The notes beneath the pieces are model-generated. The model was not told the DNA's origin and searched no databases. It saw nothing but the letters and a program-made list of their open reading frames with translations. A program made the position numbers and the translations under genes. A stretch of DNA of 64,000 nucleotides from a virus (Duplodnaviria > Heunggongvirae > Uroviricota > Caudoviricetes). Shown here piece by piece: positions 1-64,000 of the stretch; within the stretch, counting starts at the first letter, position 1, and every line of letters starts with the position of its first letter. The DNA lies in IMG/VR virus record IMGVR_UViG_3300048998_000119, positions 13,214 through 77,213 of that record. One strand, written 5' to 3'.

Positions 1-1046
1 TTCGCGATGGCGAAACGACGACTGTCACCGATGGGCGTGTCGTAGGTCAGCTGCTTCAGTTCTTTCAAACCAATGCTGTTGCCCTTGGCGTTGCTGAACT
101 GATCAATCGTGAGCTTACCCTCGTTGAGTAGCTTCACCTTCTGATAGTCACCCAGGTGCTGTGCCTGAACCTCTTGAGGCTGACGCTTGAGCCAGTCGTT
201 GTAGGTCTCACGCAACGGTGTGGCACCATCATAGTAAGCTTGCTGCTTCTTGGTGAGTGCTTTAATATTCTTACGACGTACCTGCGCGACACCTTCGAGT
301 TCAGCCATCTGTTGCCAAGACTTAAACACAGGTACAGTTGTGCTTCGGCAACGATAGTGAGCGGGCGGGAGCATGTCTCGTTGGTTCACACCGTAGATAT
401 GACCGTCGCGTGAAGCACAGGTCTGCGTCGTGCGTGAATCCAGAATGGCGATATACTGCCAACCCGTCAACGACTTCTCGTTTGCGGTGTAGACGGCATT
501 ATCTGCCTGGGCCACAACAGAAGTGATGGACGTGATGGTCAGCGCCTCAGACTGACTGCGACTCAACTTGTGAATGTTGCCTCTGCGGACCATCACAGCG
601 ATTTCCTCAGCTGTCTTCTTGTCCGCAATGCCTTTACGAATTACCTGCTCAAGACGAATACGCTCAGCCTTTGAGATACGACCCCAAGCTTGCGAGAGAG
701 TGTCGTTGTCGACGAGCTTCGTCTTCAGTAGAAAGTTTTCCGGGACAGAGGTGGTCTGCGTGCGCCAAAGCTTACCGATGGCGGCGTCCATGGTCTGCAC
801 CTGAAAACTAATCTGATCCGCCATCAGTGACAGCAGAGAGTTTTTACTTTCATTGAGGGCCTTGTCATAAGCCCTCTTATATTCTGCGTTGATTGAGCTA
901 CCGTCGCGGATTGCCTTGTCCAGGTTCGCGGCGTGTTCATCCAGTATTTCGCCGAGCTTGCCGTTGATTCTGCGCTCATGAAGACGCAACATCGCGGAAC
1001 GATGAACGGCGGCGTCGTAGCTCTTTGTGGCTGCATTATCGGGCAT
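1..1046 (-). CDS. head morphogenesis protein, Mu F / SPP1 gp7 family (C-terminus beyond window start)
   Basis: Not in ORF track because it runs off the window. Own translation from ATG at ~1046 (AAGGA RBS 8 nt upstream) gives MPDNAATKSYDAAV...WQYIAILDSRTTQTCASRDGHIYGV..., matching the conserved D-x-R-T-x-x-C-x-x-DG core of Mu-F/gp7 head morphogenesis proteins. Confidence 0.65.
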   Translation of the reverse strand, partial: MPDNAATKSYDAAVHRSAMLRLHERRINGKLGEILDEHAANLDKAIRDGSSINAEYKRAYDKALNESKNSLLSLMADQISFQVQTMDAAIGKLWRTQTTSVPENFLLKTKLVDNDTLSQAWGRISKAERIRLEQVIRKGIADKKTAEEIAVMVRRGNIHKLSRSQSEALTITSITSVVAQADNAVYTANEKSLTGWQYIAILDSRTTQTCASRDGHIYGVNQRDMLPPAHYRCRSTTVPVFKSWQQMAELEGVAQVRRKNIKALTKKQQAYYDGATPLRETYNDWLKRQPQEVQAQHLGDYQKVKLLNEGKLTIDQFSNAKGNSIGLKELKQLTYDTPIGDSRRFAIA

Positions 1047-1188
1047 AAGATTTCCTTATTTGTTCAGCTTATCCTTATTCACGTCGGGATCGGCTGCTTG
1101 AGCGGCCAATTCTTCCTCTTGGTAAATGGGATCCATAAATTTGTTCATAGCAAAAATAAGGGAGAGCCGCTAAGCCCTCCCTCACTCC

Positions 1189-1593
1189 TCACTTGATCTT
1201 GTCGTATGCGCCGTGGAGCAGCGCATAGTCGGCCTGAACCGAATGACCGGTCGTAGCGACCTCGGCGTCCTTGGCCTTGGTGTAGGCCAGCTTACCCTTC
1301 GCACTCAGCGTGGCGAAGCGATTCTCGACAGTATTCGTCATTAGTTTAACTCCTGTATTTACTTTATAACCATGCTCGGTCAATACCGCGCCGGTCATTT
1401 TCACAAAACGTCCTAAGACAGTGGTGTCGAAGTAAACATCTGTGTTCGGGTGCAGAGAACGAAACTCGGCGAACATTCCCGCCAGCATATAAGGCTTCAC
1501 CAGATAGAGGAAGTCTATATACAGTCTTGGTTCATACACCCAAGTCATAAGTCCGACTAGCTCACCGTCCAACTCTCTGCGTATTCTATTCAT
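1189..1593 (-). CDS. hypothetical protein (134 aa)
   Basis: ORF track; co-oriented, 4-nt overlap with upstream GH5 gene. Confidence 0.45.
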   Translation of the reverse strand: MNRIRRELDGELVGLMTWVYEPRLYIDFLYLVKPYMLAGMFAEFRSLHPNTDVYFDTTVLGRFVKMTGAVLTEHGYKVNTGVKLMTNTVENRFATLSAKGKLAYTKAKDAEVATTGHSVQADYALLHGAYDKIK

Positions 1594-2825
1594 CGCCCCG
1601 AGATAATCTCCAGGTACTCACTGTGCGGCACTTGTGCCCGAGTGCCCTTCTTGGGTTCGATTTTATAGACATAGTTCTCGGGCCATTCACGTCCACCGCC
1701 CCACCAAGTAATTCCGAGCCAATCATCGGGATGACCTTTGATTTCAGCGACTGCTTGATTGAGATCATCGCGGCAAACAGGATTGATGCCACCGGCGTTG
1801 CCGCCTGCACCCTCGCCCATGTAGGCTTTATAGCCCAGTAGAGCAGCGTCGGCGCGAAGGCTGTCGTACCAGAAGCCGGTTTTGGTTACACACTCCCAGT
1901 GCGTACCCGTACCGCCGTCATCCCAGTACATATGACCTTCCATAAGGAGATTGGTGTCACCCAAACCGCCCACACGCTTGATTGCACAGACGGCGCTTTC
2001 ACACGCCTTGGTGTCTGCCTCATGCTTGTTGAAGCGATAAATAGCGCTGGAACCGGGCCATTCTACGGCGATCGTGTTGTTGAAGCCAGCCGCACGGAGT
2101 CCCGCGATGATGGCCTTGGTGTCTGTCGCCCACTGCATCCAGTCATTCGTCACGACGGTGTCGTTGAAGTCCCTCGGCTCATTCATCAGATCGATGATGA
2201 CTCTGGGATTTGACTTGTAGGGAGCAGCCTTCTTAATCCAGTAGGGGATTTGCTCGTCGGGCGTATGCCAAGTGAAGTGATGGCGATCCATCACCACGGT
2301 CGCACCCTTGGCCAGCAAGGAGTCTATAGAGAAATAGAGCTTACTGGTCGGAGTGACGTCCTTGAACGCCACACGGAACAACTGGAAGTTCTGCGCCGGA
2401 GCGGTATACCAGTCGATGTCGTCTTGATTTGGACAGAGAGCGCCATCGTTCGACGCGTAACAACCTGCGAGGTTGACACCGAAAGGATTGAGCGTGGGGG
2501 CGGCGACTGCACCGTCTAGCACCTGATACTTGAACGCGTCGGCCTTGTAACCAACGGTAGGTACAGGAGCTACGGCCTTGAGCTTGGTTGCTCCACCGCT
2601 CAAAGAGAAGCGCGCACTGTTCATGCGGTTGACCCAGCCATCCTTCAGACGCTGAGTGAGTACGCCGTTCGCGTCGACCTTCTCCACAAGAGGTTTACTC
2701 GTGTAGATGATGTCGCCCTGATGGACTTGTATCACACCGCCCGATAGCGGAATGGGGATTGTGTCTGCGTACGCAACTGTACTGGACAGAAGCATAAACA
2801 GCATCAGAAAGTATTTGATCATCAT
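1590..2825 (-). CDS. secreted glycoside hydrolase family 5-like enzyme (putative polysaccharide depolymerase)
   Basis: N-terminal signal peptide MMIKYFLMLFMLLSSTVAYA; GH5 acid/base motif IIDLMNEPR and nucleophile motif YMGEGAGG; GHMYWDD. Confidence 0.7.
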   Translation of the reverse strand: MMIKYFLMLFMLLSSTVAYADTIPIPLSGGVIQVHQGDIIYTSKPLVEKVDANGVLTQRLKDGWVNRMNSARFSLSGGATKLKAVAPVPTVGYKADAFKYQVLDGAVAAPTLNPFGVNLAGCYASNDGALCPNQDDIDWYTAPAQNFQLFRVAFKDVTPTSKLYFSIDSLLAKGATVVMDRHHFTWHTPDEQIPYWIKKAAPYKSNPRVIIDLMNEPRDFNDTVVTNDWMQWATDTKAIIAGLRAAGFNNTIAVEWPGSSAIYRFNKHEADTKACESAVCAIKRVGGLGDTNLLMEGHMYWDDGGTGTHWECVTKTGFWYDSLRADAALLGYKAYMGEGAGGNAGGINPVCRDDLNQAVAEIKGHPDDWLGITWWGGGREWPENYVYKIEPKKGTRAQVPHSEYLEIISGR

Positions 2826-5422
2826 GAGACCTTTATGAGACGGCCCGAACCGTATTCCGGCTTGACCGTACGACTTGCGCTTTCAGGCTTCACAATACGT
2901 CCGGATGGCGTAATCGTGGGTTTGTACAGAATGTAGTAGCCCGTGACCACATCATCGGCTTCTCGAATTACTTGAGGTGCTCCGACCAGCGCACCGCCGC
3001 CCGAAACAACTTCCGACAGCAAGTCGGCGTCTACACCGATACGCACTTTGGCGTCAGACACGTAGACATCATCCTCCAGGGATATAATTGAATCTACCTT
3101 GTCATACGCGACGACGCTTGCCGTGACCGTATCGTTCTCCAAGGTGAAAGCGCAGTAAGCCATAATGGGATAAGTCACGTCTCCCGACGCGATGTCGTCT
3201 TCCAGTTGCATCAGCCCGTTGGCGTATACAAGCTCGGTGCTGACACTGGACAGAATGTCGTTGTCTTCGATGATGGAAGCCTGGGTTAATACAACAACCT
3301 TGGCTGAGCCAACGAACCCGTCCGCTTCCTCGCAGATGTCTGCATTGAAGGTGAAACGAGAAGGCAGCGCACCGATGAGCGTATCATCTGCCTCAGCTAT
3401 AAGCCCGGTGGCCTGCACCTTGGCGATGAGGCTACCAGTTAGAGTGTCGTCGGAAACCAGCATTGTGCCGCTGGCCGTTACTCTCGCGAGCGTCAAACCT
3501 AGAGCGACGTCGTCTGCTTCCACCAGAGAAGCGTTGGCTTGCACCTTGACGCCCGTGGAGGAAACAATCGTGTCGTCGCCCAACGCGATCGAGCTGCTTA
3601 TCTGTAGACGTACAGAACCCGAACCTGAAGCGGTGTCGTTGGCTTCTGTGAACGAGCTATTGGCGGTCGCCGCAGCGGAAGCGGAAGCCGCAACCATAGG
3701 ACGGACTGTCTTATATGGATGATCCGTTGGTAGTAAAGCCTGCAAACCTGTGGCCCAGGCATACCAACCGCTCAACATAATACGTAAGTCGTCTGTCAGC
3801 GCACCTGCAACAATAACCAACTGTTGAAGCGGTCCGTTCAGACCCGTGGTGTCGGTCGCGCTGTAACCACCAACAGTGACAAGCTGAGTATCCACAGGAT
3901 ATGGCACAAGTCTGCTGAGTGTACCACTGCTACCGTTAATGTTGAGATACTGACCCGCAGAATCCCAACTGGCGATCGCCAACACGTCCTTACTGTTCCA
4001 GGATACAGCGCTAACGGTATTAGAACCAGACTTATTACTGATGTATGCGTTGCCGTTATTGGCAATGCCGATGGCACGTACGTTGGTGGTACCCTGGTTG
4101 AAGAGGGAACGATAACCAGTAGTCGTGAATTCACCACCCGCCAAAATAACAACAGGTTGAGCGCCTGAGGGCATCGTCGTGGCTTGCGCAGTCATCTGCG
4201 TATTGCTGTTGAACATAATAGCCGGATAGCCATTACGCCCGGTGGCATTGTATGATGGACCCCTACCAGCGGTCGCGGGCGTAAGATTGAAGCCACCTAC
4301 GCCCTTATTGTTCCACTGCAAGAGCTTAGCGCCGTCTGTGTCGAAGACCATTGTGGCGGTATCTGCACTATCAAACCAGCCAATAAGCGCACTGCCCAAC
4401 TGCGTGGGCGTCCAAGGGACCAACAACTGAGCGGAACCTTGCACAATGTCGCTGTCTTCCAGCATAGAGCCAATTGACTTGACACGTACACTGGCGTCAC
4501 CCGAACCCACATCGCCGCCTGAACCGGGAGCGTTAAGCATAGCACCGATAAGCACCTTACCCACAGAGACGAGTGTGTCGTCCTCCGTGAGCAGGTTGGC
4601 GTCTGCTTTGACGAGCTCCTGAGAGCTACTAACGAGAATGTCGTCCGCTTCAGCGATAGAGGCATCAGCCTTAATCAGAAGCGAACTGGCACCCACAGCG
4701 ACATCGTCGTCGGTCGTGATTGTGGCGTCCGCTTTGATCACAACAGCACTGTCCGCAGACAGAACATCGTTCTCCGTCAACAAGCTGGCGTCGGCCTTCA
4801 CAGGCACAACAGCATCAGACAACAGAAGATCGTTATCTTCAAAGCCACCGCCGTCGAACTTGGGAGGATCGGGCAGAGTATACTCAGCCACAATCAAGCC
4901 ATTGCCGCCCACCGAAGAGGCCTTGTTCGCGCCGAACCCGAAGGCTGAACGCTGTAAGGTTTCTCCGGTCGAAGAAGTCCAAGACGTAGGCAAGGCAGGA
5001 ACAGCTGCACCCGAATAACTACCTGTCGTACCACTGCCTGCGGCCGAACCGTTCGTGGTGGTACCCTTGGCGCTGTTGTAGACGTTGTAGTCCACAGTAC
5101 GAGGATAGATACTAGAGTTACTGGCCGCAGCACCCGGCGTTGTGCCGGAAGCGTTGTAACCGTAACCCGCCATCACAGTGCGATCGTAATGTGGGGAGTT
5201 TACACTGGTTGTGGCTGTACCGCCTACCGCGTCCACGGTGATGACGAGCACTTCACCGGGAGTGACCGCCATAGTGCTGACGATGATTACACCGCCAGAA
5301 CCACCCGCACCCGTTGAAGACTTACCGCCTGCACCGATGGCGGTGAACTTGATGGACGTGCAACCTGCCGGTACTGTATAGGTAGTCGTACCGGCTTTAA
5401 GAAATTCGACTACCTGAGACAT
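2822..5422 (-). CDS. tail-fibre-like protein: Gly-rich N-terminal domain, ConA/lectin-like central domain, two blocks of ~14-aa repeats
   Basis: 866 aa; repeats KADASLLTENDVLS / KADATITTDDDVAV / KADASIAEADDILV etc; low complexity G/S/T-rich N-terminus. Confidence 0.6.
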   Translation of the reverse strand: MSQVVEFLKAGTTTYTVPAGCTSIKFTAIGAGGKSSTGAGGSGGVIIVSTMAVTPGEVLVITVDAVGGTATTSVNSPHYDRTVMAGYGYNASGTTPGAAASNSSIYPRTVDYNVYNSAKGTTTNGSAAGSGTTGSYSGAAVPALPTSWTSSTGETLQRSAFGFGANKASSVGGNGLIVAEYTLPDPPKFDGGGFEDNDLLLSDAVVPVKADASLLTENDVLSADSAVVIKADATITTDDDVAVGASSLLIKADASIAEADDILVSSSQELVKADANLLTEDDTLVSVGKVLIGAMLNAPGSGGDVGSGDASVRVKSIGSMLEDSDIVQGSAQLLVPWTPTQLGSALIGWFDSADTATMVFDTDGAKLLQWNNKGVGGFNLTPATAGRGPSYNATGRNGYPAIMFNSNTQMTAQATTMPSGAQPVVILAGGEFTTTGYRSLFNQGTTNVRAIGIANNGNAYISNKSGSNTVSAVSWNSKDVLAIASWDSAGQYLNINGSSGTLSRLVPYPVDTQLVTVGGYSATDTTGLNGPLQQLVIVAGALTDDLRIMLSGWYAWATGLQALLPTDHPYKTVRPMVAASASAAATANSSFTEANDTASGSGSVRLQISSSIALGDDTIVSSTGVKVQANASLVEADDVALGLTLARVTASGTMLVSDDTLTGSLIAKVQATGLIAEADDTLIGALPSRFTFNADICEEADGFVGSAKVVVLTQASIIEDNDILSSVSTELVYANGLMQLEDDIASGDVTYPIMAYCAFTLENDTVTASVVAYDKVDSIISLEDDVYVSDAKVRIGVDADLLSEVVSGGGALVGAPQVIREADDVVTGYYILYKPTITPSGRIVKPESASRTVKPEYGSGRLIKVS
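2932..3640 (-). repeat. tandem in-frame repeats (block 2) inside fibre gene
   Basis: C-terminal third of protein: ANASLVEADDVAL, ATGLIAEADDTLI, TQASIIEDNDILS, DSIISLEDDVYVS... Confidence 0.55.
4546..4840 (-). repeat. tandem in-frame DNA/peptide repeats (block 1) inside fibre gene
   Basis: recurring gcgtc(c/g)gc(c/t)tt...gtcgtc units encoding (K)ADAxhxxxDDxL. Confidence 0.6.
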
Positions 5423-5424
5423 GA

Positions 5425-5832
5425 TTAAGCGTTACCGGCCGTAATGGTGAAGCTGTTGACGATGATGTCCTGGTTGACCTGAACATTGGTGTTGTCCACC
5501 GTGATGTCGCCACCCTGACCGGTCATGGACACGGTGCCCTGAAGATGGCAGGTCGTGCCGTCAGAAGCATAGATGCGGAAGTGCGCGATCACACCTGCGG
5601 CATCAGCCTGAGTGTCTTCCCACGTACCGAGCTTAGCCTTACTGCCGCCAGCCGCTGCCGCCATCCAGTCAGAAGGAAGAGCGAGCGTGGCCACAACCGT
5701 GCCGGTGTCTGCAGCCGCACAGGAAGCCGGAGCCGCGCCTGTACGAAACTTGAGGATCGGAGAAAGACCGATGGCCGCCTCGATGGCGTCCAAGCGGGCG
5801 TTGCGCACCACGACGGACTGCTGAATCGACAT
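5425..5832 (-). CDS. hypothetical virion-associated protein (135 aa)
   Basis: ORF track; tightly packed upstream of fibre gene. Confidence 0.45.
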   Translation of the reverse strand: MSIQQSVVVRNARLDAIEAAIGLSPILKFRTGAAPASCAAADTGTVVATLALPSDWMAAAAGGSKAKLGTWEDTQADAAGVIAHFRIYASDGTTCHLQGTVSMTGQGGDITVDNTNVQVNQDIIVNSFTITAGNA

Positions 5833-5835
5833 ATG

Positions 5836-6027
5836 TTAGTTCCTTTGGTATCTTGCGTTACGTGCGCCTGGCACATACGGACTCGCCGTATTCTCCAGAA
5901 GGGTCCAAGTGTAGCCTTCCAGTTCGATATCTTTGTTGAATAGTGTTCTCGGACCGAACCACGAGATAAGCAGCAGGTCTTCTTTGATGAGGGCTTGGCA
6001 ATCGACGCCATCTTTGGTGATAATCAT
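5836..6027 (-). CDS. hypothetical protein (63 aa)
   Basis: ORF track, 4-nt overlaps with neighbours. Confidence 0.3.
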   Translation of the reverse strand: MIITKDGVDCQALIKEDLLLISWFGPRTLFNKDIELEGYTWTLLENTASPYVPGARNARYQRN

Positions 6028-6377
6028 CGTTGCACAACCCTCACGGCGAACGTACGCTGACGAGTACGCGAAGGTACGGCATCAGACAGAACTGTGAGTT
6101 CCAACGGTAGGGTGACACCGCCCACAAACAGAGGATTGCTCTTGTAAGTGGGGTCGATGCTGAACCACAACTGCAGTATGTTACTCTTCAGGACAGGCGC
6201 TCTCACGCCGTTGCCCAGCACCAGACCGAGCAACAACGCATCGGGCAAGACCACAACAGAGTAGTCAGCCACGTTGTCGCCTGTATCCAGCATAGCAGAT
6301 AAATCGATCTTGTAATCAACTACGTCCGAAGGATCCATGGTGTCCGTCCAAACGTAGGTTGTGGATGGAAATGCCAT
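6024..6377 (-). CDS. hypothetical protein (117 aa)
   Basis: ORF track; start overlaps stop of 502-aa gene. Confidence 0.4.
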   Translation of the reverse strand: MAFPSTTYVWTDTMDPSDVVDYKIDLSAMLDTGDNVADYSVVVLPDALLLGLVLGNGVRAPVLKSNILQLWFSIDPTYKSNPLFVGGVTLPLELTVLSDAVPSRTRQRTFAVRVVQR

Positions 6378-7885
6378 TAGCTTTTCAGAACCTTCTTTAC
6401 AGGAGCTTGAGGTTGAGCGCCCGAGAGTTGAGTGTTGACGGCCGAAGCGATCTTATCCGTGTAGGACTTGAATGAGTCTTCGTCCTTGACAATCTCCTTC
6501 TGGCCCTCTTCGTCGTCGTAGTCGTCTTCCAACACGTCGTTGGCCTTGAGCAGCTGCACCCAAACAGTACGAGGAATGTGACCATTCTCATACCATTCTG
6601 TGGCGAGCCGCAGCCAACCTTCACCGACGATCGTCTGAGCAAAGTCGTCTTGCAACTTAAACTTAATCTGATCTGCGGTGTACTCAGTATTGTAGCGCCA
6701 GTTCAGCATAGTCGCGATGACCTGTGACATGATGACGCTGATGCGAGTATTCAGAGTACCCAGGCGAGCCGTCTGAGAAGCATTACGCAACTGTAGGGCG
6801 ACACCACTTTGAGCGGTTTCGGGGGACAGCATACGGACACCGAGCTGGGCCAACTCCTGAATACCCGAGGCGATTGAACGATCGTAGTCCACCAGTGCCT
6901 CGGTGGGCGGCTTGAGAACATCAAGCTTGGAATCCTTGTCGGGTAGGTGTAACCATGAACCCAAACCTGCGGAAACAATCTTATTGAAAGCTTCAGGATC
7001 TTGCACACCGGAGACGTAAGGCGTGTACGTGCCTGCGCCCAACAGCAAGTGATTGCGACGAGTGACCTTGTTGTACAGGGCTATCTCTTTGTTCACAATC
7101 GTGGTGAGGAAAGGATCGACGGGATCCAACTCGCCGTTGTTCGGCCAAGCAGGAATGAAATCCATAAGCTCACCCTGATACATGGGAGGCTTATCTGGTT
7201 GCGGTTGCTCGATCCAGTCTTCCTGCTTCACGTTGCCATTCTCGTCGTAGGTCTGTCTGAAGGTGCGTACACGGTATGCGTCGTTGAACAGCTCATGAAC
7301 GCGAATGACCGGCACATAGACAGGGTGGAATTCACTCTGACCGGGGATAGACTCATACACACAGACAATTACTCGCGTAAGCTCTGTGGCGTCGTACTCC
7401 CAGTTGATGATTGACTCAGCGGGATAGAGCGTGGCGAAGGGAACACCAGAGTCGGTGTCCATGTCAACAAAGGTCCAGCCCCGCGAGGAGACTACTTCTT
7501 CGGAGACAGAAGACAACATGTAGCTGGCGATCGGAACACCGTCCCGACCGAACTCGTTGACTATCCATTCACGTGCACCAGCCGGTACGTCGTCGGGCAG
7601 AACAATCTCTGGTTCTTTACGCAATAGTGCACCCGACAGTAGATGAGAAAACTCGGCGGAAATACCGGGCAACTCTGCCTCAGAACGCAGAAAGTCATAT
7701 TGATCCTGCTGCATGGAAGGCGAGAAAGGAATGAGGAAGTTGTCTGGATGATGCACTAGGGCGTCATGGTCCTTGACCTCTTCCTCACTACCGCACACCG
7801 CCCGGCATTTCTTCCAAAGCTTAGCTTTAGCGAGGTAAGCGTCGCATGGTGTCGCGACTGTCTTAGTGGTGGCGGCGATACCCAT
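6377..7885 (-). CDS. putative portal protein (502 aa, acidic C-terminal tail)
   Basis: size, position downstream of terminase, acidic C-terminus DDYDDEEGQKEIVKDED; no diagnostic motif recognised. Confidence 0.45.
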   Translation of the reverse strand: MGIAATTKTVATPCDAYLAKAKLWKKCRAVCGSEEEVKDHDALVHHPDNFLIPFSPSMQQDQYDFLRSEAELPGISAEFSHLLSGALLRKEPEIVLPDDVPAGAREWIVNEFGRDGVPIASYMLSSVSEEVVSSRGWTFVDMDTDSGVPFATLYPAESIINWEYDATELTRVIVCVYESIPGQSEFHPVYVPVIRVHELFNDAYRVRTFRQTYDENGNVKQEDWIEQPQPDKPPMYQGELMDFIPAWPNNGELDPVDPFLTTIVNKEIALYNKVTRRNHLLLGAGTYTPYVSGVQDPEAFNKIVSAGLGSWLHLPDKDSKLDVLKPPTEALVDYDRSIASGIQELAQLGVRMLSPETAQSGVALQLRNASQTARLGTLNTRISVIMSQVIATMLNWRYNTEYTADQIKFKLQDDFAQTIVGEGWLRLATEWYENGHIPRTVWVQLLKANDVLEDDYDDEEGQKEIVKDEDSFKSYTDKIASAVNTQLSGAQPQAPVKKVLKS

Positions 7886-7888
7886 AAC

Positions 7889-8407
7889 TTAGATGTCTTT
7901 GGTCAGTTCCGAAGCCGGACCGGTGTAGGTGCGACCCGTGACCACGTTGACGGCTTCAATGTTGCCGTCGTTGTCGAGCATCTTCACGCGGTAGTTTGCC
8001 GGTACAGAGTTCTGGACCTTGTCATTCGACTTGTCGCGGCTCTGCGACTTGAGATTTTCGGCGCGTGCCTTGGCGGTTGCCATGAGCTCGTCCGTGGCCG
8101 GAGCACTAACCAGACCAAGAGCGTGCTGCATGGTCTTCTGATGATCGAGGCGCTCAAGCTCAAGCGTCTCAAGATGACGATCCTGCTTGTACGTACCCGC
8201 GACCACTTCGGTACGGATCTGATCGTGAGTCTCGGACACAAGAGCGGAAGGATCCTTGACGGTCACACCGGTCTTCTGCATAACGATTTCGGCGTTGTTG
8301 TCCGAGTTACGCTGAGACAGCTCTGCGATGGCCGCGCCGGTCTTCTCGTCCAGAGTATTCTCTTCGAGCTTCGGGCCTTCGACCTTGGGGGATTTGGCAG
8401 TTACCAT
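7889..8407 (-). CDS. hypothetical protein (172 aa)
   Basis: ORF track. Confidence 0.45.
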   Translation of the reverse strand: MVTAKSPKVEGPKLEENTLDEKTGAAIAELSQRNSDNNAEIVMQKTGVTVKDPSALVSETHDQIRTEVVAGTYKQDRHLETLELERLDHQKTMQHALGLVSAPATDELMATAKARAENLKSQSRDKSNDKVQNSVPANYRVKMLDNDGNIEAVNVVTGRTYTGPASELTKDI

Positions 8408-8409
8408 AG

Positions 8410-8871
8410 TTATTCTTCTTTCTGAAATTTAGACAAGCTCTCGCCGGTCATTATCGAACGTTCAAGAACTTCACGCGACTCCTGAAGAGCGCGCATTTCG
8501 CGAACCTTAATCGCTGCGGCCTGAGCCTTGGCGGGGTCTTGCTCAATCAGCACCAACAACATCGTCAAACACTGATCGAGATTGTTCATGCGATGACGCA
8601 TAATGCGGATTTCGGCTTCGTGCAACATCTTTTCTTTTTCGAGCCTAGACTCGTATTCCTTACGCTGTGACTCGAGCAGTTCTTCAACCTTAGTCACACG
8701 ACCCATGAGGTCATCGACGAGTTTGTCTTGCGCGCTGCCTTGTAGTTCTTTCATCTTGGGTCGTTGTTTAATCCAGGCCACGAGTGCACCGCCGACCAGA
8801 AGGTTCAGCAAGCCCACCATGCCTGTAGTCCAAGACCACCCAGTTACGGACACAACATCATGGGGCTGCAT
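8410..8871 (-). CDS. membrane-anchored coiled-coil protein (153 aa)
   Basis: TM segment MVGLLNLLVGGALVAWI then heptad-rich region. Confidence 0.45.
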   Translation of the reverse strand: MQPHDVVSVTGWSWTTGMVGLLNLLVGGALVAWIKQRPKMKELQGSAQDKLVDDLMGRVTKVEELLESQRKEYESRLEKEKMLHEAEIRIMRHRMNNLDQCLTMLLVLIEQDPAKAQAAAIKVREMRALQESREVLERSIMTGESLSKFQKEE

Positions 8872-9088
8872 CGGACTCTAGTCTCTGATAATAAATTGAG
8901 AAGCCAGTGAGCAGCAACGCCAAGACCACAGGATAAAGACCTGGACTCGGTGTCGAGAGTCGATTGAGCGATCCGAGGAAACAGAGCGCCCAGAAGGGAT
9001 CGGAGTACCGTCCTTTGTAGAACATCAAACGCCACAAGGGCATAATGAATGTCAGCAACGGTAGAATCCAGAAGTAGGAGAGTAACAT
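8858..9088 (-). CDS. small membrane protein (76 aa)
   Basis: three hydrophobic stretches; follows terminase stop. Confidence 0.35.
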   Translation of the reverse strand: MLLSYFWILPLLTFIMPLWRLMFYKGRYSDPFWALCFLGSLNRLSTPSPGLYPVVLALLLTGFSIYYQRLESDAAP

Positions 9089-10425
9089 TAAAAGGTGGAT
9101 CCTTTCGCCGAGCCGACCACAGAAGATCGAACAGGGAAGAGATAGTCGGTGGCGTACCTAACACCATCGGAGAAGTGTTCCGCGTTCTCAGTCTTATCGA
9201 TGAGCGCGAGATCGCTGTTTCCTTCAACCCACTTTGTTCGTTCCACGGACTTAATCGTGTCCGGGCAACCGATTGGATCGAAGAACATGTTGGTCTTGCC
9301 GTTGGCGTTCTTGAGCATACTGTTGACGGCGTTCGTCGAATCCACAATGGGAACCTGCGAGCGAGCCATGACGGTGATGCCTGCTTGTCGCAACAGAGAG
9401 AAATCGGTTTGACCCACCACGGCTGAACTCTTACGAGCGTTGCCTGACGGATCGGGATAGGCGATGATGCGGCGAATGTCGTTCTTAAACTTGGCGTTGA
9501 TGTAAGCGGCCAGCTCAGGTGTGTCCGGCGAGCCTTGCTTTTCGGCGAAGAATTGCATTTGCCCGCCTCGGACCACAAAGAAAGAAGTCGCCATACGCAT
9601 GACGTTGAAGTCGATGGCGCAATGGATTGTTTCTTCGGGTTCGGGCGGGATGATGTTTTGCACGTGGATTTGGCGATCGAACATATAGAACAGTGACGCG
9701 CCTGATTCCTTAAACAGCGCCAAGTACTCACTCGCAAAACGAATGGGATCCATTTTCTGTTTGGCCTTCTCCACTTCACGTGGATCCAGCAGAGGCGAGG
9801 CGGTGTAGTCGTGTATGTACGTCATCCACTCGTTGTCGATTTCGCGGTAGTTGCTGACTTCCTCCAGAAAGTTAAATCCTTTGGGTGTTCCAGCAAATAG
9901 TGCTCTTCCCGCTGAACGCGCACCGTACAAGTCGGCGTGCATCCAGGACCAGCGAGAAGTAATCGTAGGGTAAATCACGTTCTCCCAGTTCTCTTTCAAG
10001 TTCCTCATGGAAGACGGCTCGTCGATGACGACAAGATAGTACCCTTTACCGCGCATACGCTCGACGGCTTCATAGGATAACAGATGAAGCTCAACGTTGT
10101 TTGGGAAATAGTAACGACCCAGTGATTCCTTTTCGGATTCAACAAAGTCGCTTATGCCGAACTGATTCGACAGCAGTGGTTGATAGATGTCTCGGACCTG
10201 ATCAAAGGTCGGCGCGACGATGGCGACGTTCTTGTTCGGAACAGACGCGTCCAGCTCCATAAGCTCAAAGACAGCAGTCATAGCCACCGTGGCCGCTTCG
10301 TGACTCTTGCCCCAACCGCGACTGCAGACGGCGACCGCGAAACGGCATTTCAGATCAATGAATAGATCTCTGTAGATCTCACTCTGTGTCGGATGCAGGC
10401 TTATCTGCGGCATCTTTGTTCCCAC
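9088..10425 (-). CDS. terL: terminase large subunit
   Basis: Walker A CSRGWGKSH, Walker B YYLVVIDEP, C-terminal nuclease region AYPDPSGNARKS. Confidence 0.85.
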   Translation of the reverse strand: MGTKMPQISLHPTQSEIYRDLFIDLKCRFAVAVCSRGWGKSHEAATVAMTAVFELMELDASVPNKNVAIVAPTFDQVRDIYQPLLSNQFGISDFVESEKESLGRYYFPNNVELHLLSYEAVERMRGKGYYLVVIDEPSSMRNLKENWENVIYPTITSRWSWMHADLYGARSAGRALFAGTPKGFNFLEEVSNYREIDNEWMTYIHDYTASPLLDPREVEKAKQKMDPIRFASEYLALFKESGASLFYMFDRQIHVQNIIPPEPEETIHCAIDFNVMRMATSFFVVRGGQMQFFAEKQGSPDTPELAAYINAKFKNDIRRIIAYPDPSGNARKSSAVVGQTDFSLLRQAGITVMARSQVPIVDSTNAVNSMLKNANGKTNMFFDPIGCPDTIKSVERTKWVEGNSDLALIDKTENAEHFSDGVRYATDYLFPVRSSVVGSAKGSTF

Positions 10426-10759
10426 CCAGAGTAAATGTGCCGCCTTGATCAGACAGTGAAATGTGCAACACGGGAACGGGCTTGTCTTCGACAGCTTCCT
10501 TGATAGGCGCGTAGCCGTACTTCAGAAGTTTCTCGGCGAGATTGGCCGCTTTCTCGATCAGATCCATGTGGAAATCAACCAGATAGGCTTTGTGGGAGCC
10601 ATCCTTGTTCAGACGATGATAAGTTCCTTCGGAAATCTGTTCTTGTGTCTCTATTTCTTTCAGAAGGCGAGCGTAGTTCTCAGCCATCTTTTGTATTGGA
10701 TCGAATCCCAGGGAAGACAGCCGGTGAGCCGAGTTCCCAAGGCCACGTTTTGCCGACAT
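10379..10759 (-). CDS. putative terminase small subunit (126 aa)
   Basis: position immediately upstream and overlapping terL; no motif support. Confidence 0.35.
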   Translation of the reverse strand: MSAKRGLGNSAHRLSSLGFDPIQKMAENYARLLKEIETQEQISEGTYHRLNKDGSHKAYLVDFHMDLIEKAANLAEKLLKYGYAPIKEAVEDKPVPVLHISLSDQGGTFTLGGNKDAADKPASDTE

Positions 10760-10780
10760 GTAAATTCCTTGAGCTTCTTG

Positions 10781-11143
10781 TTAGCCAGTGTTTTCCAACA
10801 CGGCTGCGAGATAGGCTTGACGAGCAGAATCTGAATCGTCAAAGTACCCCAAATGTTTCTGGCCTCCCAAAACCCGCAGGCGAGCCTGAAATTTTCGACG
10901 AGTACTATCCCAGTGATAACCTTTTTCTTGAGGTTTGTCTATAAGAAGGAGATTGTCGAGAGACAGATTATCATTATTCTGATCAACACAGACGACTGTT
11001 TTCCCCTTAGGGAGCGGGCCATGATGCAGCATCCACGCAATCACTCGCGGGAAGTATCTTGTGGTTTTGTACCGATAGCGAAGCGAGGGGTTCAGACGGA
11101 GCTGGTCCTGATACAGATGACGACCTATATGCTCAAACATCAA
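10781..11143 (-). CDS. HNH homing endonuclease with AP2 DNA-binding domain
   Basis: VVCVDQNNDNLSLDNLLLI (HNH_3-like) followed by YHWDSTRRKFQARLRVLGGQKHLGYFDDSDSARQAY (AP2). Confidence 0.65.
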   Translation of the reverse strand: MMFEHIGRHLYQDQLRLNPSLRYRYKTTRYFPRVIAWMLHHGPLPKGKTVVCVDQNNDNLSLDNLLLIDKPQEKGYHWDSTRRKFQARLRVLGGQKHLGYFDDSDSARQAYLAAVLENTG

Positions 11144-11159
11144 GTTTATCTCGCTTATC

Positions 11160-11290
11160 TTAAGACTAACCTAAAGGTTAAGTCAATTGAAAACCTTTAG
11201 GTTTAGTTCTTTTAGAAGAATTACTAAGAAGATCTTTCTCTAAAGGATCAACCTCAGGTTCAACCTTAAGGTTAAGAAAGCTCTCAGGGA
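11160..11290. repeat. cluster of 12-bp palindromes AACCT(T/A)(A/T)AGGTT in intergenic region upstream of HNH gene
   Basis: aacctaaaggtt (~11169), aacctttaggtt (~11195), aacctcaggtt half-site, aaccttaaggtt perfect palindrome (~11262). Confidence 0.6.
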
Positions 11291-11337
11291 GGGCTCTTAG
11301 GGCTAATTCAACGGGGTCTGGTAAGGGCGAACGATCG

Positions 11338-11400
11338 AAAAAAAAAAAAATTGGTGTAAAGATCCCCTCCCCACACCCAGCCCCGAAGGACCAAGCGTGA
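11338..11400 (-). terminator. putative terminator: GC hairpin CCCCTCC...GGAGGGG followed, after a 13-nt spacer, by T13
   Basis: read on minus strand downstream of lipoprotein gene stop at 11414; spacer longer than canonical. Confidence 0.4.
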
Positions 11401-11413
11401 GGAGGGGAGAAGG

Positions 11414-11611
11414 TTAGTTATTGTAGACGCATCGCCATTCGTTACTGTTCTGAATAGTTATCGCGCCTTCCAGGCCGTTCTCATCCGTCACAATCCAGGC
11501 ATAGCCTCGATTCAATGCGGGGAGTGTGCGCCCAGAGTCGACCTGTGTGCACTTACCACTGTTGTCGTGACAACCGGTGAGCAACAACAGTAAAAACAGT
11601 AGCTGTTTCAT
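11414..11611 (-). CDS. small lipoprotein (65 aa)
   Basis: signal peptide + lipobox LLLTGC. Confidence 0.45.
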   Translation of the reverse strand: MKQLLFLLLLLTGCHDNSGKCTQVDSGRTLPALNRGYAWIVTDENGLEGAITIQNSNEWRCVYNN

Positions 11612-11931
11612 GTGAACACCGCCTCACCATCTTGTGGAACACGTTCGTAGGTCTTCTCAAAGATGTCTGGCTTGCAGGGATAGAGTTCGCCGTTGATCCC
11701 TCGAATGATCCAGTCACCGGTCGAGACCTTCATGTCTCCCTCCAGTGTCTTGATGAACTGTTCGTCGCCACGCTCGAACAGAACACCCGAGACTGCAGCC
11801 TCAATCAGCCACGCAGGGATCGTTCCGGTCAAATCACTCTTCAGTATAGAGTTCTGAACCGCCTCGATCACCACAGGCTTTTTCTTATAAGCAAACGGAC
11901 TGGTGTGGAGGCTTACCATGAGTAGATCCAC
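11608..11931 (-). CDS. hypothetical protein (107 aa)
   Basis: ORF track. Confidence 0.45.
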   Translation of the reverse strand: MDLLMVSLHTSPFAYKKKPVVIEAVQNSILKSDLTGTIPAWLIEAAVSGVLFERGDEQFIKTLEGDMKVSTGDWIIRGINGELYPCKPDIFEKTYERVPQDGEAVFT

Positions 11932-12191
11932 GCGGCCGCGATGGTGAGCAAACTGACGAACACGCCTACCAGGTTGGCACCCGGTTCTGGCTTCTCATCC
12001 TTCTTTCGAAGCGAGGTCGCGGGAAGCAAGACAAAGCCGATCGTGATGTTGATCATCATGGCGAGAGCGATGGCGATGTCCCAGTGGAACACGTGCAACG
12101 CCGTATACTGGATGGCGTAACTGCGCAACCAGAAGGCGAAGAGGGCGAACACGAATACGCCCAGGATTTTCAGTGCGGTGTCAGATTTCAT
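11913..12191 (-). CDS. membrane protein (~92 aa; start trimmed to ATG at 12191 with GGAG RBS)
   Basis: three TM helices; the track ORF extends upstream to 12314 but would overlap the next gene by 130 nt. Confidence 0.45.
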   Translation of the reverse strand: MKSDTALKILGVFVFALFAFWLRSYAIQYTALHVFHWDIAIALAMMINITIGFVLLPATSLRKKDEKPEPGANLVGVFVSLLTIAAAWIYSW

Positions 12192-12486
12192 CGTTTTTCT
12201 CCAATTTATCTGCGATTTCGTTGAAGGTGAGTCCTGCTGTGTCATTCCAATGAATACACAGTCTACGCGTCTCGCTCTCCAGAAAATCTGGATACTGCAC
12301 ACACTTGGGATCAATTAGGGCACCCAACACACCGAGACAACAGAAAGAAATACATTTCTCGGCTGGAAAGCAAGCGCCCGACAGCTCAGGATCCGACACA
12401 AGCACCGCCAGCATACCCTCGCTCTGCTTGTACTCGCCCGAACGCAGGGCCGCGATCCAACGCTTCTTGAGTTCAGCTTCCATCAC
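12181..12486 (-). CDS. ALRSGEYKQ/CCLGVL family small protein, paralog A
   Basis: motifs WIAALRSGEYKQ, FCCLGVLGALIDP, FNEIADKLE. Confidence 0.55.
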   Translation of the reverse strand: MMEAELKKRWIAALRSGEYKQSEGMLAVLVSDPELSGACFPAEKCISFCCLGVLGALIDPKCVQYPDFLESETRRLCIHWNDTAGLTFNEIADKLEKNDEI

Positions 12487-12815
12487 AAGTTCTTCTCCAC
12501 ATAGTCGGCGATTTCGTCGAAAGACATTCTCTTAGCGTCGTTCATCGTCATGAACGCGTGTCCACCAAGTTCGGTCATGTCCGGATACTGTACGCGTTCG
12601 GGATTGATCAGCGCACCCAACACGCCTAAACAGCAGAACCCCACGCCCTCACACGCGGGTGCGTTGATGATCTCATCACCTTCTTTATCGACGATAAGCA
12701 TTTCTCTGGCTTGCTTATACTTGCCGGATCGCAGAGCGTCAATCCACTGCTTTTTGAGTTCCGGTGTCACTTGTACTTCTCCATCAGACTGAGGATTGAT
12801 TTGATGTCTTGCCAC
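12483..12815 (-). CDS. ALRSGEYKQ/CCLGVL family small protein, paralog B
   Basis: WIDALRSGKYKQ, FCCLGVLGALINP, FDEIADYVE; tandem with paralog A. Confidence 0.55.
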   Translation of the reverse strand: MARHQINPQSDGEVQVTPELKKQWIDALRSGKYKQAREMLIVDKEGDEIINAPACEGVGFCCLGVLGALINPERVQYPDMTELGGHAFMTMNDAKRMSFDEIADYVEKNL

Positions 12816-13111
12816 CGCGAGTCCAGCTTGATCTGTTCCAGAAGAAACTTAACGTCGTTCTCCTCCGGCGGACCGTACTTGCGCAGCCGCGCCTCCACGA
12901 AGAGTTTGGCGTCTTCCTTCGACATGAACTGACCGAGTGTGATGGTGGTGTTCTTGCTCAGTTGGCAGTTGGCCTTCAATCCGGGACCGGTGACATAAAT
13001 AGGTTTACCACGCGCCTGCGTGATTGAGTAGTCCTCTTTCTCACTGTTGATCTCAAAGCCCGGCCCCTCGTCGGTGAGGTCGCGCCAACCATTTGCCTCG
13101 TAGATGATCAC
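12767..13111 (-). CDS. hypothetical protein (114 aa)
   Basis: ORF track. Confidence 0.4.
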   Translation of the reverse strand: MIIYEANGWRDLTDEGPGFEINSEKEDYSITQARGKPIYVTGPGLKANCQLSKNTTITLGQFMSKEDAKLFVEARLRKYGPPEENDVKFLLEQIKLDSRWQDIKSILSLMEKYK

Positions 13112-13503
13112 GGACGACGCAGCTCGTCGAGGCGCTTCAGAAGCTCTTCCTCGGACGCGTTCTCCAGCGCCGTGTCGCGCTTCTTCTCCAGAATGTCGTG
13201 GATCTTGTCCGCCTCCTCACGACGCTTGGCTTCATTGCGGGCGTCCGCGTCTTCCTTCTGACGAACAGAGATCACGTACTTCACCACCTCCAACTGCTGA
13301 TCGAGCAAATTCCGCGCGCCGGTGTTGACGTCACGGTTCAGAAGCGAAGCCCCGACCAGCTTGTCGCGTGAAGCGATGATGCGCTGGCCAATGTTGTCGA
13401 GTGTGGCGAGCTTCAAGTCCCACAGCTGTTCGGTGGTGATGTTGGCGTTAGTGTCCGACGAGTAGCGGAACTTGTTGCGGAGTGCGTTTTCGAAGATGCT
13501 CAT
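13108..13503 (-). CDS. coiled-coil protein (131 aa)
   Basis: ORF track; charged heptad-rich. Confidence 0.45.
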   Translation of the reverse strand: MSIFENALRNKFRYSSDTNANITTEQLWDLKLATLDNIGQRIIASRDKLVGASLLNRDVNTGARNLLDQQLEVVKYVISVRQKEDADARNEAKRREEADKIHDILEKKRDTALENASEEELLKRLDELRRP

Positions 13504-13706
13504 GATTGGTTCTCTTTCAGATAGTTGATGATTGTAATAAGACTTGCTATACGAGGTAGATAAGCTGCGTCTTGTTGTGATAACTGTGCAATTAAATACT
13601 GTTCCACAGAGTACTCATACGACTTTATAAGAAAGTTTCTCTGTTTATCGGTCACAGCAATCGACTCACCACTAGGATGATAAAGCCGAACACAAGAATC
13701 AAACAA
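13500..13706 (-). CDS. hypothetical protein (68 aa)
   Basis: ORF track. Confidence 0.35.
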   Translation of the reverse strand: MFDSCVRLYHPSGESIAVTDKQRNFLIKSYEYSVEQYLIAQLSQQDAAYLPRIASLITIINYLKENQS

Positions 13707-13752
13707 CCCATCGGCGGTGGAATGGGTGGTTCGTCGTTCAGATAGAAATCCA

Positions 13753-13986
13753 TCAGTATTCCTTTTGTGGGTACTTGCTGCGTTTCTGTAGATCGAGTTC
13801 CAGACTATTCAAGTCACTGAGCTTGGAGACGTACTTGCTTTGATTGACGGCGTAAATACCATGCGTCCTATTGAGCTTCTCCAGCCACGCAAGATTGAAA
13901 GCACGTTCTTCTTTCTTATACTGCTCGTATTCTTTCTTTGTGGGAAAGTGTAAAGCGAGTCCGTCGCTTCCGTGCACACTATGCAT
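13753..13986 (-). CDS. hypothetical protein (77 aa)
   Basis: ORF track. Confidence 0.35.
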   Translation of the reverse strand: MHSVHGSDGLALHFPTKKEYEQYKKEERAFNLAWLEKLNRTHGIYAVNQSKYVSKLSDLNSLELDLQKRSKYPQKEY

Positions 13987-14203
13987 GTGAACGACTCACG
14001 ATGATGAGCAACAGAATGATGATTATCACGGCGAAACAACCCATTTTAAATACCCTTCGAGCGTTTAGACTGCTGCAATGCATCTGAATGCTTCACAATA
14101 TCGAGGTGCATAAGCTTTCGTATATGGTCAACTATTTTGTCTTGCCCCTTAATCTTGGCGTCCATCATTGTTTCAAGTCTATCCAACTCCCGCAACGTGA
14201 GCA

Positions 14204-16156
14204 TCAGAACTGAATCACATAAGGACGACCGTCGACCTTGACCTTCACCTGCTCAGGCTTGGTGCTGGAGAAGCCCACACCCGACAGCTGTTCTTTCTGA
14301 TGCGGAGCACGCGACCGTGAGCCGAGAACCTCAAACACCTTGCGATGCTCGTTGAGTTCGGCCTTCAGGTACTCATTGTGAATACCCCGAACAGACTCAG
14401 GATTCTCCATTTCCTTCACAAAGAAGAAGACGTGGAGATTGCCCGTGCCTTCACCCCAGTAGTTCGGGCTGAGTGTGATCGCGTCGAGCTCCCGGTATTG
14501 GCCCAACTGGACGCCCCACTTGTCGACCTTGCGTCCACCCACCTGGACCGAGTTGTCGCCCGCTCCGTATTGGACGATCTGTCCGTTTGTAACTCGGAAG
14601 CTGGCGGTCGCGACCACCTCGTTGTGGCGCACCTCACGCGGGCAGTTGAACTTCAGCAGCGTGTCACCACACTCGACTTCAACCTCGAAGCCCACGTCTT
14701 TAACTTCACGGTGTGTGAAGTTGTGAACGCCCACACGATACTCACCGTCCAGCAACTTGCTGAAGTAGACGTTCTCCACGGCGTCTCGACGATCGCCGCT
14801 GACGTTCATGTCCACGTCGAGCTGACCGTATGAACCGATCGGCTTCTTCGCGGCGAAGTGGATCTTGATACCCTTGCTGTCCCAGACATGAAGATCAAGA
14901 TCGTCTGTGTTGAACCAGCTCAGACTGATGCGAAGCGGAGCGTCCACCTTGCCGCCCGCCTGCTTGACACGTTCTTTCACGCTGTCCGTGACGTCGCCGT
15001 CGTAGGACCAGGAGAAAGGATTGTCCCACTTGAAGATAGACGAGCCGGTGGTGAGCGTCATGAAGTTGCCCGGATGCTCGATCAGCAACTCCACCTTCTT
15101 CGCGCCAGGAAGAATGGTCTTCAGGAAGCTGTCGGCGTCGATCGTCTCACCGTCCTTCGAAGGCTTCTTCTTGTTGAACGCCACGCCCGCCATGAGCAAC
15201 TCCAGCGGGGAGTTGATGCGATCGTTGTTGGCGACGAACAACAGATGCTCCATTGGAATGTCGTCAATTGTGGCCATGCGACGCGTGACGTCCATACCCA
15301 TTTCCTCGATCTTGGCGAGCGCCGCGTCGATCTGCTTCTGCGACACCAACGACTTGGGCTTCTTGTAGTTGTTTGGATCCAACATACGACCGAACGCCTC
15401 AGCCGCCTCGTCTGGGTCACGCTTCATGGACTTGTTGTTCGGATCGTTCCATTCAGCTAATTCAATCAAGAACGTGCCGATGCTGACATTGCGTAGACCC
15501 GCCACACGTGTCTTCAAGTGCTTCCACACGAACGTGTCGGATCCATCATACTGACGCGCCAGATCCAAGAAGCCGGACACCTGAGCACGGAACTCGGCGC
15601 CGCGATACAGACGGTTCTCGTCGATCATTTCCAGTGCCTGTTGTAAGACAGCCGGAGTGAACTGGTCCAGACCGCGCTTGAACACACCGAACAGATTGTT
15701 CAGGTCGCCGCGTTCCTTCGATGGCTGAGACACCCTGTGCTTGACGACACGACCGAAGAAGTGATCGTACTTGATCGTGGGATCCTCCTTGTCGCGATTG
15801 GGGCCGGAACCGTAGCTCGCCTGATCGGTACGATACACGCCGGTGATTGGAGCCTGGCGCACTAGATCGCGAAGAGCGGTCGCCACGATGTTGTACGGCA
15901 TAGGCAAGTTCACGTCGTCCCACACGGTGTCGCCGTCGATTGTGCGCAGACGCCCGATATTGCGGATGAAGTTCTTGCAGCAGTTGCAGTTGTGCCAGGT
16001 GTTGACACGGTGGATCGGATCGGTGCCGATCGGGAAGGCGCTGAGATACTTATCCCAGATGTCGTCCACGTCAACCGTGTAGAGTTCCTGTGAGGACATC
16101 GCGTCCCACTTTGAGGCGACGCTCTTCGAGAAAGTTTGAAATGCTGTCATGGTCAC
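14204..16156 (-). CDS. large hypothetical protein (650 aa) with N-terminal Cys cluster HNCNCC
   Basis: long uninterrupted ORF; no recognisable family. Confidence 0.55.
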   Translation of the reverse strand: MTMTAFQTFSKSVASKWDAMSSQELYTVDVDDIWDKYLSAFPIGTDPIHRVNTWHNCNCCKNFIRNIGRLRTIDGDTVWDDVNLPMPYNIVATALRDLVRQAPITGVYRTDQASYGSGPNRDKEDPTIKYDHFFGRVVKHRVSQPSKERGDLNNLFGVFKRGLDQFTPAVLQQALEMIDENRLYRGAEFRAQVSGFLDLARQYDGSDTFVWKHLKTRVAGLRNVSIGTFLIELAEWNDPNNKSMKRDPDEAAEAFGRMLDPNNYKKPKSLVSQKQIDAALAKIEEMGMDVTRRMATIDDIPMEHLLFVANNDRINSPLELLMAGVAFNKKKPSKDGETIDADSFLKTILPGAKKVELLIEHPGNFMTLTTGSSIFKWDNPFSWSYDGDVTDSVKERVKQAGGKVDAPLRISLSWFNTDDLDLHVWDSKGIKIHFAAKKPIGSYGQLDVDMNVSGDRRDAVENVYFSKLLDGEYRVGVHNFTHREVKDVGFEVEVECGDTLLKFNCPREVRHNEVVATASFRVTNGQIVQYGAGDNSVQVGGRKVDKWGVQLGQYRELDAITLSPNYWGEGTGNLHVFFFVKEMENPESVRGIHNEYLKAELNEHRKVFEVLGSRSRAPHQKEQLSGVGFSSTKPEQVKVKVDGRPYVIQF

Positions 16157-16294
16157 TGTCCTTGTATGAATTGACGAAGTGTTGCATTCACTCTGGTTTG
16201 CCAGCCGGGACCGGTGTTGCGCAGAGCGGCGAGCAAATCGGCGTCCAGTCGCAAGCTCACGGCGACTTTCGGGTTGTCCAGCTTGGGTCTACCT

Positions 16295-16501
16295 CTACCA
16301 GTCACGCAGTCGCTCTTTCTCTGCTTGAGAAACGATGCTGTAGTTCTCGAAACCTTCTCCTCCGTGGACTAAATCGTTCAGACGTTCCAGTTCGTTTTCG
16401 AGTTCCGTTGTGTCGCTGAGCGCCTTGGCTTGCAGACGAAGCTCACCCAGCTTCAGCAAGGCCTCTTCATGGGTGAGATGCTTTGTGGATTTGACGCCCA
16501 T
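16295..16501 (-). CDS. hypothetical protein (68 aa)
   Basis: ORF track. Confidence 0.35.
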   Translation of the reverse strand: MGVKSTKHLTHEEALLKLGELRLQAKALSDTTELENELERLNDLVHGGEGFENYSIVSQAEKERLRDW

Positions 16502-16665
16502 TACAGAACAGTCCAGATGACGGTGAGAAGTATACCGACAGCCGAGATAACACCTAAGCCACCCGCGATGACGGGAAGTACGTTGCTGTCGTCACCGCCC
16601 TCGGTCACCAAGCCCAGCAACATCGACAGAATGAATACTGTCATGAGAATTTTGATGAGAAGCAT
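16501..16665 (-). CDS. small two-TM membrane peptide (54 aa)
   Basis: own translation MLLIKILMTVFILSMLLGLVTEGGDDSNVLPVIAGGLGVISAVGILLTVIWTVL; GGAG RBS; below track cutoff. Confidence 0.3.
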   Translation of the reverse strand: MLLIKILMTVFILSMLLGLVTEGGDDSNVLPVIAGGLGVISAVGILLTVIWTVL

Positions 16666-16671
16666 ATAAAC

Positions 16672-16716
16672 TCCATTTTTAACCCTCCCACAGCCGGAGC
16701 TATGAGAGGGTGTTGA
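16672..16716 (-). promoter_or_regulatory. stem-loop + A-run + RBS module, copy C
   Basis: minus: CCCTCTCA...TGGGAGGG TTAAAAATGGAGTTTAT ATG. Confidence 0.4.
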
Positions 16717-16889
16717 GATTACTTCTTAGGAACGTCGAGCGCCGGAGCGTTCTGCTTGGTCACGACTTCCTCATCCGTTTCCAGCTTGTTGTCGGTCTGG
16801 TACATTTCCTTGACCATCTTCTTCTCGGCGTCGGTGGCGTCCGGGAACTGCTTTTCCCAGCTTGCGTAGAGCGACTTGTCGTATGCCAT

Positions 16890-17153
16890 TCAATGTTCCT
16901 TTGTAAATGCAACAAGAGAAACCAGATCGATCCCAGAATCTTTGCGGGCAACTTCTTTGCCGTCCACAACCTTGGTCAACGTCGGGTACTTTCTGATCAC
17001 CTTGTTTTGATGCCTGATGGGGCATTCTTCCAGCCAGTCATAAATAATTTCTCTGCCCGGAAGTAGAGTTTCTCGGAAGCAATCGATCGTCTCGACCAGC
17101 TCCTCGCTTTTCATCGACCAATGAGCTACGTAGACAATGTAGATTGTGCCCAT
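16890..17153 (-). CDS. hypothetical protein (87 aa)
   Basis: ORF track. Confidence 0.35.
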   Translation of the reverse strand: MGTIYIVYVAHWSMKSEELVETIDCFRETLLPGREIIYDWLEECPIRHQNKVIRKYPTLTKVVDGKEVARKDSGIDLVSLVAFTKEH

Positions 17154-17566
17154 TCTAATCTTTCCTCATGCGTCAATCGATATAACATGAGTAGTGTGTC
17201 TCCATGACAACGTTTCGGAGCACATAGACACAGCATGTTTTTACCGTCGAATTCTCGAAAATCTTGGTCTGCCACGTCTAGGTTAAGTAAACGGGTTGCG
17301 ATGTGCATAGCGTACTCGTCGCATACCTGATCACGCATCTTATCGTTCTTGATTGGTCTGTGGAGGGCCCATTTGGTGGGACGACCAATCCATTGAGACA
17401 GTCTGATCGCCGTGCGACTGCTGAAATGCTTGTTGATCACTTTGGTGTTGGTGGAAGTTTGATTCTTGGTTTCCCTCCGCATTCTCCCACCGCCGCCGAT
17501 CACTTCAACCAGTCTGACCATCGATGATCTTCGCCGTGTCCACATCCATGGTGAAGAAGCTGACAC
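17126..17566 (-). CDS. DUF4326-like protein (start uncertain)
   Basis: C-terminal motif NMLCLCAPKRCHGDTLL resembles the DUF4326 CxC(A)P..CHGD signature. Confidence 0.45.
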   Translation of the reverse strand: MSASSPWMWTRRRSSMVRLVEVIGGGGRMRRETKNQTSTNTKVINKHFSSRTAIRLSQWIGRPTKWALHRPIKNDKMRDQVCDEYAMHIATRLLNLDVADQDFREFDGKNMLCLCAPKRCHGDTLLMLYRLTHEERLEWAQSTLST

Positions 17567-18355
17567 CGCCTTCCGAGATAAAGCTCTTGGACTTGGCGTC
17601 CTCCGGCATCACCTCATCTGTCTTACGTGGACGCCAGAGCCAGTTGTCCTCGTCCAGGGACCAGCCGGGCGGAAGCTCCTGACCCAGCCATTCTAATTTA
17701 GCCATGTGTGCTCTCCAACATTTCACCCAAGTCACGATACACAGTCATGAGGTATTCCATAAGCTGTTCACGTGTCTTGAGCTCTGCTTCACCGTTCTCG
17801 ATCACGCTATAAGTGTTGAGGCTGACTTGAATGACTTCGAATATCATTCAGCTACCGTGATCACGATGTTTACTTTCTTGGCGTCGAAAATTTCGAGACG
17901 TTTGATGTCGCCTCGATAAGACAACAGCCACTCATCCAACTTAGTCTTGTCGGATAGTCGATAGACATCTTTGCCATTGCTTCCCGCTTGTTCGCTGGAA
18001 GATAGCGCCAATACAATGAACATCAGTCAGGCTTAACCGGCTTGCGATAAGCTTCCCTCAACGCCACCTGCTTGTTCTTCTGCTGAAAGCGTTCGTATCC
18101 GATCACGTTGGTAGAAGCCTGGATCGCAGCTTCGCGATCCTCCAACGGCAGTTCCCTCATCGCTTTCGCCGTCGAGAATTTGTCCATAATGCACCTCAAT
18201 TTTGATGTCAAGTTTCTCGGCCTGATACACTTCTGCCTGCTTGCGTTCGTCGCCGCTGAGCCGCAGTATATGCGCGGTGAGAAGATCTTTGGTTTTGAAC
18301 TCGTACTTGACTTTGCCTTTACCGTTTATATGTGGAAGTAAACAAATATACATAA

Positions 18356-18682
18356 TTACAGCACCTCTGTGAGAATACGCCAGCCAGTCATTTTCAGACC
18401 TTCGAAAGTGACCTCGATCGGTTTACCCTTCAACCCACTGAGGTCATCAGTCTTGGCGTCATGAAGAAGGTTACGCAAGAAATCAAAAAGATCTGCTTTT
18501 TGTTGATTCCAGGCCTCCAATGAGTATTCCGCGGTCTCTCTTCGATTAGCCCATGGTCCTTTAAAATCATGTATGCTTCCATCGGGAGTCCACATGTAAA
18601 TAGTAATGCCGAACTGCGCATCTTGGTAGCCACCATAGCCAAAGCCTACTTCGGTGATCTTACCTAATGACTTTACTGTCAT
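18356..18682 (-). CDS. hypothetical protein (108 aa)
   Basis: ORF track. Confidence 0.4.
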   Translation of the reverse strand: MTVKSLGKITEVGFGYGGYQDAQFGITIYMWTPDGSIHDFKGPWANRRETAEYSLEAWNQQKADLFDFLRNLLHDAKTDDLSGLKGKPIEVTFEGLKMTGWRILTEVL

Positions 18683-19113
18683 GAGAACACCTCTTTAAGA
18701 AGCGCGCCGATGTTGTCGTGGATGTAAATCCAGAAGATAACTCCCGCGATCTCGTGAGGTATGCCCCACTCACCCAAGTTTTCCGCGTCGAGTCGTTCTT
18801 CGACGAGCTTGTCCATCTTCTTGTCGAGCAGGACCGCCTGCGTGTGGGTCAGCTGCGGAAAAAGCTCCCGCATGCGTGTGACACGTTTCTCGATTCCCGC
18901 GACGTCCGGATCAATACTTGGCATCGCGAATCCTCCGAGCAATCTCTCTGAACGACTCACGGTCATCGTTGCGGCTGGCGAGGTAATCAGCTTCTTCTTG
19001 ACTAATCTTGAAAAAGTCACGCACGGCTTGAGGCGGCATCGCGTAATTGTGTTTGTTATACATATAACGTCGTTCTTGATCGGCGTGCCAACCTTCAGGT
19101 TGGAAAAGGTCAC
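18679..19113 (-). CDS. hypothetical protein (144 aa; possibly MazG-like helical fold)
   Basis: ORF track; weak EIAGVIFWIYIHDNIG similarity only. Confidence 0.3.
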   Translation of the reverse strand: MTFSNLKVGTPIKNDVICITNTITRCRLKPCVTFSRLVKKKLITSPAATMTVSRSERLLGGFAMPSIDPDVAGIEKRVTRMRELFPQLTHTQAVLLDKKMDKLVEERLDAENLGEWGIPHEIAGVIFWIYIHDNIGALLKEVFS

Positions 19114-19237
19114 AAGCCACCCCCAGGCAACAGAAGCCCTCTTCTGTCCTCAGCGAGCCTTGTGCCTGCTTGTACTCACCTGACTCAAGGGCGCTCGCCC
19201 ACGCCTCTCTCCTCTCGGAGAAGCTTCCATTCAGCAT
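18911..19237 (-). CDS. ALRSGEYKQ/CCLGV family small protein, paralog C (start trimmed)
   Basis: WASALESGEYKQ, FCCLGVACDL, FREIARRIR. Confidence 0.45.
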   Translation of the reverse strand: MLNGSFSERREAWASALESGEYKQAQGSLRTEEGFCCLGVACDLFQPEGWHADQERRYMYNKHNYAMPPQAVRDFFKISQEEADYLASRNDDRESFREIARRIRDAKY

Positions 19238-19685
19238 AGACGTTGATAAATTCTTTTCTACGACTTTGGGCGTAGCGGACGGTCGCGCCGGTGCCGCTGT
19301 GAGAGTAGCCATTAAAGTTGACCAGAAGCTTTTGAGAGTCATCGACTATAGCCTTATTTCTGAGGAGTGTAAGTTTGTCGTCGTACTTCTCGCCAAACAC
19401 ACGTTCGACTTCGGCGTGGTCGCGCAGAGACGCCCAACGGAACCTGCTCTGCTTCGGCCAAGCATTTGCCTGATCCTCGTAGGGAATGTAGCAACCATAA
19501 GGTATACCCAACTCCCAGCAAGCTGTGGCGCACGCCTGATCCCAGCCCAACGCCATTCCTTGAATAACCGCCTTGGGTGTAATTTCTTTCAGATGAATCT
19601 TAGCCACCTCCACCAGAAGCTGGAAGGCCTCTTCCGAGTAACCTCCCAGATCCGGTGGACGATGACCGCTTACGCCCAGAATCAT
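19185..19685 (-). CDS. YpsA-like SLOG domain protein (DUF1273-like)
   Basis: N-terminus MILGVSGHRPPDLGGY...QGMALGWDQACATACWELGIPYGCYIPYE resembles YpsA/DUF1273. Confidence 0.5.
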   Translation of the reverse strand: MILGVSGHRPPDLGGYSEEAFQLLVEVAKIHLKEITPKAVIQGMALGWDQACATACWELGIPYGCYIPYEDQANAWPKQSRFRWASLRDHAEVERVFGEKYDDKLTLLRNKAIVDDSQKLLVNFNGYSHSGTGATVRYAQSRRKEFINVYAEWKLLREERGVGERP

Positions 19686-20077
19686 ACCGGAAAAGGATTC
19701 TTATCTGGATAGACAACACCGTTTACGCCAGTATGCCAGAAGAGCGCTTCGCAGTAAGCCTCTCTCGCCATAACCAGTGTCCAGCAGCCTCCCGGCGAAA
19801 CGTCCACAATCTTGTGCATCGCGCGGGCGTCACGATAAAGCGACTCACCTTCACGATTGATCTGCACATCTTCAATATACAAACCGGATCGATCTGAACG
19901 CGCCCATCGCTCTTCGACGTACCAGCCTTTCAGAATATGACTGTGGAAGTCCCACGGATGACTATGCGGGTCGGAGTGGTCACGATCCTTCAGATGATGT
20001 ATAACCGGAGAGAAGGGCCAAGGTCCCTCCCCCAAGTGATACTTCGTGAAGTGTGGACCCATTTCTTCAACACGCAT
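19682..20077 (-). CDS. His-rich hypothetical protein (131 aa)
   Basis: HSDPHSHPWDFHSHIL cluster suggests metal binding. Confidence 0.4.
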   Translation of the reverse strand: MRVEEMGPHFTKYHLGEGPWPFSPVIHHLKDRDHSDPHSHPWDFHSHILKGWYVEERWARSDRSGLYIEDVQINREGESLYRDARAMHKIVDVSPGGCWTLVMAREAYCEALFWHTGVNGVVYPDKNPFPV

Positions 20078-20553
20078 CAGCCGAAAGTCTTCTGCATGAC
20101 GACCTGGACCTTGTTGTCCGTGCTGTCGAGCCGAACCTGATACACGTCGCGATCGAGTGCGTTGATCACCGCCAGCGCGTTCTCGATGTCGGCGACCGAG
20201 GGATCCACCTGAACGAGATTCTCGACGCGTGCGTTCTTGTACTTGCGCGGCGGCTTCTTTTCGGTCAGCGGACGTTCCAAATCGATGATGAACACGTTGT
20301 CTGAAGTCTCAGTGGCCTCATACTCTGTCTTTCCCCATTGTTCACCGGAAAGCGTCGACGCGATCAGTGCCTGACAAGGCAGATCCGCATTGCTGTGCTC
20401 GCCGGTGCCCAGCGTCACTGCGCCTCCTCGACGAACGTAAACGGTGCGGTTATGAACATTAACGTCGAAATGAGTACCATACTTTTCGCGGAATGCCTTG
20501 CTCGTGTAGAGAAGCAGACCGCTGGTGGTGTTGCTGATTGCGAACTTGGTCAT
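20077..20553 (-). CDS. hypothetical protein (~158 aa, start at MTKFAIS)
   Basis: AAGGAAA RBS; 1-nt spacer from upstream stop. Confidence 0.4.
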   Translation of the reverse strand: MTKFAISNTTSGLLLYTSKAFREKYGTHFDVNVHNRTVYVRRGGAVTLGTGEHSNADLPCQALIASTLSGEQWGKTEYEATETSDNVFIIDLERPLTEKKPPRKYKNARVENLVQVDPSVADIENALAVINALDRDVYQVRLDSTDNKVQVVMQKTFG

Positions 20554-20554
20554 G

Positions 20555-21334
20555 TCATTTCCTTTTGATTTTGAGCGTTGCGATCGAAGATATTTTTGGA
20601 CTGTCTCCTGAAGCTGTGGAGACAGGCATTGTTGGGGCGGTTGGAGATTTAAGCTGCGGACTCTTTCTGATTTGAAGCGGCTTATCTTCGCTCCCCGACG
20701 TCTCTTTGGGCTTCCCAATGATCAATCCTTTCGTGGAAAGTTTCTTTGGTGGTTCATAAGGAGTCCAGTTAGGCTTACGTCCGGGTTCAGTGTAAGTAGC
20801 TCCCGGAAGTTTTTCTGCAGCATAGTAACGTCGATAGCCGACGACGGCGTCTTCTGTGGACGGTCCGACATAGTAGGCATCTCTGTTTGGCCCATAGGCT
20901 TGCGCCGGAGCGGTCCAGTTGCGCCACGCGAACAACTCAAGCCAAGGCTTCATTTGAGCCACGGCTCGTCGTCCGTTTCTGAACTTCAAAACATCCTTGT
21001 TTCTGTGTCTGAAGTCGTATTGCCGAATGATTTCCTCCAGATGGAGAACAAGCCATTCGACGTTACCCAAGCCTTCGGTCAACCAGATACCGCAGGGGTG
21101 CTTCGGATTCTGGACACCAACCCAAGGATCGGGAGCGTGCAGCGCGTCGTCTTCCGGATCAAGTTGATTCAACTCAAAGCCACTGACGAGTTCCTCACTC
21201 GACAACGGGCCGTGATACTGCATCGCCCAACCGGACAACAACTGCGTGGATTCATTTATCTGTGAACGACAGTGGACGTCGTGCAGCCATTTCGCCGCCT
21301 GAACGGGATCCCTGTCCAGGAAGAAAATGTTCAC
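20555..21334 (-). CDS. hypothetical protein (259 aa), basic Pro-rich C-terminus
   Basis: ORF track. Confidence 0.45.
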   Translation of the reverse strand: MNIFFLDRDPVQAAKWLHDVHCRSQINESTQLLSGWAMQYHGPLSSEELVSGFELNQLDPEDDALHAPDPWVGVQNPKHPCGIWLTEGLGNVEWLVLHLEEIIRQYDFRHRNKDVLKFRNGRRAVAQMKPWLELFAWRNWTAPAQAYGPNRDAYYVGPSTEDAVVGYRRYYAAEKLPGATYTEPGRKPNWTPYEPPKKLSTKGLIIGKPKETSGSEDKPLQIRKSPQLKSPTAPTMPVSTASGDSPKISSIATLKIKRK

Positions 21335-21716
21335 GCGTTGAGTTGCTCCACGATGATGTTGAACGCGCCCTTCACAATGGCATAATCAGTGCTGGCGTAT
21401 CCGATGGAAGTGTTGTCGCTGTTATCTGGATCCGGACTGAGCCACTCGATGCTGTCGATATTGATAGCTAGGGGTTGCAAGGTTTTTGCGTCGATGTACA
21501 TACGAAACTTAGGCATGGTTGAAGTGTCCCATCACAATTATGAGATTGACGACGAAGAGAACGGCGGCGACAATGAACCACGGCGTGTCTTCCTCACGAT
21601 AGAAGACGAAGAGGCAAACAGCGGTCATCAGCAACGCGATGTAATTCAGAATGATCATGTCAACTCCAAAATTATTGCCCCCAGACATCCGTTAGGACAT
21701 CCAGGGGCAGTTCGAC

Positions 21717-22340
21717 TTACTTCTTCTTCGGGGTCGCGACCTTCACGGGTGCGGCTTCCTCGACTTCAGGTTCGGCCTCAGTGGTCTGAGCGGCAGCCTT
21801 GGCGGCAGCCTTCTCAGCCTGATAGCGCGCGAGACCTTCCTTGGCCTTCGGGTTCAGAGCGCGCTTGACGCGACCTGCCTCGTAAGCTTCCAGAATCGCG
21901 GTCTTGTTCTCGATCACGAAGTCGGCGACGTCCGCGTTGCCGTCTGCGAGCGTGGTGAGCTCGGTCTTGACGACAGCCGTCTTCTCGTCGGCGTCCATAC
22001 GCGTGACCTTCGGCCAGCGGAAGGTATCCAGGATCGCGGCGGCGTTGTCGGCCACGAACTTGAACTTCGGCTCGTTGGCGTCAGAGATAGCCTTGAGCGC
22101 CTTTTCGAGCTGGTTCTTCTCGCTCTTGCTCACACGCTTGATCGTACCTGCCTCGAAAGCATCCTCGATCTGCGTGCGGTTGTCGATGAGCCACGTCACC
22201 AGTTCCGCGTTGTCGTCGATGAGACCATTCAGCGCCTCGGTGATAACCGGACGACGCATGTGGTCCATAGCCTCAGCCTTCGAGTCGAAGGTCTGGCCAT
22301 CGGGAGTGCGGTATACTTGGTTCAGTTCCATGTCAGCCAT
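21717..22340 (-). CDS. hypothetical protein with internal duplication, Ala/Lys-rich tail
   Basis: two copies of LIDNRTQIEDAFEAGTIKR / VIENKTAILEAYEAGRVKR. Confidence 0.45.
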   Translation of the reverse strand: MADMELNQVYRTPDGQTFDSKAEAMDHMRRPVITEALNGLIDDNAELVTWLIDNRTQIEDAFEAGTIKRVSKSEKNQLEKALKAISDANEPKFKFVADNAAAILDTFRWPKVTRMDADEKTAVVKTELTTLADGNADVADFVIENKTAILEAYEAGRVKRALNPKAKEGLARYQAEKAAAKAAAQTTEAEPEVEEAAPVKVATPKKK

Positions 22341-22355
22341 GTGATTTCTCTCTTG

Positions 22356-22388
22356 ATAAAAAGCTCGTCTCCACCCGGAGACGGCGTG
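22356..22388 (-). terminator. putative rho-independent terminator (CGTCTCC-gggt-GGAGACG + TTTTTAT on minus strand)
   Basis: read on minus strand directly upstream of gene 21717..22340. Confidence 0.45.
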
Positions 22389-22559
22389 ATTGGGTCGTTG
22401 GAAATAAGGGTTAATAAAACGGGGTCCGGTCTGAGTGCTCGCGTCGTGGTCGCCGTTACAAAGTTCCCGTTTGGGCCAACGCGAGTGCGTCGGGCGGGGC
22501 GGCGGAGGACGCGAGTGACCGGGGTCCGGGCGGCACACCGGACAGCATAATCATATCAG

Positions 22560-22823
22560 TTACTTCCGATCATGTTGCGGACGAGGACGTGACTTTTCGA
22601 TCACCTTGATCACGTCGTCGACCACGTGATTGTCCTTGGGCCATACACCCGACCAGACCTTGAACGCCTTGGTCCGATCGCCGTTTTCGTAGTTCAGATG
22701 ACCCTTGTCGTAGACGGCCACACGATTTTCTTTGATGACGAAGCAGCGAGTGGCTCCCAGATCCTGCGTGAGAAACTTGACGGGGCCGTTGTAACGATCG
22801 CTGAAACCGATGTACTTGTTCAC
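22560..22823 (-). CDS. hypothetical protein (87 aa)
   Basis: ORF track. Confidence 0.4.
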   Translation of the reverse strand: MNKYIGFSDRYNGPVKFLTQDLGATRCFVIKENRVAVYDKGHLNYENGDRTKAFKVWSGVWPKDNHVVDDVIKVIEKSRPRPQHDRK

Positions 22824-23008
22824 TTTACTTCACCTTCAATGAGATCGAGTTCACTGGTCTTCTTTTCGTAGTAGTGGCCCTCCCGAGTGAACTTCTCGAG
22901 TTTGCCCTTTTCGTTCTTGGCCGTCAGAGGAAATTTGCCGTGTAAGTTATGAAGCACGATCGTGAACAGCTTGCCTTTGCCGTTCTTGTAAGACTTGTTG
23001 GGAAGAAA
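22820..23008 (-). CDS. hypothetical basic protein (~62 aa, start at MFLPN)
   Basis: ORF track, trimmed. Confidence 0.3.
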   Translation of the reverse strand, partial: FLPNKSYKNGKGKLFTIVLHNLHGKFPLTAKNEKGKLEKFTREGHYYEKKTSELDLIEGEVK

Positions 23009-23171
23009 CATAACTAACCTCAGAGGTCGAGTACACCCTGCGCCCATCGCGGTGTAATTTGTTTGTCGATAATCTTGTCGTAGTATTCTTGCATCTTCTC
23101 CGGATCAATGTGTTCCACATCGAACTGATCTCTGTATGCACGTCGCAGAGCTGAACGTTGTTGGTCTCGCG

Positions 23172-23468
23172 TCACAGCTTCTCGTCGATCCAATCAGCGA
23201 TTTCGGCGAAAGTTTTACCTTGAGCGTCATTCATATTGACGCAGGTGTTGACGGCCGAACCTTCTAATTCAGCCGGACCGTAAACATCAGTGTGAACATA
23301 CGTGCCGCTTCTGTCGGTGAACACACTTGGTTCCACAATTTCGGCCAAAACACCGAGACAGCAATGACTGACCGGAGAGTCGGTGATGTTTCGCAGCATG
23401 AACTTCGTTTGTGTGTACTCACCTGAACGGAGTGCGGCCGTCCACTTTTCTTTGATTTCTTTGTTCAT
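23172..23468 (-). CDS. ALRSGEYTQ/CCLGVL family small protein, paralog D
   Basis: WTAALRSGEYTQ, HCCLGVLAEIVEP, FAEIADWIDE. Confidence 0.5.
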   Translation of the reverse strand: MNKEIKEKWTAALRSGEYTQTKFMLRNITDSPVSHCCLGVLAEIVEPSVFTDRSGTYVHTDVYGPAELEGSAVNTCVNMNDAQGKTFAEIADWIDEKL

Positions 23469-23471
23469 TTC

Positions 23472-24443
23472 TTATTCCTCGAAGATGGTGTCGATGAGGA
23501 CGGCGAGATAGGTGCTGTCGATGCGCTGATTGGCGTCTCGATTCTGCAGAGCAGTGATGAGCTGATGCATGTACGCCACATCGACGCCCATTAGCTGTTC
23601 CTTCAACTGCACCGGATCCTCGAAATTGATGTCGCTGACTTGCCGCATCATCTTGAGAACCTGACCGGCGCTGATCCGCCAACCACGTTTGATGAACTTG
23701 CGCATGCGTAGAACAGAAGCCAGAGGATACAGACTACCGCTGTACACTAGTGTCTTGGACAGCAAACACTCCATCATTTCCGGAGTGATGATGACCTTGT
23801 CCGACGCATAGTCGTAGACGCCGGTGCAGTGCAGATAGTCGTAGTTCTTGTGGATCTGATCTGCTTCACCGTAGAACCGAATAATGATCTGCGTGCGATC
23901 CGTCAGCGTGATGGCGTTGTCCGTCATGAACACTGGCTTGTACTTGTGAGTCGGCGTCTTAACTTCATCCACCAAATCGATGATCTGATCCATGTCGTCC
24001 GACGAGGCCGAGAGTGAAGACACGAAGTCTTCCGTGGCTTGATCCGGTTGGGCCTCGAAGTACTTATACGCTTCCTGATCCACACCGGCCGTGCCCGCCG
24101 ACTTCATATAAATCAGCACACGATCTTCACTCTCGCCCGCCAGATTCAAGCGAGATTCAACTTTGACGGCGGGTTTGTACTCCACGGTGTCGGTGCCCGT
24201 CTTGGCCTGATTGAACTTCTGAACGTAGTACTCAGCCACCCGCTTAGTCATTTCGAGCGACTTGAAGTAGACGTCGTAGTCGTTGACCTTCTCGCCGAGC
24301 ATCATACTGCACACAGCGCCTCCCGTCACGAGCACCTCGTCCTTGATGTCGTGAGCCAGCGTGGGATCGTCGATAGACGCGATGAACTTGTTGAGCTTGT
24401 CGCGAATGAGCTTGCGAATAGTCCTGCGATGAAAACCTGACAT
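23472..24443 (-). CDS. tRNA nucleotidyltransferase / poly(A) polymerase family (PolyA_pol head domain) protein
   Basis: LVTGGAVCSMMLGEKVNDYDVYF matches the hhGGAVRDxLLGxxxxDhD head; FMTDNAITL resembles the RDFTINA motif. Confidence 0.6.
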   Translation of the reverse strand: MSGFHRRTIRKLIRDKLNKFIASIDDPTLAHDIKDEVLVTGGAVCSMMLGEKVNDYDVYFKSLEMTKRVAEYYVQKFNQAKTGTDTVEYKPAVKVESRLNLAGESEDRVLIYMKSAGTAGVDQEAYKYFEAQPDQATEDFVSSLSASSDDMDQIIDLVDEVKTPTHKYKPVFMTDNAITLTDRTQIIIRFYGEADQIHKNYDYLHCTGVYDYASDKVIITPEMMECLLSKTLVYSGSLYPLASVLRMRKFIKRGWRISAGQVLKMMRQVSDINFEDPVQLKEQLMGVDVAYMHQLITALQNRDANQRIDSTYLAVLIDTIFEE

Positions 24444-24457
24444 TTAGTTATCCTAAC

Positions 24458-25018
24458 TTAGTTGTTGACGATGCGGAATTCATCAGCGTAAACGGCAAAA
24501 CCGCGAGTGGCGAAAGATGACTGAAGCGACTCCAGCAGCTTGGCCTGCTTCGCCTCGGTCAACTCAGGATCGAGCGCGAGCGCGTTGATTTTCTGAATGC
24601 GCTCCTCGACCTGCGCGGCTTCCCTCTTGAGTCGTTCGGCGTGCTCCTCGTTGTTCTTGAGCAGCTTGGCGAGATTTAGCAGCACCGAGTTGTGCTCCAC
24701 AACCGTGGCTTCGTTCTGGATACCGCTGAGGGTCATTTTCTGAGTCGTCATTTTAAAGCTCCAATTGAGTTCGCGAATGAAATTCATCGCTTCGTTGTAA
24801 TCACTATCTGAGAAAGGCACTGTGCCCATCCAGTATAACTCTGCTTTGAAGAGTCCTTTTGTGGCGTTGACGTAGACTTCACCATCTTTCCAAACGCCGT
24901 CCCAATGACCGTTGATCACCCAGAAATTGATGCCGCCGTCCGGGTTCATTCCCTTGTTGCGGCACCAAAGGCTCAGCCGACCATCTTGGCCGAGCGCGAA
25001 CTGGTCAGGTAGGTACAT
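24458..25018 (-). CDS. hypothetical protein (186 aa), coiled-coil C-terminus
   Basis: ORF track; overlaps rSAM gene stop. Confidence 0.45.
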   Translation of the reverse strand: MYLPDQFALGQDGRLSLWCRNKGMNPDGGINFWVINGHWDGVWKDGEVYVNATKGLFKAELYWMGTVPFSDSDYNEAMNFIRELNWSFKMTTQKMTLSGIQNEATVVEHNSVLLNLAKLLKNNEEHAERLKREAAQVEERIQKINALALDPELTEAKQAKLLESLQSSFATRGFAVYADEFRIVNN

Positions 25019-25997
25019 GCACCTGTTCCAGACCGTGGCCTACACTGGGTTTCGCCTTGTCCGGGTTCTCCTTCATCCAGTCTTGAACGAACCACAGCTG
25101 GCCACATCCGCCCCCGATTGTATCCTGACCGGCCGGATCGAAGACACGCGTGTCGTATCCACGTTCGGCGAGTTTGTTGGCGAAATCGGTGGCCAGATCA
25201 CGCTGATGTTGATTACGGGCGGGCAGACCGTCGTTACGCTCACAGATCACAGAAATGGTGGCGTTAAAGGTGAAGTGATCATACAGATCAACAATCCGAT
25301 CTGCGTCTTCATCCGAGCTATTGCCGTCGTGGGCACAGTAGTTGAAGAACGGCTTGCGTCCGTCGCCGAGATTGTCCTTCCAGTCTTCGCCCTTCAGCGA
25401 CATTTCTTCCAGCGTCCATTTGGCCTTGAAGGGAACGAGCTTATCTCGCGCCTCATCGGTGCTCTCATGGACGGAGAACTGAAGGCCGATCGCGGGAATG
25501 TCACGACTGACCTGGATGAGCTCTTCCCACTGACCGTCGCTGATGCGTGGACCGCTGGTGCTGATGAGCAGACGTGCGTGTGGATACAGACGATAAAGCG
25601 CACGCATCGCAGGAATGAGCGCTTTCAGATTGAGAAGCGGCTCGCCCATGCTCATGAACATGATCTGCAATTTCTGCATTTGCTTTGCTCGACGCACGGC
25701 GGCAAAACCCAAAGAAGCTTCATCATTGGGAGTATCCGCCTCGCAAGAGGCAAGGATTGAATGACGAACCTGATCAACGATCTCTTCAGCCGTCAGGTTA
25801 CGAACGAAGTAGTCGCCCGCTCCGCAGAACCTGCAGCCGACCGGACACCCGCTCTGCGTCGAGCAGCAAATGACCGTTCGTTCTTCGTACGTCGGATACT
25901 TGTAGAGCACCGATTCGACCACCGCGTCCTTCTTGGTGAAGACGAACTTGGCGACGTTCTCGGCTGCGTCGTCGACGCGCTTGATGTTATCCCACAT
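25005..25997 (-). CDS. radical SAM enzyme of the RlmN/Cfr methyltransferase family, lacking the N-terminal accessory domain
   Basis: CCSTQSGCPVGCRFCGAG (resolving Cys + Cx3Cx2C), MSMGEPLLN, LISTSGP, C-terminal GGGCGQLW matching the RlmN mCys355 region. Confidence 0.65.
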   Translation of the reverse strand: MWDNIKRVDDAAENVAKFVFTKKDAVVESVLYKYPTYEERTVICCSTQSGCPVGCRFCGAGDYFVRNLTAEEIVDQVRHSILASCEADTPNDEASLGFAAVRRAKQMQKLQIMFMSMGEPLLNLKALIPAMRALYRLYPHARLLISTSGPRISDGQWEELIQVSRDIPAIGLQFSVHESTDEARDKLVPFKAKWTLEEMSLKGEDWKDNLGDGRKPFFNYCAHDGNSSDEDADRIVDLYDHFTFNATISVICERNDGLPARNQHQRDLATDFANKLAERGYDTRVFDPAGQDTIGGGCGQLWFVQDWMKENPDKAKPSVGHGLEQVHVPT

Positions 25998-26394
25998 TGG
26001 AATATCCTTTTTTAGTCATTGCGGTTTCGACACGCTCAGACCAGTCTTTGATCTTCAACAGCATCTTGGGATTGTCTCTGCAATAGAACATCAAATTCAT
26101 GACGCCTTTCCAGAGCAGATCTGTGGACGGAACAGAGCGTTCGAGTAACCAGTCACGCCACGCCTCACACTTCTTGTGCACAACGATGGCGAGTGGCTCA
26201 GTCCGCACTTGCGCGCGAGACCGTGCCCTTACACTCGCTCGGTAACCTTCGTCATTGGCATATCTGACACGTTGACGCTTACTGTCGCACTCCTTACAGT
26301 ATGAGCCTACATCCATTACGTTAGTTCGGCTCTTGTAGAATTTATCCAGCGGTAAGTTATGGCCGCAATCGATACACCGTTTTGTTTGCGGCAT
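25987..26394 (-). CDS. zinc-ribbon protein (135 aa)
   Basis: CIDCGHN...CKECDS, KKCEAW. Confidence 0.4.
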   Translation of the reverse strand: MPQTKRCIDCGHNLPLDKFYKSRTNVMDVGSYCKECDSKRQRVRYANDEGYRASVRARSRAQVRTEPLAIVVHKKCEAWRDWLLERSVPSTDLLWKGVMNLMFYCRDNPKMLLKIKDWSERVETAMTKKGYSNVG

Positions 26395-26395
26395 A

Positions 26396-26602
26396 CTACT
26401 TGCTAAACTCTTCTAATGCGTGAGTTATGGCTGAAAAGCCAAACACACAAATCATTACAAGAGAGACACCTAGCACGTCGGGCGTCAACCCTTTATTGCA
26501 CGCAGAGAGTGGTTCACCCGCCATCTGAAACATGACGAGGGTGCAGGCGACGGCCATAACTAGACATGCCCACAGTGAAATAAAGCGCATGAGAGGAATC
26601 AT
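26396..26602 (-). CDS. small membrane protein (68 aa)
   Basis: two TM helices. Confidence 0.4.
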   Translation of the reverse strand: MIPLMRFISLWACLVMAVACTLVMFQMAGEPLSACNKGLTPDVLGVSLVMICVFGFSAITHALEEFSK

Positions 26603-26681
26603 AAAATTTCCTTATTGCCCGCTGCGGGTTTTGGACACAACCTTTTTACGCTGAATCTGTATCTTCAGCGGAGTGCGCTTC

Positions 26682-27581
26682 TTAAAGGTCGATTTTGTCT
26701 CGCCAACCGATGGCTCGGGCGTGACGTGGATCATCCTTGACACCGTGCGCGAAGATACGGAACTTAAGAAGCTTGCCTTTGTAGAAATCCCGTGCATTCC
26801 AAATCTCCTTCAATTCGTCGTGGGTGAATTTACCCGGCGCGACGTTGATGATCTTTCCGTTCCAAAGAACCTTGAACTTACCCAGCATGCCCACGCCGAC
26901 TTTGTTGTCTTTGTGGGAGGATCGCTTGGCGTAACCGCGTTCGTCGGTTGTCTTCTCATTGTTATTCTGCATACGCTCGACGAAGTCAACCACTTCACCT
27001 TCGGCGTCCAGAAAACGCTTCAGCTTGTAGATGATACCTTCGTTGATTGTGGCGCGGCCCTCTTTGTAACGGCCCCACGGCGTACGCAGCATCACACCTT
27101 CGTAACCCAGATCAAGCTTCTCCTGCTCAAACTTTAGCACCTCTTCGATATTCTCGAGAGGTGTTTGTTCAACCAGTTTATACATGTCTGGATCAAGGCC
27201 GTTATGCAGCTTCGCCAGAGCGTCCAGCCGCTTCTCGTAGAACTCTTCGCGGAGCTCCGGCAGAGGATAGTCGAACAGATTGAAGGTGATGCTGCCTGGT
27301 TTATCCGCCGACATAACATGAGAGTTGGTGCGATTGTAGACGTTAAAGTCCGTCACACAACCTTCTATGAATTCACCGTCTAGCCACGGCTCGTGGTTGA
27401 ATTCTTCCTGAACCTGTTCGGAGGGAAGCTCTTTCCACGTACGAGACATGACACGATTGTCTGGACCGATTACACCGCGAATGCCATCGAGTTTGGGTGA
27501 GCCAAGCAAAGGAAACTGTAGCTTCTCCCAGTATTTGGGATAACCTGTGGGTACTTCGCTCGGCGCTAGAAGGACTCTCAT
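26682..27581 (-). CDS. ATP-dependent DNA ligase (minimal, Chlorella-virus/T7-like size)
   Basis: motif I SPKLDGIRG, motif IV EGVMLR, motif V LKR...; 299 aa. Confidence 0.75.
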   Translation of the reverse strand: MRVLLAPSEVPTGYPKYWEKLQFPLLGSPKLDGIRGVIGPDNRVMSRTWKELPSEQVQEEFNHEPWLDGEFIEGCVTDFNVYNRTNSHVMSADKPGSITFNLFDYPLPELREEFYEKRLDALAKLHNGLDPDMYKLVEQTPLENIEEVLKFEQEKLDLGYEGVMLRTPWGRYKEGRATINEGIIYKLKRFLDAEGEVVDFVERMQNNNEKTTDERGYAKRSSHKDNKVGVGMLGKFKVLWNGKIINVAPGKFTHDELKEIWNARDFYKGKLLKFRIFAHGVKDDPRHARAIGWRDKIDL

Positions 27582-27925
27582 CCCTGCACAACGTCCCCGT
27601 CGACGAGACTCAGACGTTCGTCGCCCATCAGCGAACGAAACTCAGCCATGTAGGTCTGGTCTGAAGCGCCTGAACCCATGAAATGGAACAGAATTCGTTC
27701 GTCGGCGATTGGCTCATCCAGCATGGCCGTTTCGCTGACACCCATGAACACAGGCAACAGCATACGCCGGAAGCGTTCGATCACCTGCAGTGCATCCTGA
27801 GCGGTGGGCGAGCCGGACATGGCGCGGAGCTTCTCGGTGAGTTCCTGCATGTTGATGTTCTTGCCGCGAAGCTCAACCAGACAAGCTTCGTCGGCGTAAA
27901 GCTTGCCGTTCTTTTCATAGGTCAT
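27578..27925 (-). CDS. hypothetical protein (115 aa)
   Basis: ORF track. Confidence 0.4.
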   Translation of the reverse strand: MTYEKNGKLYADEACLVELRGKNINMQELTEKLRAMSGSPTAQDALQVIERFRRMLLPVFMGVSETAMLDEPIADERILFHFMGSGASDQTYMAEFRSLMGDERLSLVDGDVVQG

Positions 27926-28080
27926 TCTTGTAATCCTCAGTGAGAAAGTAAAGGTATTCGGCGTAAGTTATCTGCAATAGACCACGACGTGTGGGACGAA
28001 AGAAATAGCCGCCTGCTCGGACGACTCCGCGTTTTCGGCAGATGGTGGAGTATTGACGCAACCGTCGTTCTTCTTCACGT

Positions 28081-28533
28081 TTAGCCATTGAGTACTTCGT
28101 CGATGAGATCGGCCTCCTCCGCATTGGCCACAGCCTTTCGATTACCTTCCACTGTGTGCTTGAGTCGATGCAGAGCGGCGTAGTCCTGGAAAATACGCTT
28201 GTGCTGACGCAGCAAGTTCTCCATCTGCTCGGCTCGACGAATATAAGCGAAGGCGCGTTGATACCAGTTGTTGCGGAACGGATTAGTTTGGTTACCGCTT
28301 TCGGCTTTCTTGCCAAAGTGTGTCAGCATGTCTTTGTGCGACAGTGGCCGCTCTTCTTGTGGAGCTTCGGCGCGCAGCTGGTCTTGATGATAAGGGATCT
28401 GTTCATCCTTCTTCGCACCGAGATAGCTGTAGTAGCCTCGACGTGCGTCGTCGTCGTGCCAGTGAGCGGGAACGCTCTTGCCGTTGTAGGCGTGATTCCA
28501 GCCGCGCATGTAGTTAAACTTGCTCACAATCAA
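28081..28533 (-). CDS. hypothetical protein (150 aa; start codon uncertain)
   Basis: preferred over overlapping frame 27915..28316 on composition. Confidence 0.35.
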   Translation of the reverse strand: MIVSKFNYMRGWNHAYNGKSVPAHWHDDDARRGYYSYLGAKKDEQIPYHQDQLRAEAPQEERPLSHKDMLTHFGKKAESGNQTNPFRNNWYQRAFAYIRRAEQMENLLRQHKRIFQDYAALHRLKHTVEGNRKAVANAEEADLIDEVLNG

Positions 28534-28825
28534 AGTCCTTTCATTTTTGCTTCACGAAGAATGTGTTCCAATGCGACCAACGGTATGGAAATGTGGTTAC
28601 CGTTGTTCTGCGTAAACTCAATCACTTGATCTCCGAAAGAATACTGATCTGGATCAATATCTCCGGTGAATTGCGTGTTGTGTAATTTGAGTTTTACGTG
28701 GGTGATCATTCACCAGAAGCTTCATCGTAGTCCACTGCCTTGCCCATCCAATACTGATATGAGTCATACATGCTCACAGCGTAGAAAATGAGACCGAGTC
28801 TAAAACAAAGCCATGATTTGAATTT

Positions 28826-28872
28826 ATTCACGGTGATCTCCAATTTTTGAGGAGGCTCATCGGCCTCCTCAG
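28826..28872 (-). promoter_or_regulatory. stem-loop + A-run + RBS module, copy A
   Basis: minus: GAGGAGGCC-gatga-GCCTCCTC AAAAATTGGAGATCACC GTG. Confidence 0.4.
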
Positions 28873-28873
28873 A

Positions 28874-29065
28874 TTATCCTTGTAGTTCAAGTGGACCCAC
28901 GTATTCGTTCCACTCGGTGCTGGTCAGTTCCAGAAAGTAATTTGGATCTTTGTATTCCTCGTTGACCAACACTGTACGCGACATCACAATCGCGATTTTG
29001 GGTATCATCGTCAAATTCTCTCCGCCGATGAAATGCATCATCCTGACAGGATAATAAGACAACAT
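28874..29065 (-). CDS. hypothetical protein (~63 aa) overlapping RNR 3' end
   Basis: ATG with GGAG RBS inside the last 40 nt of the RNR gene. Confidence 0.3.
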   Translation of the reverse strand: MLSYYPVRMMHFIGGENLTMIPKIAIVMSRTVLVNEEYKDPNYFLELTSTEWNEYVGPLELQG

Positions 29066-29102
29066 ATCTCCTCGTTTTGAGAAAACTTCTTTCAGCGGCA
29101 GA

Positions 29103-31007
29103 TCACTTGATGGGGCATGCTCCACTTGCACATTCATCGTCCCCTTCGAACTCCGCCTCTGAGACGGAGGTGATAAGCCGAGTTTCTGCCACAAGTTCGT
29201 CATACTGTTCTTTCGTGATTTCCTCCAACGGTGCTTGCTTGAAGCCGTGATCGGAATGCAGCAGGAAGGAGAGTGACTTATGGCTGTGCCGGTAATACTT
29301 CTCCAAGTACTCACGGATCGCCGGAAGCTCTTCCTTCTTGTAGTAAATGGTGCATGAGACAGAATTGTCCGACCACTCAGTCTGAAGACGCTTGATCCAG
29401 TTCAACTGATCAAAGGCCGTGACGTCTGCGGCCACGGTGGTGCCTTCAGGATAAGCGAACGGGAAGGTCACGACCACAGTGTTGTAGTCGTCTGAGCCGT
29501 CGAAGTTCTGCTGATACTCGACCGGATAGCCAGCCTCACGACAGATCGCCACGAGGCGATGATCTGCGGCGATGCGAATGCGACGATACATATGACGAGC
29601 ATATGCGGGATGGACACCCGGAGTCACACCCGGCAGAAGAGACAACGTGCCGCTCGGCTTGACCGTGGTGAGCTTGATCGAGATTGGAACGCCCTTGCGC
29701 TTACTATACGTCGCGTCGTACTCACGCAGGAACAGATAGCCGTCGTTCATCCAGGACAGCTGCTCTTCGCTGCTCTGGAGAATACCCGTCAGACCAATGC
29801 CCATACGCATGTTGCGGTGGACGATTGCTTCGGTGCCGGGCTGATGGCTCTTCATCATCAACGAGTGCTTGTTGATGCGGTAACTCAGTTGCAGAATATC
29901 GAGGAACTCTTCCTCCGATGTAACATTCGGAAGGAATACCTCACTCAGACAGCAGGTTTCGAAATTCGCAAGCGACTGTTCTGCGCAAGGATTGTACCCC
30001 TCGACGTCCGGGTCTGGGTAATCAAAGTCACCCAGGCGACCGATCTGACGAGATAGACTGAGATTAATGAGTCCGTAAGGCTCGCCTTTGCCTTCGTAAC
30101 CGTCCCAGAAGTAGGGATGCAGATCGGCAATGTCGTCGCACGCGACCGAGTTGTTCGACATAGCGCGCCACTTTGGAATATTGCCCATATCCCAACGCTT
30201 CGCAAGCAGGTACTCAACGTCATCTGGATCTCCAATGGCCAACTGAGCCGACCGGCGTACGTTACCGGCCACAATGATGAAGCCGATGATGTTCATAATG
30301 TCAAGGGCGTCGATCGGACGGATCTTACGACCCGCACGCTTCATCAGAATCTCGCTGATCTGCTGAATGCCCCAACACAGTTCTTCCGGCCCGCTGGCCA
30401 CACCGCCGAAGCCGTTGATCGGCTTACCCTTGCCGCGAATTACCTGCGTGCTGTAAGTGAAACTCCCCTTGGACGATTGGTCTGAGAGGAACGCCGACTT
30501 GAGGGTTTTTCCGAGAAGCTTGACCCAACCCTCACGGCTATCCGGCACAATGAAGTCTGCGCCACCTTCGTCAGTACGAACAGGAGCTTTGAACCACGGC
30601 CGGACTTCGGGTAGTTTGTCCACATGTTTCTTCTGAATGTTATACCCAACACCACTGCCGAGAGCCAGCATATCCATGCACCAGCAAAAAGGAGTGATGG
30701 GATGGTCCACCACGGTGAATGCACAGTTCTGGAGTGAAGCCAGTCCCAGACGATCCACAGTGCCAGTGCCGAGTTGCCAAAGAAATCGGCCAGCAACAGA
30801 CATTTTGAGATCGAGCATGTAACCTCGGGCGCGGTCTTCTTCATCCTTGGTGAACCCCACATGTAGTTGTTCGTCCGCCGCCTTGAGTACGCGGTCGATC
30901 GTGTCGGGAAATTCTTCCTGACGACCGTTGTCCATCTTACGCGAATAGGTACGCTTGTACGTAAGATAGCCTACGCTAGACCACGGCGTTTGTCCATTAT
31001 TCATCAA
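29103..31007 (-). CDS. nrdJ: ribonucleotide reductase, class II (adenosylcobalamin-dependent, monomeric-type)
   Basis: active-site GYNPCAEQS, C-terminal redox pair ECASGAC, 634 aa. Confidence 0.7.
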   Translation of the reverse strand: MMNNGQTPWSSVGYLTYKRTYSRKMDNGRQEEFPDTIDRVLKAADEQLHVGFTKDEEDRARGYMLDLKMSVAGRFLWQLGTGTVDRLGLASLQNCAFTVVDHPITPFCWCMDMLALGSGVGYNIQKKHVDKLPEVRPWFKAPVRTDEGGADFIVPDSREGWVKLLGKTLKSAFLSDQSSKGSFTYSTQVIRGKGKPINGFGGVASGPEELCWGIQQISEILMKRAGRKIRPIDALDIMNIIGFIIVAGNVRRSAQLAIGDPDDVEYLLAKRWDMGNIPKWRAMSNNSVACDDIADLHPYFWDGYEGKGEPYGLINLSLSRQIGRLGDFDYPDPDVEGYNPCAEQSLANFETCCLSEVFLPNVTSEEEFLDILQLSYRINKHSLMMKSHQPGTEAIVHRNMRMGIGLTGILQSSEEQLSWMNDGYLFLREYDATYSKRKGVPISIKLTTVKPSGTLSLLPGVTPGVHPAYARHMYRRIRIAADHRLVAICREAGYPVEYQQNFDGSDDYNTVVVTFPFAYPEGTTVAADVTAFDQLNWIKRLQTEWSDNSVSCTIYYKKEELPAIREYLEKYYRHSHKSLSFLLHSDHGFKQAPLEEITKEQYDELVAETRLITSVSEAEFEGDDECASGACPIK

Positions 31008-32746
31008 TCGAACTTTCCCTTGGAGACACGCGTCTCCTCAACTTCTTCCATCTTTTCTGCCTCGAACTCTTCTTCGTCGTCCGAATAGATAGTCTCGTCG
31101 TAATTGAGACGACCTGTTTCGAACACATACGAGGCACCGGCGACTGGACCGGTTAGGCCGGTGTAGCGGCACTTGAGTACTTCCATTTCGATCTTGTTGC
31201 GGACGTTGTCTTTCTTTGCTCGCATATTACGAGCGAACGCCACAATGTCCATCGAGATCTGCTTGATCGAGCCGGAACCCTTGATGTCATCCATAGACGG
31301 CAACTTGCCTTCTTCGAATGCCTGGGAGCCGGACGAAACCTTACGCAGATGTGACACAACACCGATCCACACTTCATACCGCTTGACCAATGTCAGAAGC
31401 GCATTCATAAACTTGTCGATGGCTTCATTGCCGTCTGAGCCTTCAAAACCCTCGGAGGCGGCGATGGTGATGTGATCCAGATAGATGTGCTTGCAGCCCT
31501 TGAGACACAACCACTCCATCTTTTCAATCAGACCTGTGTCACTGACTGAACCTTGGTGATCCAACACAATGAACTGATCTGAACCGAACACCGCGTCGAA
31601 GCCCGGACGCATTTCCTCCAGCGTCATCGGCTCGTCTTGCGCGGCGGGATTCTTGTTCAACGCCATACCGGAGAACTTGCGGGCGGATTCACCCGGACCT
31701 TCCTCCAGCGCAATCCAGCCAATCTTCTGACTCGGATCTGGATTGCCGTCCTCGTCTACCAGATGATGCTCTTTGGTGAACAAGGCATCTTCACGCAGGA
31801 TGGTGCTCTTGCCCGACCCAGTGCCGGAAATGAACAGCGTGATGTCGCCGTACCGCTTACCCTTGGTCTTCTTATTGACGCCCGCGAGGCAGTCGGGGAA
31901 CAGCAGAGATTTGACCTTGCTGTCAGCTTCCATCTTTTCCCAGAGCTCGTCTCTGGACAGAAAGCCGCCCGGCGTATACGACTGAGCATCGAACATGGCG
32001 TTTATGAGCGCCGGTCCACCACTCTCCCGCAGGACGTCGTTGGCGTCCTTCTGAGGCAACTTGGTTATTTTGACTTTGTCGATGCCGACGATCTTGATCG
32101 CCTTCTCCAGGGCTGCTCTGCCGCTGGCGTCTTCATCGAAAGCCAGAACCACTTCATCGTACTGTCGTACTAACTCACGTCGTTCGAGCAAGAGTTTGAG
32201 ATTGGTGTCTGACCCAGCGGACATCACGGGATAGATCTTACCGTACTTGTCCATCATCGCTTCGGCGAACGCCATTGCGTCTTCTTCGCCTGTGGTCAGA
32301 ATAAGTCTCCGGTTACCACCTACGAAAGGAAGTCCTTCTCCGAACAGACCTTCAAGCTTACCCAGTCTGTACCAGCCGTCTTTGGGATAACGGCGAGCGT
32401 TGTATCCACCTGGATACGGATAGAACCTAGTATCCACCTTGCCGTTGCTGTTGAAGCTATTCTTCACCTTGAAGAACTCGTAGACCGCTGTGCTGATTTG
32501 CCTATCGCGGTCGCCCTTTGCAAGCTTCAACCCACTCACTTCTTCCATCGTCAACTGACGACTTGTACTCTTCAACAACGGAGATTTCTTCTCGGACGGG
32601 GGCCTCTCGATGTCGACCACGTCGCCCTCTTTTAACTGCTTCGCCGAGAATGACTTCTCACAGACGTAGCATTTTGCTCCACCATCCTCATAAATTTGCA
32701 TGCCATCGGATGATGGGCAGTATACACACGGTTGGTTATGCTTTAC
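31004..32746 (-). CDS. DNA primase/helicase (T7 gp4-like)
   Basis: Zn finger CVYC...CYVC, TOPRIM VVLAFDEDASGRAA, Walker A GTGSGKST; start trimmed to TTG after GGAG, overlapping GIY-YIG stop. Confidence 0.8.
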   Translation of the reverse strand, partial: VKHNQPCVYCPSSDGMQIYEDGGAKCYVCEKSFSAKQLKEGDVVDIERPPSEKKSPLLKSTSRQLTMEEVSGLKLAKGDRDRQISTAVYEFFKVKNSFNSNGKVDTRFYPYPGGYNARRYPKDGWYRLGKLEGLFGEGLPFVGGNRRLILTTGEEDAMAFAEAMMDKYGKIYPVMSAGSDTNLKLLLERRELVRQYDEVVLAFDEDASGRAALEKAIKIVGIDKVKITKLPQKDANDVLRESGGPALINAMFDAQSYTPGGFLSRDELWEKMEADSKVKSLLFPDCLAGVNKKTKGKRYGDITLFISGTGSGKSTILREDALFTKEHHLVDEDGNPDPSQKIGWIALEEGPGESARKFSGMALNKNPAAQDEPMTLEEMRPGFDAVFGSDQFIVLDHQGSVSDTGLIEKMEWLCLKGCKHIYLDHITIAASEGFEGSDGNEAIDKFMNALLTLVKRYEVWIGVVSHLRKVSSGSQAFEEGKLPSMDDIKGSGSIKQISMDIVAFARNMRAKKDNVRNKIEMEVLKCRYTGLTGPVAGASYVFETGRLNYDETIYSDDEEEFEAEKMEEVEETRVSKGKFD

Positions 32747-32750
32747 TATC

Positions 32751-33227
32751 TTACCCAACGTCACTCCAATCACTGACCGCAGCCAGACGCTGTTTATGCC
32801 TGAAGGTGACGTTCTCACGAACGGTCCATCCCACCTTCTCAATCCGAGTATTATACCAATTAGGTGTGGTGGGCGCTTCCACCATACACAGAGACCATGT
32901 TTCGGCGAAGGACAGACCAGATTTGGTCGAGTACTCTTCGATGCAGTAGAATTCAAACTCGTCTATGGGCCGTTGCGCAAACAACTGAGACATGGTCGTG
33001 GATGAAGACTTATACTTTCGCCAAGCGGTTTCTTCGCCGCCTTTGGTTACTCCGAGGACTCTGTATTGCTTCTTGCCGATGTAGCCGCGCTTGAGGACCA
33101 AGTCACGAATTGCATAGACGAAGCCAACCTTGCCGTCCATTCCCATTTTCTCCGGGAACACCCAGTGTCCGTTTGGATTGGACGCTTTGATGGACGGCGC
33201 TTTTGGTATATTACCCAAACTCACCAT
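32751..33227 (-). CDS. GIY-YIG homing endonuclease
   Basis: KVGFVYAIRDLVLKRGYIGKK. Confidence 0.65.
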   Translation of the reverse strand: MVSLGNIPKAPSIKASNPNGHWVFPEKMGMDGKVGFVYAIRDLVLKRGYIGKKQYRVLGVTKGGEETAWRKYKSSSTTMSQLFAQRPIDEFEFYCIEEYSTKSGLSFAETWSLCMVEAPTTPNWYNTRIEKVGWTVRENVTFRHKQRLAAVSDWSDVG

Positions 33228-34114
33228 TATAAAATTTCCTTAACCACATTCCAGTTGTCTGGTGTGAAACGATCCCCTGGATGGGTCAGTAGATGAATCA
33301 ATTGTCCGTTCATAAGCAAGTTATTATACCAGTCACCGTCGTACGCTTTGATGTAGCTGTCGACGACAACTGTCTGCATTTCATCGAGCGTCGTGCAATC
33401 CTTCAACAGCTTGGTGGCTGTCTTCTCACCGATCCCGATTACACCGGGAATGTTGTCGGTCGGATCGCCTTTGATAAGTTGCTCATGGTAATGACGACGG
33501 GCTTCAAGTTCATCGACCGTAATGATCTTTTCGTTGCCTTTGTGCATACGATAGTGCTGCCCAGGTATGCAGAGTAGATCTTTGTCGACTGAGCAAATGA
33601 TGTAGTCCTGCCCAATCTTTCGAGCCTCCCCGGCCCAAATACAGAGCAGATCGTCAGCTTCCATTCCGTCAGCATTGATTGCATAGCCCTCCGCGACAGC
33701 CAATCGGCGAAGGACGGGAACTGTGGTGTTCTTGAAGGCATTGTTACGGTGCCTGTGCTGTTTATATTCTGGGTATACATCATCGCGGAAGTTTTTTCCT
33801 CCGCCCATAGCGATGAGCTTGTCGTCGCAATAGACTTTCTCGTGGATTGAATCCAGCAAATAACGTAGATTACTCCACGCCGTTTCCAGATAAGCTTGTT
33901 CTTCTTCAGGAGTGTACTCTTGTGGTCGACGTTTACCGTCTTCGCCTAGCAGCACCACCTGCGTCGTTTCATCGTCATAGACCCTACGCGGAGGACAAGA
34001 ATGATAACAGATGACGTCGCCATCTATCAGAGCAATCTTGCCCTGCACGTTCGGGATGAAGCTCAATGAGGGTTCTTCCTCCTTTTTCTTGAGCTTCAAC
34101 TGGCCGATCCCCAT
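33227..34114 (-). CDS. 5'-3' exonuclease / flap endonuclease
   Basis: H3TH motif GDPTDNIPGVIGIGEKTATKLL; acidic clusters DGMEADD, SVDKD. Confidence 0.75.
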   Translation of the reverse strand: MGIGQLKLKKKEEEPSLSFIPNVQGKIALIDGDVICYHSCPPRRVYDDETTQVVLLGEDGKRRPQEYTPEEEQAYLETAWSNLRYLLDSIHEKVYCDDKLIAMGGGKNFRDDVYPEYKQHRHRNNAFKNTTVPVLRRLAVAEGYAINADGMEADDLLCIWAGEARKIGQDYIICSVDKDLLCIPGQHYRMHKGNEKIITVDELEARRHYHEQLIKGDPTDNIPGVIGIGEKTATKLLKDCTTLDEMQTVVVDSYIKAYDGDWYNNLLMNGQLIHLLTHPGDRFTPDNWNVVKEIL

Positions 34115-34292
34115 CAGTTGATCAGCAAAATTCCGTCATCTTCGTTCTCGACTTGAGTCCCGATGACAGCCATCATAAGCTTGTCGATGAGACGCAGCTT
34201 CTGTTCGTCTTTGACTTTGTGCGAGAGCGTCTTGACGAAATCGACGAGCTCGGACTTTTCTTCTTTCGTGTCGAAGTAGACATGCTGAATCA
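34113..34292 (-). CDS. hypothetical protein (59 aa)
   Basis: own translation MIQHVYFDTKEEKSELVDFVKTLSHKVKDEQKLRL...; AGGA RBS. Confidence 0.3.
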
Positions 34293-34467
34293 TTTATTAA
34301 TCCTGATTTCGTAATTAACCAGCGCCGCCAAACAGAGTACAGCACAGATAATGAATAAGGCTGCTGCAATATCTGGTGTCATTTGCCATTCTCCACCCAG
34401 ATGGTGAAGCAGTAGCAGATAGTCGCTGCAACAATTATCGCCAGCAGAACAATTGTCTTGTTGTCCA

Positions 34468-36495
34468 TCAGTGAATTTCCCTCCAGTTCTTTCCGGTCTT
34501 GCCGCTGCCGTCCATGAAGTCGATTCCGAAAATCTTCGGACCTTCCTGGAAAGCCTTGACGCCCAACTCAGCCGCTCTGGCCGCGTGCTCATCCGGCACG
34601 GAGCAGTCGCCTTCGTCGTGCATAAAGATATGTGGCTTGAACGGAATACCTTCTTCGCGCATCCAGCGCATCCACAGCATAATAGCCGCAGAGCAAGTGG
34701 CCTTTTCAAACGCTTGCAGTAGATACACAAGTAGCTTGTGCGTCGAATCAACATACACAGGTACTCCACCGATTCCGGTGATGTAGCCACCCTTCTTGAT
34801 CGAACCGCTAAATCCAATCTTCTTGGTCTCTGCGAACTCACGATTGAGCGCCTTCTCCAGCTTGACTAGATTAGGAACTTTCTTCGTGAAACCCTTCTTA
34901 AGTTGACCGCCGAGCGTGGCGTCCGGTGAACCAAAGCAGTAGAGCCAGACTTTAGCGCCACCTGCTCCGAACAAGAACGCGTAATACACACGTTTAGATC
35001 GAGCACGTCTTTGCTTCCACATAACTTTTTCAGCCGCTTTGCGACCAGACGTGTAGTACTGCTCATAACTAATCCCCTTTCTGTCGAGGAATCGTTTGAG
35101 CGCACCTTTGGCTTTGGTGCTCTTGGCGAGGAACGCACCCCAGTCCACACCCATTTCTTTGAGCACTGCGTCCAGCGCCTTAGCGTTGTACATGTGGATG
35201 TCGCCCTTGGTGATGACGTCGATGTACTCAGCACTCTTCAGATAGAAGGCAAGTCCTCGTCCTTGGTTGCCCGCAGAGTCGCAACCCACCAGCGTCCATC
35301 CAGGCTCTGAAATGAAAAGGGATCGCATTTCTGGTCCCCATTTTGATTCCATTGCGGGGACGTTAACGATAATGCTGTGGCGCGCACGTAGACTCGGGGT
35401 GCCGATAGTGACGCAGTCACCGTGGAGTCGTCCTTCGGCGTCTGTGTTTTCAATCCACCCTTTGAGGATGGATAGTCGTGAAGATGCAACAGAGAACTCA
35501 CGATAGAGCTTACCGTCGCCGCCAAGAAACTCCAGACTCTCTTCGGTAATCTTAGGGCTTGTTTGGACCTTACGTTTTGTGGCTTCGTCGAATTTGCTGT
35601 TGTACTCAAGAGGTATCCATCCGTTTCTGAACAGAAATGTCTTCACATCATCTGTCGAACCAAGCTCAAGCGGCACCACCTTCATACGGCAGTACTCGCC
35701 GACGACCATGACTTCCTCGCCCGGATAACCGGACCAGGGATCCACATCGAAATAGGTGGCGATGTGTGAGTGATACGCACCTTCTTTGGTCCACCTAGTG
35801 GATTTGACTTCGACCTCTTTGCCCTGAGTGTTGGGCACCTTGTCGAGCGCCACCGTCTTCATTCCCAACTTGGGTTCCAACAGTGCTCTGTTCTTCTCGA
35901 CAAGTTCTTCTAGTTCAATCGCCAGCTTCGAACCGGTTTCGACGTCGAAGGGCCAACCTCCCATGTGAGCCATACCGACCCATTCGGACGCGGCGTGTTC
36001 GCACAGAAGATAATCAGCCAACTGAGGGGCTCGCTTGGACTTCGACTTGTACTCATCCAAGAGCATCTTGTACATGACGATGTTACCTTTGACGTCGCTC
36101 AAACAACGTGTCCTCATTTCTTGTGAGAACTGGCTCCAATCGTTATGCTCTTGCTTGTCGTAACCTGTGTGCTTGCCCCATTCGTCTTGGCTGTGTTTGA
36201 AATTGCCGAATCTGTTATAGTCCAACGCGCGAGACATAATGAGAGTATCTTGGAGTAACGCCTCTTCGGGAGGCACCCAGCCAGTCAACTTCTTGAATAA
36301 GGGCAGATCGTGTTCGATTATGTTCTGCCCGATGATGTGGGTGGCGGTTTCCAAACGTTCCTGCCACCCAAGATCACCTTCAAGATATTCCCATACCTCG
36401 CCCGTCTCGACATCTTCAATCACGACGATCCAGAGCCGAGTTGCCTCAAGCGCCAGACCGTCTGATTCAGAGTCGAATACGAGTTTTACAGCCAT
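34468..36495 (-). CDS. DNA polymerase, family A (T7 gp5-like) with 3'-5' exonuclease domain
   Basis: exo I FDSESDGL, motif B RRARSKRVYYAFLFGAG, motif C HDEGD. Confidence 0.8.
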   Translation of the reverse strand: MAVKLVFDSESDGLALEATRLWIVVIEDVETGEVWEYLEGDLGWQERLETATHIIGQNIIEHDLPLFKKLTGWVPPEEALLQDTLIMSRALDYNRFGNFKHSQDEWGKHTGYDKQEHNDWSQFSQEMRTRCLSDVKGNIVMYKMLLDEYKSKSKRAPQLADYLLCEHAASEWVGMAHMGGWPFDVETGSKLAIELEELVEKNRALLEPKLGMKTVALDKVPNTQGKEVEVKSTRWTKEGAYHSHIATYFDVDPWSGYPGEEVMVVGEYCRMKVVPLELGSTDDVKTFLFRNGWIPLEYNSKFDEATKRKVQTSPKITEESLEFLGGDGKLYREFSVASSRLSILKGWIENTDAEGRLHGDCVTIGTPSLRARHSIIVNVPAMESKWGPEMRSLFISEPGWTLVGCDSAGNQGRGLAFYLKSAEYIDVITKGDIHMYNAKALDAVLKEMGVDWGAFLAKSTKAKGALKRFLDRKGISYEQYYTSGRKAAEKVMWKQRRARSKRVYYAFLFGAGGAKVWLYCFGSPDATLGGQLKKGFTKKVPNLVKLEKALNREFAETKKIGFSGSIKKGGYITGIGGVPVYVDSTHKLLVYLLQAFEKATCSAAIMLWMRWMREEGIPFKPHIFMHDEGDCSVPDEHAARAAELGVKAFQEGPKIFGIDFMDGSGKTGKNWREIH

Positions 36496-36716
36496 CAGCC
36501 GCCGCAGGTTTCTTTGTAATCATCCTTGTCCCAACGAATAACATCGGGATCGGTGACGTCACCTTCGGTCGGCATAGAGTCTAGCTTATCAAACTCGACC
36601 AGCTGTCGCTCGTTCAAGCACTCACGCAACGGAAGATTTCCATACGCGGTGCCTGTGAAGATGTCGTACAGCATGCGCTTTGGAGTGAGCTCATCCTCGC
36701 GAACGTAATCAGCCAC
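36495..36716 (-). CDS. hypothetical acidic protein (73 aa)
   Basis: ORF track. Confidence 0.35.
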   Translation of the reverse strand: MADYVREDELTPKRMLYDIFTGTAYGNLPLRECLNERQLVEFDKLDSMPTEGDVTDPDVIRWDKDDYKETCGG

Positions 36717-37239
36717 TCTTCTTCTCCGACAGAATTCGTTCGATGTCGACCACGCGAATTGGCTGGTAGCCGTTCAGCATGACTGCGGTCGCGAACTTGT
36801 AATACCAGAGAGCTTTCTGCATTTCCTGCGTCTCGTCGTCCTTCGCACCCATACGCGAAAGATACTTGTCGCCGCACATATCTCGCACGGCGTGCACGAA
36901 TGCCTGCATGTTGTTGCGCCAGAAAGGTTTATATTGCAGATGCTCCAACCACTGAATTGTGTCGGTGATTTCGCCGTTCGAATTCTTGATCTCGTACAAC
37001 GACTTGTAGTGGCTGGGATTGATCGCGTTTTTCTTTTCTTCGGTCACGGTAGGGTACACGCCTCCTGTACGATAAAGTTGCCATTCAGCACCTGTATTGA
37101 AAATGGCAATAATCTCATCCTTGTTGTCCACCATCACTACTCTAAATGATGCAACTCTGTCGAAATCAGAAGCAAAGATATTTGACGGTGGGAGTGAACC
37201 GATGAAGGTTTCATTCTCATACATTTTAAAAGCGGTCAT
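36709..37239 (-). CDS. hypothetical protein (176 aa), possibly DUF3310-like
   Basis: INPSHYK motif reminiscent of DUF3310. Confidence 0.35.
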   Translation of the reverse strand: MTAFKMYENETFIGSLPPSNIFASDFDRVASFRVVMVDNKDEIIAIFNTGAEWQLYRTGGVYPTVTEEKKNAINPSHYKSLYEIKNSNGEITDTIQWLEHLQYKPFWRNNMQAFVHAVRDMCGDKYLSRMGAKDDETQEMQKALWYYKFATAVMLNGYQPIRVVDIERILSEKKSG

Positions 37240-37289
37240 AGTCTAATTCCAAATTATTGGAGGGTCGCCGAAGCAACCCTCCTTTCCCG

Positions 37290-37862
37290 TCAGTCAAACT
37301 TGTCTTTCTTCACGGCGATCTTCGGCTTCGCAACCGGCACCTCGTCGTCAGCGTCGTCGGTGGATGTCTGGACTTCCGTCTCATCGTCTTCGTCGACGAC
37401 TTCCATTTCTGTTTCCTCGAAGTCATCGTCATGCGGCTTCGGAGTGTACTTGACGAGCCTCGTCAGCTTAATGCCCTGCAGGACATTCGCCACGCCCTTG
37501 CCGCCGACTTCCTTCGTGTACTCGTACTGATACACACGAACGTCGCCGATGGACTTGTTGCCCACGATCGCCGGATCGCAGTCTTCCAGGTTGCCCTTCT
37601 TCACTTCCACAGGATCCGACTCTTCGCCGCTCTTCTTGTAGATGCGCTTCTTGAGCGTGGTCTTCCAGTATGGCTTCTCGCCATCTTCCTCTGGGACGAC
37701 CGCCTTCATCGTCAGACCCTGAGCTTCCCATTCCTTCCGCTGAGCCGAGGAGTAGGTGCGGATCTGCACTTCCCAAGTTGGGTTTTCACGGTTGAACTTC
37801 TTGTTGGGACGGTTGGGGACACAACGAACAAACCAAAGTTCTGCGTTCTTGATCAAAGCCAT
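37290..37862 (-). CDS. putative ssDNA-binding protein (acidic C-terminal region)
   Basis: position in replication block; HDDDFEETEMEVVDEDDETEVQTSTDDADDE. Confidence 0.4.
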   Translation of the reverse strand: MALIKNAELWFVRCVPNRPNKKFNRENPTWEVQIRTYSSAQRKEWEAQGLTMKAVVPEEDGEKPYWKTTLKKRIYKKSGEESDPVEVKKGNLEDCDPAIVGNKSIGDVRVYQYEYTKEVGGKGVANVLQGIKLTRLVKYTPKPHDDDFEETEMEVVDEDDETEVQTSTDDADDEVPVAKPKIAVKKDKFD

Positions 37863-37941
37863 GTTATTCTCACTTGAAACCACATACAGACTTCTGTACG
37901 CGTAGACGGGATAATTAAACGGGTTCCCGTAACCCAAAGCA

Positions 37942-38295
37942 TCAGTTAGTTTCGTGGCTTACCCGAATGATTTCTCGCACGATGACGCACGAGTCGACAA
38001 TCCATTTCGGAATAAAGTAGCAAGGACCACCGGCGTCATTTGTCGCGATAAAGAAGACGGCGTGGTCACCGTGCATTTCTGCCGCGTCCAATGGAGCCAC
38101 AGTGTCGGCGGCTGTACCACCCGACTCGTAATCCACAGTGATCTCCGTCAAATCTGTGACCTGCTCTACCAAGTACACGTCGCCACCCAACAGTGCGTCG
38201 AAGGCTCCGTGTTCTCCGTTCAGAACAAAATCGAGGTGATTCCGAACGTCCTTGGGCATTGCCTCATAGTCGTTGGTCGTTTTGAAAGTCTTCAT
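37942..38295 (-). CDS. hypothetical protein (117 aa)
   Basis: ORF track. Confidence 0.4.
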   Translation of the reverse strand: MKTFKTTNDYEAMPKDVRNHLDFVLNGEHGAFDALLGGDVYLVEQVTDLTEITVDYESGGTAADTVAPLDAAEMHGDHAVFFIATNDAGGPCYFIPKWIVDSCVIVREIIRVSHETN

Positions 38296-38304
38296 TTCAT
38301 TCTC

Positions 38305-40596
38305 CTAGACAAAGCAATATTCTGAATCCAGAACAGCCCTGATGTCCAACGTGCCGTAAACTATTTCCGACGCGTCACCCTGGATGTCCTTCATCAGATT
38401 TTGAAGTGGATCCGTCTGATACAGTTCCACAAACGTTTCTCGCACAATCCTGAACAAGTCAGGCATGTCGGCCAACAGACAACCGAAACTGTCGTGAATG
38501 GTCGTGACTGCAAACGGAGCCTTGTCCACAGTCATCGCGAGGTGAGCGGCGTCCAGAGAGTGAATACAGTTTGGACTTGCACCCGAAGCCTGCTTACCCT
38601 TTGAATGCTCAGTGTCTTCGATGAACGAAATGTTCAGCTGCAGCGTATTCTGATAGTAGCCGCTGAGCTTTCTCTCACCCAACGGAGGACCGTACTGGAT
38701 CCACCGCTTTTTGACTTTACCTTGGGTGTAGTGCTGGACGACCGGGAAGTTTGTTACGGGAACAGTCCAGCTCAAGAACCGCCCCTCCTCCTCAGCCTTA
38801 CGTCCGGCTTTCTCGAAGATCGACAGTAGCTGCATAGGCTTGGTGAGTGACAACTGAGCTGCCTCAAAGATGAGACGACCCATGTACGCACCCCACTTAT
38901 GTTCCATATACAGCAATAGTTCGATGCCGTGCTTCTTGGCGTCGTCTATCACCTGCTGTCCGAGTCCGTACGCGGTGCCGCCATACGGCAGTGTCATCAC
39001 ACCACGTTTCATCACCTTACGCCTGTCCTTGGCGCTGGTGAGTCTAGACCAGAAGACAGTAGAGGCGTCGTTGTTCAACTCCACATTGTCTTCTTTATAC
39101 GCTTTGATCTGTTCAACCAATTCCGCCCTACGGTCGCTGCTTGGTTCAGCCGCCGTGATTTGTTTCTTCAGTTCAATCAGATTGTCGATGAAGCGATTAA
39201 TCTCGTTCAGTCGCTCCTTGCTGAAGTCCGTCAGTCGGTCGACGATGATTCCCCAGACATAATCCGCCACAAAGCGATAGAGATCGCCCGGAAGCTCAAG
39301 CGGAACCAGATTCACGTGTGGCGCCGTGGTCTCGTCTCTGACCAACGCAGTCAGATGCTGTGAACCATTGTTAGAGCCGTCGATGAAACATTCCAGCGAA
39401 GATTCATAATCCGTTGGATCGCCGTGCTCAAGCGCTTTCCTCAACTCCAAACAAGCCGCCAAGAACTGCCACGGCTTATCTGCGTCCATCCACCCTTGAT
39501 TTACTTTAGGGGATTCGGCGTAAGATAAAATGATTTCAATGTTGTCTCGTGTCCAGGCTTCTCTGGCGTCGAGCGGGATTTTATCTGTCTTAAGACCATC
39601 GTCTCTGCCGGAGTTTCCGGCCCACGTAGAAGCGATGCTAATAAGTAGCCATCGGAATCCGGCCTCTCCGATAGACTTTGAATCGCTCCGGAGTAGGAGT
39701 CCGCGAGCGACGTCAGTGCCTTGTTCATGGAGATACGCTGTTGTGGGGTATTTGCGACCTCTAAAGTCATAATAATATAGATGATAAAACTCCTTGTCCA
39801 AGAAGCGTTTCGCCATACCGCTGATGGCTCGGGCTTCACGAAGTTTTGTTTGACGAGCCTGGGGGTTGCGTTGTTCCCAGATGTCGCTGAAGGCGTTTGT
39901 CTTGTTTCTCAACGCCCACAGCTGAAGTTCGTAAACCTCTTTGTTCACACGCCAACCGACTCGCTGCGCTTTGTTGATGCAGTTAAACAGAATCGGATGG
40001 GTGTCGGGCTGAACTGCGGCGAAGACTTCCTTGTTGCCGGTCTTGATCATGTAGTTGCCGGTCTCGTGCCTGGAGGCGATCCAAGGCGCGTACGCTGTTT
40101 CAGAAGGAAGCTTTTCTATGCGTTCATTAGGGATACTTTCCCAGAGAGCGATGATGCCCTCTTCGTTGTTGATCTGAATCATATATGCGTTGTGGTTCTT
40201 GTTACCTTGACCCAGCAACACCGTTAACAACTGCAGTTGTTCAAAGCTGAAGACGAAGAACGCGCCCACCTTAGCCGCCAAGGAAGAGTCGCGTTTGATC
40301 TTGTTTTTGTTCAGAATGTTGTGACCGATGGCGGCGATCACTTCTGTTAGATACACAGTCTTGTTCACACCCTTCTTCATACGGGTGTACAAGTACAAAG
40401 TAGTTATGGCTGCGTCGATACAACCCTCCAGGTCCACATCGCGCAGGAATATAAGAGGACTCTGCGGTGCGATCTCTCGCATAATGCGGTCATAGAGAAG
40501 TTGTTTCAGTTCTGATCTCATCCAAATAATATCCATGACAGAAGATCTAGACCGAAGTATAAGACTAGGAGTACGGCGACGACATACGAAGTGCAA
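38305..40596 (-). CDS. single-subunit DNA-dependent RNA polymerase (T7-like)
   Basis: motif A FIDGSNNGSQHLTAL, motif B RRKVMKRGVMTLPYGGTAYGLGQQV, motif C IHDSFGC; true start may be ATG at ~40536. Confidence 0.8.
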   Translation of the reverse strand: MHFVCRRRTPSLILRSRSSVMDIIWMRSELKQLLYDRIMREIAPQSPLIFLRDVDLEGCIDAAITTLYLYTRMKKGVNKTVYLTEVIAAIGHNILNKNKIKRDSSLAAKVGAFFVFSFEQLQLLTVLLGQGNKNHNAYMIQINNEEGIIALWESIPNERIEKLPSETAYAPWIASRHETGNYMIKTGNKEVFAAVQPDTHPILFNCINKAQRVGWRVNKEVYELQLWALRNKTNAFSDIWEQRNPQARQTKLREARAISGMAKRFLDKEFYHLYYYDFRGRKYPTTAYLHEQGTDVARGLLLRSDSKSIGEAGFRWLLISIASTWAGNSGRDDGLKTDKIPLDAREAWTRDNIEIILSYAESPKVNQGWMDADKPWQFLAACLELRKALEHGDPTDYESSLECFIDGSNNGSQHLTALVRDETTAPHVNLVPLELPGDLYRFVADYVWGIIVDRLTDFSKERLNEINRFIDNLIELKKQITAAEPSSDRRAELVEQIKAYKEDNVELNNDASTVFWSRLTSAKDRRKVMKRGVMTLPYGGTAYGLGQQVIDDAKKHGIELLLYMEHKWGAYMGRLIFEAAQLSLTKPMQLLSIFEKAGRKAEEEGRFLSWTVPVTNFPVVQHYTQGKVKKRWIQYGPPLGERKLSGYYQNTLQLNISFIEDTEHSKGKQASGASPNCIHSLDAAHLAMTVDKAPFAVTTIHDSFGCLLADMPDLFRIVRETFVELYQTDPLQNLMKDIQGDASEIVYGTLDIRAVLDSEYCFV

Positions 40597-40652
40597 ACAC
40601 TTAGAAGGTAGAACCAGAAATACACTAGGTATGCCAATCGTGCGCCCATAAC

Positions 40653-40949
40653 TTATCCTATCTTATTGAGCTCACTCCAGAGCTTTTCCAATTTTGCCTG
40701 ATTCAGATCCCTCTGATCGGGCGACACTCCGGCGATGTTCTCGTCCAGAATGTCATTCACTTCTTTTTGTTTTCTGCTGATTACTTGCTGATCTTTTTTC
40801 GCGGTCCTGACCTGGGCGAGTCCGTCGGCGATGTCCAAGAAGTCTTTAAAGGGGAGCATACCTCGTAACAGAGCACTTATAAAACCGGTCAAGGAATTCT
40901 TGCGCTGCTTTTTCCGGGGACCAGAGGGCGAAGGGAATGTCGATGTCAT
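40653..40949 (-). CDS. hypothetical protein (98 aa)
   Basis: ORF track. Confidence 0.35.
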   Translation of the reverse strand: MTSTFPSPSGPRKKQRKNSLTGFISALLRGMLPFKDFLDIADGLAQVRTAKKDQQVISRKQKEVNDILDENIAGVSPDQRDLNQAKLEKLWSELNKIG

Positions 40950-41379
40950 AGACTCTCTCGATGTCGGGGTAAAGGAACGTCTCCTCCTGATGGAACAGAA
41001 GGTTGTCGACCAGCTTAAACGTCATTTCGTCCGGTTCTTCGAACGCGAAACGATACTCCATATCTCGCATGATACGATGCTCAGTTGCCTTAAAGGAATC
41101 AGCGTCCCTTTTAAGAGGCGTGATGAGATCACCCATAACAAACTCAGGAGCATCGTGCAGGAGAGCACCTTTACGATTACGAGGATACAAGTCATGAGCA
41201 TGACAGCAGTGCTCCGCCACAGAGTAATGATGGACGACGTGGTCGCCGAAACGACACTTCTTGCCGAGCATTTCCGCGACGAATTCAATGTCGTAGATCG
41301 CAGTTTCAGGCTTTGCGAAGTCGAAGATGTGATTGTTCATCATTCGTAGACCGTTGCTGAACTTGACGCTTTCTTGCAC
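40846..41379 (-). CDS. HD-domain phosphohydrolase (YfbR-like 5'-deoxynucleotidase)
   Basis: YSVAEHCCHAHDL ... ALLHDAPEFVMGDLITP; GTG start after GGAGG. Confidence 0.65.
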   Translation of the reverse strand: MQESVKFSNGLRMMNNHIFDFAKPETAIYDIEFVAEMLGKKCRFGDHVVHHYSVAEHCCHAHDLYPRNRKGALLHDAPEFVMGDLITPLKRDADSFKATEHRIMRDMEYRFAFEEPDEMTFKLVDNLLFHQEETFLYPDIERVYDIDIPFALWSPEKAAQEFLDRFYKCSVTRYAPL

Positions 41380-41391
41380 GTGGACCTCCGG

Positions 41392-41470
41392 AAAAAAAAA
41401 AAAAAATAGTGAGTTATGGTTCAGAAGAAGGACACCCCAGAGAAACGCCCGAAGGCGTCTCCCTGAGGTG
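41392..41470 (-). promoter_or_regulatory. 14-bp hairpin (with G-U pairs) followed 30 nt later by T16 immediately upstream of the HD-gene RBS
   Basis: minus strand: CTCAGGGAGACGCC-ttcg-GGCGTTTCTCTGGG ... T16 CCGGAGGTCCACGTG. Confidence 0.35.
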
Positions 41471-41482
41471 AACCCTAATCCA

Positions 41483-41728
41483 TTACTGGATAGGGGTGAG
41501 CGTACCGTTTGCTTCTTCGCGATACGAAACGCCGTCGACGACCTTGACGTTGTCCTTGGCCTTCGCCGTCATCGACATGATGTCGTTGCGCTCGCTTTCG
41601 GACATGTTGCAGGTCTTCTGATTGTTGTCGAGGTCGAAGGAGCAGGAGGTCGTCTCCGAGCGCGGCAGACCGTGGCAGGCCGAAACCGAGAGAGCGACAA
41701 AGGCGATGGCGATGAGCTTGGTCTTCAT
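41483..41728 (-). CDS. small lipoprotein (~81 aa)
   Basis: MKTKLIAIAFVALSVSAC lipobox. Confidence 0.4.
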   Translation of the reverse strand: MKTKLIAIAFVALSVSACHGLPRSETTSCSFDLDNNQKTCNMSESERNDIMSMTAKAKDNVKVVDGVSYREEANGTLTPIQ

Positions 41729-41741
41729 GGGATGTCTTCCT

Positions 41742-42065
41742 TTAAGAGATAGAGGCTGCGATGATACGCTCTTCGTCGTGGAACGCAACCAAATCCACGA
41801 TGGCCGAGTTGATCGCCTTCATCTGAAGATCCAGATGAGGAAAGAGACGATCAAGGTCGGTGAGTGCCACTTCGAGTTCTCGGCGTTCGCCGGACCACGA
41901 CTCTATTTCGGTGAGCCGAGCCTTGACGGCGTCGGCGAGCGCCTTGGTCATGTCCATCTGACGCGCCATAGTGCGGAGATAGCCGATGAGGTGATTGAAC
42001 ACATCGGCCTTGTTGAAGAACTTGTCGGCTCTGGACAGTTCTTTGAGGATCTGTTCGCGGTCCAT
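41742..42065 (-). CDS. hypothetical protein (107 aa)
   Basis: ORF track. Confidence 0.4.
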   Translation of the reverse strand: MDREQILKELSRADKFFNKADVFNHLIGYLRTMARQMDMTKALADAVKARLTEIESWSGERRELEVALTDLDRLFPHLDLQMKAINSAIVDLVAFHDEERIIAASIS

Positions 42066-42243
42066 TAGAACTTAGCTCCACGAGCCATAGCCTGACGGCG
42101 AGCCTCGCCCTTCTTGGCCGACTTTTCTTTGCTGACGACGCCCGGATACTTGGGAGCCGCGTTCGCGCCGTAGATGTTGGCCAGGCCCTTGAAGCCCAGC
42201 TTGTACTGACGACGACGACGTGCTGCGGTGCGTGCTACCGACA
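42064..42243 (-). CDS. small basic protein (59 aa)
   Basis: own translation MSVARTAARRRRQYKLGFKGLANIYGANAAPKYPGVVSKEKSAKKGEARRQAMARGAKF; GGAGAAGAGAAA RBS. Confidence 0.35.
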
Positions 42244-42396
42244 TTTTCTCTTCTCCGATATGTCACTAACGTGTGAACTTATTTGGTTGCTGCGTTGAAG
42301 TCTTCGACGGCCTTCTTGGCCTTCTGAAGTGCGGTGTCGACGTCGTGGGTCTGGTGATAGACCTGTGCGAAGACGCGATTGTAGATCTGTGCAAGA

Positions 42397-42582
42397 TCAG
42401 CCACGCTTGAGATACTCCTGGCGCGACAGCTTGAGCCGCCATCCGTTCTGGAAGACGACGGACTTGTGCGGACGCAACCAGTAATCGATGCTGCCGAAGA
42501 CGACGTGTTCTTCAAACAGACAGATGCACACGGCGGTGCACAGAAGCAAGATGCCACTGACGAGAAGTATTCCCACAGTCAT
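42397..42582 (-). CDS. small membrane protein (61 aa)
   Basis: TM helix GILLVSGILLLCTAVCICLF; AAGGAG RBS; preceded by conserved 32-nt element. Confidence 0.4.
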   Translation of the reverse strand: MTVGILLVSGILLLCTAVCICLFEEHVVFGSIDYWLRPHKSVVFQNGWRLKLSRQEYLKRG

Positions 42583-42600
42583 TTCTCCTTTTGAGGTTCT

Positions 42601-42632
42601 CTCATATAAGATACCTCTTTTTCCGCGTTTTC
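42601..42632 (-). promoter_or_regulatory. conserved 32-nt element copy 1 (minus-strand sense GAAAACGCGGAAAAAGAGGTATCTTATATGAG)
   Basis: near-identical copies at 44270-44300 and 50721-50752. Confidence 0.6.
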
Positions 42633-42859
42633 TTTCGGTGGTTTCGGCGCATACCGCTTACGCCACCGATAGGACGACTGCTGAGAATTATTGGACAAAG
42701 CTGCTGGTGGGCTTGCGACCCAGCAACGTGTCGGCCTCGTTCTGCACCTTGACGGTGTTGTAGAGTTTACCGGCAGCGTTGGCGTGTGCATCCAACATCT
42801 TCACGTCGATTTTACCCAAGTCAAGATCCTGCATACGCTCCGCCAAGAACGCGGCGACA

Positions 42860-43474
42860 TCATCGAGCTTTTTCATTATATAGTTTCCTTCTAACCGCTA
42901 GTAATTGACGTTTTAATTCTATGAATGCAGTAGGCACGTCCTTTTTACTGTTTAAATTTAGATCGGTACAAATCCTACGTTCAACATAGGTATCGGCAAG
43001 AAATAGACGTTCTAAAGAGGAACGATATTCTGTACGGGCAGCGGTGTCCCTCCCTCTCTCGTTACGTCTCGCACAACCACGTCGAGCACGTCGTAATCTG
43101 ACAATGTCAGCCGTGTACCGTCCGTAGCAGCTAATACACAAAGTTGTGTAGTTATATCGTGGTACTGTTGCCCACGTGCAATGACAGTGATCGCAACGAG
43201 GTCTAGGCGGAGTTTCATGGACGGGTGGTTTATAGTCTACACGCTTGGCTCGACATTTACGCACCACTTCTTTTCTCACTTCGGGTCCGCAATCTCGACA
43301 ATAAAATACATGCGAAGGCCCTTCAGCAATTGATATATTGCAACGCTTGCATTTACGAGCTAATCGTCTCTTTTCACTCCTCTCATTTTGAAAACATGTT
43401 CTACAACGACTTGTGCAAGTCTTATAGAACATGGTGACATCTTCTGTGCGACAGAAGACACAGCTGTACTTCAC
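42860..43474 (-). CDS. Cys-rich multi-zinc-ribbon protein (204 aa)
   Basis: >20 Cys in CxxC pairs. Confidence 0.45.
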   Translation of the reverse strand: MKYSCVFCRTEDVTMFYKTCTSRCRTCFQNERSEKRRLARKCKRCNISIAEGPSHVFYCRDCGPEVRKEVVRKCRAKRVDYKPPVHETPPRPRCDHCHCTWATVPRYNYTTLCISCYGRYTADIVRLRRARRGCARRNERGRDTAARTEYRSSLERLFLADTYVERRICTDLNLNSKKDVPTAFIELKRQLLAVRRKLYNEKAR

Positions 43475-44256
43475 TTAATATTGACGAGCGACCCGCCGGT
43501 GCCCTGGACGAACGTGCAGTTCTTGTTTCCGCAGACGGATTTCAGCGTGTCCAACGTGCGAAGCTGAACGAACTGATCTGCATTCAGACCCAGACCATTC
43601 TGGTAGGCTCGATCCGCTTCGGCGCGCTTGGCTTCTGCGTTTTTGCGCTGCTCTTCAGCCAACACAGTCTTCTGCATCGTCAGCACACGCTGTTCCTGAG
43701 AAGCCGTGGCGATGCGCTGATCCTTCACAGAATCAGGCGGATTTGCCCGACCAATAGTGAACCGAACGAGTCGCACAGGGAACTTGTTCCGGGCGAAGTA
43801 CTGTTCCAGCCGTTCCGAAACTTCGGCATCGATCGAGGCTGCGGCGGTAGTGCTGATGGCCGTCTCGTTCAGACCATGCTTCTTGACGGCGTCGCGGATG
43901 TACGACAGCAGTTCGGTGCTGATGTTGTTGTCGTACCAGTTCGAGCCATAACGCTTGACGAGCGCGACCGAGTCGGTGACCTGCGTGACGACAGAAGCGT
44001 CGAAGTCCAGAGGTACACCGTCGCTGGTCATCAGATCGTTTAGCTCAAGCTTGTGCTGCTCCGGCTGCATGTTGACGGTGATCGCACTAGTCGACCAAGC
44101 GACTAGTTCGGTGCCCTTGACGGGAGTGTCGAACACACCGCCCGAGCCGAAGAACCAGGGCTTTGCGTTGAGAACTTTTTCCTCGTTGGGCTCAGTACTC
44201 ACGTAGGAGCAAGCCGAAGTGGCGAACAGAAGCGAGAGAAGAAACATATTTTTCAT
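43471..44256 (-). CDS. SPFH (band-7/HflKC-like) lipoprotein
   Basis: lipobox LLFATSAC; RLVRFTIGRANPPDSV and Ala/Glu/Gln-rich AEEQRKNAEAKRAEADRA tail typical of SPFH C-termini. Confidence 0.5.
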   Translation of the reverse strand: MKNMFLLSLLFATSACSYVSTEPNEEKVLNAKPWFFGSGGVFDTPVKGTELVAWSTSAITVNMQPEQHKLELNDLMTSDGVPLDFDASVVTQVTDSVALVKRYGSNWYDNNISTELLSYIRDAVKKHGLNETAISTTAAASIDAEVSERLEQYFARNKFPVRLVRFTIGRANPPDSVKDQRIATASQEQRVLTMQKTVLAEEQRKNAEAKRAEADRAYQNGLGLNADQFVQLRTLDTLKSVCGNKNCTFVQGTGGSLVNIK

Positions 44257-44269
44257 GATGGAGTCCTTT

Positions 44270-44300
44270 CCATATAAGATACCATTATTTCCGCGTTATC
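44270..44300 (-). promoter_or_regulatory. conserved 32-nt element copy 2
   Basis: GATAACGCGGAAATAATGGTATCTTATATGGAAAG immediately 5' of the SPFH gene. Confidence 0.6.
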
Positions 44301-44604
44301 AATGATCGTAATAACCACGAGCACGTCGTCGGGCAGCTTCCAGAATTCGCTCGGCGCCCGCTTCACCCATAGCCGCATACTCATAGAGTGTCGGTTGAAT
44401 GCCGTTACTGTGAGCAGACAGCTGACTCACCGTGCCGCTGGGCTTGATGGTCTTGACGCGACCTTTGTTACAGATGGTTTGAAAGACTTTCTTCCAACCC
44501 ATTCCGTAACTGAGGCCGAACGCCATATTCTTGGCCACCTTGTCGCCACCGAAGAGGACCAAGGTGAGCGCGGCCAATTTCCAGAAGAAATTCTTCATGC
44601 TCAT
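44299..44604 (-). CDS. hypothetical membrane-associated protein (101 aa)
   Basis: ORF track. Confidence 0.35.
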   Translation of the reverse strand: MSMKNFFWKLAALTLVLFGGDKVAKNMAFGLSYGMGWKKVFQTICNKGRVKTIKPSGTVSQLSAHSNGIQPTLYEYAAMGEAGAERILEAARRRARGYYDH

Positions 44605-44927
44605 ATGTCCTCGACGATTGCGTCGCCCACAGACGCCACGCTGGTCAATTCGAATATACCGATGCGAGGTCTCGACGAACTGACCATCTTTGCAGCCGCG
44701 ACTTGCGCGGACATCTTGTTGGGATACAGAGTTGATGACAGATAGGGAAAGGTGTGCAGCGGGTGATTATCTTTGGTGACACCCAGAATGATGAAGCTCA
44801 TAGTACCTCCGATGAAATCATGACATAGTTTGGACCGGCGTCCTTGAAGGCGGTTTCGGTGAGCACCGCAATGTTGTCACCTTTCAAGGTCACCGTCATT
44901 TTGCCGGGCTTGTTGACCCGAACAAAC

Positions 44928-45371
44928 TTAAATCTTATTCGCACGACGCATCCGTGCCACGCCTCCCAACGCCAGGAAGCCGACGGTCATTGCGCCCCAG
45001 GTGGCCGTCTCCGGGACCGGGGTGATGAGACCCTGCCCGCCGCCGCCGTGCCCAACTCCGCCTCCACCTGGGAAGCCACCGCCTGAGCCTGCACCTCCGC
45101 CGCCCACAAAACCGCCGCCACCGGAGCCGAAACCACCGTAGGAGAACTCGCCGCCAACGCTATCGGGCAGCGGGCAAAGAGCCAGATTACTCTCGATCTT
45201 GATGTCGCGAACTGGAGGCTCGTCGAAGACTTCCTTATGAGCCGTTTGGTTGATGTGGTGTTTGACCACAGCGATGCCGTGATTTATTTTGGCGTGATAG
45301 TGGTGAGTCGCGATTGGAGCCACCACAACGCAAGATAGTAGAACACCTTTGCTGAGCAAGTATTTAAGCAT
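44928..45371 (-). CDS. secreted Gly-rich protein with PEP-CTERM-like C-terminal sorting signal
   Basis: signal peptide; GGFGSGGGGFVGGGGAGSGGGFPGGGGVGHGGGG; C-terminus PVPETATWGAMTVGFLALGGVARMRRANKI. Confidence 0.45.
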   Translation of the reverse strand: MLKYLLSKGVLLSCVVVAPIATHHYHAKINHGIAVVKHHINQTAHKEVFDEPPVRDIKIESNLALCPLPDSVGGEFSYGGFGSGGGGFVGGGGAGSGGGFPGGGGVGHGGGGQGLITPVPETATWGAMTVGFLALGGVARMRRANKI

Positions 45372-45373
45372 GT

Positions 45374-45661
45374 CTAATCCTCTGAAAAGAGTTCCTGCAG
45401 GGTCCGTTCTGGATCCCAGCCAACTTTACGCTTTACTTCTTTCCCGTTGTGCATCAGCACAAGAGTGGGTACACCTCGCACGTCAAAGCGATGTGCCATC
45501 AGTGGTTGCTCGTCGACGTCTGACACCAACAACTCGATGTCATTTCGCTTACGAGCTTCCTCCAACGCGGGTTTCGCGGGCAACGCCCAAGACGCCCAGA
45601 ACAGCAACAACTTGTCGCCGGTGTCCAGGAGATCTTCGTTTGCTTGAGTGAGTTCGATCAT
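45374..45661 (-). CDS. thioredoxin-fold protein lacking the CxxC active site
   Basis: FWASWALPAKP aligns to Trx FWAEWCGPCK; RGVPTLVLMHNGKEVKRKVG aligns to Trx [20 protein letters not shown]. Confidence 0.55.
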   Translation of the reverse strand: MIELTQANEDLLDTGDKLLLFWASWALPAKPALEEARKRNDIELLVSDVDEQPLMAHRFDVRGVPTLVLMHNGKEVKRKVGWDPERTLQELFSED

Positions 45662-46152
45662 CGTTTCACCTTCAGACCAGCGGCGCTGAGTTTGGGCTTG
45701 GGAGCCTCCACAGGCTTTGCCTCTTCAACACTGACGGTCTCGATCAGGTTCTTCTGACCATTCATCTGCTTGGAGGCACCGGAGAGAGCGTCCTGCAGCT
45801 CGACCGCAGTCCAGACTCCTTGGTACTCACCATCCGACACAGTGACTTTGAAGCTGCCGTCCGGACATTCTGAGTCGGGAGCGACAACCTCAATCACCAG
45901 AGCACGTTCTTGACGCAGCAGACGAAGAGAGTCGCCGAGCGCGTTGATCTTGTCGCGATCGCTGAGATCTTCATTCGCCTCAAACTCGGCGTCGATCTTA
46001 ACCTGCAGCAACCACCACTTAGTTCCGCGATAAAGTTCTCTGGCTTCCTCCAGAAGTTCTTTCGCTCGGCTTTTTGTTTTGTGACCGGTGAAGGTTCCGG
46101 CCCTGACGATCGCCCAACCCGCGCCGTCTTTGGGTTTAAGAAACGGGGTCAT
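45658..46152 (-). CDS. hypothetical protein (164 aa)
   Basis: ORF track. Confidence 0.45.
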   Translation of the reverse strand: MTPFLKPKDGAGWAIVRAGTFTGHKTKSRAKELLEEARELYRGTKWWLLQVKIDAEFEANEDLSDRDKINALGDSLRLLRQERALVIEVVAPDSECPDGSFKVTVSDGEYQGVWTAVELQDALSGASKQMNGQKNLIETVSVEEAKPVEAPKPKLSAAGLKVKR

Positions 46153-46517
46153 CGACGATTGGCGCTGGACACAACCAGCTTCCCATCGTGTTTCGTCCGA
46201 ATCTTTTCCATAATGTCCGGCTGCTCGATGCGGCGCAGTTCCCGTTCGAACAACTGTTCGGGCGAGGCGCCTGTGACAGCGAAGTAAGCCGCCAGAGTGG
46301 TCAGCACACCACCGATCTCTTGACTGGTGACGCCGGGAGGTTTGGCGTAGACCTGCTCGATAAGCGCGAGCGCCTGTTCTTTTGTGACGCCTTCAACTTG
46401 ACCGAGTTCGATGCTTTCTTCCAAGAAGCGTAGCACACGCTCCTCGACGTCCATACAACGATTGCCGAAGCAATTGCGAATCCACTTGATTAAGCGGAGA
46501 GGTTGAAAATCAAGCAA
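46149..46517 (-). CDS. MazG-like nucleotide pyrophosphohydrolase
   Basis: RFLEESIELGQ ... EIGGVLTTLAAYFAVTG. Confidence 0.45.
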   Translation of the reverse strand: MLDFQPLRLIKWIRNCFGNRCMDVEERVLRFLEESIELGQVEGVTKEQALALIEQVYAKPPGVTSQEIGGVLTTLAAYFAVTGASPEQLFERELRRIEQPDIMEKIRTKHDGKLVVSSANRR

Positions 46518-46728
46518 GACGATACACTCCCACCCAAGCCACCACTGCGTAATACAGTAGTGTAGACCAAGCGATGAGCACCGCGCCGTTCCAGAGAAGT
46601 AATCCGAAGACTATCCCCAACAACGTGGTGCAAACTTCCGAAATTGCAACTGTCCCCGCCGCCATAATGATTGCGCCGAAGAGCAACCCGGCGAACGACA
46701 GTACAGTCAATAGAATTGCGATGAACAT
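46510..46728 (-). CDS. small polytopic membrane protein (~73 aa, trimmed)
   Basis: MFIAILLTVLSFAGLLFGAIIMAAG... Confidence 0.35.
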   Translation of the reverse strand: MFIAILLTVLSFAGLLFGAIIMAAGTVAISEVCTTLLGIVFGLLLWNGAVLIAWSTLLYYAVVAWVGVYRLA

Positions 46729-46729
46729 T

Positions 46730-46999
46730 TTATTTACTCTTTTCCGCAAGGAGTCTGTCCGTGTAGCCGTGGTTGTAGGCGTGACAGATGCTGATGACGA
46801 CGAAGGCGAGCTCACGGTCTGGGACTTGGTGAGACACAAAGTAGGCAAGTGTGTACTTGCTTTGGTAGTCCCGTGTGTACGGGATGCATACCTTCTCCAC
46901 CGCTTGTTGTTCGAGTTCCAGGGTGCGGACTTCGACGTGACCATTGGATTCTTTCGGCAGGAGGATTGAAGATGCGGCGAACAGCAGAATACCGATCAT
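46730..46999 (-). CDS. small secreted protein (89 aa)
   Basis: N-terminal signal-like MIGILLFAASSILL. Confidence 0.35.
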   Translation of the reverse strand: MIGILLFAASSILLPKESNGHVEVRTLELEQQAVEKVCIPYTRDYQSKYTLAYFVSHQVPDRELAFVVISICHAYNHGYTDRLLAEKSK

Positions 47000-47168
47000 T
47001 CGGTGTCTTCCTTTATGCAGTGAGAAATCATCATGTTCTCGTTTCGAGCGTGGAGCTCGATGAACGAACGGCGGGCGACTTCACAGATCTTGCGACTCGA
47101 GAAGTCTTGGATCTGCTGGCTGCAGACGTTGGGTTGCATGCAGATCATGACGAGAAATCCAAACATGG

Positions 47169-47552
47169 CTAATCCTTTTTAAAATGTTTCTGAATACGGT
47201 CGCAGAGTTCAAGTGTCATTCTGTCGTCCTGAGTCGTCACAATCTCGGGTCGACTTTTCTTCAGCTGACGGCTGAGCCATTTATCTTCGGCGATTGATGT
47301 CTCTAATGTTCGATACTGATCAAGATAAACTGAACTCACTTTGCTGTCGCGAGTCAGTTGTATTCTGACGCCGGAGTCATGCAAGAGCCACGAATCTGTT
47401 CGTTGCCAGCCGGGACTGAAAAGAAGCTTGCCGATAAGTTCAACACTCTGACGACGGCGCTGTAAGTAGCCCCCATTTATCAAGAAAGGAGAGCCAAAAC
47501 AGATGGTGAGGCCGGTGGCTACTACCACCAGGAAGAATATAAAGTCAAACAT
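47169..47552 (-). CDS. membrane protein (127 aa)
   Basis: N-terminal TM helix. Confidence 0.4.
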   Translation of the reverse strand: MFDFIFFLVVVATGLTICFGSPFLINGGYLQRRRQSVELIGKLLFSPGWQRTDSWLLHDSGVRIQLTRDSKVSSVYLDQYRTLETSIAEDKWLSRQLKKSRPEIVTTQDDRMTLELCDRIQKHFKKD

Positions 47553-47937
47553 CGGTCATCTTACTCCGCAAGAGTTTTGCGGCGTCGCCCGCCTTGTCGG
47601 GACGCACAATCAAGTGCTTGACGCGACGATATAGCCACTTCTTGTCGCCTTTGGTTAGCTCGATTGCGTAGCCGGGTATATCTACGCCTCTGATCTTTTC
47701 GTAGTCGTAGTCGAGAGCAATCTCGACACCGGTTGCGGTATGCTTCAAGTAGCGGCCTTCCATAAACCAACCATTTATAGCCGCAATCTCACCGATAACC
47801 GCTAACGCGGGATCCTTGCGTTCACCGTAGGAAGCGAAGGGTCGCACGCCGTCGACCATCCACGACAGCAAGACGACCATGAGCACCGCTCCACCGATAC
47901 CGAGTGCGGAAGCGAGAAGAAATTGAATTACAATCAT
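47545..47937 (-). CDS. membrane protein (130 aa)
   Basis: N-terminal TM helix. Confidence 0.4.
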   Translation of the reverse strand: MIVIQFLLASALGIGGAVLMVVLLSWMVDGVRPFASYGERKDPALAVIGEIAAINGWFMEGRYLKHTATGVEIALDYDYEKIRGVDIPGYAIELTKGDKKWLYRRVKHLIVRPDKAGDAAKLLRSKMTDV

Positions 47938-48164
47938 TACAGTACCTCACAAGTTTCGTTGAAGAGCGCTTCGGCGAGATCCAGCTTAGTGCCATGCTTG
48001 ATGAGGTGATCCTCCAGTATAAGCTTTATGTCCAGAATCTGTCGGATGTCTCGGTTTGCTCTGAAAGTGACTTTCTCTCGGTTGAGCCAAACGAAGAAGA
48101 CCAGCGGATGATCGGTGGTGTGAATGCCCGCGAACAACCACTCTTGAATGATACGTTCCGTCAT
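47937..48164 (-). CDS. hypothetical protein (75 aa)
   Basis: ORF track. Confidence 0.35.
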   Translation of the reverse strand: MTERIIQEWLFAGIHTTDHPLVFFVWLNREKVTFRANRDIRQILDIKLILEDHLIKHGTKLDLAEALFNETCEVL

Positions 48165-48742
48165 ATGTTCAACTCCTTGAGCTGCAGGAGACGCTTTACG
48201 ATTTGATCTTCCGTGAAACGATCGTACAGACCGTCCAGAGAAGGAGTCTCACGTCCGTCGCCCGGTTGAAAGGCGCGGGTGCTCGCCCAGGTCGGCAGCT
48301 TGTCGGCGAATTGCGTCAACAGAAGAACGGTGTCCGTGTCGACGACGATGCTGTGGATCTCCGAGGCGTGCTGATGGTACGACTCACCTTCCTTGTGCAG
48401 CATGCTGGACTCGATCGACAGCAGTGTTTCGCGCTTCCAGACGAAACCGGAGCCGCCGTTGAGCGGTGTCTCGTAGTCGAATTCTTGGAAACGCGTGTGG
48501 CGAGGATCACCCCAGCCACTTTTGTATTTGTTGTTGCGAACTTCTCCGGCCAATACCGTGGTGGAAAAATCATAACGATGATCGTGCGGCACGACGATTT
48601 CGGCGTCGGTCTTCAAGTTGTCGAAGAAGTAAGCTTTGATCGTCAGCGTATCCGAACGATGCAGACAGATGTAGTCGAGTCCTTTCGAGTGGAAGTTGCG
48701 GAAGCTGTTGGCGGCGATGGTTTCGACGTCGTCGTATCTCAT
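48161..48742 (-). CDS. putative cupin-fold / 2OG-Fe(II)-oxygenase-like protein
   Basis: VPHDHRYDF (HxD) and HQHASEIHSIV. Confidence 0.35.
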   Translation of the reverse strand: MRYDDVETIAANSFRNFHSKGLDYICLHRSDTLTIKAYFFDNLKTDAEIVVPHDHRYDFSTTVLAGEVRNNKYKSGWGDPRHTRFQEFDYETPLNGGSGFVWKRETLLSIESSMLHKEGESYHQHASEIHSIVVDTDTVLLLTQFADKLPTWASTRAFQPGDGRETPSLDGLYDRFTEDQIVKRLLQLKELNI

Positions 48743-49227
48743 TTGGCGTATCCTTTATAGTGATTGAGAAAGTTTCCGTGAAAACAATTTTCGCTGAACC
48801 CTGACGGAACGCCGTGGTCGAGAAAAAAGTAAATACGTTCGGCCGCACCCTTGGCGGTGTTGTCGAAATGGGACCACATACCGCCGAACATCCACGCGAA
48901 CTCAGATGAAATCGCATCGCTGCCTTCGGAAAAGACTGGACAGAAGTTACGTTCGCAGTAAGCACTCCAGTCTATAGTGCTGCCGGGAAAATCACTGTCG
49001 ACCGCCAGAAAACCAGCGCTGGGACCGTGACCAACTGCGCAGGCGACGGCACCACAGTTGTGCACACCACCGTTCTCGCGAGCGTATTTATTTCTGATCT
49101 CAAACTCTCGTCCCCAGAGACCATCCTCGACCACGCTGAAGTAAGAACTCATATTGAAGCTGTCGTAGTTCTCGGGAAGCTCAAAGAGATAGTCGGCGAG
49201 CGTCTTGAGGTTGCCGCGATTAACCAT
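48739..49227 (-). CDS. tandem paralog 1 of unrecognised family (CGAVACAVGHGPSAGF motif)
   Basis: start trimmed to MVNRGNLKTLADYL; shares three blocks with paralogs 2 and 3. Confidence 0.6.
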   Translation of the reverse strand: MVNRGNLKTLADYLFELPENYDSFNMSSYFSVVEDGLWGREFEIRNKYARENGGVHNCGAVACAVGHGPSAGFLAVDSDFPGSTIDWSAYCERNFCPVFSEGSDAISSEFAWMFGGMWSHFDNTAKGAAERIYFFLDHGVPSGFSENCFHGNFLNHYKGYAK

Positions 49228-49675
49228 TGTAGATCTCCACGAATGCACGATAGGAATAACCCTTGAAGACTTCCGGCACACCGTGCTCGAGATAGTAGTT
49301 GATGCGCTTGGCGGCACCATGAGGTGTGTTGTCGCAGAAAGACCAGAATGAACTGAACATCCACTCGAACTCGCGCGTGTTGTTGCCATCTTCGTCGCGC
49401 ACATCGCAGAAGAGACGATGAGTGTACACATCCCAGTGGACTTCCACGTCGTTGAGTTCATGTTCCTGAAACAAAAAACCCGCCGAAGGACCATGACCCA
49501 CAGCACAGGCCGCAGTTCCACAACGCGAGACTCCACCGTTGTTCAGTGCGTAGTCTCGTTCGTCGGCGGGAGTGTGGGCGTAGAAGAAACCCGCCATGTC
49601 GAATTCGGCGTAGTCTTCCGGCAGCGTGAGCAGGTAGTCGGCGAGCTTCTTGAGGTTGTCGCGGCGGTTCATGCG
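49220..49675 (-). CDS. tandem paralog 2 of unrecognised family
   Basis: start trimmed to MNRRDNLKKLADYL; CGTAACAVGHGPSAGF; HGAAKRINYYLEHGVP. Confidence 0.6.
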   Translation of the reverse strand, partial: RMNRRDNLKKLADYLLTLPEDYAEFDMAGFFYAHTPADERDYALNNGGVSRCGTAACAVGHGPSAGFLFQEHELNDVEVHWDVYTHRLFCDVRDEDGNNTREFEWMFSSFWSFCDNTPHGAAKRINYYLEHGVPEVFKGYSYRAFVEIYNG

Positions 49676-50151
49676 ATGTACTCCTGATAGATGGGGACAT
49701 AATAACGAAAGCTTTTGCAAACGTCGAAACTCTCCGGCACGCCATTTCTCAGATAGTAGTAGATGCGTGCGGCGGCTCCGTGAGGTGTGTTGTCGTAAGG
49801 CGCCCACCTACCGCCAAACATCCAGCTGAAAGCATTGGCAGCTTCTGGGCTGAAGCGACGACCGACGATGAAGTTGGCGTAGGTATATTCCGGCCACATC
49901 ACTCCACCGCCTTCTGAAATGAACTCTTCGGTAAAGAGAATACCGGCGGTAGGTCCGTGACCAACCGCGCAAGCCACGGCTCCGCACGCGCCCACACCGC
50001 CGTTGTGTAGAGCATACTCACGTTCCACTGAGGTGTGAACACCCTCCATGAAAGATATCATGTTGAAATGTTCGTAGTCCAGCGGAAGCGCCGACAGATA
50101 ATCGGCGAGCTTCTTGAGATTTTCACGCTTGTCCATCTTGGAGCCTTTCAT
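49669..50151 (-). CDS. tandem paralog 3 of unrecognised family
   Basis: MDKRENLKKLADYL; CGAVACAVGHGPTAGI; HGAAARIYYYLRNGVP. Confidence 0.6.
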   Translation of the reverse strand: MKGSKMDKRENLKKLADYLSALPLDYEHFNMISFMEGVHTSVEREYALHNGGVGACGAVACAVGHGPTAGILFTEEFISEGGGVMWPEYTYANFIVGRRFSPEAANAFSWMFGGRWAPYDNTPHGAAARIYYYLRNGVPESFDVCKSFRYYVPIYQEYIA

Positions 50152-50395
50152 AGTTGTCGTAGATGTACTCAGCCATTTGCATGAGATTCAGCGCGGACTG
50201 CTTGGTGAGGAAGCGAATGAAACAAAACGGTTCGGCGTTAATCTCGATTGTGTCGGCGTTCTCTTCCGTGATCGGTTCGTCGCCTTTGACGGCGTGGAAT
50301 GTGATGCAGGGAAACTTATCTTCATCCCAGTTGGGCACCATAGCGAAACGACCGGTGCCGATTTCTATTCCAGGAATAACCATCTGAATTTCCAA
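50123..50395 (-). CDS. hypothetical protein (90 aa)
   Basis: ORF track; preceded by stem-loop element. Confidence 0.4.
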   Translation of the reverse strand: MEIQMVIPGIEIGTGRFAMVPNWDEDKFPCITFHAVKGDEPITEENADTIEINAEPFCFIRFLTKQSALNLMQMAEYIYDNYERLQDGQA

Positions 50396-50428
50396 TTTTT
50401 AGGAGGAAGCTTTTTACGGCTTCCTCCA
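50388..50428 (-). promoter_or_regulatory. stem-loop + A-run + RBS module, copy B
   Basis: minus: GGAGGAAGC-cgtaaaaa-GCTTCCTCC TAAAAATTGGAAATTCAG ATG. Confidence 0.4.
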
Positions 50429-50587
50429 GGATTAATTAGGCGTACGCGAGGACAAGCAACCGAAGCTGATGTTCGGTGTAGTCCAGGATGCGACGATGAA
50501 AGTTTTCGGCGGCGGCGCGATAACCACGACGCTGCATTCCATCGACGATCTGCTGATAAGCTTGTTCGAGTTCCATACCAAATCCTT

Positions 50588-50695
50588 TTATCCAGAGCAT
50601 CGGCGATTGGCCTTTTCGCAGGCGTGGAAAAACAGAATGACCACCGGAGTGGCCACAGCAGAAAGCATACCGTAGTAGCCGATCACGGTGAACAT
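50588..50695 (-). CDS. small hydrophobic peptide (35-45 aa)
   Basis: own translation MFTVIGYYGMLSAVATPVVILFFHACEKANRRCSG; in frame with the ATG of conserved element 3. Confidence 0.3.
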   Translation of the reverse strand: MFTVIGYYGMLSAVATPVVILFFHACEKANRRCSG

Positions 50696-50720
50696 TATAT
50701 TTCTCCTGAGAGATGATCCT

Positions 50721-50752
50721 CTCATATAAGATACCTTATTTTCCGCGTTTTC
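50721..50752 (-). promoter_or_regulatory. conserved 32-nt element copy 3
   Basis: GAAAACGCGGAAAATAAGGTATCTTATATGAGAG; first intergenic region after the lysis cassette. Confidence 0.6.
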
Positions 50753-50863
50753 TTTTGACGAAAATTTGCAACTTAGGGTTGACGATCAGACGACGTGTGG
50801 CGCGTCTCAGCAAGTGAGAAGACAGTTCATCCGCTTCCAGATGGAGTGCGTCCTCAAGCCGGG

Positions 50864-51172
50864 TCACTTCATCGCGTCCGCGTCTCGTTGCTCACAGCGA
50901 GTTATGATGTCTATGACGTCCGTGGTTCGACCGTTTGACTGGTCAACCTTGTTCGCCTCCGACACACCAAAGTTCACCCAGTTCTTGAGTGAGTCCAGCG
51001 GGTCGGTGACGTCGACGGGAGGCGGTGTGTGGGCCACACCTTTGTGCCAACTGTCAGGGATTAGTTTTGAGCACGCACTCGGGTGACCCACTATAACCGG
51101 CGAGTGCGCACAGCCCGCTGCGGCCAGCAGTGTTGACGCCGTGAGCGTCCTTAGCAGATTGAACTTGAACAC
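50864..51172 (-). CDS. o-spanin (Rz1-like outer-membrane lipoprotein)
   Basis: lipobox LLAAAGC, Pro-rich TPPPVDV, starts inside the Rz gene in another frame. Confidence 0.5.
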   Translation of the reverse strand: MFKFNLLRTLTASTLLAAAGCAHSPVIVGHPSACSKLIPDSWHKGVAHTPPPVDVTDPLDSLKNWVNFGVSEANKVDQSNGRTTDVIDIITRCEQRDADAMK

Positions 51173-51380
51173 GGGTGGTCTCCACTACTCGATCGCCTTC
51201 AGCGTCGGTTGAAATTCTATTCTGAGTCGTCTCGACGGCGTCTTCGCCGGACAGTATAGCGCCCGTGGCGATGTTGCCGTCCAGATGAGCTTGATCGCTC
51301 TTTGAGCCGCCGCATGTCGCCATCAGAAATATAGCGATGACGGCTATGACCACCATGGCGATTGTGATGTATTTACTCAA
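51054..51380 (-). CDS. i-spanin (Rz-like)
   Basis: N-terminal TM IAMVVIAVIAIFLMA, periplasmic remainder; directly downstream of endolysin. Confidence 0.5.
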   Translation of the reverse strand: MSKYITIAMVVIAVIAIFLMATCGGSKSDQAHLDGNIATGAILSGEDAVETTQNRISTDAEGDRVVETTRVQVQSAKDAHGVNTAGRSGLCALAGYSGSPECVLKTNP

Positions 51381-52069
51381 CGAATTACCTCCAAAGCTTT
51401 CTTGCGCTTGGCTTCTACTTCGGCCAGACCGATGAGGCCACCGTTGATCGAGCGTCGAGCGCCCTTGAGATCAGCCATATCCACATAGTCGAACGTGTGC
51501 TTGCGCAACATGAAGTCACAGGCGGCAACCAGCGACTTGGCCGGATCCGCGACATCGTCTGGATCGAAACCCAGATTCAGTTTGAGAACGAGATACTCAG
51601 CTGCTCCGGTGTGTTGGAGCATTCCTCGACCACGGTTTTCCCAGCCGTGGCCCTGATTTCCCATGCGATTTCCGTATACAAGATTTGCGAGGGCAACATC
51701 CTCCCTATCTGGATCAGTCGGATCCCAAGAATAGGGTGCCGCAGAAGCCAGAGTAGGGAATCTAGTTGGCCAAATTTGTGTGAGACGTTTTGCACTGTAG
51801 TGGAGGTTCTCTTCAAAGCGAGTCCAACCGCCGGACTCATTACTCGTTTCACCGAGGAATTCCGCCAACCGCATAGGGGTGTCGACCTTATACTTGGGGA
51901 ACGAGATTACAGCCTGCGCGCCGATTGCTCGGAGTATCGCGTCGGGTTGACGTCCGGCGACGTAACCGAACAGCATGGCGTAAGTTATCTTACCGGCCAC
52001 ACCGTCGATTGCACCGCAGGGGAATTTTGCGTCAGTCAGATTTTGTTGGGTTTTCGTCCAATTTATCAT
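51377..52069 (-). CDS. endolysin, glycoside hydrolase family 19-like
   Basis: LAEFLGETSNESGG (GH19 catalytic Glu region) and NLVYGNRMGNQGHGWENRGRGMLQHTG. Confidence 0.7.
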   Translation of the reverse strand: MINWTKTQQNLTDAKFPCGAIDGVAGKITYAMLFGYVAGRQPDAILRAIGAQAVISFPKYKVDTPMRLAEFLGETSNESGGWTRFEENLHYSAKRLTQIWPTRFPTLASAAPYSWDPTDPDREDVALANLVYGNRMGNQGHGWENRGRGMLQHTGAAEYLVLKLNLGFDPDDVADPAKSLVAACDFMLRKHTFDYVDMADLKGARRSINGGLIGLAEVEAKRKKALEVIR

Positions 52070-52370
52070 TTTCGGCCTTTGCTTCTCCGGTGACCGGTGG
52101 AACCTTTTCGGCGGTGGCTTTAGCTGCAGCCGCGAGGTCTCGATCAGCCTGATTGGTCTTAAACAATGCCTGAGCCGCCATACCCATAATAGTCATGAGA
52201 CCAGTGACCGTAGAATCAACAATTCTGATCTTTGATTGAGTGACCAGATCATTGAGATTACCGTCGGGGAAGTAACGAACGAGAAGCATGAGTAGGAGGA
52301 TGGAAAGGAGGAGGGTCATAAACGCTATGAACCCTTCATGCTCTTTCCAGGAACTAGAGGGTATTTTCAT
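52032..52370 (-). CDS. putative holin (112 aa)
   Basis: two hydrophobic helices, charged C-terminus, overlaps endolysin start. Confidence 0.45.
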   Translation of the reverse strand: MKIPSSSWKEHEGFIAFMTLLLSILLLMLLVRYFPDGNLNDLVTQSKIRIVDSTVTGLMTIMGMAAQALFKTNQADRDLAAAAKATAEKVPPVTGEAKAENDKLDENPTKSD

Positions 52371-52432
52371 AAGGATAACTCACTATGATGATTACTCCAA
52401 GGAAGGAATCTAAGGGAGCGCCCATCGTTAAT

Positions 52433-52891
52433 TCAACGGGATGGATGATGCCGAGTCGGCCAAACCAAACGACCCGAAGCGACAGGCGTCCAGCCATCTT
52501 TTTCAAGCACTCGCTGGAACACACTCTGGTTATGAAGCGTACTGCTCGTCACCGCGATGTGGAAACCCTTCTTCTCAACCCACTCTCTGAAGTCTCTGTG
52601 GAAGTCACGTAACTCGTGAACAGCCTTGACGCCAGTAATGTTTGAGTGATAATAGATTTGACTGACCGCTCGAATCGGTGAGTGATGATTGCCGTGGCCT
52701 TCTATAGCCATCATCCAACCATGCTCACCGATCTTGAAGTACCGTCTATCCGCGATTGCTTGATTCAGGAAAGCTCTAAAATGAACTCGATCGTGTGGAA
52801 AGAATTCATCGTTGTAGCGTGCGTAGAGATCTTCGGACAGATCACAAATCCATCCGAAGTCTGATCTCTTAGCTTGTCTGTAAGTACCCAT
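52433..52891 (-). CDS. hypothetical protein (152 aa)
   Basis: ORF track. Confidence 0.4.
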   Translation of the reverse strand: MGTYRQAKRSDFGWICDLSEDLYARYNDEFFPHDRVHFRAFLNQAIADRRYFKIGEHGWMMAIEGHGNHHSPIRAVSQIYYHSNITGVKAVHELRDFHRDFREWVEKKGFHIAVTSSTLHNQSVFQRVLEKDGWTPVASGRLVWPTRHHPSR

Positions 52892-55508
52892 CTTGTGTCT
52901 GCGCCAAATAGGGTGCCAGCATCTTCATAGAGGGGCTGTCCACCGGAGCCGAATAGTTGTTGTTGTCTGGATCCAGATGATAGATGTAGCTGAGCGGGAA
53001 GCCCGAACCCCATGTCGTCCAACCAAACAACACATCTTTATGGTCAAGCATATACTGATACATACTTGCCATGATAGGTCCACAGATGGTCTGAGCGGGA
53101 TCGCCTCCCGCCGTCTCACCGATGAAACCTCGTTTGTTGTGGGCGGTCAACCAATCCACGAACTGGCTGATTCTGCCGGAGCCTGTTCCGGACACACAGA
53201 AAGCTGAAGTACCGGAACCGTCGCTGTCGTTATAGCTGTGGCAGTGGTAAACTTCATTGTTGGCCGGATCATAGCTGGTGATGTTGGCGTCGCCGTTGCC
53301 GTTCTTGATGAACGAACCCGCCGAAGCGTACTCAGACATTTCACGATGGATTAGACCGGTGAAGTTAGTCTGAGCGCGAATGGCGTTCATCACTGCTTGA
53401 TTTATGTCTCGGGCCCAACCGGCGCCCAAGGAGTTGTTCACATCCTTCGGCTCGTTCATGAGATCAAAGTGAACACGAGGGTTGCCTTGAAACACCAGCG
53501 CGAGTTTCACCCAGACATCGATTAGATGCATGGTATTCAGTTCCGCGCCGTTGTAACGAACAGTGACGCCTCGACCATAATACTTATTGTCTGTTGAGTT
53601 GAAATACGGCTCGATGTTGTACTCCATGAAGTTATGCATATCCAGCAGAATATATCCGCCGAGGACGTTAGTCCAATAATTGATAACTTCAATGATTCGC
53701 CGCATATCCTGGTCATTGCTACCGGTGAACGGTACGTCGGGTCCGTAATAGAGTGGTCCCATAAGAACAGGTTGAATACGTTCCCAACGAATTGGAAGAC
53801 GTGCATAGCGTACGCCCTTGGACCAGTAGTAGTCCATTCGCTCATGCTGATAGCCCACACCGTTTTCCGGCTTGGACGGGTAGTAATAACGACCGCCGTT
53901 GTACGCGTACTTCTTGCCTGTGGTTGGATCGAAGATTGCGCCGAACTCACCGCCTGAGATATTCAAACCGTAAAGATTCTTGGGACAAGGTGGTTTAATC
54001 AAACCCGACAAGTAGACACAACTGTCCGGTATCACAAGTGGATCGAGATCCGGATCCGTGAGCCGCATAGTGTGCTTGCCCGTACCCGCGTGAGGAACCG
54101 TAAAGGTCACAGCACCCTGTGCCAAGGCTGTGTTCGTCGTCGTCAGCCTCGTGCCGTTTAAGGACATAAAGCCGCTCGCCGCCAAAGCTGCCTGCAGCGC
54201 CGAGTCGAACCCTGGGGGTGAGTTGACCGACGCCAGCGTCACGCTGCTGGGATTGTCGTTGGCCGGACCTTGTAAGGTGTAGGTGATGGTCGTACCGTCC
54301 GAGGTGGCCCGCAGTTCCCAGAACCGAGGAGGAAGATCGGCGAAGATACGCGTCTGCGAACCTCCGTTCATGGCGACCGGCGTGTATTGCCTCCACCAGT
54401 TGTTACGATAGGTCGTGCCGTCTGAGGGTGGCGGATTGGCGGAAGACTTCGTGACTAGATCATAGATAAACTTTTGTCCCGTCGGAACATAGATTACCCA
54501 GTCACCTTTCTTGTAGATGGTGGTGTTGTTCCAGTTGCCCTGATACGACACTGTGGCATCTTCAAAGCCGACAGCCACATCGCCCTCGATTGAAACGTTG
54601 GTAATACAATCCCACTGCATCGGGAGAGGTTCCGCCACACCGTCTTGTTTGACGGTCAACAGTATGCTCATTGGTTTGGTGGGATCGTAGCCCTTGCCCC
54701 ACGTCACATAACCACCGTTGAACCACTGTCCGGCCGTCGCTTCAGTCCATTGTGGAATTTCCACAGTGCAACCGGCCTCAAGTGCGGCTTTACGCAACTG
54801 TGTTCGGAAGTCCGGATCCAACTGCTTCTGACCGACGTTCGCTTCGTAGATTTTACAGCGATGTCCCTCAATCAGATTTGTCGTGTAGTAAGTAACTCTG
54901 AAGGAATCTCCTTCCTTCAGCTGCGCCGACACCGCTCCGTGATCCACACTCTCACAGTAGATATTCATGGCGGGAACGCCGGTGGGTCTCCGCGATGTGT
55001 CACGTACGTAAATGTAGCTACCAGAACCTGGAGCGATGTCGCCGTTGCCATAACCCTTCAGCAAGATCTGAAGATCACGTCCCACAGTTTTATCCGGAAA
55101 AGTGGTGTTCTGATCGTCCGAACGGTTACGTCTCACCGTGTTGGTGAACGTCATCACGTCGAAGCCTTTATAACTCGGCGTCGTCCTGATGGCGAACGAC
55201 ATAGTGCCGGACACAGCTGGCGTAGTGGTGCTGGACAGACGCTGGCTTGTACAACCGTGCTTGGCACACTCCGCCGCCACAATACCGTCCCAGTCTTGAA
55301 CGTAGGCGCCGTTGCCGCCGATATTGCCGGGTCCAGTAAACCAGACCACAATCATTTCATCGCCGTTGCCGGATGGATTGAAACAAGCCAACGTCCAAGT
55401 AATGTCGTCTCCTTCGCTTATATAACGTTCATTCAAATGGAGTTTCTGCCACGCAGGTTTAAGTGCGTAAAACGGAAACTCCATCGACGTATTAAACGGA
55501 GTAATCAT
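52869..55508 (-). CDS. tail fibre/spike with C-terminal GH5-like glycosidase domain
   Basis: 879 aa; C-terminal HFDLMNEPKD and GFIGETAGG paralleling the GH5 motifs of the 1590..2825 gene. Confidence 0.65.
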   Translation of the reverse strand: MITPFNTSMEFPFYALKPAWQKLHLNERYISEGDDITWTLACFNPSGNGDEMIVVWFTGPGNIGGNGAYVQDWDGIVAAECAKHGCTSQRLSSTTTPAVSGTMSFAIRTTPSYKGFDVMTFTNTVRRNRSDDQNTTFPDKTVGRDLQILLKGYGNGDIAPGSGSYIYVRDTSRRPTGVPAMNIYCESVDHGAVSAQLKEGDSFRVTYYTTNLIEGHRCKIYEANVGQKQLDPDFRTQLRKAALEAGCTVEIPQWTEATAGQWFNGGYVTWGKGYDPTKPMSILLTVKQDGVAEPLPMQWDCITNVSIEGDVAVGFEDATVSYQGNWNNTTIYKKGDWVIYVPTGQKFIYDLVTKSSANPPPSDGTTYRNNWWRQYTPVAMNGGSQTRIFADLPPRFWELRATSDGTTITYTLQGPANDNPSSVTLASVNSPPGFDSALQAALAASGFMSLNGTRLTTTNTALAQGAVTFTVPHAGTGKHTMRLTDPDLDPLVIPDSCVYLSGLIKPPCPKNLYGLNISGGEFGAIFDPTTGKKYAYNGGRYYYPSKPENGVGYQHERMDYYWSKGVRYARLPIRWERIQPVLMGPLYYGPDVPFTGSNDQDMRRIIEVINYWTNVLGGYILLDMHNFMEYNIEPYFNSTDNKYYGRGVTVRYNGAELNTMHLIDVWVKLALVFQGNPRVHFDLMNEPKDVNNSLGAGWARDINQAVMNAIRAQTNFTGLIHREMSEYASAGSFIKNGNGDANITSYDPANNEVYHCHSYNDSDGSGTSAFCVSGTGSGRISQFVDWLTAHNKRGFIGETAGGDPAQTICGPIMASMYQYMLDHKDVLFGWTTWGSGFPLSYIYHLDPDNNNYSAPVDSPSMKMLAPYLAQTQDGYLQTS

Positions 55509-56062
55509 GAGACTACTAGGTCACCCACAAAGACATAGGCCGCAACACCGTTGCTGAACTTCTCGACACAGATAGCTGTGCTGCAAGACCACTGAGCACG
55601 GTGAACAGCCGCACCTTGACTGTTGCGGAAGGTCGCCGTCAGATTATTCACACCAGAATTGGTGGAACCCCAAGGGAACTTGCCGGTGCCGCGTTGGATA
55701 ATACCCACTTGTGAACCAACTTCGGCGGTCCAAGGCAAAAGGACGGTGACGTTGATGTTGGCGGCTGGACCGATGAGGTACAGAATTTTCTGATTGTGTT
55801 GAGCGAAGTCTACGGTGTAGGTGTTGCCCGAAGCCAGATTGACCTGGATGATCTGTTGCTTCTGGGCGTCGTACATAGTGCGAGCCGGGCAAGCTACCTG
55901 CCGATCGGCGTTGAGACCAATCGGAAGTGGATACTTACCGTCGCCCGCTACACCGCCGTTGTAGGTGCCCGCAGACCAATCGGCATACTTCTGAGTTGTG
56001 GCCGTCAAGAAATCCAGAGTCTTCTGGAGCTGTGCGTTGACGTCTTCAATGGTGAGACTCAT
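55505..56062 (-). CDS. tail-associated protein (185 aa)
   Basis: position between J-like protein and fibre. Confidence 0.4.
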   Translation of the reverse strand: MSLTIEDVNAQLQKTLDFLTATTQKYADWSAGTYNGGVAGDGKYPLPIGLNADRQVACPARTMYDAQKQQIIQVNLASGNTYTVDFAQHNQKILYLIGPAANINVTVLLPWTAEVGSQVGIIQRGTGKFPWGSTNSGVNNLTATFRNSQGAAVHRAQWSCSTAICVEKFSNGVAAYVFVGDLVVS

Positions 56063-56218
56063 TTGGCCACCAACTTTCCTTTGATCACTTTATGTGTGGC
56101 GTCGTAGTCCGGACGGAAGTCGTCTACCACCAGATAAGGCGTCTTCATCAACTCGGCGACGATCAACGTCATCTGGGCGGACGAAGTGATATTTCCTTCT
56201 TCATCATAAAATACGAGA

Positions 56219-59200
56219 TTAACCATAATAGGCTACTCCAAATAGTGTACGCGAAGCAATACCCACACCGCTGTTCCCCATTACGTCGAGGGTGACAGTG
56301 TAAGTGCCCGCAGCATTCATGTATAGTGGTGCGCTGAGTGCAATACTGTCGGAGGTCTTCTGACCACCTGTGGCGAACACGGCGACGCCGTTGATCGTGA
56401 GTCGAGCATTCCAACTCATATCACCACTTGGAAAGGCCAACTTGGCGCTGGCTTGAGCGAAGATGGTGCCCGGACCGTCCAGCACAACGATGACCGTCAT
56501 CTGCGTGGTCCAGGTTGAACTGAACTGCATGGTGTTGGTCGCACTCTGAATAGACGGAATGGAGACTGTGCCGCCTGTACCCACTTTAATTTTACCCACC
56601 ACGACTTCGTTCATATAAACGACGCCCTGTGAGATCTGGAAAGGTGTGATAGGCGAGCCACCGTTTGGATCGATCACCCGAAACGTATTGGCGGCGATGA
56701 TGTATTCGCTATAACCACCGGTTGAGGTGTTGAACGTACCCGTGATGTGACCTTGATCGTTCAATGTATTCAAAGAACGAAGAGTCGCACTTCCGTCTGG
56801 GGCGTAGACGATGTCATTGATCTGGTCGATCTGATAAGTCGCTTTGTCTGTATCCGAACGAAGTGTCTTGATCGAGCTGACCAGCGGTACACCGTTCTCT
56901 ACGTAAGCTGTATCGGCGGACAGATAGAAGGCTTTACCCGTACCGCCTGGACCGACACCCGAAGCACCCAACAGCGCAAGATCCTGAGCGTAACTCACGT
57001 TGCCGTCTGAGAACTGCGTCTGCAAGTGATCGATGACCGTGGCGATTGGCGTGCCGTTGATGTACTTGATGTCGTTGATGATCTTCTCGTTGTCGGCGTT
57101 CTTGATGATGGACAGCGCGAGATTGAACCCGTTTTGTGTCATCTGAGTCATCGCCGCTTGAGCTTCCAGATCACCCACCATCGTCCCGGCCGGAGCACCG
57201 CGTGTCGCGCCCGGTTCAGCTTGAACCTTGGAGAACAGTGTGATGCTGACCAAGTCACTGATGGTTGGATCGTTCGCTTCGCTGACAGACAACTGATAGA
57301 CACGTGTCTCTTCATCGAACGGAGTAACCACGATGCTCTGCTGATTGCTGTCGAAGGTGTTTGCGCCGGAGACCATATGCCAGTGATAGACAGGATTGAC
57401 ATAAGCATAAGCCAAAGCCTGCAGATCAATCTCGGTGGGAGTGTAGACTGCGTCGCCCGGACGATGAATGAACGTCAGTGCGTTCGAAACAATCGTCACA
57501 TGTCGTGTCCAGTTATGATTCAGGAACACCGCGTTGTAAGGATCGGTCAAAGTCATCTGAGACAACTTGCCGCCCGAACTAACGGCTCGCACACCGAAGA
57601 AAGCCGAAGCCGCATTGATGGCAGGAAGGTCATAGAAAGGCAGAGGAGAACGACCGATTTCCGAGTAGACCGGATTGCCGTTACTGTCCGTCGCGTCCAC
57701 GCCGGGTCGGTACACGTAGTACACATAACCGGCGAGCTCCGCGAGGTAGACAGGCGTCGTCACCAACTGACCCGAACTGTTCGTCCTGTCGCCGACCGGA
57801 GGCAGATAGTTCAACGCATACGGTTGAGGAATAAACGACGAGTACAGATTGGGCGCCGACGAATAAACGTCATCCTTGTTTGCCCAAGCCAACTGAGACA
57901 CATCGAAACGAGTGGTGTTCAGTGTAACCTTGGTGCCGTCAGAAGAAACCTTGGTCTCGTCCACACGCATGTATAGAGCCACATCGATGCCCAAGAAGAC
58001 ATCGGCGACCGCGAATTGAATGAAGTCACCCGGCTCAGGAAGCTTGTCCTGTACCAGAATTGTGAACTCATACTGTGCGGCAGAACGACTTGTGCGCACC
58101 AACTCTTCGCACTTGGCGAGAGCATGGAAAGGATCGGTGATGCCGTCAGCAAAGACGTCCGTCTCAAGCTTCAGACCGTTGTCTTCCGCTAACATCTGAT
58201 AGTAAACGCCGTTGGTTTCATTGACGTCGATGTAGGCGGAGTAAGCCGTCAGACGAGTATTCCAAAGAATTGTTGACGCCGAGTCAATCTTGGCCGCGAC
58301 ACCCTTGTAGTCGTTGCTGCCGCCTCCGGTGTTAGTGCCGGTGATGACGATCTTATACACGCCCGGATTCAGTGAAATGCTCGCCGTCTTGAGATTCTTC
58401 ACGTCGGACACGCTACCGTTGTAGACTGAAGCGCCGGTGGCGTTGTTGGTGATCGCGATTGCGCAACTGTCGTCGCCAGCATAAGTCAGCGTATAGTTGC
58501 CTGAACTGTTGTTGTCGACATACAGCATATATTGCAGAGAAGTCGAGTTCCCGGTGCCCTTCCAGACATTGTATTGGTTCAACAGTCTGCCGGAAGCTGT
58601 GGTGTCGTCCCATGAACCCACACCCGAAGGATAGGTCTGCGCGCCGATGCCTCGCTTGTACGAGTTGTTGAACTTAGGAGGCCAGCTTACACTGTCTTCT
58701 GTGAAGTTCTCGTGTTCGTTGTGGAAACGAACCGTGCCGAAGTTGAACCTGTCGGAGGCGCTCGGCCATTGAACAGAGAACTCTTCTCCGAAAGCGAAGT
58801 TGTCGTCATTGACCAACATGTCGATTTTGATGTCGGCGTTGGTCAGCGGATACTGAATCGACAACTTGTACTTACCGTTCGACCAGACGAGACGCGTGTC
58901 GCCCATGGTTGCCAAGATCGACTCGATGTTGTCTCGAATCGGTTTGCTGGTGTCCACAAGCATGTTGCACTCATAGAGAGGGATGTCGCGCTTGCTGATC
59001 GTGTTGGTGCCGTCGGTTGGCTGCCAGATCTTACCGCCCACGTTCATATTGGTCTGCACAATGAAAGTGCGGATCGCCTCAGCGTGTTCAAAAGAAGCCA
59101 AATCAATCTCACTGAGATCGTAGCCACCGCCGTCAAGCGGATCCAGCATATAGTCCAGCAAACAGTAAGGACCACCGTTGTTGTAGCGGTAGTTCGTCGG

Positions 59201-60004
59201 ATCTTGCTCGTAAGTCTGAGTGGTTGAAATGACACCGTTCGTCACCCAACGAACCAGACGACCTTCGGCGTAAACCTGAATCGGCGGAATGTTGTTGAAC
59301 TGAGGATTGTCACGATCGATGCGAATAACCGCAGACAGATGCGCCATGCCTGTAAACAAGGCATTAGATCGCTCGGAAAAGTTCGCGGCGATAATTGAGT
59401 CGGCTGTGCCCCCGTTGTTGTGAATGTCCACACGCAGAGCGGCCTTGACGCCGGTGTGCTCCTTGGTCGTGACCGTCTTCTCGATCTTGCCGTAGCTGCC
59501 GAGCGTCGGATCGTCGATGTACCTCGAACCATCCACGACAATGTCGCGCACGCCCGCGATCGGACCCACACAAAGCGCCTGTTGATAGAACAAGAAGTCG
59601 TTGCGACCACCGTCCAGGCTCTGATTTAGATAACCCGCGCCCTGAGCATTGACGGTTGCACTCTTGTCCAAGAAGGTGGCGGTGTCGTCGCCCCACTGCT
59701 TATAGTTGTACGTGTAGCCAGCGACACCTGCGTCGCCGGTCAAATAACTCTTGTCGGAGTTTGGAGCCACATACTTAAAGTTACCAGAGGTCGCCGACCA
59801 AGAGCGAATGCCCCCGACCAGTGCTCGACCGTACAGAATAGGAAGATACGAAGGCTGGCCTTCAGAAACAATCTCGAAACCCTTACGGGCGTCCGCTGCC
59901 GCTTCAGCGGCTCGCTTCATCTTCTTTGCTTGGATAATCTGGAACGCCGTGGTCGCCGCAGTGACAACCAGAGCGATGATGGCTACTACAAGTTCGAAAC
60001 CCAT
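56219..60004 (-). CDS. large tail tip/central fibre protein (host-specificity J-like, 1261 aa)
   Basis: size and position after minor tail proteins downstream of tape measure. Confidence 0.55.
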   Translation of the reverse strand: MGFELVVAIIALVVTAATTAFQIIQAKKMKRAAEAAADARKGFEIVSEGQPSYLPILYGRALVGGIRSWSATSGNFKYVAPNSDKSYLTGDAGVAGYTYNYKQWGDDTATFLDKSATVNAQGAGYLNQSLDGGRNDFLFYQQALCVGPIAGVRDIVVDGSRYIDDPTLGSYGKIEKTVTTKEHTGVKAALRVDIHNNGGTADSIIAANFSERSNALFTGMAHLSAVIRIDRDNPQFNNIPPIQVYAEGRLVRWVTNGVISTTQTYEQDPTNYRYNNGGPYCLLDYMLDPLDGGGYDLSEIDLASFEHAEAIRTFIVQTNMNVGGKIWQPTDGTNTISKRDIPLYECNMLVDTSKPIRDNIESILATMGDTRLVWSNGKYKLSIQYPLTNADIKIDMLVNDDNFAFGEEFSVQWPSASDRFNFGTVRFHNEHENFTEDSVSWPPKFNNSYKRGIGAQTYPSGVGSWDDTTASGRLLNQYNVWKGTGNSTSLQYMLYVDNNSSGNYTLTYAGDDSCAIAITNNATGASVYNGSVSDVKNLKTASISLNPGVYKIVITGTNTGGGSNDYKGVAAKIDSASTILWNTRLTAYSAYIDVNETNGVYYQMLAEDNGLKLETDVFADGITDPFHALAKCEELVRTSRSAAQYEFTILVQDKLPEPGDFIQFAVADVFLGIDVALYMRVDETKVSSDGTKVTLNTTRFDVSQLAWANKDDVYSSAPNLYSSFIPQPYALNYLPPVGDRTNSSGQLVTTPVYLAELAGYVYYVYRPGVDATDSNGNPVYSEIGRSPLPFYDLPAINAASAFFGVRAVSSGGKLSQMTLTDPYNAVFLNHNWTRHVTIVSNALTFIHRPGDAVYTPTEIDLQALAYAYVNPVYHWHMVSGANTFDSNQQSIVVTPFDEETRVYQLSVSEANDPTISDLVSITLFSKVQAEPGATRGAPAGTMVGDLEAQAAMTQMTQNGFNLALSIIKNADNEKIINDIKYINGTPIATVIDHLQTQFSDGNVSYAQDLALLGASGVGPGGTGKAFYLSADTAYVENGVPLVSSIKTLRSDTDKATYQIDQINDIVYAPDGSATLRSLNTLNDQGHITGTFNTSTGGYSEYIIAANTFRVIDPNGGSPITPFQISQGVVYMNEVVVGKIKVGTGGTVSIPSIQSATNTMQFSSTWTTQMTVIVVLDGPGTIFAQASAKLAFPSGDMSWNARLTINGVAVFATGGQKTSDSIALSAPLYMNAAGTYTVTLDVMGNSGVGIASRTLFGVAYYG

Positions 60005-60591
60005 TATGCTCTACCCCATTTTAGGATGAGCGAGCCCGACCCTGTGTAAATTGAATCGAAGCTGGCGTCTTTGGCGTTGCGATGACGCACGTTGTCGCGA
60101 GACAGATAGAAGCCACGACTTTGTTCCAACGACACCATAGGCGAAGCTCCCGAAATGACATACACAGCTTCGCCGACTGCTTCTGTGCTCAACGTACCGG
60201 AACAACCGTCGATGATACCTTGATACAGAATAAACGTATCGGCGAAGGTGGCCTGCACGAGACCGGTGTCTGGATTAACGAACCCGAGATAGACAGTCAT
60301 GTCCATGCCGACCAGCCCGTTTTCGGCTTCCGCCTGCAACCCGAAAGTGTCGTCTTGAACAGTAAGCTTATACTGCTCACGATCGACCGTTGAGCTCTGT
60401 TGCGGTGGATCCGCTGAAATAATAAAATCGTCTGCTTTGTAAGTGACGTTGTCCTGGAAAGTGAAATCAGAATAATGTGTCGTGGAGGCCCGGAAAACAG
60501 TTCCCGAACCATCCACAATCTTCACGAAGAAGAGACATTCTGCTTTATTCGTCTTGATCCACGACGCCACCAAAGGGCTGAAGGTGATCAT
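60004..60591 (-). CDS. minor tail protein (195 aa)
   Basis: position. Confidence 0.45.
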   Translation of the reverse strand: MITFSPLVASWIKTNKAECLFFVKIVDGSGTVFRASTTHYSDFTFQDNVTYKADDFIISADPPQQSSTVDREQYKLTVQDDTFGLQAEAENGLVGMDMTVYLGFVNPDTGLVQATFADTFILYQGIIDGCSGTLSTEAVGEAVYVISGASPMVSLEQSRGFYLSRDNVRHRNAKDASFDSIYTGSGSLILKWGRA

Positions 60592-61184
60592 TATACATTC
60601 TCGATTATTTTCACGACGCCGTTGTCCATCAAGATGGCGTCTTCATAAACCATTCCCTGCACCGTGTCTGTGTCGTACAGACAATCCATGATGACATCAT
60701 CCTGGAAAGTGAAGGTGGTGGCGTTCTGAGGGATACGAAGCTGTGGGTAGATACCCAACGGCCCCGTACCGGTCAGAGTAGTTGTGGTCATGTAGATCTT
60801 CGAGTGATTCGAAAATCTGATGAAGGTGCCCGTGGGGATAATTCCCACGTTATTGGCTACCGTCACCTGTGTGGCTCCAAGCGAGCCTGTGCAAGTCGGA
60901 GTGGAGGTGGACGTCTTCGCTTGCTTCGCGCCCTGATTCTGGGGAACGATGATCTGGAAGACGTCCGTATTTCCTTTCACAATCATGTGCGTCATCACGA
61001 TGTGAGCGCCCGTACGCTTGGGGTCGAAGCGAGCTTCAAGTTCCCAACGCTGCGAAGAGCGCTTCATCACGTTACGCTTCAGAGAAGCAGAGTCGTTGGC
61101 GAACACCGGCTTATTGGTCCGCAGCGTGAGTGGAACCACAAACTCGGCAATCACTACGCCATTGTCCAAAAGACCGTATGCCAT
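60591..61184 (-). CDS. minor tail protein (197 aa)
   Basis: position directly after tape measure. Confidence 0.45.
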   Translation of the reverse strand: MAYGLLDNGVVIAEFVVPLTLRTNKPVFANDSASLKRNVMKRSSQRWELEARFDPKRTGAHIVMTHMIVKGNTDVFQIIVPQNQGAKQAKTSTSTPTCTGSLGATQVTVANNVGIIPTGTFIRFSNHSKIYMTTTTLTGTGPLGIYPQLRIPQNATTFTFQDDVIMDCLYDTDTVQGMVYEDAILMDNGVVKIIENV

Positions 61185-63970
61185 TACCTAATACCTTTTT
61201 CTCGATTATGAGCGTTCACGCCCCGAGTGATCTCTGGGATCATTTCGAAGATAGTGCGCTTAGTCTGGCGGCTGATGTCGCCTGTGATCGGAATGTTGAT
61301 AGTCTGAGACGTCTTGCTGTTGTCGGTGGTGGGCATAGACTTGTCGATTGCTTGAGTGGCCATACCGATGTCGACACCCGCTCCAACCAAGCCACCGTCG
61401 GCGTACTTCGGGACTTGATCGTTGTTGATCGCCGTCAGCAAACCACGATGTTTCCCAACCTGTTTCGCCTTGACGACGAACTCACCGTTGGACAGCATAG
61501 CAGGAATGGAGTCAGACGTACTGGTGCCTGGGCCCTTGACGTGACCGCCGTCTGCGAACAGATTGCCGATCAACATACCCAAAAGACTACCAGCTGTGGC
61601 TGCGGCACCAATCATACCACCGCCTCCACCACCACCTGCAGAGGTCACAGACTTGAGCGAGTCGCCCATAGTCTTACCCATGTCGGGAGCGATTTTCAGC
61701 AGAGGATTGGCGATGTCGCCGCCGATGTCCGGAGCCTTGCTCGTGAGCACAGACGCGATTGCGCCGCCCGGACTGTCCTTCTTCTTGCCGCCGAACAACT
61801 TACCGAGGCCTCCGAAGAGACCACCGCCCGACGCCTTATCGTTGGCCGGAGCGGCCATTGACGTCATCTGAGACAGCATACCGGAGACCGGGATCTTGTC
61901 GGAATTCATGTCGATGGACTTGGGATCCAACAGACCGGCCACATCAGGTGTGTACGTAGATGCAATGTCGCTGACGCTCTTACCCTTGTCGAGCAAGCCG
62001 CCGAGACCGCCGCCCGCTTTAGCCGTGGAACCACCAATCAGATCAAAGATACCACCCATCTTGGAACCCTGGCCGAACAGTTTGTCGGTCAACGAACCGG
62101 TGAAGCCATCGATAATCTTATTGGTGAACGTGGAGGCGATGTCCATGAGATTGAACTTGCCGGTTTTGATGAACTTGCTGATGCCTTCGGAGAAGCTACT
62201 CTTCATTGTGTTGGTGAAGTCTTCGCCCGCCTGCTTGGCCTTATCTTCAGGTTTGTCCAGCAATCGTCCGAGAATCTTGTGATTCGCGTCAATCTTCTGC
62301 TGAGCCGCCTGACGACCTTGTTCATCCAAACCACCGTCAATTTGCTCCTGCAGATTCTTAATGTTCTGCATGATACCAACAATCTGCGCCTGGGCCTTGC
62401 TGGACAGACGATTGAAAGCACTCTTGTCGACCTGATCGCCGGTTTCACTCGCCAAAGCGGTGACCCGTGCATAAACAGAACGATAGATGCTCTGATTTTC
62501 GTTGATGGCACTAGTCAAGTCCGCCGTGGCATTGGTCATGCTAGTGCGGATTTCGCGACTGTTGATCGGATTGTCTTCGAGCTGTTTAGCCCAAGCTTCC
62601 ATCTTGGTCAGATAATCCTGCACCTGCTTAACCGTGTCCGGCGTCAGCATCTGATACTCTTCTTTGGTGATGTTCAGACCCATAGGTTCCAAACTACCAG
62701 CCATAGCGTCGTATGAGTTGCGACCTGCGTTGACCTTACTGGTGATGTCGGGAGTCATGGTCGCAATTTTAGACTGCTGATCGGCGACGAATTCCGCCAC
62801 ACCCGGAGTGTTGGCCGCTACGTCGTTTGCACCCTTCAGCTTACGCTTAATGGGAACAATCGAGTTGAGGATTTCCGCACGCGTTGATGCAGCCATCTTC
62901 AAGTACTCTTTCATCGTCAGACGAAGTTTCGGGAACATTTCATTGATGATGTCGAGTTCATCGCTGAACTTAATGTCGGGATCGGTCTCGGTGGTCGTGG
63001 TCTTCGGACCCTTTGTTTTGTCGTCTGCCTTAGGATTGGCGCCGGACAACGCAGAGGTTTGAGCCACAGCAGAGAAGTTACGCAGGTCCTGCATGTCGGC
63101 GATTTGCTTATCGATATTGGCGATAATACGACCACCGGCCCACTTCATCACGCCGCTGCTGACCTTAGCCGTGTTGGCTGCAGTCTCAGCACGTGTGGCT
63201 TGCAGCTGAGCGATCCTGACGTCGATTGGGTTTACGTCTACGCCCACGCTGATATTGACGGCGTCGGGAGCTTTGTAATCGACCTTGGCCTTAGTCTTAG
63301 CCTTAGATGCCCGAGTGTGCGTCTTCACACCACCCATGTTACGATCGATCTGATGCTGAATGGCCATGCCACCGTCCGCGAAGGCCGGGAGAGGCTGTCC
63401 GCCGTTGATGGCTTCCAGAAGATCTTTGTGGCGTGCGGTCGAAGCCGCGTTCACCACGTACTCACCGTTGGACAACCAAGCAAGAACGTCGTCACTCTTA
63501 CCCGTACCCGGACCGGAGATTGGACCGCCAGTGGCGTGTGATTGGATTATGTCACCATTCTCATCACGCTTTGTTCCAAACATCCAATCGCCGATACGGT
63601 CAGCAACAGAAACAGTCTTCTTAGGAATATTTCCGTTTCGCTGATCTTCAACTTTGATGTTTGGATCGTAGTTGGGAAGCCCCTTCTTGCCCGGCAAAGC
63701 CTTAGGCATCAAACTCTTCAGCAATTGAACATAGGCGTTTTGATGTGCAAGGGCTAGTTTGAAATAAGGTACCTGTGGCAGAGTGACGAAATCACCATGC
63801 ACGTTATCGAGCCAAGAGTATTTGTATTGCTGCATAGAAGCGTATTTAGCTTCTTTAGTGCGCGCATGAAACTCTAGTTCTTTCTCTTGCAAATTTTCAA
63901 AGTCACTAGTGTATAACTTCTTGGCGGCCACCACATCAGGACGTTTATTGATGGCGTCGATGGTGTTCAT
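61184..63970 (-). CDS. tail tape-measure protein
   Basis: 928 aa; repeated TMP signature GGPISGPGTGKSDDVLAWLSNGEYVV / GHVKGPGTSTSDSIPAMLSNGEFVV; Ala/Gln-rich helical middle; Gly-rich stretch. Confidence 0.7.
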   Translation of the reverse strand: MNTIDAINKRPDVVAAKKLYTSDFENLQEKELEFHARTKEAKYASMQQYKYSWLDNVHGDFVTLPQVPYFKLALAHQNAYVQLLKSLMPKALPGKKGLPNYDPNIKVEDQRNGNIPKKTVSVADRIGDWMFGTKRDENGDIIQSHATGGPISGPGTGKSDDVLAWLSNGEYVVNAASTARHKDLLEAINGGQPLPAFADGGMAIQHQIDRNMGGVKTHTRASKAKTKAKVDYKAPDAVNISVGVDVNPIDVRIAQLQATRAETAANTAKVSSGVMKWAGGRIIANIDKQIADMQDLRNFSAVAQTSALSGANPKADDKTKGPKTTTTETDPDIKFSDELDIINEMFPKLRLTMKEYLKMAASTRAEILNSIVPIKRKLKGANDVAANTPGVAEFVADQQSKIATMTPDITSKVNAGRNSYDAMAGSLEPMGLNITKEEYQMLTPDTVKQVQDYLTKMEAWAKQLEDNPINSREIRTSMTNATADLTSAINENQSIYRSVYARVTALASETGDQVDKSAFNRLSSKAQAQIVGIMQNIKNLQEQIDGGLDEQGRQAAQQKIDANHKILGRLLDKPEDKAKQAGEDFTNTMKSSFSEGISKFIKTGKFNLMDIASTFTNKIIDGFTGSLTDKLFGQGSKMGGIFDLIGGSTAKAGGGLGGLLDKGKSVSDIASTYTPDVAGLLDPKSIDMNSDKIPVSGMLSQMTSMAAPANDKASGGGLFGGLGKLFGGKKKDSPGGAIASVLTSKAPDIGGDIANPLLKIAPDMGKTMGDSLKSVTSAGGGGGGGMIGAAATAGSLLGMLIGNLFADGGHVKGPGTSTSDSIPAMLSNGEFVVKAKQVGKHRGLLTAINNDQVPKYADGGLVGAGVDIGMATQAIDKSMPTTDNSKTSQTINIPITGDISRQTKRTIFEMIPEITRGVNAHNREKGIR

Positions 63971-64000
63971 CTGAGCTTGCCAAGCTGGACCTTTGATTGC

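Follow-up and report, generated by a model that had tools for sequence, protein, structure and literature searches.

What does a phage enzyme methylate if it keeps the full two-cysteine machinery of the RNA methyl synthases RlmN and Cfr but has no HhH2 domain? The question is posed by a radical-SAM (rSAM) gene in the window (the whole 64,000-nucleotide stretch of phage DNA analyzed here), which a first-pass annotation had read as a truncated RlmN/Cfr-like methyltransferase. The reading frame is real: it occupies 25005..25997 on the minus strand within a long co-directional array, starts with ATG behind an AAGGA Shine-Dalgarno-like sequence 7 nt upstream, and encodes 330 residues, the longest possible reading of the frame. 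On its upstream side lies a 135-aa gene (25987..26394, minus strand) for a Zn-ribbon protein resembling the N-terminal region of EndoVII/HNH proteins (phrog_1035, endonuclease VII, E = 1.4e-10 against PHROGs); the last 14 nt of the rSAM gene are shared with the start of a 186-aa gene on its downstream side (24458..25018, minus strand). Two genes downstream is a 323-aa Gad2-like nucleotidyltransferase of the Gabija anti-defence family (23472..24443, minus strand; precomputed Pfam match to PF26128 Gad2, phrog_4400 at E = 3.8e-59), in the translation of which the NTase-like motif GGAVCSMMLGEKVNDYDVYF is visible. PADLOC returned nothing for the rSAM protein and three neighbors, and a promoter/terminator scan gave no promoter signal above shuffled expectation. 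A megablast search with 8 kb around the rSAM gene against 50,697 phage records found zero matches; the window phage thus has no close sequenced relative.

The motifs on which the class assignment had been based are all in place. The C-x6-C-x3-C-x2-C spacing reads ICCSTQSGCPVGCRFC (C44-x6-C51-x3-C55-x2-C58; 25824..25868, minus strand), comprising the resolving cysteine and three [4Fe-4S] ligands; C51/C55/C58 form the CX3CX2C cluster motif, and the Pfam Radical_SAM model scores 41.4 bits against a cutoff of 29.5. MSMGEPLLN, with the SAM-binding GEP motif, spans residues 115–123 (25629..25655, minus strand; MGMGEPLLN in RlmN), and GGGCGQLW, with the methyl-carrier C298, spans residues 295–302 (25092..25115, minus strand). 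HMMER and MAFFT alignments place these motifs in the same columns as C118, C125/C129/C132, GEPLLN and C355-GQL of E. coli RlmN, such that C44 corresponds to RlmN C118 and Cfr C105, and C298 to RlmN C355 and Cfr C338. Profile and structure searches agree with the homology to the RlmN/Cfr class that the two mechanistic cysteines indicate (RlmN model TIGR00048, E = 1.5e-27; PDB RlmN 3rf9, E = 1.7e-16), and no other rSAM subfamily matches better. The AF2 model is confident and compact (pLDDT 87.5), and Foldseek retrieves RlmN and Cfr with it at E = 2.5e-18 to 4.9e-12, the next class following at ~1e-5. An alignment of the phage proteins with RlmN, Cfr and a PRK14464-like protein has 36 invariant columns, all of which the window protein keeps, both mechanistic cysteines, the cluster cysteines and GEP among them. 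The cysteine motif is invariant in 41 of 41 family members, as are G118, E119, P120 and the C298 motif across the same 41-sequence alignment, and the cysteine motif and CG[QSM]L occur together in every one of the 120 best homologs. The gene is thus predicted to encode a complete class A radical-SAM methyl synthase, a chemistry that is well supported. Membership of a viperin-like or QueE-like subfamily was ruled out by HMM and fold evidence.

The N-terminal domain of RlmN is indeed absent, as had been claimed, although its size was overestimated at roughly 100 residues; M1 of the window protein aligns after RlmN residue 72, and the ~72 missing residues are exactly the HhH2 RlmN_N domain. The corresponding Pfam model (PF21016), which scores 110 bits on E. 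coli RlmN and 24.6 bits on Cfr as positive controls, matched neither the window protein nor any of 12 other family members tested; the N-terminal extensions of four relatives (P0122, P0123, P0126 and P0193) hide no RlmN_N domain, and a Pfam search of the 135-aa upstream protein found none. Residues 1–45 (25863..25997, minus strand) form a retained β-strand extension (β′1–3; AF2 strands 4–10, 15–22 and 25–33), the element that in RlmN and Cfr follows the HhH2 domain, connects it with the core and lines the pocket for the adenosine (PMC13001441). The word "truncated" does not survive this comparison, since the best 120 homologs, which lack the domain too, are all 309–337 aa long with 43–54 residues ahead of the first cysteine; in this large phage family the short version is itself the full-length protein and is conserved as such. 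Because the rSAM start overlaps the stop of the preceding 135-aa gene by 11 nt, there is neither room for nor a remnant of an upstream N-domain. The 186-aa gene had been put forward as a possible partner. No homolog of it was found by tblastn in the flanks (6–10 kb) of 116 other rSAM loci, even beside the closest rSAM relative (76% identity by BLASTP, 80% by MAFFT), and for want of any co-occurrence across these loci we reject the idea. Family profile searches and PADLOC gave no significant match for the 186-aa protein, and every other neighbor gene in the window likewise failed to co-occur with the rSAM gene in a synteny test across the 116 loci.

By sequence comparison, the family is a large, previously uncharacterized, phage-specific clade of the RlmN/Cfr enzyme class. 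The window protein is 64–76% identical (BLASTP) to the other 119 of its best 120 database matches and carries all of the clade features: a length of ~310–335 aa, FFNYC(A/V)H, F-D-P-A-G-Q-D, GGGCGQLW and a W-FVQxW...PS.G tail. Its distribution is nearly confined to phages, with relatives in 13 isolated phages (among them Salmonella phage Arash, Stenotrophomonas phages ANB28 and BUCTxx99, Xanthomonas phage JGB6, Vibrio phages of ~129–139 kb and Aeromonas phage Ahp1) and in 118 IMG/VR stretches, as against just 26 family loci among 185,579 species genomes. More than 100 positions are invariant within the family alone in the 41-sequence alignment, including positions in the C-terminal tail (residues 302–330; 25008..25094, minus strand). 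The tail follows the pattern W-FVQxWMxxNPxxAKPSxGxG...H.P (W302, F303, V304, Q305, W307, P312, P317, S318, G320, G322, H327 and P329 being invariant or nearly so) and is modeled as a helix over residues 302–310, with pLDDT 80 for residues 301–310, 90 for 311–320 and 69 for 321–330. The proteins have a pI of 4.8–6.2 and a net charge of about −10. Acidity is common among phage proteins. One element is particular to the window protein among the family members in the alignment shown, an α1/β2 loop insertion at residues ~84–106 (25680..25748, minus strand; alignment columns ~176–200) modeled at a lower pLDDT of 72–74; RlmN has an α1/β2 loop extension of its own (PMC13001441). The sole match in PHROGs is a weak one, to the function-unknown family phrog_24834 (E = 2.3e-7), which indicates that the family is not represented there. 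In the literature searched (RlmN/Cfr-like proteins and phage, C-methyladenine in phage DNA, NARP2 and radical SAM, phage rSAM and tRNA modification), neither the family nor its linkage to NAD genes is described. Members are at present mis-annotated as RlmN, "prohibitin family protein" or hypothetical proteins, and a virome survey could mistake them for Cfr-like resistance genes.

The only neighbors that recur across clades are two genes of NAD+ salvage, NAMPT and NMNAT-Nudix. One or other lies within ±3 ORFs of the rSAM gene at 23 of 102 loci and directly adjacent to it at 13 of the 102, 11 of these on the same strand with gaps of −41 to 171 bp. Grouping the IMG/VR-based set at 80% identity gives 48 clusters, 16 of which contain NAD-linked loci; these loci have pairwise rSAM identities of just 55–76% and display at least four gene orders. 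Among close relatives that were looked up independently, four of seven are NAD-linked, with NAD synthase and NADAR also present, and a distant relative (P0135) is an rSAM-Nudix fusion whose operon also includes NAMPT and an NMNAT that lacks Nudix. About 77% of family loci have no NAD-salvage genes nearby, which implies that the enzyme works without them, and the linkage could partly reflect the clustering of accessory genes in hyperplastic regions.

We therefore lean, with somewhat better than even confidence, toward an explanation in which the window gene encodes a functional class A methyl synthase of this phage clade, accessory rather than housekeeping and tied to NAD+ salvage. Going by the complete conservation of the catalytic apparatus, a first SAM would methylate C298 by SN2 attack, and a second would be cleaved at the [4Fe-4S] cluster (C51/C55/C58) to give a 5′-deoxyadenosyl radical; this radical would take a hydrogen from the S-methyl group of C298, and the ensuing adduct would be resolved by C44 (the class A mechanism is described in PMC13001441). 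The genomic context suggests an early accessory enzyme of host takeover or counter-defence, linked to NAD+ salvage of the NARP2 type. Because the clade lacks the HhH2 domain and has an invariant F-D-P-A in place of the basic loop ahead of the methyl-carrier cysteine, it probably does not carry out the A2503/A37 housekeeping methylation that host RlmN supplies; because the RNA-docking domain is never present and NAD+-salvage operons are frequent, its target is probably not that of RlmN or Cfr. The first-pass suggestion of a different substrate was thus reasonable, and is strengthened by the present results.

As to what that substrate might be, our leading guess, held tentatively and at less than even confidence, is an adenine nucleotide drawn from NAD+/ADP-ribose metabolism, ahead of structured RNA. 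A bolder and, to us, unlikely version would make the enzyme the first class A methyl synthase to act on a free adenine nucleotide (at C2 or C8 of NAD+, ADP-ribose or an NAD-derived immune signal, e.g., of the Thoeris gcADPR type), serving in counter-defence as an optional third component of NARP2. Were this so, methylation might yield a cofactor analog poorly handled by host NADases, or an inactive or antagonistic analog of the signal; synthetic 8-substituted cADPR analogs, which are classical antagonists, offer an analogy for the latter. A non-RNA substrate would be without precedent, every characterized class A methylase being an RNA-modifying enzyme, and RlmN and Cfr are, to our knowledge, the sole characterized members of the class. 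Radical-SAM methyl synthases are also slow, which makes bulk pools such as total NAD+ less likely targets than low-copy RNAs or signaling nucleotides.

An RNA-directed accessory methylase is a close second, possible though doubtful. Such an enzyme would modify an adenine in a compact stem-loop (A37-like positions of host or phage tRNAs, or another hairpin), rely on its core and conserved C-terminal tail, in place of HhH2, for recognition, and serve translation tuning or the protection of tRNAs from anticodon nucleases. All characterized homologs are RNA adenine methylases, which speaks for it, as do the retention of the β′ extension that cradles the target adenosine, 14 invariant or near-invariant basic residues (R7, K17, R40, R56, R66, K125, R184, K191, K193, R214, R234, R254, R266 and R284) and the location of R214/K215 at the position of Cfr R249/K250. 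The rSAM gene of phage ANB28 sits inside a tRNA gene cluster, and Arash and a jumbo-phage contig have an RNA ligase, Thg1 or phosphoesterase gene close to theirs; across loci, tRNA genes occur within 10 kb at 24 of 85 and within 1.3 kb at 7 of 85, which is suggestive but not consistent. Against these points, the whole clade is without the domain that reads RNA tertiary shape, the basic loop R344-K345-T346-R347 has become the invariant F-D-P-A, the protein is acidic (the RlmN and Cfr cores, by charge comparison, are not basic either), and the hosts already encode RlmN. Scans of the whole window found no tRNA gene and no Rfam RNA, and so give no local clue to an RNA substrate or riboswitch. An RNA target would also leave the recurrent operonic linkage and the fusion with NAD-salvage genes unexplained.

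We think it improbable that the target is DNA, a proposal in which C-methylation of adenine in phage DNA or of dATP would serve to evade restriction; the parallel would be phage DpdA, a homolog of tRNA-guanine transglycosylase that has been repurposed to act on DNA. The window gene does lie within a replication module (ligase, EndoVII-like gene, RNR and primase-helicase adjoining), and one distant relative carries a fused HD/dGTPase-like domain; a primase-helicase is found near the rSAM gene at 11 of 85 loci, but these largely belong to one related group (L015–L023, L051, L078). Adenine nucleotides with substituents at position 2, methyl included, are reported to serve as polymerase substrates (PMC12177693). 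Against a DNA target, no other hypermodification genes recur nearby and C-methyladenine in phage DNA was not found in the literature searched. Moreover, a class A methyl synthase, which is slow and spends two SAM per methyl group, is ill-suited to genome-wide modification.

Still less probable, in our estimate, is an ordinary phage-borne RlmN/Cfr orthologue that methylates 23S A2503 (at C2 or C8) and/or tRNA A37, even though JGI and RAST auto-annotate the family as 23S rRNA (adenine2503-C2)-methyltransferase or RlmN and these two enzymes are the top HMM and structure matches. The scores fall far below every curated cutoff, both for RlmN (TIGR00048 / PRK11194 equivalogs; 96.5 bits against 290, 75.7 against 633 and 69.2 against 601) and for Cfr (NF000424 / TIGR04432 / PRK14453; 80.4 bits against 530, 72.9 against 550 and 74.2 against 468), and the window protein should for that reason be named neither RlmN nor Cfr. 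Identity to the two is merely 27–32% (RlmN and Cfr share 37% with each other), the HhH2 anchor for H91 or the acceptor stem is missing, and a number of RNA-contacting positions common to the two carry other residues. RlmN and Cfr, moreover, modify 23S rRNA while it is naked and being assembled, and a lytic phage would find this a poor target. A true Cfr orthologue would mean an antibiotic-resistance gene on a phage; a Cfr-type resistance gene was ruled out by the HMM and fold evidence, and nothing points to a resistance gene here. The last alternative, a decaying 5′-truncated remnant of a host rlmN or a two-piece enzyme completed by the 186-aa protein, could appeal to a length shorter than that of RlmN and to the 14-nt overlap as a sign of translational coupling, but is effectively refuted by the more than 100 invariant positions among 41 sequences 66–80% identical to the window protein, by the same short architecture in all of the best 120 homologs, by the confident, compact model, and by a 186-aa gene that has no RlmN_N match and is absent from 116 of 116 related loci.

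If the favored reading of an accessory phage methyl synthase is correct, a populous and strongly conserved phage-restricted branch that lacks HhH2 but has the full two-cysteine machinery implies a third specificity for class A chemistry, and the recurrent operons and domain fusion with NAD+-salvage genes suggest an unrecognized player in the NAD+ conflict, in which NAD-depleting host defences (Thoeris, DSR, SIR2-HerA, SEFIR) are set against phage NAD+ reconstitution.

The comparison with known systems is closest for RlmN (EC 2.1.1.192; PDB 3RFA, 5HR7, 6FZ6), the dual-specificity methyl synthase for 23S rRNA m2A2503 and tRNA m2A37. The two share the partial (βα)6 radical-SAM core, the β′ extension, Cx6Cx3Cx2C, GEPLLN and CGQL with its methyl-carrier cysteine, whereas the window protein, at 27% identity, is acidic and without the HhH2 domain, and its clade is phage-restricted with recurrent NAD-salvage neighbors. 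RlmN and Cfr dock onto L-shaped tRNA or rRNA via HhH2, which binds the H91/acceptor-stem backbone. The C-terminal helix of RlmN is basic, while the family tail is different and non-basic, and Cfr has no such tail. Cfr (PDB 9P0P), the 23S rRNA m8A2503 methyl synthase that confers PhLOPSA resistance, shares the same class A chemistry, and its rRNA contacts could be mapped onto the family residue by residue (PMC13001441). Only four are kept or similar: Y97, a contact of the A2503 ribose, has the invariant Y34 as its counterpart; R249/K250, whose contacts are H90 and the U-turn, align with R214/K215 (K215 being mostly basic); and Y252 becomes F217, keeping an aromatic. The others have become invariant, non-equivalent residues, and the family is missing W101, S103, S151/S153, R184, R327/S328 and the elongated basic α5/β6 loop. 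The comparison has low power, as RlmN and Cfr themselves make their contacts with different side chains and disagree at most of these positions; the loss to note is that of the shared basic residues R206 and R344 and of the K345/R347 loop. This basic loop, which touches RNA (R344-K345-T346-R347 in RlmN, R327-S328-Q-F330 in Cfr), is replaced by the family-invariant, non-basic F286-D287-P288-A289-G290-Q291 (25125..25142, minus strand), with RlmN R344/K345/R347 mapping to F286/D287/A289 and R206 to A141.

Further afield, viperin-like enzymes (PDB 6Q2P, 9DFW) have the radical-SAM core in common and are the next-best Foldseek class (E ~1e-5), with TM scores of 0.47–0.51 against the window model as compared with 0.66 for the RlmN/Cfr class. 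They lack the methyl-carrier/resolving cysteine pair and catalyze CTP dehydration rather than methylation, yet set a precedent, in virus–host conflict, for a radical-SAM enzyme that works on free nucleoside triphosphates. NARP2, present in ~1.1% of sequenced phages, is a two-gene pathway of NAMPT/NadV and NMNAT-Nudix/NatV with no radical-SAM component (Osterman et al., bioRxiv 10.1101/2024.02.11.579819). Most NARP2 phages (e.g., KVP40) are not among the tblastn matches of the family, and the window phage, for its part, has the rSAM gene but, across the 64 kb of the window, no NARP2 genes (tblastn with 39 queries found no NAMPT, NMNAT-Nudix or NADAR). At about a fifth of loci, family members nevertheless lie inside or directly flank NARP2-type pairs, and in P0135 the rSAM protein is fused to the Nudix domain that NatV normally carries.

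The rSAM gene (window 25005-25997, minus strand) is an ATG-initiated frame of 330 uninterrupted codons, preceded by a Shine-Dalgarno-like AAGGA 7 nt 5' of its start. The translation carries C44-x6-C51-x3-C55-x2-C58 (residues 44-58), MSMGEPLLN (residues 115-123) and GGGCGQLW (residues 295-302), all of the motifs from which the first-pass annotation had read a truncated RlmN/Cfr-like radical SAM methyltransferase, and alignment with HMMER and MAFFT places them over E. coli RlmN C118, C125/C129/C132, GEPLLN and C355, and likewise over Cfr C105 and C338. Pfam detects a Radical_SAM domain (41 bits), and the best NCBIfam model is TIGR00048 RlmN (96.5 bits, E = 1.5e-27; residues 5-301 against profile positions 71-342 of 355), followed by PRK14464 'RNA methyltransferase' and then the Cfr models, with other radical SAM families at E > 1e-3 only. 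The PDB sequences matched are exclusively RlmN and Cfr (E = 1.7e-16 to 3e-15). AlphaFold2, given 41 family sequences, produced a confident model (pLDDT 87.5, pTM 0.89), whose Foldseek ranking is led by RlmN-class structures and Cfr (E = 2.5e-18 to 4.9e-12), the next class being the viperins (E ~1e-5). With the C-terminal methyl-carrier cysteine present and no other radical SAM subfamily scoring better, the protein belongs to class A by definition; it falls short of the curated cutoffs and lacks the HhH2 domain, the defining tests for RlmN and Cfr, and should therefore be called neither. Homology to RlmN/Cfr is by itself routine and already auto-annotated; what we describe is a new phage-specific variant within a known enzyme class.

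The short N terminus is the architecture of the family rather than a truncation. The alignment puts M1 after residue 72 of RlmN and 61 of Cfr, such that the missing N-terminal part noted earlier is indeed absent, at ~72 residues relative to RlmN (the HhH2 domain) and not the ~100 first estimated. The reading frame shares 11 nt with the end of the preceding 135-aa gene and 14 nt with the beginning of the following 186-aa gene, leaving no space for a lost 5' portion. Pfam RlmN_N (PF21016) recovers the positive controls (E. coli RlmN residues 18-77, 110 bits; Cfr, 24.6 bits) and has no match in the window protein or in the 12 further members tested, four of them with unrelated N-terminal extensions. 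In RlmN and Cfr the HhH2 domain is followed by a β' strand extension (PMC13001441), which is kept in our model. Among 5.8 billion proteins searched there were 5,654 matches, the best 120 of which comprise the protein itself and 119 others of 309-337 aa (64-76% identical); both Cys motifs are present in all 120 of these, with only 43-54 residues ahead of the first Cys (RlmN has 117, Cfr 104). When 1.84 billion cluster representatives were searched with a profile, 112 clusters scored E ≤ 1e-30, most of them short, and RlmN-like proteins of canonical length appeared only below ~125 bits.

The 41-sequence family alignment contains more than 100 invariant positions, a conserved C-terminal tail and the family-specific invariant motifs FFNYCAH, SVICER and FDPAGQDTIGGGCGQLW. 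Further invariant or near-invariant cysteines in this close family (C221 of FFNYC221AH at the end of β5, C252 of SVIC252ER after β6, and C45) are placed on the active-site face of the barrel; in distant relatives C221 is kept in part and C252 is not. Particular to the window protein, and missing from the other members aligned, is an insertion of ~17 residues in the α1/β2 loop (window 25680-25748, minus strand, residues ~84-106), modeled less confidently (pLDDT 72-74); RlmN has an extension of its own in the same loop.

Isolated phages carry members of 46-60% identity (Stenotrophomonas phages ANB28 and BUCTxx99, Xanthomonas phage JGB6, Salmonella phage Arash, Aeromonas phage Ahp1 and seven Vibrio phages of ~129-139 kb), and a relative is encoded on 118 IMG/VR stretches, from which 80 loci were kept (source contigs up to 435 kb). 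The 185,579 species genomes yielded only 26 loci, many on MAG contigs. Three contigs binned as archaeal (Methanobacterium, Woesearchaeota, 'archaeon'), Saccharibacteria or CPR MAGs (L107, with five tRNA genes; L113, where 894 bp separate NAMPT from the rSAM gene; and L122) appear to be large-phage contigs that ended up in MAG bins. Existing labels are inconsistent ('RlmN', as for ANB28; 'prohibitin family protein'; 'hypothetical'; 'radical SAM protein, partial'). GenBank lists the orthologues of JGB6 (OQ436456.1) and BUCTxx99 (OR529408.1) as 'prohibitin family protein' or 'SPFH/Band 7/PHB domain protein', evidently a misannotation. The searchable literature holds no description of the family that we could find.

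The window is part of a tailed phage; a database protein identical to the rSAM protein sits on a 77-kb contig. The phage encodes a family-A DNA polymerase, primase-helicase, ATP-dependent ligase, portal and tape-measure proteins and, on the minus strand, a T7/N4-like single-subunit RNA polymerase (window 38305-40596), a class II (B12-type) ribonucleotide reductase (29103-31007) and a 650-aa protein of unknown-function family phrog_1735 (14204-16156, E = 3.6e-179). Megablast of 8 kb (window 22000-30000) against 50,697 phage records found no close relative. Two positions downstream of the rSAM gene lies a 323-aa nucleotidyltransferase resembling Gad2 of the Gabija anti-defence family (23472-24443, minus strand; precomputed Pfam PF26128 Gad2; phrog_4400, E = 3.8e-59; NTase-like motif GGAVCSMMLGEKVNDYDVYF), which fits an accessory or counter-defence neighbourhood. 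Two small DUF8296/phrog_18067 paralogues (98 and 108 aa; 23172-23468 and 18911-19237, both minus strand) lie ~4 kb apart, and one other family locus has a weak homolog 3.5 kb from its rSAM gene. A 166-aa protein (19185-19685, minus strand) with a weak YpsA/SLOG-like Pfam match (phrog_289 'GTP-binding domain') adjoins a 131-aa protein (19682-20077, minus strand; phrog_4786 'cysteine dioxygenase'); as SLOG domains bind nucleotide-derived ligands, this might touch on the NAD/ADPR theme.

The 186-aa neighbour, suggested earlier as a possible partner, has no informative family match, and tblastn with it, and with every other flanking window gene, against the 6-10 kb flanks of 84 rSAM loci found no homolog; 32 further loci, including that of the closest relative (76-80% identity), gave none either. 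Conserved synteny thus offers no support for a dedicated partner.

When all flank ORFs were clustered de novo, the only neighbour families recurring across clades were NMNAT-Nudix (NatV-like) and NAMPT (NadV-like); NADAR is present in seven loci. Of the loci whose rSAM ORF is intact (102), 23 have one or other of the two within ±3 ORFs; in 13 loci an NAD gene directly adjoins the rSAM gene, on the same strand in 11 (gaps -41 to 171 bp). In the IMG/VR-based set (74 loci), clustering the rSAM proteins at 80% identity gives 48 clusters; 16 of them contain NAD-linked loci, whose rSAM proteins share only 55-76% identity. The order of the genes varies, with at least four arrangements (NMNAT-rSAM-NAMPT, NMNAT-NAMPT-rSAM, NAMPT-rSAM, rSAM-NAMPT). 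Four of seven close relatives looked up independently in another database are likewise linked; one has an NAD synthase gene upstream and is directly followed by NMNAT-Nudix. The most telling case is the distant relative P0135, in which rSAM is fused to a Nudix domain (Pfam NUDIX E = 6.5e-17) that resembles those of NatV type (28% identity, E = 3e-9); NAMPT begins 1 bp after the fusion gene, and next comes an NMNAT without the usual Nudix domain. The 759-aa deep-search match P0223, a more distant relative, is likewise fused to a nucleotide hydrolase: its RlmN-like rSAM domain is joined to HD and HD_assoc (dGTPase-like triphosphohydrolase). About three quarters of family loci have no NAD salvage genes nearby, and the window's 64 kb contains no NAMPT, NMNAT-Nudix or NADAR; the link, though real, is not obligatory, and phage accessory genes do cluster. 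NAMPT/Namat-family matches occur in 4% of phage records. About 1.1% of sequenced phages have NAD+ reconstitution pathway 2 (NARP2; NAMPT plus NMNAT), which was described with no mention of a radical-SAM gene (bioRxiv 10.1101/2024.02.11.579819); nor did we find such a companion described elsewhere in the searchable literature.

Conservation gives good support to a ping-pong methyl-synthase mechanism like that of RlmN and Cfr: C298 would undergo SAM-dependent S-methylation, a second SAM would be cleaved at the [4Fe-4S] cluster held by C51/C55/C58 to give a 5'-deoxyadenosyl radical, the methyl-Cys would lose a hydrogen by abstraction, and the resulting radical would add to adenine C2 or C8, giving a covalent adduct to be resolved by C44. 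The enzyme is probably coupled functionally to NAD+ salvage and appears to serve an accessory host-takeover or counter-defence function. We tentatively place its substrate among the adenine nucleotides of the NAD+/ADPR economy, NAD-derived immune signals included. Enzymes of the RlmN/Cfr type typically turn over slowly, favouring low-copy targets over bulk pools. HhH2 loss across the clade, together with NAD-salvage linkage, provides a concrete hypothesis that is experimentally testable in available phages.

Beside the NAD salvage families, some loci have an RNA context, and a compact structured RNA resembling a tRNA anticodon loop is nearly as good a candidate substrate as the adenine nucleotides. 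tRNA genes lie within 10 kb in 24/85 loci and within 1.3 kb in 7/85, the ANB28 gene sits inside a tRNA cluster, and RNA ligase, Thg1 or phosphoesterase genes occur near the gene in Arash and a 570-kb contig. Translation-related genes near the rSAM gene at single loci encode a ribosomal protein S21 homolog (L005, 897-1130), a peptide deformylase (L093, 8818-9255) and a weak ribosomal L12-like protein (L097, 5516-5914), the last from the gene immediately upstream. DNA or dATP is improbable as a substrate.

In the Cfr-rRNA and RlmN-tRNA complexes, HhH2 grips the H91 or acceptor-stem backbone and reads RNA shape, and the core and C-terminal loop hold the U-turn and target adenosine (PMC13001441). 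The clade-wide absence of this RNA-docking domain makes a substrate different from those of RlmN and Cfr likely, as had been proposed; it is probably not the L-shaped rRNA/tRNA of the housekeeping enzymes, and the canonical RlmN or Cfr targets are the least probable of all. Mapped onto the family, RlmN R206/Cfr R184 becomes A141, R344/R327 F286, K345/S328 D287 and R347/F330 A289 (all invariant and non-basic), with Cfr Y97 (Y34), R249 (R214) and K250 (K215) kept, a comparison of little power because even RlmN and Cfr disagree at most contact positions. The family proteins are acidic (pI 4.8-6.2, net charge about -10); the cores of RlmN and Cfr have a pI of 6.2-6.5, close to neutral.

Follow-up and report, generated by a model that had tools for sequence, protein, structure and literature searches.

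The best phage matches to the proteins encoded by the DNA described here come from the Naomviridae, represented by the roseophages DSS3_VP1 and DSS3_PM1 (VP1 and PM1; Noahvirus). These are siphoviruses of 70–75 kb (Rihtman et al. 2021, PMC8323127), and their siphovirus morphology was established by electron microscopy (PMC8323127). A lineage of this type has been reported to be abundant in seawater and under-detected by metagenomics (PMC12669031). Virion RNA polymerases (RNAPs), on the other hand, have been described in the podovirus N4, whose enzyme of ~3500 aa carries a zincin peptidase module and uses hairpin promoters (PMC5512222), and in Thermus phage P23-45, which has a tape-measure-fused virion RNAP together with a non-virion RNAP (PMC10770324).

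The window analysed in this study is a 64-kb stretch of the ~77-kb genome of an uncultured siphovirus-type phage; the coordinates on the source contig, a metagenomic Logan contig of 77,118 bp, imply a genome length of ~77,078 bp. The GC content of the window is 52%, and every credible gene lies on the minus strand, according to both the ORF list and the gene calls on the source contig. The window contains no tRNA genes, no Rfam families were found, and a Pfam search with 20 of the smaller early and middle ORFs gave almost no matches. The phage also encodes a GH5 protein. The first-pass annotation had described a co-directional genome exceeding 64 kb that differs from those of the Xp10 group, and both the gene calls and the contig coordinates agree with this description: Xp10 is ~44 kb and its two halves are transcribed divergently, whereas all genes of the present 77-kb genome are on one strand. 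The gene for a free RNAP, its neighbor, and the genes for DNA metabolism are the following.

40846–41379, minus strand: HD-domain deoxynucleoside-5'-monophosphate phosphatase-like protein (phrog_318, E = 6e-34; weak match to PF12917)
38305–40521, minus strand: free T7-type single-subunit RNAP, 738 aa (PF00940, E = 2.4e-72; T7 RNAP in the PDB, E = 2.7e-50)
37290–37862, minus strand: weakly gp2.5-like SSB candidate, homolog of VP1 gp072
34468–36495, minus strand: T7-type family A DNA polymerase (best PDB match T7 gp5, E = 5e-16; 32% identical to the VP1 DNA polymerase)
33227–34114, minus strand: 5'–3' exonuclease, FEN-type (PF02739 and PF01367)
31004–32701, minus strand: T7 gp4-type primase-helicase, 565 aa (full-length match to T7 gp4, PDB 6n7i, E = 2.5e-54)
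26682–27581, minus strand: ATP-dependent DNA ligase (PF01068)

The free RNAP, which is 100% identical to the library protein P0001, matches T7 RNAP over its full length and has the palm motifs A (D...GxQH), B (K...YG), and C (HD) of the single-subunit family; in the translation these read FIDGSNNGSQH, VMTLPYGG, and TIHDSFG, i.e., they are intact, as had been noted before. The ORF at 38305–40596 (minus strand) is present and opens with an upstream TTG at 40596. This codon is very unlikely to be the start of the protein; the predicted true start is the ATG at 40521 (MRSELKQ...), because this is where the protein begins both in relatives and in the gene call for the source contig. The gp5-like DNA polymerase and the gp4-like primase-helicase lie beside the RNAP gene, in keeping with the T7-type replisome that the annotation had recognized.

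The head, packaging, and tail genes lie at the two ends of the window.

61184–64000, minus strand: last ~940 codons of the tape-measure gene, truncated by the end of the window (ORF 61184–63970, phrog_25241, E = 1e-44)
60591–61184, minus strand: distal tail protein (phrog_1302, E = 3e-8; 42% identical to gp65 of EBPR siphovirus 1)
56219–60004, minus strand: tail-tip, J-like protein, 1261 aa, ortholog of the "tail protein" of EBPR siphovirus 1 (40%) and of VP1 gp018
9088–10413, minus strand: large terminase (PF03237; 51–53% identical to those of VP1, PM1, and EBPR siphovirus 1)
6377–7885, minus strand: portal protein (DUF4055; 40% identical to the VP1 portal)

On the source contig, the full tape-measure protein comprises 2307 aa (PF20155 TMP_3, E = 6e-47), so its earlier assignment stands. 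The likeness of the fibre to J extends over only ~50 residues of the 1261-aa protein (lambda J, E = 7e-4), and PF09327 falls below the cut-off. A 399-aa protein is the candidate for the major capsid protein by its position after the scaffold, although it has no family match. Between this candidate and the tape measure, the gene calls on the source contig contain only small genes (76–194 aa) and none of the size of a sheath gene. The tape measure, the distal tail protein, and the lack of a sheath-sized gene are consistent with a siphovirus-type tail, one of the two types (sipho- or myo-like) originally suggested.

About 15 genes are common to the window phage and VP1/PM1, in a similar order, and in a protein comparison ~15 of the ~104 ORFs matched VP1 at 25–51% identity (RNAP, 32%; large terminase, 51%). 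This shared core comprises the RNAP, the replisome, the conserved gp032/gp031 pair, the terminase, the portal, the tape measure, and the fusion protein described below. The size range of 70–77 kb, the one-strand gene arrangement, the siphovirus tail genes, and the order of T7-type RNAP, SSB-like protein, T7-type DNA polymerase, exonuclease, and primase-helicase are likewise those of the Naomviridae. Differences are also present: the distal tail genes of VP1 lie between terminase and portal, whereas those of the window phage follow the tape measure, and the ribonucleotide reductase is of class II, whereas that of the Naomviridae is of class I. The replacement of dT by dU in the Naomviridae involves a phage dCTP/dCMP deaminase and an HD dTMP phosphatase; the window phage has no homolog of the dCTP deaminase that supplies dU in VP1 (gp070), and its HD-domain protein shows no detectable relation to VP1 proteins.

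EBPR siphovirus 1 (JF412302) has the closest structural module among phage records, with identities of 53% for the terminase, 41% for the portal, 42% for the distal tail protein, and 40% for the tail-tip protein, but only part of its genome is on record, and the early, RNAP, and replisome genes are missing from that part. Compared with Autographiviridae and Xp10-like phages, the window phage has in common the free single-subunit RNAP, the T7-type DNA polymerase, and the primase-helicase, as well as the long tail of Xp10. However, its RNAP is only ~28–30% identical to theirs, and the T7-like phages are ~40-kb podoviruses with a short tail, internal core proteins, and no tape measure. Two further candidates were rejected as relatives: an Endozoicomonas phage from a preprint citing the Naomviridae is unrelated, and Pseudomonas phage Zuri is N4-like and has only a widespread 650-aa gene in common. 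Much nearer relatives of the RNAP form more than 120 protein clusters at 58–77% identity, many of them from contigs of 60–91 kb, and relatives also occur among IMG/VR records. By these protein comparisons, the phage is a member of a large uncultured clade that is probably sister to the Naomviridae, the relationship to that family being distant.

A megablast search with 20 kb found no nucleotide match among 50,697 phage records, and with VP1 identities of 25–51% the phage does not belong to a known genus. The first-pass annotation had called the combination of T7-type polymerases and long-tail genes an uncommon mosaic, unless a search should reveal a known genus. The combination is indeed present, but it is not new, because the Naomviridae were described with it (PMC8323127) and it is visible in EBPR siphovirus 1; hence the architecture is known while the genus is not. 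By itself, the original observation is that of a new, distant member of a described architecture and is of little weight. A chimeric assembly that joins a T7-like podovirus to a siphovirus could also explain the combination, the source being a metagenomic contig, but we give this practically no credence: the gene order recurs in the sequenced isolates VP1 and PM1, the IMG/VR relatives have the same RNAP neighborhood and motifs, homologs of both polymerases occur on many independent contigs of 60–91 kb, the GC content and coding strand are uniform over the whole window, and the contig closes on itself according to its coordinates.

The second of these polymerases was missed by the first-pass annotation, and most of its gene lies outside the window.

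1–1046, minus strand: first 348 codons of a MuF-RNAP fusion protein of 1525 aa (MuF domain, residues 132–237)

The gene continues beyond coordinate 1 (locus L074:10401-14978), and the RNAP domain, approximately residues 770–1480 within the C-terminal ~750 residues, is encoded there. The N-terminal part belongs to the MuF/SPP1 gp7 head family (PF04233, E = 1e-9; 39.6 bits vs. a cut-off of 29.6), and the gene has the location typical of it, in the order portal ... MuF, scaffold, capsid candidate. The C-terminal part matches PF00940 (E = 5.8e-9; 35.7 bits vs. a cut-off of 22) and aligns colinearly with the free RNAP. Residues D846/R848/R850/Y852, D994 (motif A), K1060/Y1068 (motif B), H1398, and H1423-D1424 (motif C) are invariant in 16 sequences including VP1 gp108. 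A single-sequence search of the PDB with the fused domain gave only marginal matches (E ~0.1), and a profile was therefore used, which matched T7 RNAP with an E value of 2.4e-10; hhalign of the fused domain against the free-RNAP family aligned 510 columns (E = 1e-5). An AF2 model was built on the C-terminal domain of a homolog, P0121, which is 83% identical to that of the window phage. With a 12-sequence alignment spanning both clades, the pLDDT was 73, whereas an earlier model from six close sequences was unusable (pLDDT 42). In a Foldseek search with the P0121 model, the best 50 PDB matches were all single-subunit RNAPs of the T7/mitochondrial type (E = 4e-14, ~780 columns). Both the catalytic motifs and, as judged from the homolog model, the T7 RNAP fold are thus those of single-subunit RNAPs, and the fused C-terminal domain is a second RNAP of the T7 type, highly divergent in sequence but with the full set of catalytic motifs. 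Since its catalytic residues are invariant, the domain appears to be under selection as an enzyme.

The fusion was found in at least 120 homologs of the window-clade protein, i.e., in all those listed, and 116 of 120 gave both Pfam matches. Among the VP1-type homologs listed, the MuF domain was present in 120 of 120 and the RNA_pol match in 95, most of the others being truncated. In a 50%-identity library, the RNAP domain is C-terminal in every full-length protein. The counterparts in the two reference phages are VP1 gp108 (~32% identity) and a protein of EBPR siphovirus 1 (56–60%), whose gene, unlike that of the window phage, is split by an HNH endonuclease gene. On these alignments, the fusion is conserved across the clade, VP1, and EBPR siphovirus 1. 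Databases label it as a "head morphogenesis" or "minor capsid" protein, and no source was found that names it as a polymerase. A literature search covering part of the journals found no report of a MuF-RNAP fusion or of a virion T7-like RNAP outside N4-like phages.

Two classes of promoter-like motifs were found in the window. Class I has the consensus CGGAAA-N4-5-GGTATCTTATATGA and occurs in the early block.

50723–50750, minus strand: class I copy 1 (AAACGCGGAAAATAAGGTATCTTATATG; core GTATCTTATATG conserved in relatives)
44271–44298, minus strand: class I copy 2
42603–42630, minus strand: class I copy 3

These three copies compare with 0 expected. The relatives have two to three copies, which invariably precede the RNAP gene. 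The 12-mer core has 29 exact copies, every one of them on the coding strand and ahead of that gene, and the opposite strand has none. Among 17 related sequences, GTATCTTATAT is the 11-mer shared most widely, and the early region of VP1 opens with a class I-like pair. Copy 1 corresponds to the 32-nt element that had been proposed as a phage promoter to be expected throughout the genome. Conservation in relatives lends good support to it as a promoter candidate, but it is confined to the early block; a different motif, class II (consensus CCCGTT-NN-ATTA-N-CCC; in sequence form, CCCGTTAAATTAACCC), marks the middle and late blocks.

52420–52447, minus strand: class II-like motif in degenerate form (CCCGTTGAATTAAC...), preceding the lysis genes (score 14.4)
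37908–37923, minus strand: class II motif CCCGTTTAATTATCCC, after the RNAP block and before the SSB-like gene
22408–22423, minus strand: class II motif CCCGTTTTATTAACCC, upstream of a conserved 273-aa gene (21717–22538)
11300–11315, minus strand: class II motif CCCGTTGAATTAGCCC, at the head of the block of packaging and structural genes

Class II precedes replication, packaging, head, and lysis genes. The three copies in the window compare with 0.05 expected, and all 27 matches in relatives are on the coding strand, with a copy 0.7–2.2 kb after the RNAP stop. At orthologous positions, EBPR siphovirus 1 has class II motifs before gp9 (the homolog of the 273-aa gene), at 14130 before the small terminase gene, and, as a clear copy, before the lysozyme gene. 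The motif sequences of the Naomviridae differ, but two promoter-like classes are present in the equivalent regions: in VP1, a related motif (...GCGTTAAAG...) occurs 13 times or more, in the middle and late regions only, and precedes, among others, gp072, the homolog of the SSB-like gene. By sequence comparison, both motif classes are shown to be conserved, strand-specific, and at conserved positions. No conserved N4-like hairpin was found at the elements of either class.

The gene blocks are set apart by strong hairpins followed by T13–T15 runs.

41392–41470, minus strand: 17-bp UUCG hairpin (41433–41470), spacer, and T15 run (41392–41406); dG −38, z −5.6
11338–11408, minus strand: 21-bp UUCG hairpin (11363–11408), spacer, and T13 run (11338–11350); dG −40, z −5.1

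The hairpin/T15 element ends the early block just before the HD-hydrolase and RNAP genes, the former being the first gene after it. Of 14 relatives examined, 10 have the same hairpin ahead of the RNAP gene, with a T-rich tract ending in T6–T13. The middle block is closed by the hairpin/T13 element, and at the corresponding position EBPR siphovirus 1 has a hairpin with T19/T13. From the T15 run to the HD/RNAP genes, no promoter is apparent, and expression of the RNAP by read-through of the T15 element is an assumption of the scheme that follows.

As a whole, these features are probably best explained by a phage with two polymerases, the MuF-RNAP acting early and the free RNAP later. MuF proteins would be packaged via the portal and exit together with the DNA, so that the MuF-RNAP would be a virion polymerase. 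After injection, it would start at the three class I promoters (50.7, 44.3, and 42.6 kb) and transcribe the early block; by partial read-through of the hairpin/T15 element, the HD-hydrolase and RNAP genes would also be transcribed. The free RNAP would then use class II promoters for the SSB/replisome, 22-kb, terminase/portal, and scaffold/capsid blocks and, from the degenerate copy, for the lysis genes, and the hairpin/T13 element would end the middle unit. Such a program would need little or no host RNAP, as in N4 or P23-45. That the injected MuF-RNAP pairs with class I and the free RNAP with class II is what we infer from position and analogy.

The early block could instead be transcribed by the host RNAP from class I promoters of a host type and the rest by the free RNAP, as in T7; the fused RNAP domain would then serve late transcription, replication priming, or promoter-independent pulling of DNA. 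We regard this as unlikely, but it has points in its favor. The class I core could include a host sigma-70-type −10 element, because it contains a TATAT/TATAAT-like sequence (TTATAT; in VP1, TATAAT within CATCTATAATGA), under the T7 paradigm the RNAP gene comes last in an early region that the host transcribes, and the hairpins with T-runs resemble intrinsic terminators obeyed by bacterial RNAP. Yet no −35-like hexamer at the right spacing was seen by eye at class I, and a sigma-70 scan of 38–53 kb found no more sites than in shuffled sequences and none at class I. Moreover, a core of at least 12 nt and the CGGAAA box are invariant across phages of 33–52% GC whose proteins are ~60% identical; this invariance exceeds what a sigma-70 promoter needs and therefore counts against a host-type promoter. 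The invariant catalytic residues of the fused RNAP also speak against this explanation.

The two enzymes might also be exchanged, with the injected MuF-RNAP reading class II, first from the copy at the head of the early region, newly made fusion protein reading class II again late in infection, and the free RNAP reading class I and only boosting the early region. In 11 of 16 relative loci, class II is present upstream of the RNAP gene, and where both motifs are present it precedes class I, by 45 nt to ~1 kb from the first class I copy; this arrangement fits a virion enzyme starting at class II equally well. Likewise, the fusion protein is a late gene product and would therefore be abundant when the late genes are read. 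In every lineage, however, it is class II (in VP1, the related motif) that comes first after the free RNAP gene, in parallel with the T7 promoters that begin right after gene 1, and class II has what we take to be a likeness to T3-type promoters (AATTAACCC). The free RNAP would also be left with a minor role, and we consider the chances of this exchange to be small.

The preferred assignment, the MuF-RNAP with class I and the free RNAP with class II, has its nearest functional parallels in N4 and P23-45. By inference, the window phage resembles N4 and other Schitoviridae in having a T7-family polymerase in the capsid, early genes read from three conserved promoters, and a second phage RNAP that acts in the next phase. 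Its polymerase differs in being attached to a MuF domain in a siphovirus, its class I elements lack the conserved hairpin that N4 promoters require, and its second RNAP is a full T7-like protein, whereas that of N4 is a two-subunit mini-enzyme. P23-45, also a siphovirus, has one polymerase joined to a structural protein that is ejected, and this polymerase transcribes the gene of a second, free one. However, its enzymes are two-barrel RNAPs related to cellular RNAPs, and the fusion partner is the tape measure rather than MuF.

A hidden second RNAP is carried by the whole lineage, together with two candidate promoter sets split between early and middle/late genes. The broader proposition is that all Naomviridae-like siphoviruses, including DSS3_VP1 and DSS3_PM1, package and inject the MuF-fused RNAP and start transcription at class I, which we hold to be slightly favored. 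If true, this would add a further independent kind of virion RNAP to those known from N4-like and crAss-like phages, phiKZ/AR9, and P23-45; outside N4-like podoviruses, no earlier virion RNAP would belong to the T7 family, and none would have been delivered by a MuF "hitch-hiking" route before. With the free RNAP added, transcription in this phage lineage, which is abundant in marine and environmental settings, would be fully phage-encoded and independent of the host RNAP. If the fusion is the virion enzyme, it would represent a new means of polymerase delivery into the host and would bear on how gene expression starts in phages whose relatives have dU DNA. The lineage has cultured members, allowing direct tests, and it could provide two new promoter/polymerase pairs for biotechnology.

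The free RNAP, encoded at 38305–40521 (−), is a T7-type single-subunit RNA polymerase. As the first-pass annotation had claimed, motifs A, B, and C (FIDGSNNGSQH, VMTLPYGG, and TIHDSFG) are present in the translation of ORF 38305–40596 (−), which matches Pfam RNA_pol (E 2.4e-72) and, among solved structures, T7 RNAP (E 2.7e-50). The TTG at 40596 is very probably an ORF-extension artefact; since the relatives and the source-contig gene call begin at ATG 40521, this codon was taken as the start (738 aa). Judged from sequence, the replisome is also T7-type, as had been proposed: the best solved match of the DNA polymerase is T7 gp5 (E 5e-16), and the primase-helicase matches T7 gp4 along its full length (E 2.5e-54). 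Other replication and nucleotide genes in the window encode a FEN-type exonuclease, an ATP-dependent ligase, a class II ribonucleotide reductase, and a candidate SSB that is weakly gp2.5-like. Every ORF supportable as a gene is on the minus strand, in agreement with the earlier reading, and GC content is even along the window (50–55%).

With respect to the tail, both assignments hold with corrections. ORF 61184–63970 covers just the C-terminal portion of a tape-measure protein of 2307 aa on the source contig. Similarity of the 1261-aa J-like protein to lambda J is limited to ~50 residues, and it is orthologous to tail/virion proteins of relatives. ORF 60591–61184 encodes the distal tail protein. 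The free RNAP has a 100% identical counterpart on Logan contig SRR27584636_198222 (77,118 bp), three loci of which show 3 mismatches to the window in ~47 kb and fill in the 13 kb absent from it. The off-window genes are, in order:

remainder of the 1525-aa MuF protein
151-aa protein
scaffold
399-aa candidate major capsid protein
eight small proteins, one weakly similar to the lambda tail chaperone gpT
N-terminal part of the tape measure

A family search with the 399-aa protein gave no matches, and it is taken as the putative major capsid protein because it is located after the scaffold. No sheath-sized gene is present in these 13 kb; thus, a long non-contractile tail is predicted. The contig coordinates imply a 77,078-bp circular assembly with a terminal overlap of ~40 nt. 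The ends of the 77,118-bp contig are located at 11406–11446, just upstream of a hairpin/T13 element, and two of the three mismatches are at 11434 and 11446.

No nucleotide-level match was found in the phage collection. The best protein matches of the free RNAP are in the roseophages DSS3_PM1 and DSS3_VP1 (VP1), with 32% identity over 95% of the protein, followed by T7-like podoviruses (28–30%). VP1 is the Naomviridae type species; its 75-kb genome has a single coding strand and encodes a primase/helicase and a tape measure alongside an RNA polymerase and a "T7-like phage DNA polymerase". VP1 is a siphovirus by EM, with dT replaced by dU in its DNA (PMC8323127). About 15 window proteins match VP1 at 25–51% identity in a similar order, and the partial metagenomic genome of EBPR siphovirus 1 (ESV1) has the structural module in common (40–53% identity). 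The nearest relatives are uncultured: RNAPs at 50–71% identity occur on 16 IMG/VR contigs, and more than 120 RNAP protein clusters are found at 58–77% identity, many on contigs of 60–91 kb. The GC content is 33–39% in the IMG/VR relatives versus 52% in this phage. Given the gene layout of VP1/Naomviridae and ESV1, the mosaic that had been called uncommon is an architecture already described, and this phage is a new, distant representative of a Naomviridae-like lineage.

Several other genes of the window were recorded:

40846–41379 (−), HD-domain dNMP-phosphatase-like gene, directly upstream of the RNAP gene
48739–50151 (−), three tandem paralogous ORFs in the early region
14204–16156 (−) and 13108–13503 (−), conserved gene pair of unassigned function, 650 aa (phrog_1735, E 4e-179) and 131 aa (phrog_2018)
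52869–55508 (−), GH5 "cellulase" domain protein, 879 aa, tail-fibre-like
1590–2825 (−), GH5 "cellulase" domain protein, 410 aa
32751–33227 (−), GIY-YIG SegE-like homing-endonuclease gene in the exonuclease/primase-helicase interval
10781–11143 (−), HNH homing-endonuclease gene ahead of the small terminase
25005–25997 (−), radical-SAM protein
19185–19685 (−), YpsA/SLOG-like protein
17126–17566 (−), DUF4326
43471–44256 (−), SPFH/Band 7 protein
45374–45661 (−), thioredoxin

VP1 makes dU-DNA via an HD dTMP phosphatase and a dCTP deaminase, whereas this phage has the HD gene but no homolog of the VP1 deaminase was found in it. The tandem paralogs, of ~155-aa units, have a ~465-nt period and 65–79% nucleotide identity in blocks, with no Pfam matches. 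Homologs of the 650-aa/131-aa pair, at ~39–40% identity, occur in VP1 (gp032/031), in the N4-like Pseudomonas phage Zuri, and in ViI-like Ackermannviridae. Both GH5-domain proteins are probably polysaccharide depolymerases; the smaller is encoded next after an 866-aa glycine-rich protein, in the interval from the portal gene to the MuF gene. The large terminase gene of VP1 is split by an intron.

The C-terminus of the 1525-aa MuF head protein (MuF-RNAP), of which only 1046..1 (−) lies inside the window, is a second RNA polymerase domain. Its gene call bore a "faint" RNA_pol flag, and a Pfam scan located Phage_Mu_F at residues 132–237 (39.6 bits, cut-off 29.6) and RNA_pol at residues 980–1086 (35.7 bits, cut-off 22). 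In a BLASTP alignment, this protein and the free RNAP are colinear.

Conserved boxes of the fusion protein and the free RNAP (from BLASTP unless stated)
Upstream conserved box: fusion FIDHRARVY; free RNAP YYDFRGRKY
Motif A: fusion EQDASSSGAQ; free RNAP IDGSNNGSQH
Motif B: fusion KAQNMVTFYGAG; no free RNAP entry (read from the sequence and supported by homolog conservation; this pairing is outside the span of the local alignment)
Unnamed box: fusion NGNHSNDA; free RNAP NCIHSLDA
Motif C: fusion TIHDAFF; free RNAP TIHDSFG

The polymerase motif residues of the fusion are invariant in 16 homologs, including VP1 gp108. Profile–profile comparison with the free-RNAP family aligned 510 columns (probability 82%, E 1e-5), and a two-clade profile of the fusion domain matched T7 RNAP (E 2.4e-10) and mitochondrial RNAP (E 2e-4). 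The C-terminal 785 residues of the homolog P0121, 83% identical to the domain of this phage and standing in for it, were modelled with AlphaFold (pLDDT 73, pTM 0.69); in a Foldseek search of the PDB, each of the top 50 matches was to a T7 or mitochondrial RNA polymerase (best E 4e-14, ~780 columns aligned, TM ~0.5).

The fusion is kept across the whole lineage. Both precomputed Pfam matches occur in 116 of the 120 homologs listed for the window clade; among the 120 listed for the VP1 clade, all have the MuF match and 95 the RNA_pol match, those without it being mostly shorter, truncated proteins. In a 50%-identity library, full-length members have 1400–2070 aa, and the polymerase domain is C-terminal in all. 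The ESV1 gene is split by an HNH gene (L069 29081–29761). Insertions of 100–250 aa, varying by lineage and one ParB-like by eye, occur just N-terminal of polymerase motif A in P0123, P0139, P0146, P0182, P0198, P0219, and P0228. No source label for these proteins goes beyond "SPP1 gp7 family head morphogenesis", "minor head protein-like", or "minor capsid protein". RNA polymerase goes unmentioned in the text of the Naomviridae paper (PMC8323127), a survey of polyvalent packaged proteins confines N4-like virion RNAPs to N4-like phages (PMC5512222), and our literature search found no description of a MuF-RNAP fusion.

Motif searches revealed two promoter-like classes, class I being the 32-nt element of the first-pass annotation:

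50723–50750 (−), class I copy
44271–44298 (−), class I copy
42603–42630 (−), class I copy
37908–37923 (−), class II copy
22408–22423 (−), class II copy
11300–11315 (−), class II copy

Each of the three class I copies (none expected) is followed, after 20–35 nt, by a ribosome-binding site and start codon. Relatives have 2–3 copies each, CGG(G)AAA-N4-5-RGTATCTTATATGA, and no other 11-mer is as widely shared among 17 related sequences as GTATCTTATAT. The coding strand carries all 29 exact occurrences of the 12-mer core, 0.5–10 kb upstream of the RNAP gene, with 0 on the opposite strand; the early region of VP1 opens with a class I-like pair (…GGCATCTATAATGA). The class II consensus is A-N-CCCGTT-NN-ATTA-N-CCC (three in the window versus 0.05 expected), with an additional off-window copy ahead of the scaffold and capsid genes and a degenerate copy at ~52.43 kb ahead of the lysis genes. 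In relatives, class II is always on the coding strand, with one copy ahead of the early block and one 0.7–2.2 kb past the RNAP gene. ESV1 sites precede the homologous middle gene, the small terminase, the lysozyme, and the genes after MuF-RNAP (the scaffold/capsid position in this phage), and a related motif, TAGGGTGCGTTAAAGAGGGG, has at least 13 copies in VP1, in the middle and late regions only. No conserved hairpin was found at elements of either class.

The window contains only two long T runs, T15 at 41392–41406 and T13 at 11338–11350, each preceded by a 17–21-bp UUCG hairpin (dG about −38 and −40 kcal/mol, z about −5). The former separates the early block from the HD-hydrolase and RNAP genes, and 10 of 14 relatives examined have a hairpin and T-rich tract with a terminal T6–T13 run upstream of the RNAP gene. 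The latter separates the middle block from the class II motif heading the packaging genes, an arrangement also found in ESV1. Four palindromic boxes AACCT-N1-2-AGGTT cluster at 11168–11273, past this class II motif and ahead of the HNH and small terminase genes (six in the window versus 0.08 expected); they may serve as an operator array or in packaging recognition. GC-rich hairpins with A-rich, not T-rich, tails occur at gene ends on the coding strand (50396–50435, ~28850–28880, ~16670–16710, and 37240–37289 (−)) and could be RNA-processing sites or phage-RNAP pause/termination sites.

MuF proteins (Mu F, SPP1 gp7) are head components associated with the portal. Enzymatic domains fused to MuF are considered to be delivered into the host (PMC5512222); hence, the simplest reading is that MuF-RNAP is a virion polymerase. 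Building on the observed domains and motifs, their conservation, and their positions, MuF-RNAP would initiate at class I, transcribe the early block, and reach the RNAP gene by read-through of an imperfect terminator, after which the free T7-like RNAP would serve class II. The layout resembles that of T7 in that the first class II copy is found immediately past the RNAP gene. Possible alternatives are that the polymerase–promoter pairing is swapped or that the early block is transcribed by the host.

Beyond the flagged RNAP, the analysis thus adds an unannotated second RNAP fused to MuF and a two-class promoter layout. Together, with packaging and activity that we infer, these constitute a new form of virion-RNAP strategy, and the cultured DSS3 phages make the idea of a virion RNAP testable.

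Follow-up and report, generated by a model that had tools for sequence, protein, structure and literature searches.

The window analysed here is a stretch of 64,000 nucleotides of a Caudoviricetes virus (IMG/VR record IMGVR_UViG_3300048998_000119, positions 13,214 to 77,213). It carries a gene for a T7-type single-subunit RNA polymerase and, upstream of it, three genes that are each preceded by a copy of a conserved element, here called E (Table 1). The products of these genes were as described in the initial annotation, namely a membrane peptide, an SPFH lipoprotein and a small hydrophobic peptide.

Table 1. Features of the window that bear on element E and motif M.
Feature	Position	Strand	Remarks
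Motif M, early-region copy, CCCGTTGAATTAACGA	52425..52440	-	before the first E, likewise in every relative examined
E copy 3	50720..50754	-	first E in the direction of transcription; 1.7 kb past the early-region motif M; exact pattern match
Stem-loop TGAGAGG-atca-TCTCTCA	50707..50724	-	starts at E position 26; SD GGAG directly after; one of 55 distinct hairpins
35-aa hydrophobic peptide gene	50588..50695	-	downstream of E copy 3
E copy 2	44268..44302	-	before the start of the SPFH lipoprotein gene; exact pattern match
Stem-loop ATGGA-aaggac-TCCAT	44258..44273	-	starts at E position 25
SPFH/Band_7 lipoprotein gene	43471..44256	-	downstream of E copy 2; lipoprotein-type signal
E copy 1	42600..42634	-	before the 61-aa membrane peptide gene; about 2 kb upstream of the RNA polymerase gene
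61-aa membrane peptide gene	42397..42582	-	downstream of E copy 1; N-terminal hydrophobic segment
17-bp hairpin and T15 run	41392..41470	-	between the last E and the polymerase module; same composite directly upstream of the polymerase gene in relatives
T7-type single-subunit RNA polymerase gene	38305..40596	-	Pfam RNA_pol, E=2.6e-72; aligns with T7 RNAP; C-terminus ...DSEYCFV; exact start uncertain
Motif M, CCCGTTTAATTATCCC	37908..37923	-	immediately follows the polymerase module; a gene syntenic in relatives begins 46 nt further on
Motif M, CCCGTTTTATTAACCC	22408..22423	-	
Motif M, CCCGTTGAATTAGCCC	11300..11315	-	after a hairpin and T13 run; before the terminase operon

E has the form AACGCGGAAA-N4-GGTATCTTATATG and occurs in three exact copies in the window, all on the minus (sense) strand. 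The pattern AACGCGGAAANNNNGGTATCTTATATG matched exactly three times, at 42603-42629, 44271-44297 and 50723-50749 on that strand, and gave no match in 100 dinucleotide-preserving shuffles (expected by chance: 0), so the three-copy conserved element that had been reported is real. No fourth copy was present in the window at up to 7 mismatches in 23 positions, and a search for the 14-nt core near gene starts at up to 3 mismatches added no copy in the window. The element had been described as 32 nt long; its conservation was borne out, but the conserved stretch is slightly longer, at about 35 bases. Its reported placement 15-30 nt upstream of gene starts also held, the distance from the G of the conserved ATG to the start codon being 21, 15 and 28 nt for copies 1, 2 and 3, respectively.

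The initial annotation had proposed a search for the motif in related phages, and this search yielded 173 distinct copies. The contigs that carry them, from IMG/VR and metagenomes, span 29-66% GC, and every copy lies on the gene strand, before a start codon and in the small-gene region upstream of the polymerase gene. The set was anchored on an 11-nt core and the GCGGAAA block was not required for collection, yet each position of that block was kept in about 85-96% of the 173 copies. G16 to G27 were invariant, and positions 15-28 were invariant or nearly so (G27 in 173/173, A or G at position 28 in 169/173), giving about 20 contiguous conserved bases with a purine start, as in T7-type promoters. 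The 4-nt spacer is fixed, placing the two blocks one helical turn apart, and the AT-rich core was retained over the whole range of GC contents. The start codon, with its own Shine-Dalgarno (SD) sequence, usually lies 25-56 nt downstream, compared to 15-28 nt in the window. A large family of uncultured phages shares E as an almost invariant signal of about 35 bases ahead of its early genes.

All three window copies lie upstream of the polymerase gene, and in 12 relatives all copies were located 0.8-4.9 kb upstream of it, in a region of small genes. Downstream of the polymerase gene, no E was found in 40 kb of the window or within about 12 kb in the 12 relatives; E is absent from the middle and late regions. 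It stands at the head of units upstream of the polymerase gene, often after a terminator, which is where a sigma70 promoter for genes expressed ahead of any phage polymerase would lie. No promoter-like motif was found at the polymerase gene itself in relatives, where only the hairpin and T-run precede it, the T-run in one relative (L038) ending right at the SD. The polymerase gene thus probably depends on transcription from the early region. A different sequence, motif M (CCCGTTAAATTAACCC), marks the middle and late modules, with 6 sense-strand matches at module starts compared to 0.32 expected. We believe that motif M is probably the promoter of the phage single-subunit polymerase.

E also keeps its place and orientation, with a terminator before it and a hairpin after it. 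A hairpin with a T-run was found 6-20 nt upstream of E in 12 of 56 copies, with several unrelated hairpin sequences and with starts peaking at -30 to -21; transcription would therefore have to restart at E. On the other side, the 5′ arm of a hairpin starts at E positions 23-30 in 63 of 159 copies, compared to 20-33 of 159 in downstream control windows. These starts peak at positions 26-28, with the arm beginning at the conserved ATG, and the stem-loops differ greatly in sequence between copies (55 distinct hairpin sequences). In most copies hairpins lie beside E and not across it. No common fold including E was found, the window z values being -2.5 for copy 1 and 0.1 and -0.8 for copies 2 and 3, which are not significant, and no Rfam 15 model matched at gathering score anywhere in the window.

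The conserved ATG had been proposed to open a regulatory uORF, acting as a leader peptide or by translational coupling through an ATGA overlap with the downstream gene. In the window the described geometry is correct: the uORFs of copies 1 and 2 have 8 and 6 codons and end in the ATGA overlap, and the ATG of copy 3 is in frame. Across 54 instances in the family the geometry is not kept, as uORF length varies from 2 to 38 codons and the frames are near-uniform (22/16/16); 10 instances are in-frame fusions, 10 run out of frame into the gene, 27 stop earlier and only 6 have the ATGA overlap. In addition, no SD precedes the conserved ATG, whereas each downstream gene has its own. A regulatory role for the uORF, as leader peptide or coupling device, is contradicted by these comparative data and appears extremely improbable.

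The initial annotation found no resemblance to a sigma70 -35/-10 promoter. This is correct for the -35 box, as no -35 hexamer was found 16-18 nt from any of three candidate -10 sequences in 56 copies (best match at most 4/6), and a sigma70 consensus scan did not call E. E does have a -10-like TATCTT at positions 17-22. A bacterial promoter that works independently of a -35 box could accommodate this hexamer, the conserved G two bases upstream of it and the purines at positions 28 and 30. Extended -10 promoters would share the hexamer, the G and the absence of a -35 box, although the T of the TG motif is not conserved in E. The conservation of E exceeds the needs of sigma70, with 13 invariant bases through the start region, and in this respect it looks more like the promoter of a single-subunit polymerase. 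Sigma70 is not known to make specific contacts in the spacer, where the GCGGAAA block would lie. Early promoters of phages such as T4 and T5 can exceed host promoters in conservation, but neither these nor extended -10 promoters have anything that corresponds to the GCGGAAA block in the spacer of E or to its invariant discriminator and start region.

In arrangement, E resembles the T7 early promoters A1, A2 and A3, which likewise occur in few copies, on the gene strand, at the start of or within the region upstream of the phage polymerase gene, and which, like E, presumably drive that gene. Even the T7 phiOL promoter just upstream of the A promoters has a parallel in the copy of motif M just upstream of the first E. 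In sequence the two differ: the A promoters have canonical -35 and -10 boxes and share little else, whereas E lacks a -35 box and keeps about 20 bases unchanged in phages that range from 29 to 66% GC and belong to two phage families.

The second of these families is represented by the roseophages DSS3_VP1 and DSS3_PM1, placed in Naomviridae in their record, where the E-like element is not annotated. Its core in DSS3_VP1, GGCATCTATAATGA, compares with GGTATCTTATATGA in the window family, and 21 of 34 positions match in register (p=0.002). In both roseophages the element stands at the start of the early region. Two copies are found where the run of small genes preceding the polymerase gene begins; the first comes after a terminator, and behind one of them a hairpin begins at the position seen in E. 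In DSS3_VP1, 2 of 3 E-like sites have the upstream arrangement of hairpin and T-run, and the third copy precedes a gene outside the early region. The upstream block of the DSS3_VP1 element differs in sequence and spacing from that of E, and its core holds a perfect TATAAT. In the shared frame this TATAAT and the TATCTT of E lie 4 nt apart. Both roseophages also have a separate T7-like promoter in 12 copies, none of them in the early region; in register, it agrees with those of T7, T3 and SP6 at 12-13 of 23 positions. A 12-residue indel separates the polymerase specificity loops of the window family and DSS3_VP1, and E is conserved across the two families all the same. GG(T/C)ATC, at -7 to -12 when the G of the conserved ATG is taken as +1, is kept in both despite the indel, and no covariation of these positions with the loop was found between the window family and DSS3_VP1.

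The leading idea of the initial annotation, a promoter of the phage single-subunit polymerase, would place +1 at this G. In that register, as in T7, T3 and SP6-type promoters, conserved bases run contiguously through the start (-12 to +2), with C at -7 and T at -8 as in T7 and an AT-rich melting region (-6 to -1) followed by G and purines, similar to SP6. A manual count gave 11 of 23 matches to the T7 promoter, the same as for SP6 against T7. Moreover, the polymerase keeps residues aligned with R746 and Q758 of T7, the transcript would begin near +1 with a stem-loop as T7 late mRNAs do, and E was found only in contigs carrying the clade of the window polymerase. E departs from such promoters in its extra upstream block at -23 to -17, in its restriction to the region before the polymerase gene, where motif M takes the downstream positions, and in remaining nearly unchanged when the specificity loop changes. 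The promoter of the DSS3_VP1 polymerase is clearly a different, 12-copy motif, and under this idea the polymerase gene would depend on its own product. A promoter-type function is thus the best supported part of the idea, but recognition by the phage polymerase is probably not correct, and we consider it distinctly unlikely. Recognition by a virion polymerase of the N4 type, which uses hairpin promoters, found no support either: the invariant part of E has no internal inverted repeat, and no giant polymerase was found among the large virion proteins examined (fibre-like or J-like), about 10-15 kb of the genome lying outside the window.

The main rival to an early promoter is a signal for RNA processing or stability. 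On this view an early transcript spanning several genes would be cleaved within the conserved unpaired stretch, perhaps at UAU/AUG, leaving one mRNA with a 3′ end shielded by the upstream hairpin and the next with a new 5′ end shielded by the downstream stem-loop. This possibility is unlikely, but the layout of hairpin, conserved unstructured block and hairpin suits it, and the outer hairpin boundaries, at positions 24-27, fall on an AU/AUG site in partial agreement with the preference of RNase E, RN/WUU. Of 56 copies, 22 have a complement of the E core downstream, and in the relative L174 one inverted core lies upstream, so the core would be transcribed at least in read-through RNA. On the other hand, at least 20 invariant bases and the fixed 4-nt spacer point to a sequence-specific protein, while known host RNase sites need little sequence. 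The T-runs of the upstream hairpins resemble those of true terminators, so that transcripts would often end before E; neither a conserved structure including E nor an Rfam match was obtained. The RNase III sites of T7 are also repeated between early genes and associated with hairpins, but they are long hairpins of conserved structure, whereas in E it is the linear sequence that is conserved, and the short hairpin next to it varies. The lack of a conserved double-stranded structure including E argues against a processing site of that type.

E could instead serve mainly as an operator at which a conserved DNA-binding protein of the phage turns early cassettes on or off, and would then overlap a minimal, -10-only host promoter. 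Conservation well above the needs of host polymerase, the spacing of the two blocks and inverted partial core copies 10-12 nt away at some loci are in line with this. We nevertheless regard it as improbable, since the inverted copies are arranged both head-to-head and tail-to-tail, which misfits a single dimer geometry, most copies of E have no second half-site and no candidate regulator was found. Still more doubtful, and in our view very improbable, is a nut-like antitermination signal in early RNA, with a boxA-like linear part and a boxB-like hairpin allowing read-through of terminators before the polymerase gene. A variable hairpin, whose loop is often rich in A, comes immediately after the linear block, terminator-like hairpins do occur between E and the polymerase gene, and UAUCUUA of E resembles the boxA core, UCUUUA. 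However, only UCUU(A) is common to E and boxA, the other boxA positions are unmatched, the hairpin loops are not conserved as in lambda nut sites, and copies of E behind a terminator would be untranscribed without prior antitermination.

Taken together, we give about an even chance to E being the early-class promoter of this phage family, a DNA signal of one orientation that starts transcription of early-gene cassettes, and marking an early transcription start is its most likely role as judged from sequence comparison. Transcription would start around the conserved ...TATATG-R, at positions 25-28, so that the mRNA would begin with the stem-loop, followed by a short leader with its own SD, and the conserved ATG would be part of the start region and not a functional start codon. 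The enzyme reading E is probably host RNA polymerase, possibly with a conserved phage protein that helps it or later blocks it; the phage single-subunit polymerase is an unlikely reader and probably uses motif M. Several observations count against an early host promoter, among them the missing -35 box and the conservation in excess of what sigma70 needs. The complements of the core downstream suggest that the core is sometimes transcribed, and the best -10 hexamers of E and the DSS3_VP1 element are offset by 4 nt. Also, many downstream hairpins reach back to T24-T26, bases that would be outside the RNA if a bacterial start lay 6-8 nt after TATCTT.

It is also conceivable, although quite unlikely, that early transcription starts at E by using neither canonical sigma70 recognition nor the T7-type polymerase of the phage. 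E might be recognised by a conserved factor that the phage brings in with its DNA, by a polymerase as yet unrecognised whose gene lies beyond the window, or by host polymerase binding in an unusual, -35-independent way. dU-DNA is known in DSS3_VP1, so such a start might be linked to modified DNA. If true, this mode of initiation would be common to the window family and Naomviridae, whose hosts differ greatly in GC content.

A pattern scan of the window for E, an element of about 35 bases, with the pattern AACGCGGAAA-N4-GGTATCTTATATG returned exactly three matches, all on the minus strand, which carries all genes of the window, and 100 shuffles of the window gave no match. No weaker copies were found across the 64 kb, and the repeat search detected no other motif of at least 13 nt present three times in the window. 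Start codons lie 21, 15 or 28 nt 3′ of the copies, each with its own Shine-Dalgarno (SD) sequence; the genes encode a membrane peptide, an SPFH lipoprotein, and a 35-aa hydrophobic peptide. Thus the initial annotation, which had described three conserved copies close before the starts of genes for such products, was borne out on the copies, the distances, and the products.

The exact pattern was also found in 25 IMG/VR stretches and in at least 120 metagenome stretches, and E-bearing contigs span 29-66% GC. The initial annotation had proposed a motif search in relatives, and there E was not scattered: 12 relatives (polymerases 50-64% identical, enough upstream sequence) had 1-3 copies each, in 12/12 cases on the gene strand and at a distance of 0.8-4.9 kb before the polymerase gene, with none within about 12 kb downstream of it. 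Among 173 distinct copies, a set anchored on the 11-nt core only, positions G16-G27 of E were invariant, G4 C5 G6 G7 A8 A9 A10 were retained in 85-96%, and positions 12-14 were unconstrained. Over the contigs of 29-66% GC, the AAC of the upstream block was not conserved, and in GC-rich relatives positions 1-3 were lost, as was the A/T-rich flank. E was also missing from about 50 ordinary T7-like marine contigs obtained with the same polymerase query. Isolated phages searched with a 39-nt E query presented chance matches only, one of them within a structural gene of a Cellulophaga phage, and the 16 matches in the bacterial genomes scanned were mostly one unrelated conserved coding sequence and chance; E is not a host-genome motif. 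A literature search on the motif strings returned nothing relevant, and the paper on Naomviridae, the family of the roseophages DSS3_VP1 and DSS3_PM1, is without promoter analysis. E is not described in the literature or databases searched.

The window covers the greater part of a phage genome that exceeds 64 kb, and about 10-15 kb of that genome lies beyond it. No tRNA and no Rfam family was detected in the window, and isolated phages gave no megablast match for the region; the nearest isolates are DSS3_VP1 and DSS3_PM1, with polymerases 32% identical to that of the window.

Positions of the features discussed (window coordinates)
Feature	Position	Strand	Remarks
Tail genes	~64k down to 52.4k	minus	tape-measure-like, J-like, GH5 tail spike
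Small-gene region	52.4k to 41.5k	minus	opens with endolysin-like gene; contains the three E copies
Endolysin-like gene	51377-52069	minus	PHROG 181, E=2e-37; between early-region M copy and first E
E pattern matches	50723-50749, 44271-44297, 42603-42629	minus	
Three tandem paralogous genes	48739-50151	minus	period ~465 bp, 65-79% DNA identity; within early region
17-bp hairpin and T15 run	41392-41470	minus	before dNMP-phosphatase/polymerase module
Deoxyribonucleoside 5′-monophosphate phosphatase, HD-type	40846-41379	minus	PHROG 318, E=6e-34; directly upstream of polymerase gene
T7-type single-subunit RNA polymerase gene, 763 aa	40596-38305	minus	
Specificity-loop region	38400-38600		polymerase residues about 630-675; family-wide skeleton QYGPP.G.R..TGYY.NT.QL..CF.E
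Replication and nucleotide-metabolism genes			3′ of polymerase gene in transcription order
650-aa protein	14204-16156	minus	PHROG 1735, E=4e-179
Second hairpin and T13 run	11338-11413	minus	before M copy of terminase operon
Four near-palindromes, form AACCTnnAGGTT	11157-11273	minus	around sigma70-like TTGACT-18-TAAGAT (11186-11157), just upstream of terminase operon
Terminase and portal genes			last in transcription order, after T13 run
M-like sites	52425-52440, 37908-37923, 22408-22423, 11300-11315	minus (sense)	module starts
Weaker M-like sites	17280-17295, about 46132-46147	minus (sense)	

Its location between the early M copy and the first E assigns the endolysin-like gene to the early part of the map, and DSS3_VP1 likewise has a cell-wall hydrolase gene in its small-gene region. 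Naomviridae carry dU in place of dT; given the dNMP phosphatase gene and the dU of these nearest isolates, modified DNA in the window phage is worth checking. The 650-aa protein had no Pfam or PDB relative. DSS3_VP1 gp032, which is preceded by the third E-like site of that phage, is of similar size and its presumed counterpart. The near-palindromes, together with the sigma70-like sequence that they surround, resemble a regulated late promoter accompanied by operator sites. A composite made up of a strong hairpin, then 9-26 nt, then 10-15 T is conserved just before the polymerase gene of relatives (L026, L027, L035, L038, and L039), and it might act as a terminator or processing site, or else as a U-rich enhancer of translation.

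A second motif, M, was obtained from repeat searches in relatives as (A/C)CCCGTTAAATTAACCC(T/C)T, with the core GTTAA-A-TTAAC. A copy of M, bearing a C-run extension, always precedes the first E, the gap being 19-1746 nt with a single exception, and another lies 2.9-4.4 kb after the polymerase start in relatives, 33-62 nt before a syntenic gene. The window has 6 M-like sites, on the sense strand only, against 0.32 expected. M as a sigma70 promoter was rejected, as only about half of its early-region copies, and no copy elsewhere, had a TAnnnT at the right distance. M is probably the promoter that the phage polymerase uses.

The conserved ATG inside E had been noted to open a short uORF running to or into the gene. 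This geometry holds in the window; as a conserved trait it failed, since uORF length ranged from 2 to 38 codons over 54 instances and the gene start fell in all three frames relative to the ATG (22/16/16). Ten of the 54 were in-frame fusions, 10 ran into the gene out of frame, 27 ended earlier, and 7 abutted or overlapped the start, 6 of them (6/54 overall) with the ATGA overlap. We judge the uORF to be incidental and give next to no credence to it as the function of E.

Hairpins flank the element. A hairpin with a T-run occurred 6-20 nt upstream of E in 12/56 copies, with several unrelated hairpin sequences, and in a larger set upstream hairpin starts peaked at -30 to -21. On the downstream side, stem-loops of 5 bp or more began at E positions 23-30 in 63/159 copies, compared with 20-33/159 in downstream control windows, and starts peaked at 26-28 when every start with at least 5 bp still pairing was counted. 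The 55 distinct downstream hairpins were unrelated in sequence (e.g. TGAGAGA/TCTCTCA, GAAGGGCTCC/GGAGCCTTTC, and TATGATAATC/GATTATTATA), their outermost base was at position 24 in 10, 25 in 7, 26 in 13, and 27 in 7, and the SD lay 3′ of the hairpin. No such peak followed M, so the signature is particular to E. Covariation in the 'aagtacaataaggtacc' hairpin subfamily was limited to a single possible compensatory change. The complement of the core occurred downstream in 22/56 copies, and the inverted core was found 12 nt upstream of E at one locus (L174, 373-408). Inverted partial copies of the E core 10-12 nt from E were seen at L174 and, downstream of E, at L003, L009-L014, L024, and others; the upstream form is CATATAAGATAC-N12-GTATCTTATATG and the downstream form GGTATCTTAT-N10-ATAAGGTACC, and the pairs would make 12-14 bp hairpins in read-through RNA or single-stranded DNA.

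In DSS3_VP1 (L108/L109) and DSS3_PM1 (L111), the motif ATAGGGTGCGTTAAAGAGGGG is present in 12 copies, each on the gene strand, and the stretch from 29.4k to 45.9k has none. It matched the T7, T3, and SP6 promoters at 12-13/23 positions in register (p about 0.02-0.035) and shares CGTTAAA with M; we regard it as the predicted phage-polymerase promoter of these phages, whose feature tables list no promoters. The same genomes hold an E-like element, GGCATCTATAATGA, at three sites. Two open the small-gene region, and the first of these comes after a terminator; the third follows another terminator. Sites of the two elements in DSS3_VP1 include 2333, 7408, 19202, 19237, 29396, and 45926. E and the element of DSS3_VP1 (VP1-E) match at 21/34 positions in register (p=0.002).

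The initial annotation had suggested that E could be a promoter for the phage single-subunit RNA polymerase. Over the region that aligns to T7 residues 739-770, the specificity loop of the window family has 12 more residues than that of DSS3_VP1; by our own count the window loop is 11 longer than that of T7, and the DSS3_VP1 loop is close to T7 length. Putative phage promoters also differ between the two families, whereas E does not. Since E stays the same while promoters and loops differ, the phage polymerase is unlikely to be its reader, and we now consider that proposal quite improbable. Within the window family, comparing the loop with E or M was not a usable discriminator, because both motifs are too invariant.

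The favoured reading is that E is an early-class promoter read by a host enzyme, a proposal to which we give about even odds. In relatives, nothing but the hairpin and T-run stands in front of the polymerase gene, and in L038 this T-run extends exactly to the SD, so the gene probably depends on transcription starting in the early region, which points to a host enzyme, as in T7. A terminator followed by the conserved block, a stem-loop, the SD, and the gene suggests an independent transcription unit with an RNA start near the conserved ATG. The initial annotation saw no resemblance to a sigma70 promoter; this was correct for the -35 box, which is absent. E contains TATCTT, which is -10-like; the G two bases before it is conserved, positions 28 and 30 are purines, and VP1-E holds TATAAT. 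Against host polymerase count the missing -35 box, a GCGGAAA block that would fall in the spacer, invariance extending through the start region, -10 candidates 4 nt out of register between E and VP1-E, and the many hairpins that begin upstream of the expected bacterial start. Consensus scans for sigma70 promoters and terminators, run over the entire window, did not call E, and sigma70-like sites were not enriched. Checked by hand, neither sigma54, sigma32, ECF, and sigma28 spacing nor T4 MotA-box geometry fits E.

The same layout could belong to a processing site between two protective hairpins, and a role of E in RNA processing or stability, although unlikely, deserves some weight. That E would be an operator for a conserved phage protein seems very improbable, and a nut-like antiterminator still more far-fetched. 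The window, outside which lie about 10-15 kb of genome, gave no evidence of a virion polymerase that could read E: its 1261-aa protein resembles J, its conserved 650-aa protein has no obvious polymerase motifs, and gp018 of DSS3_VP1 is fibre-like.

For these common uncultured siphophage-like phages, with tape-measure-like and J-like tail proteins and a T7-type polymerase, sequence by itself is enough to draw a transcription map, in which early cassettes would be marked by E and the middle and late modules by M. Over about 20 bases E does not vary among phages of 29-66% GC; it is recognisable in Naomviridae and fits no known promoter grammar. For a phage early promoter-like element, its grammar is unusual and extremely conserved, and two phage families share it in recognisable form. 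Identifying its reader would reveal an unusual host polymerase recognition mode or a new phage factor, and DSS3_VP1, which is in culture and bears the E-like element, makes the question directly testable. E and M are also candidate portable, orthogonal expression signals.
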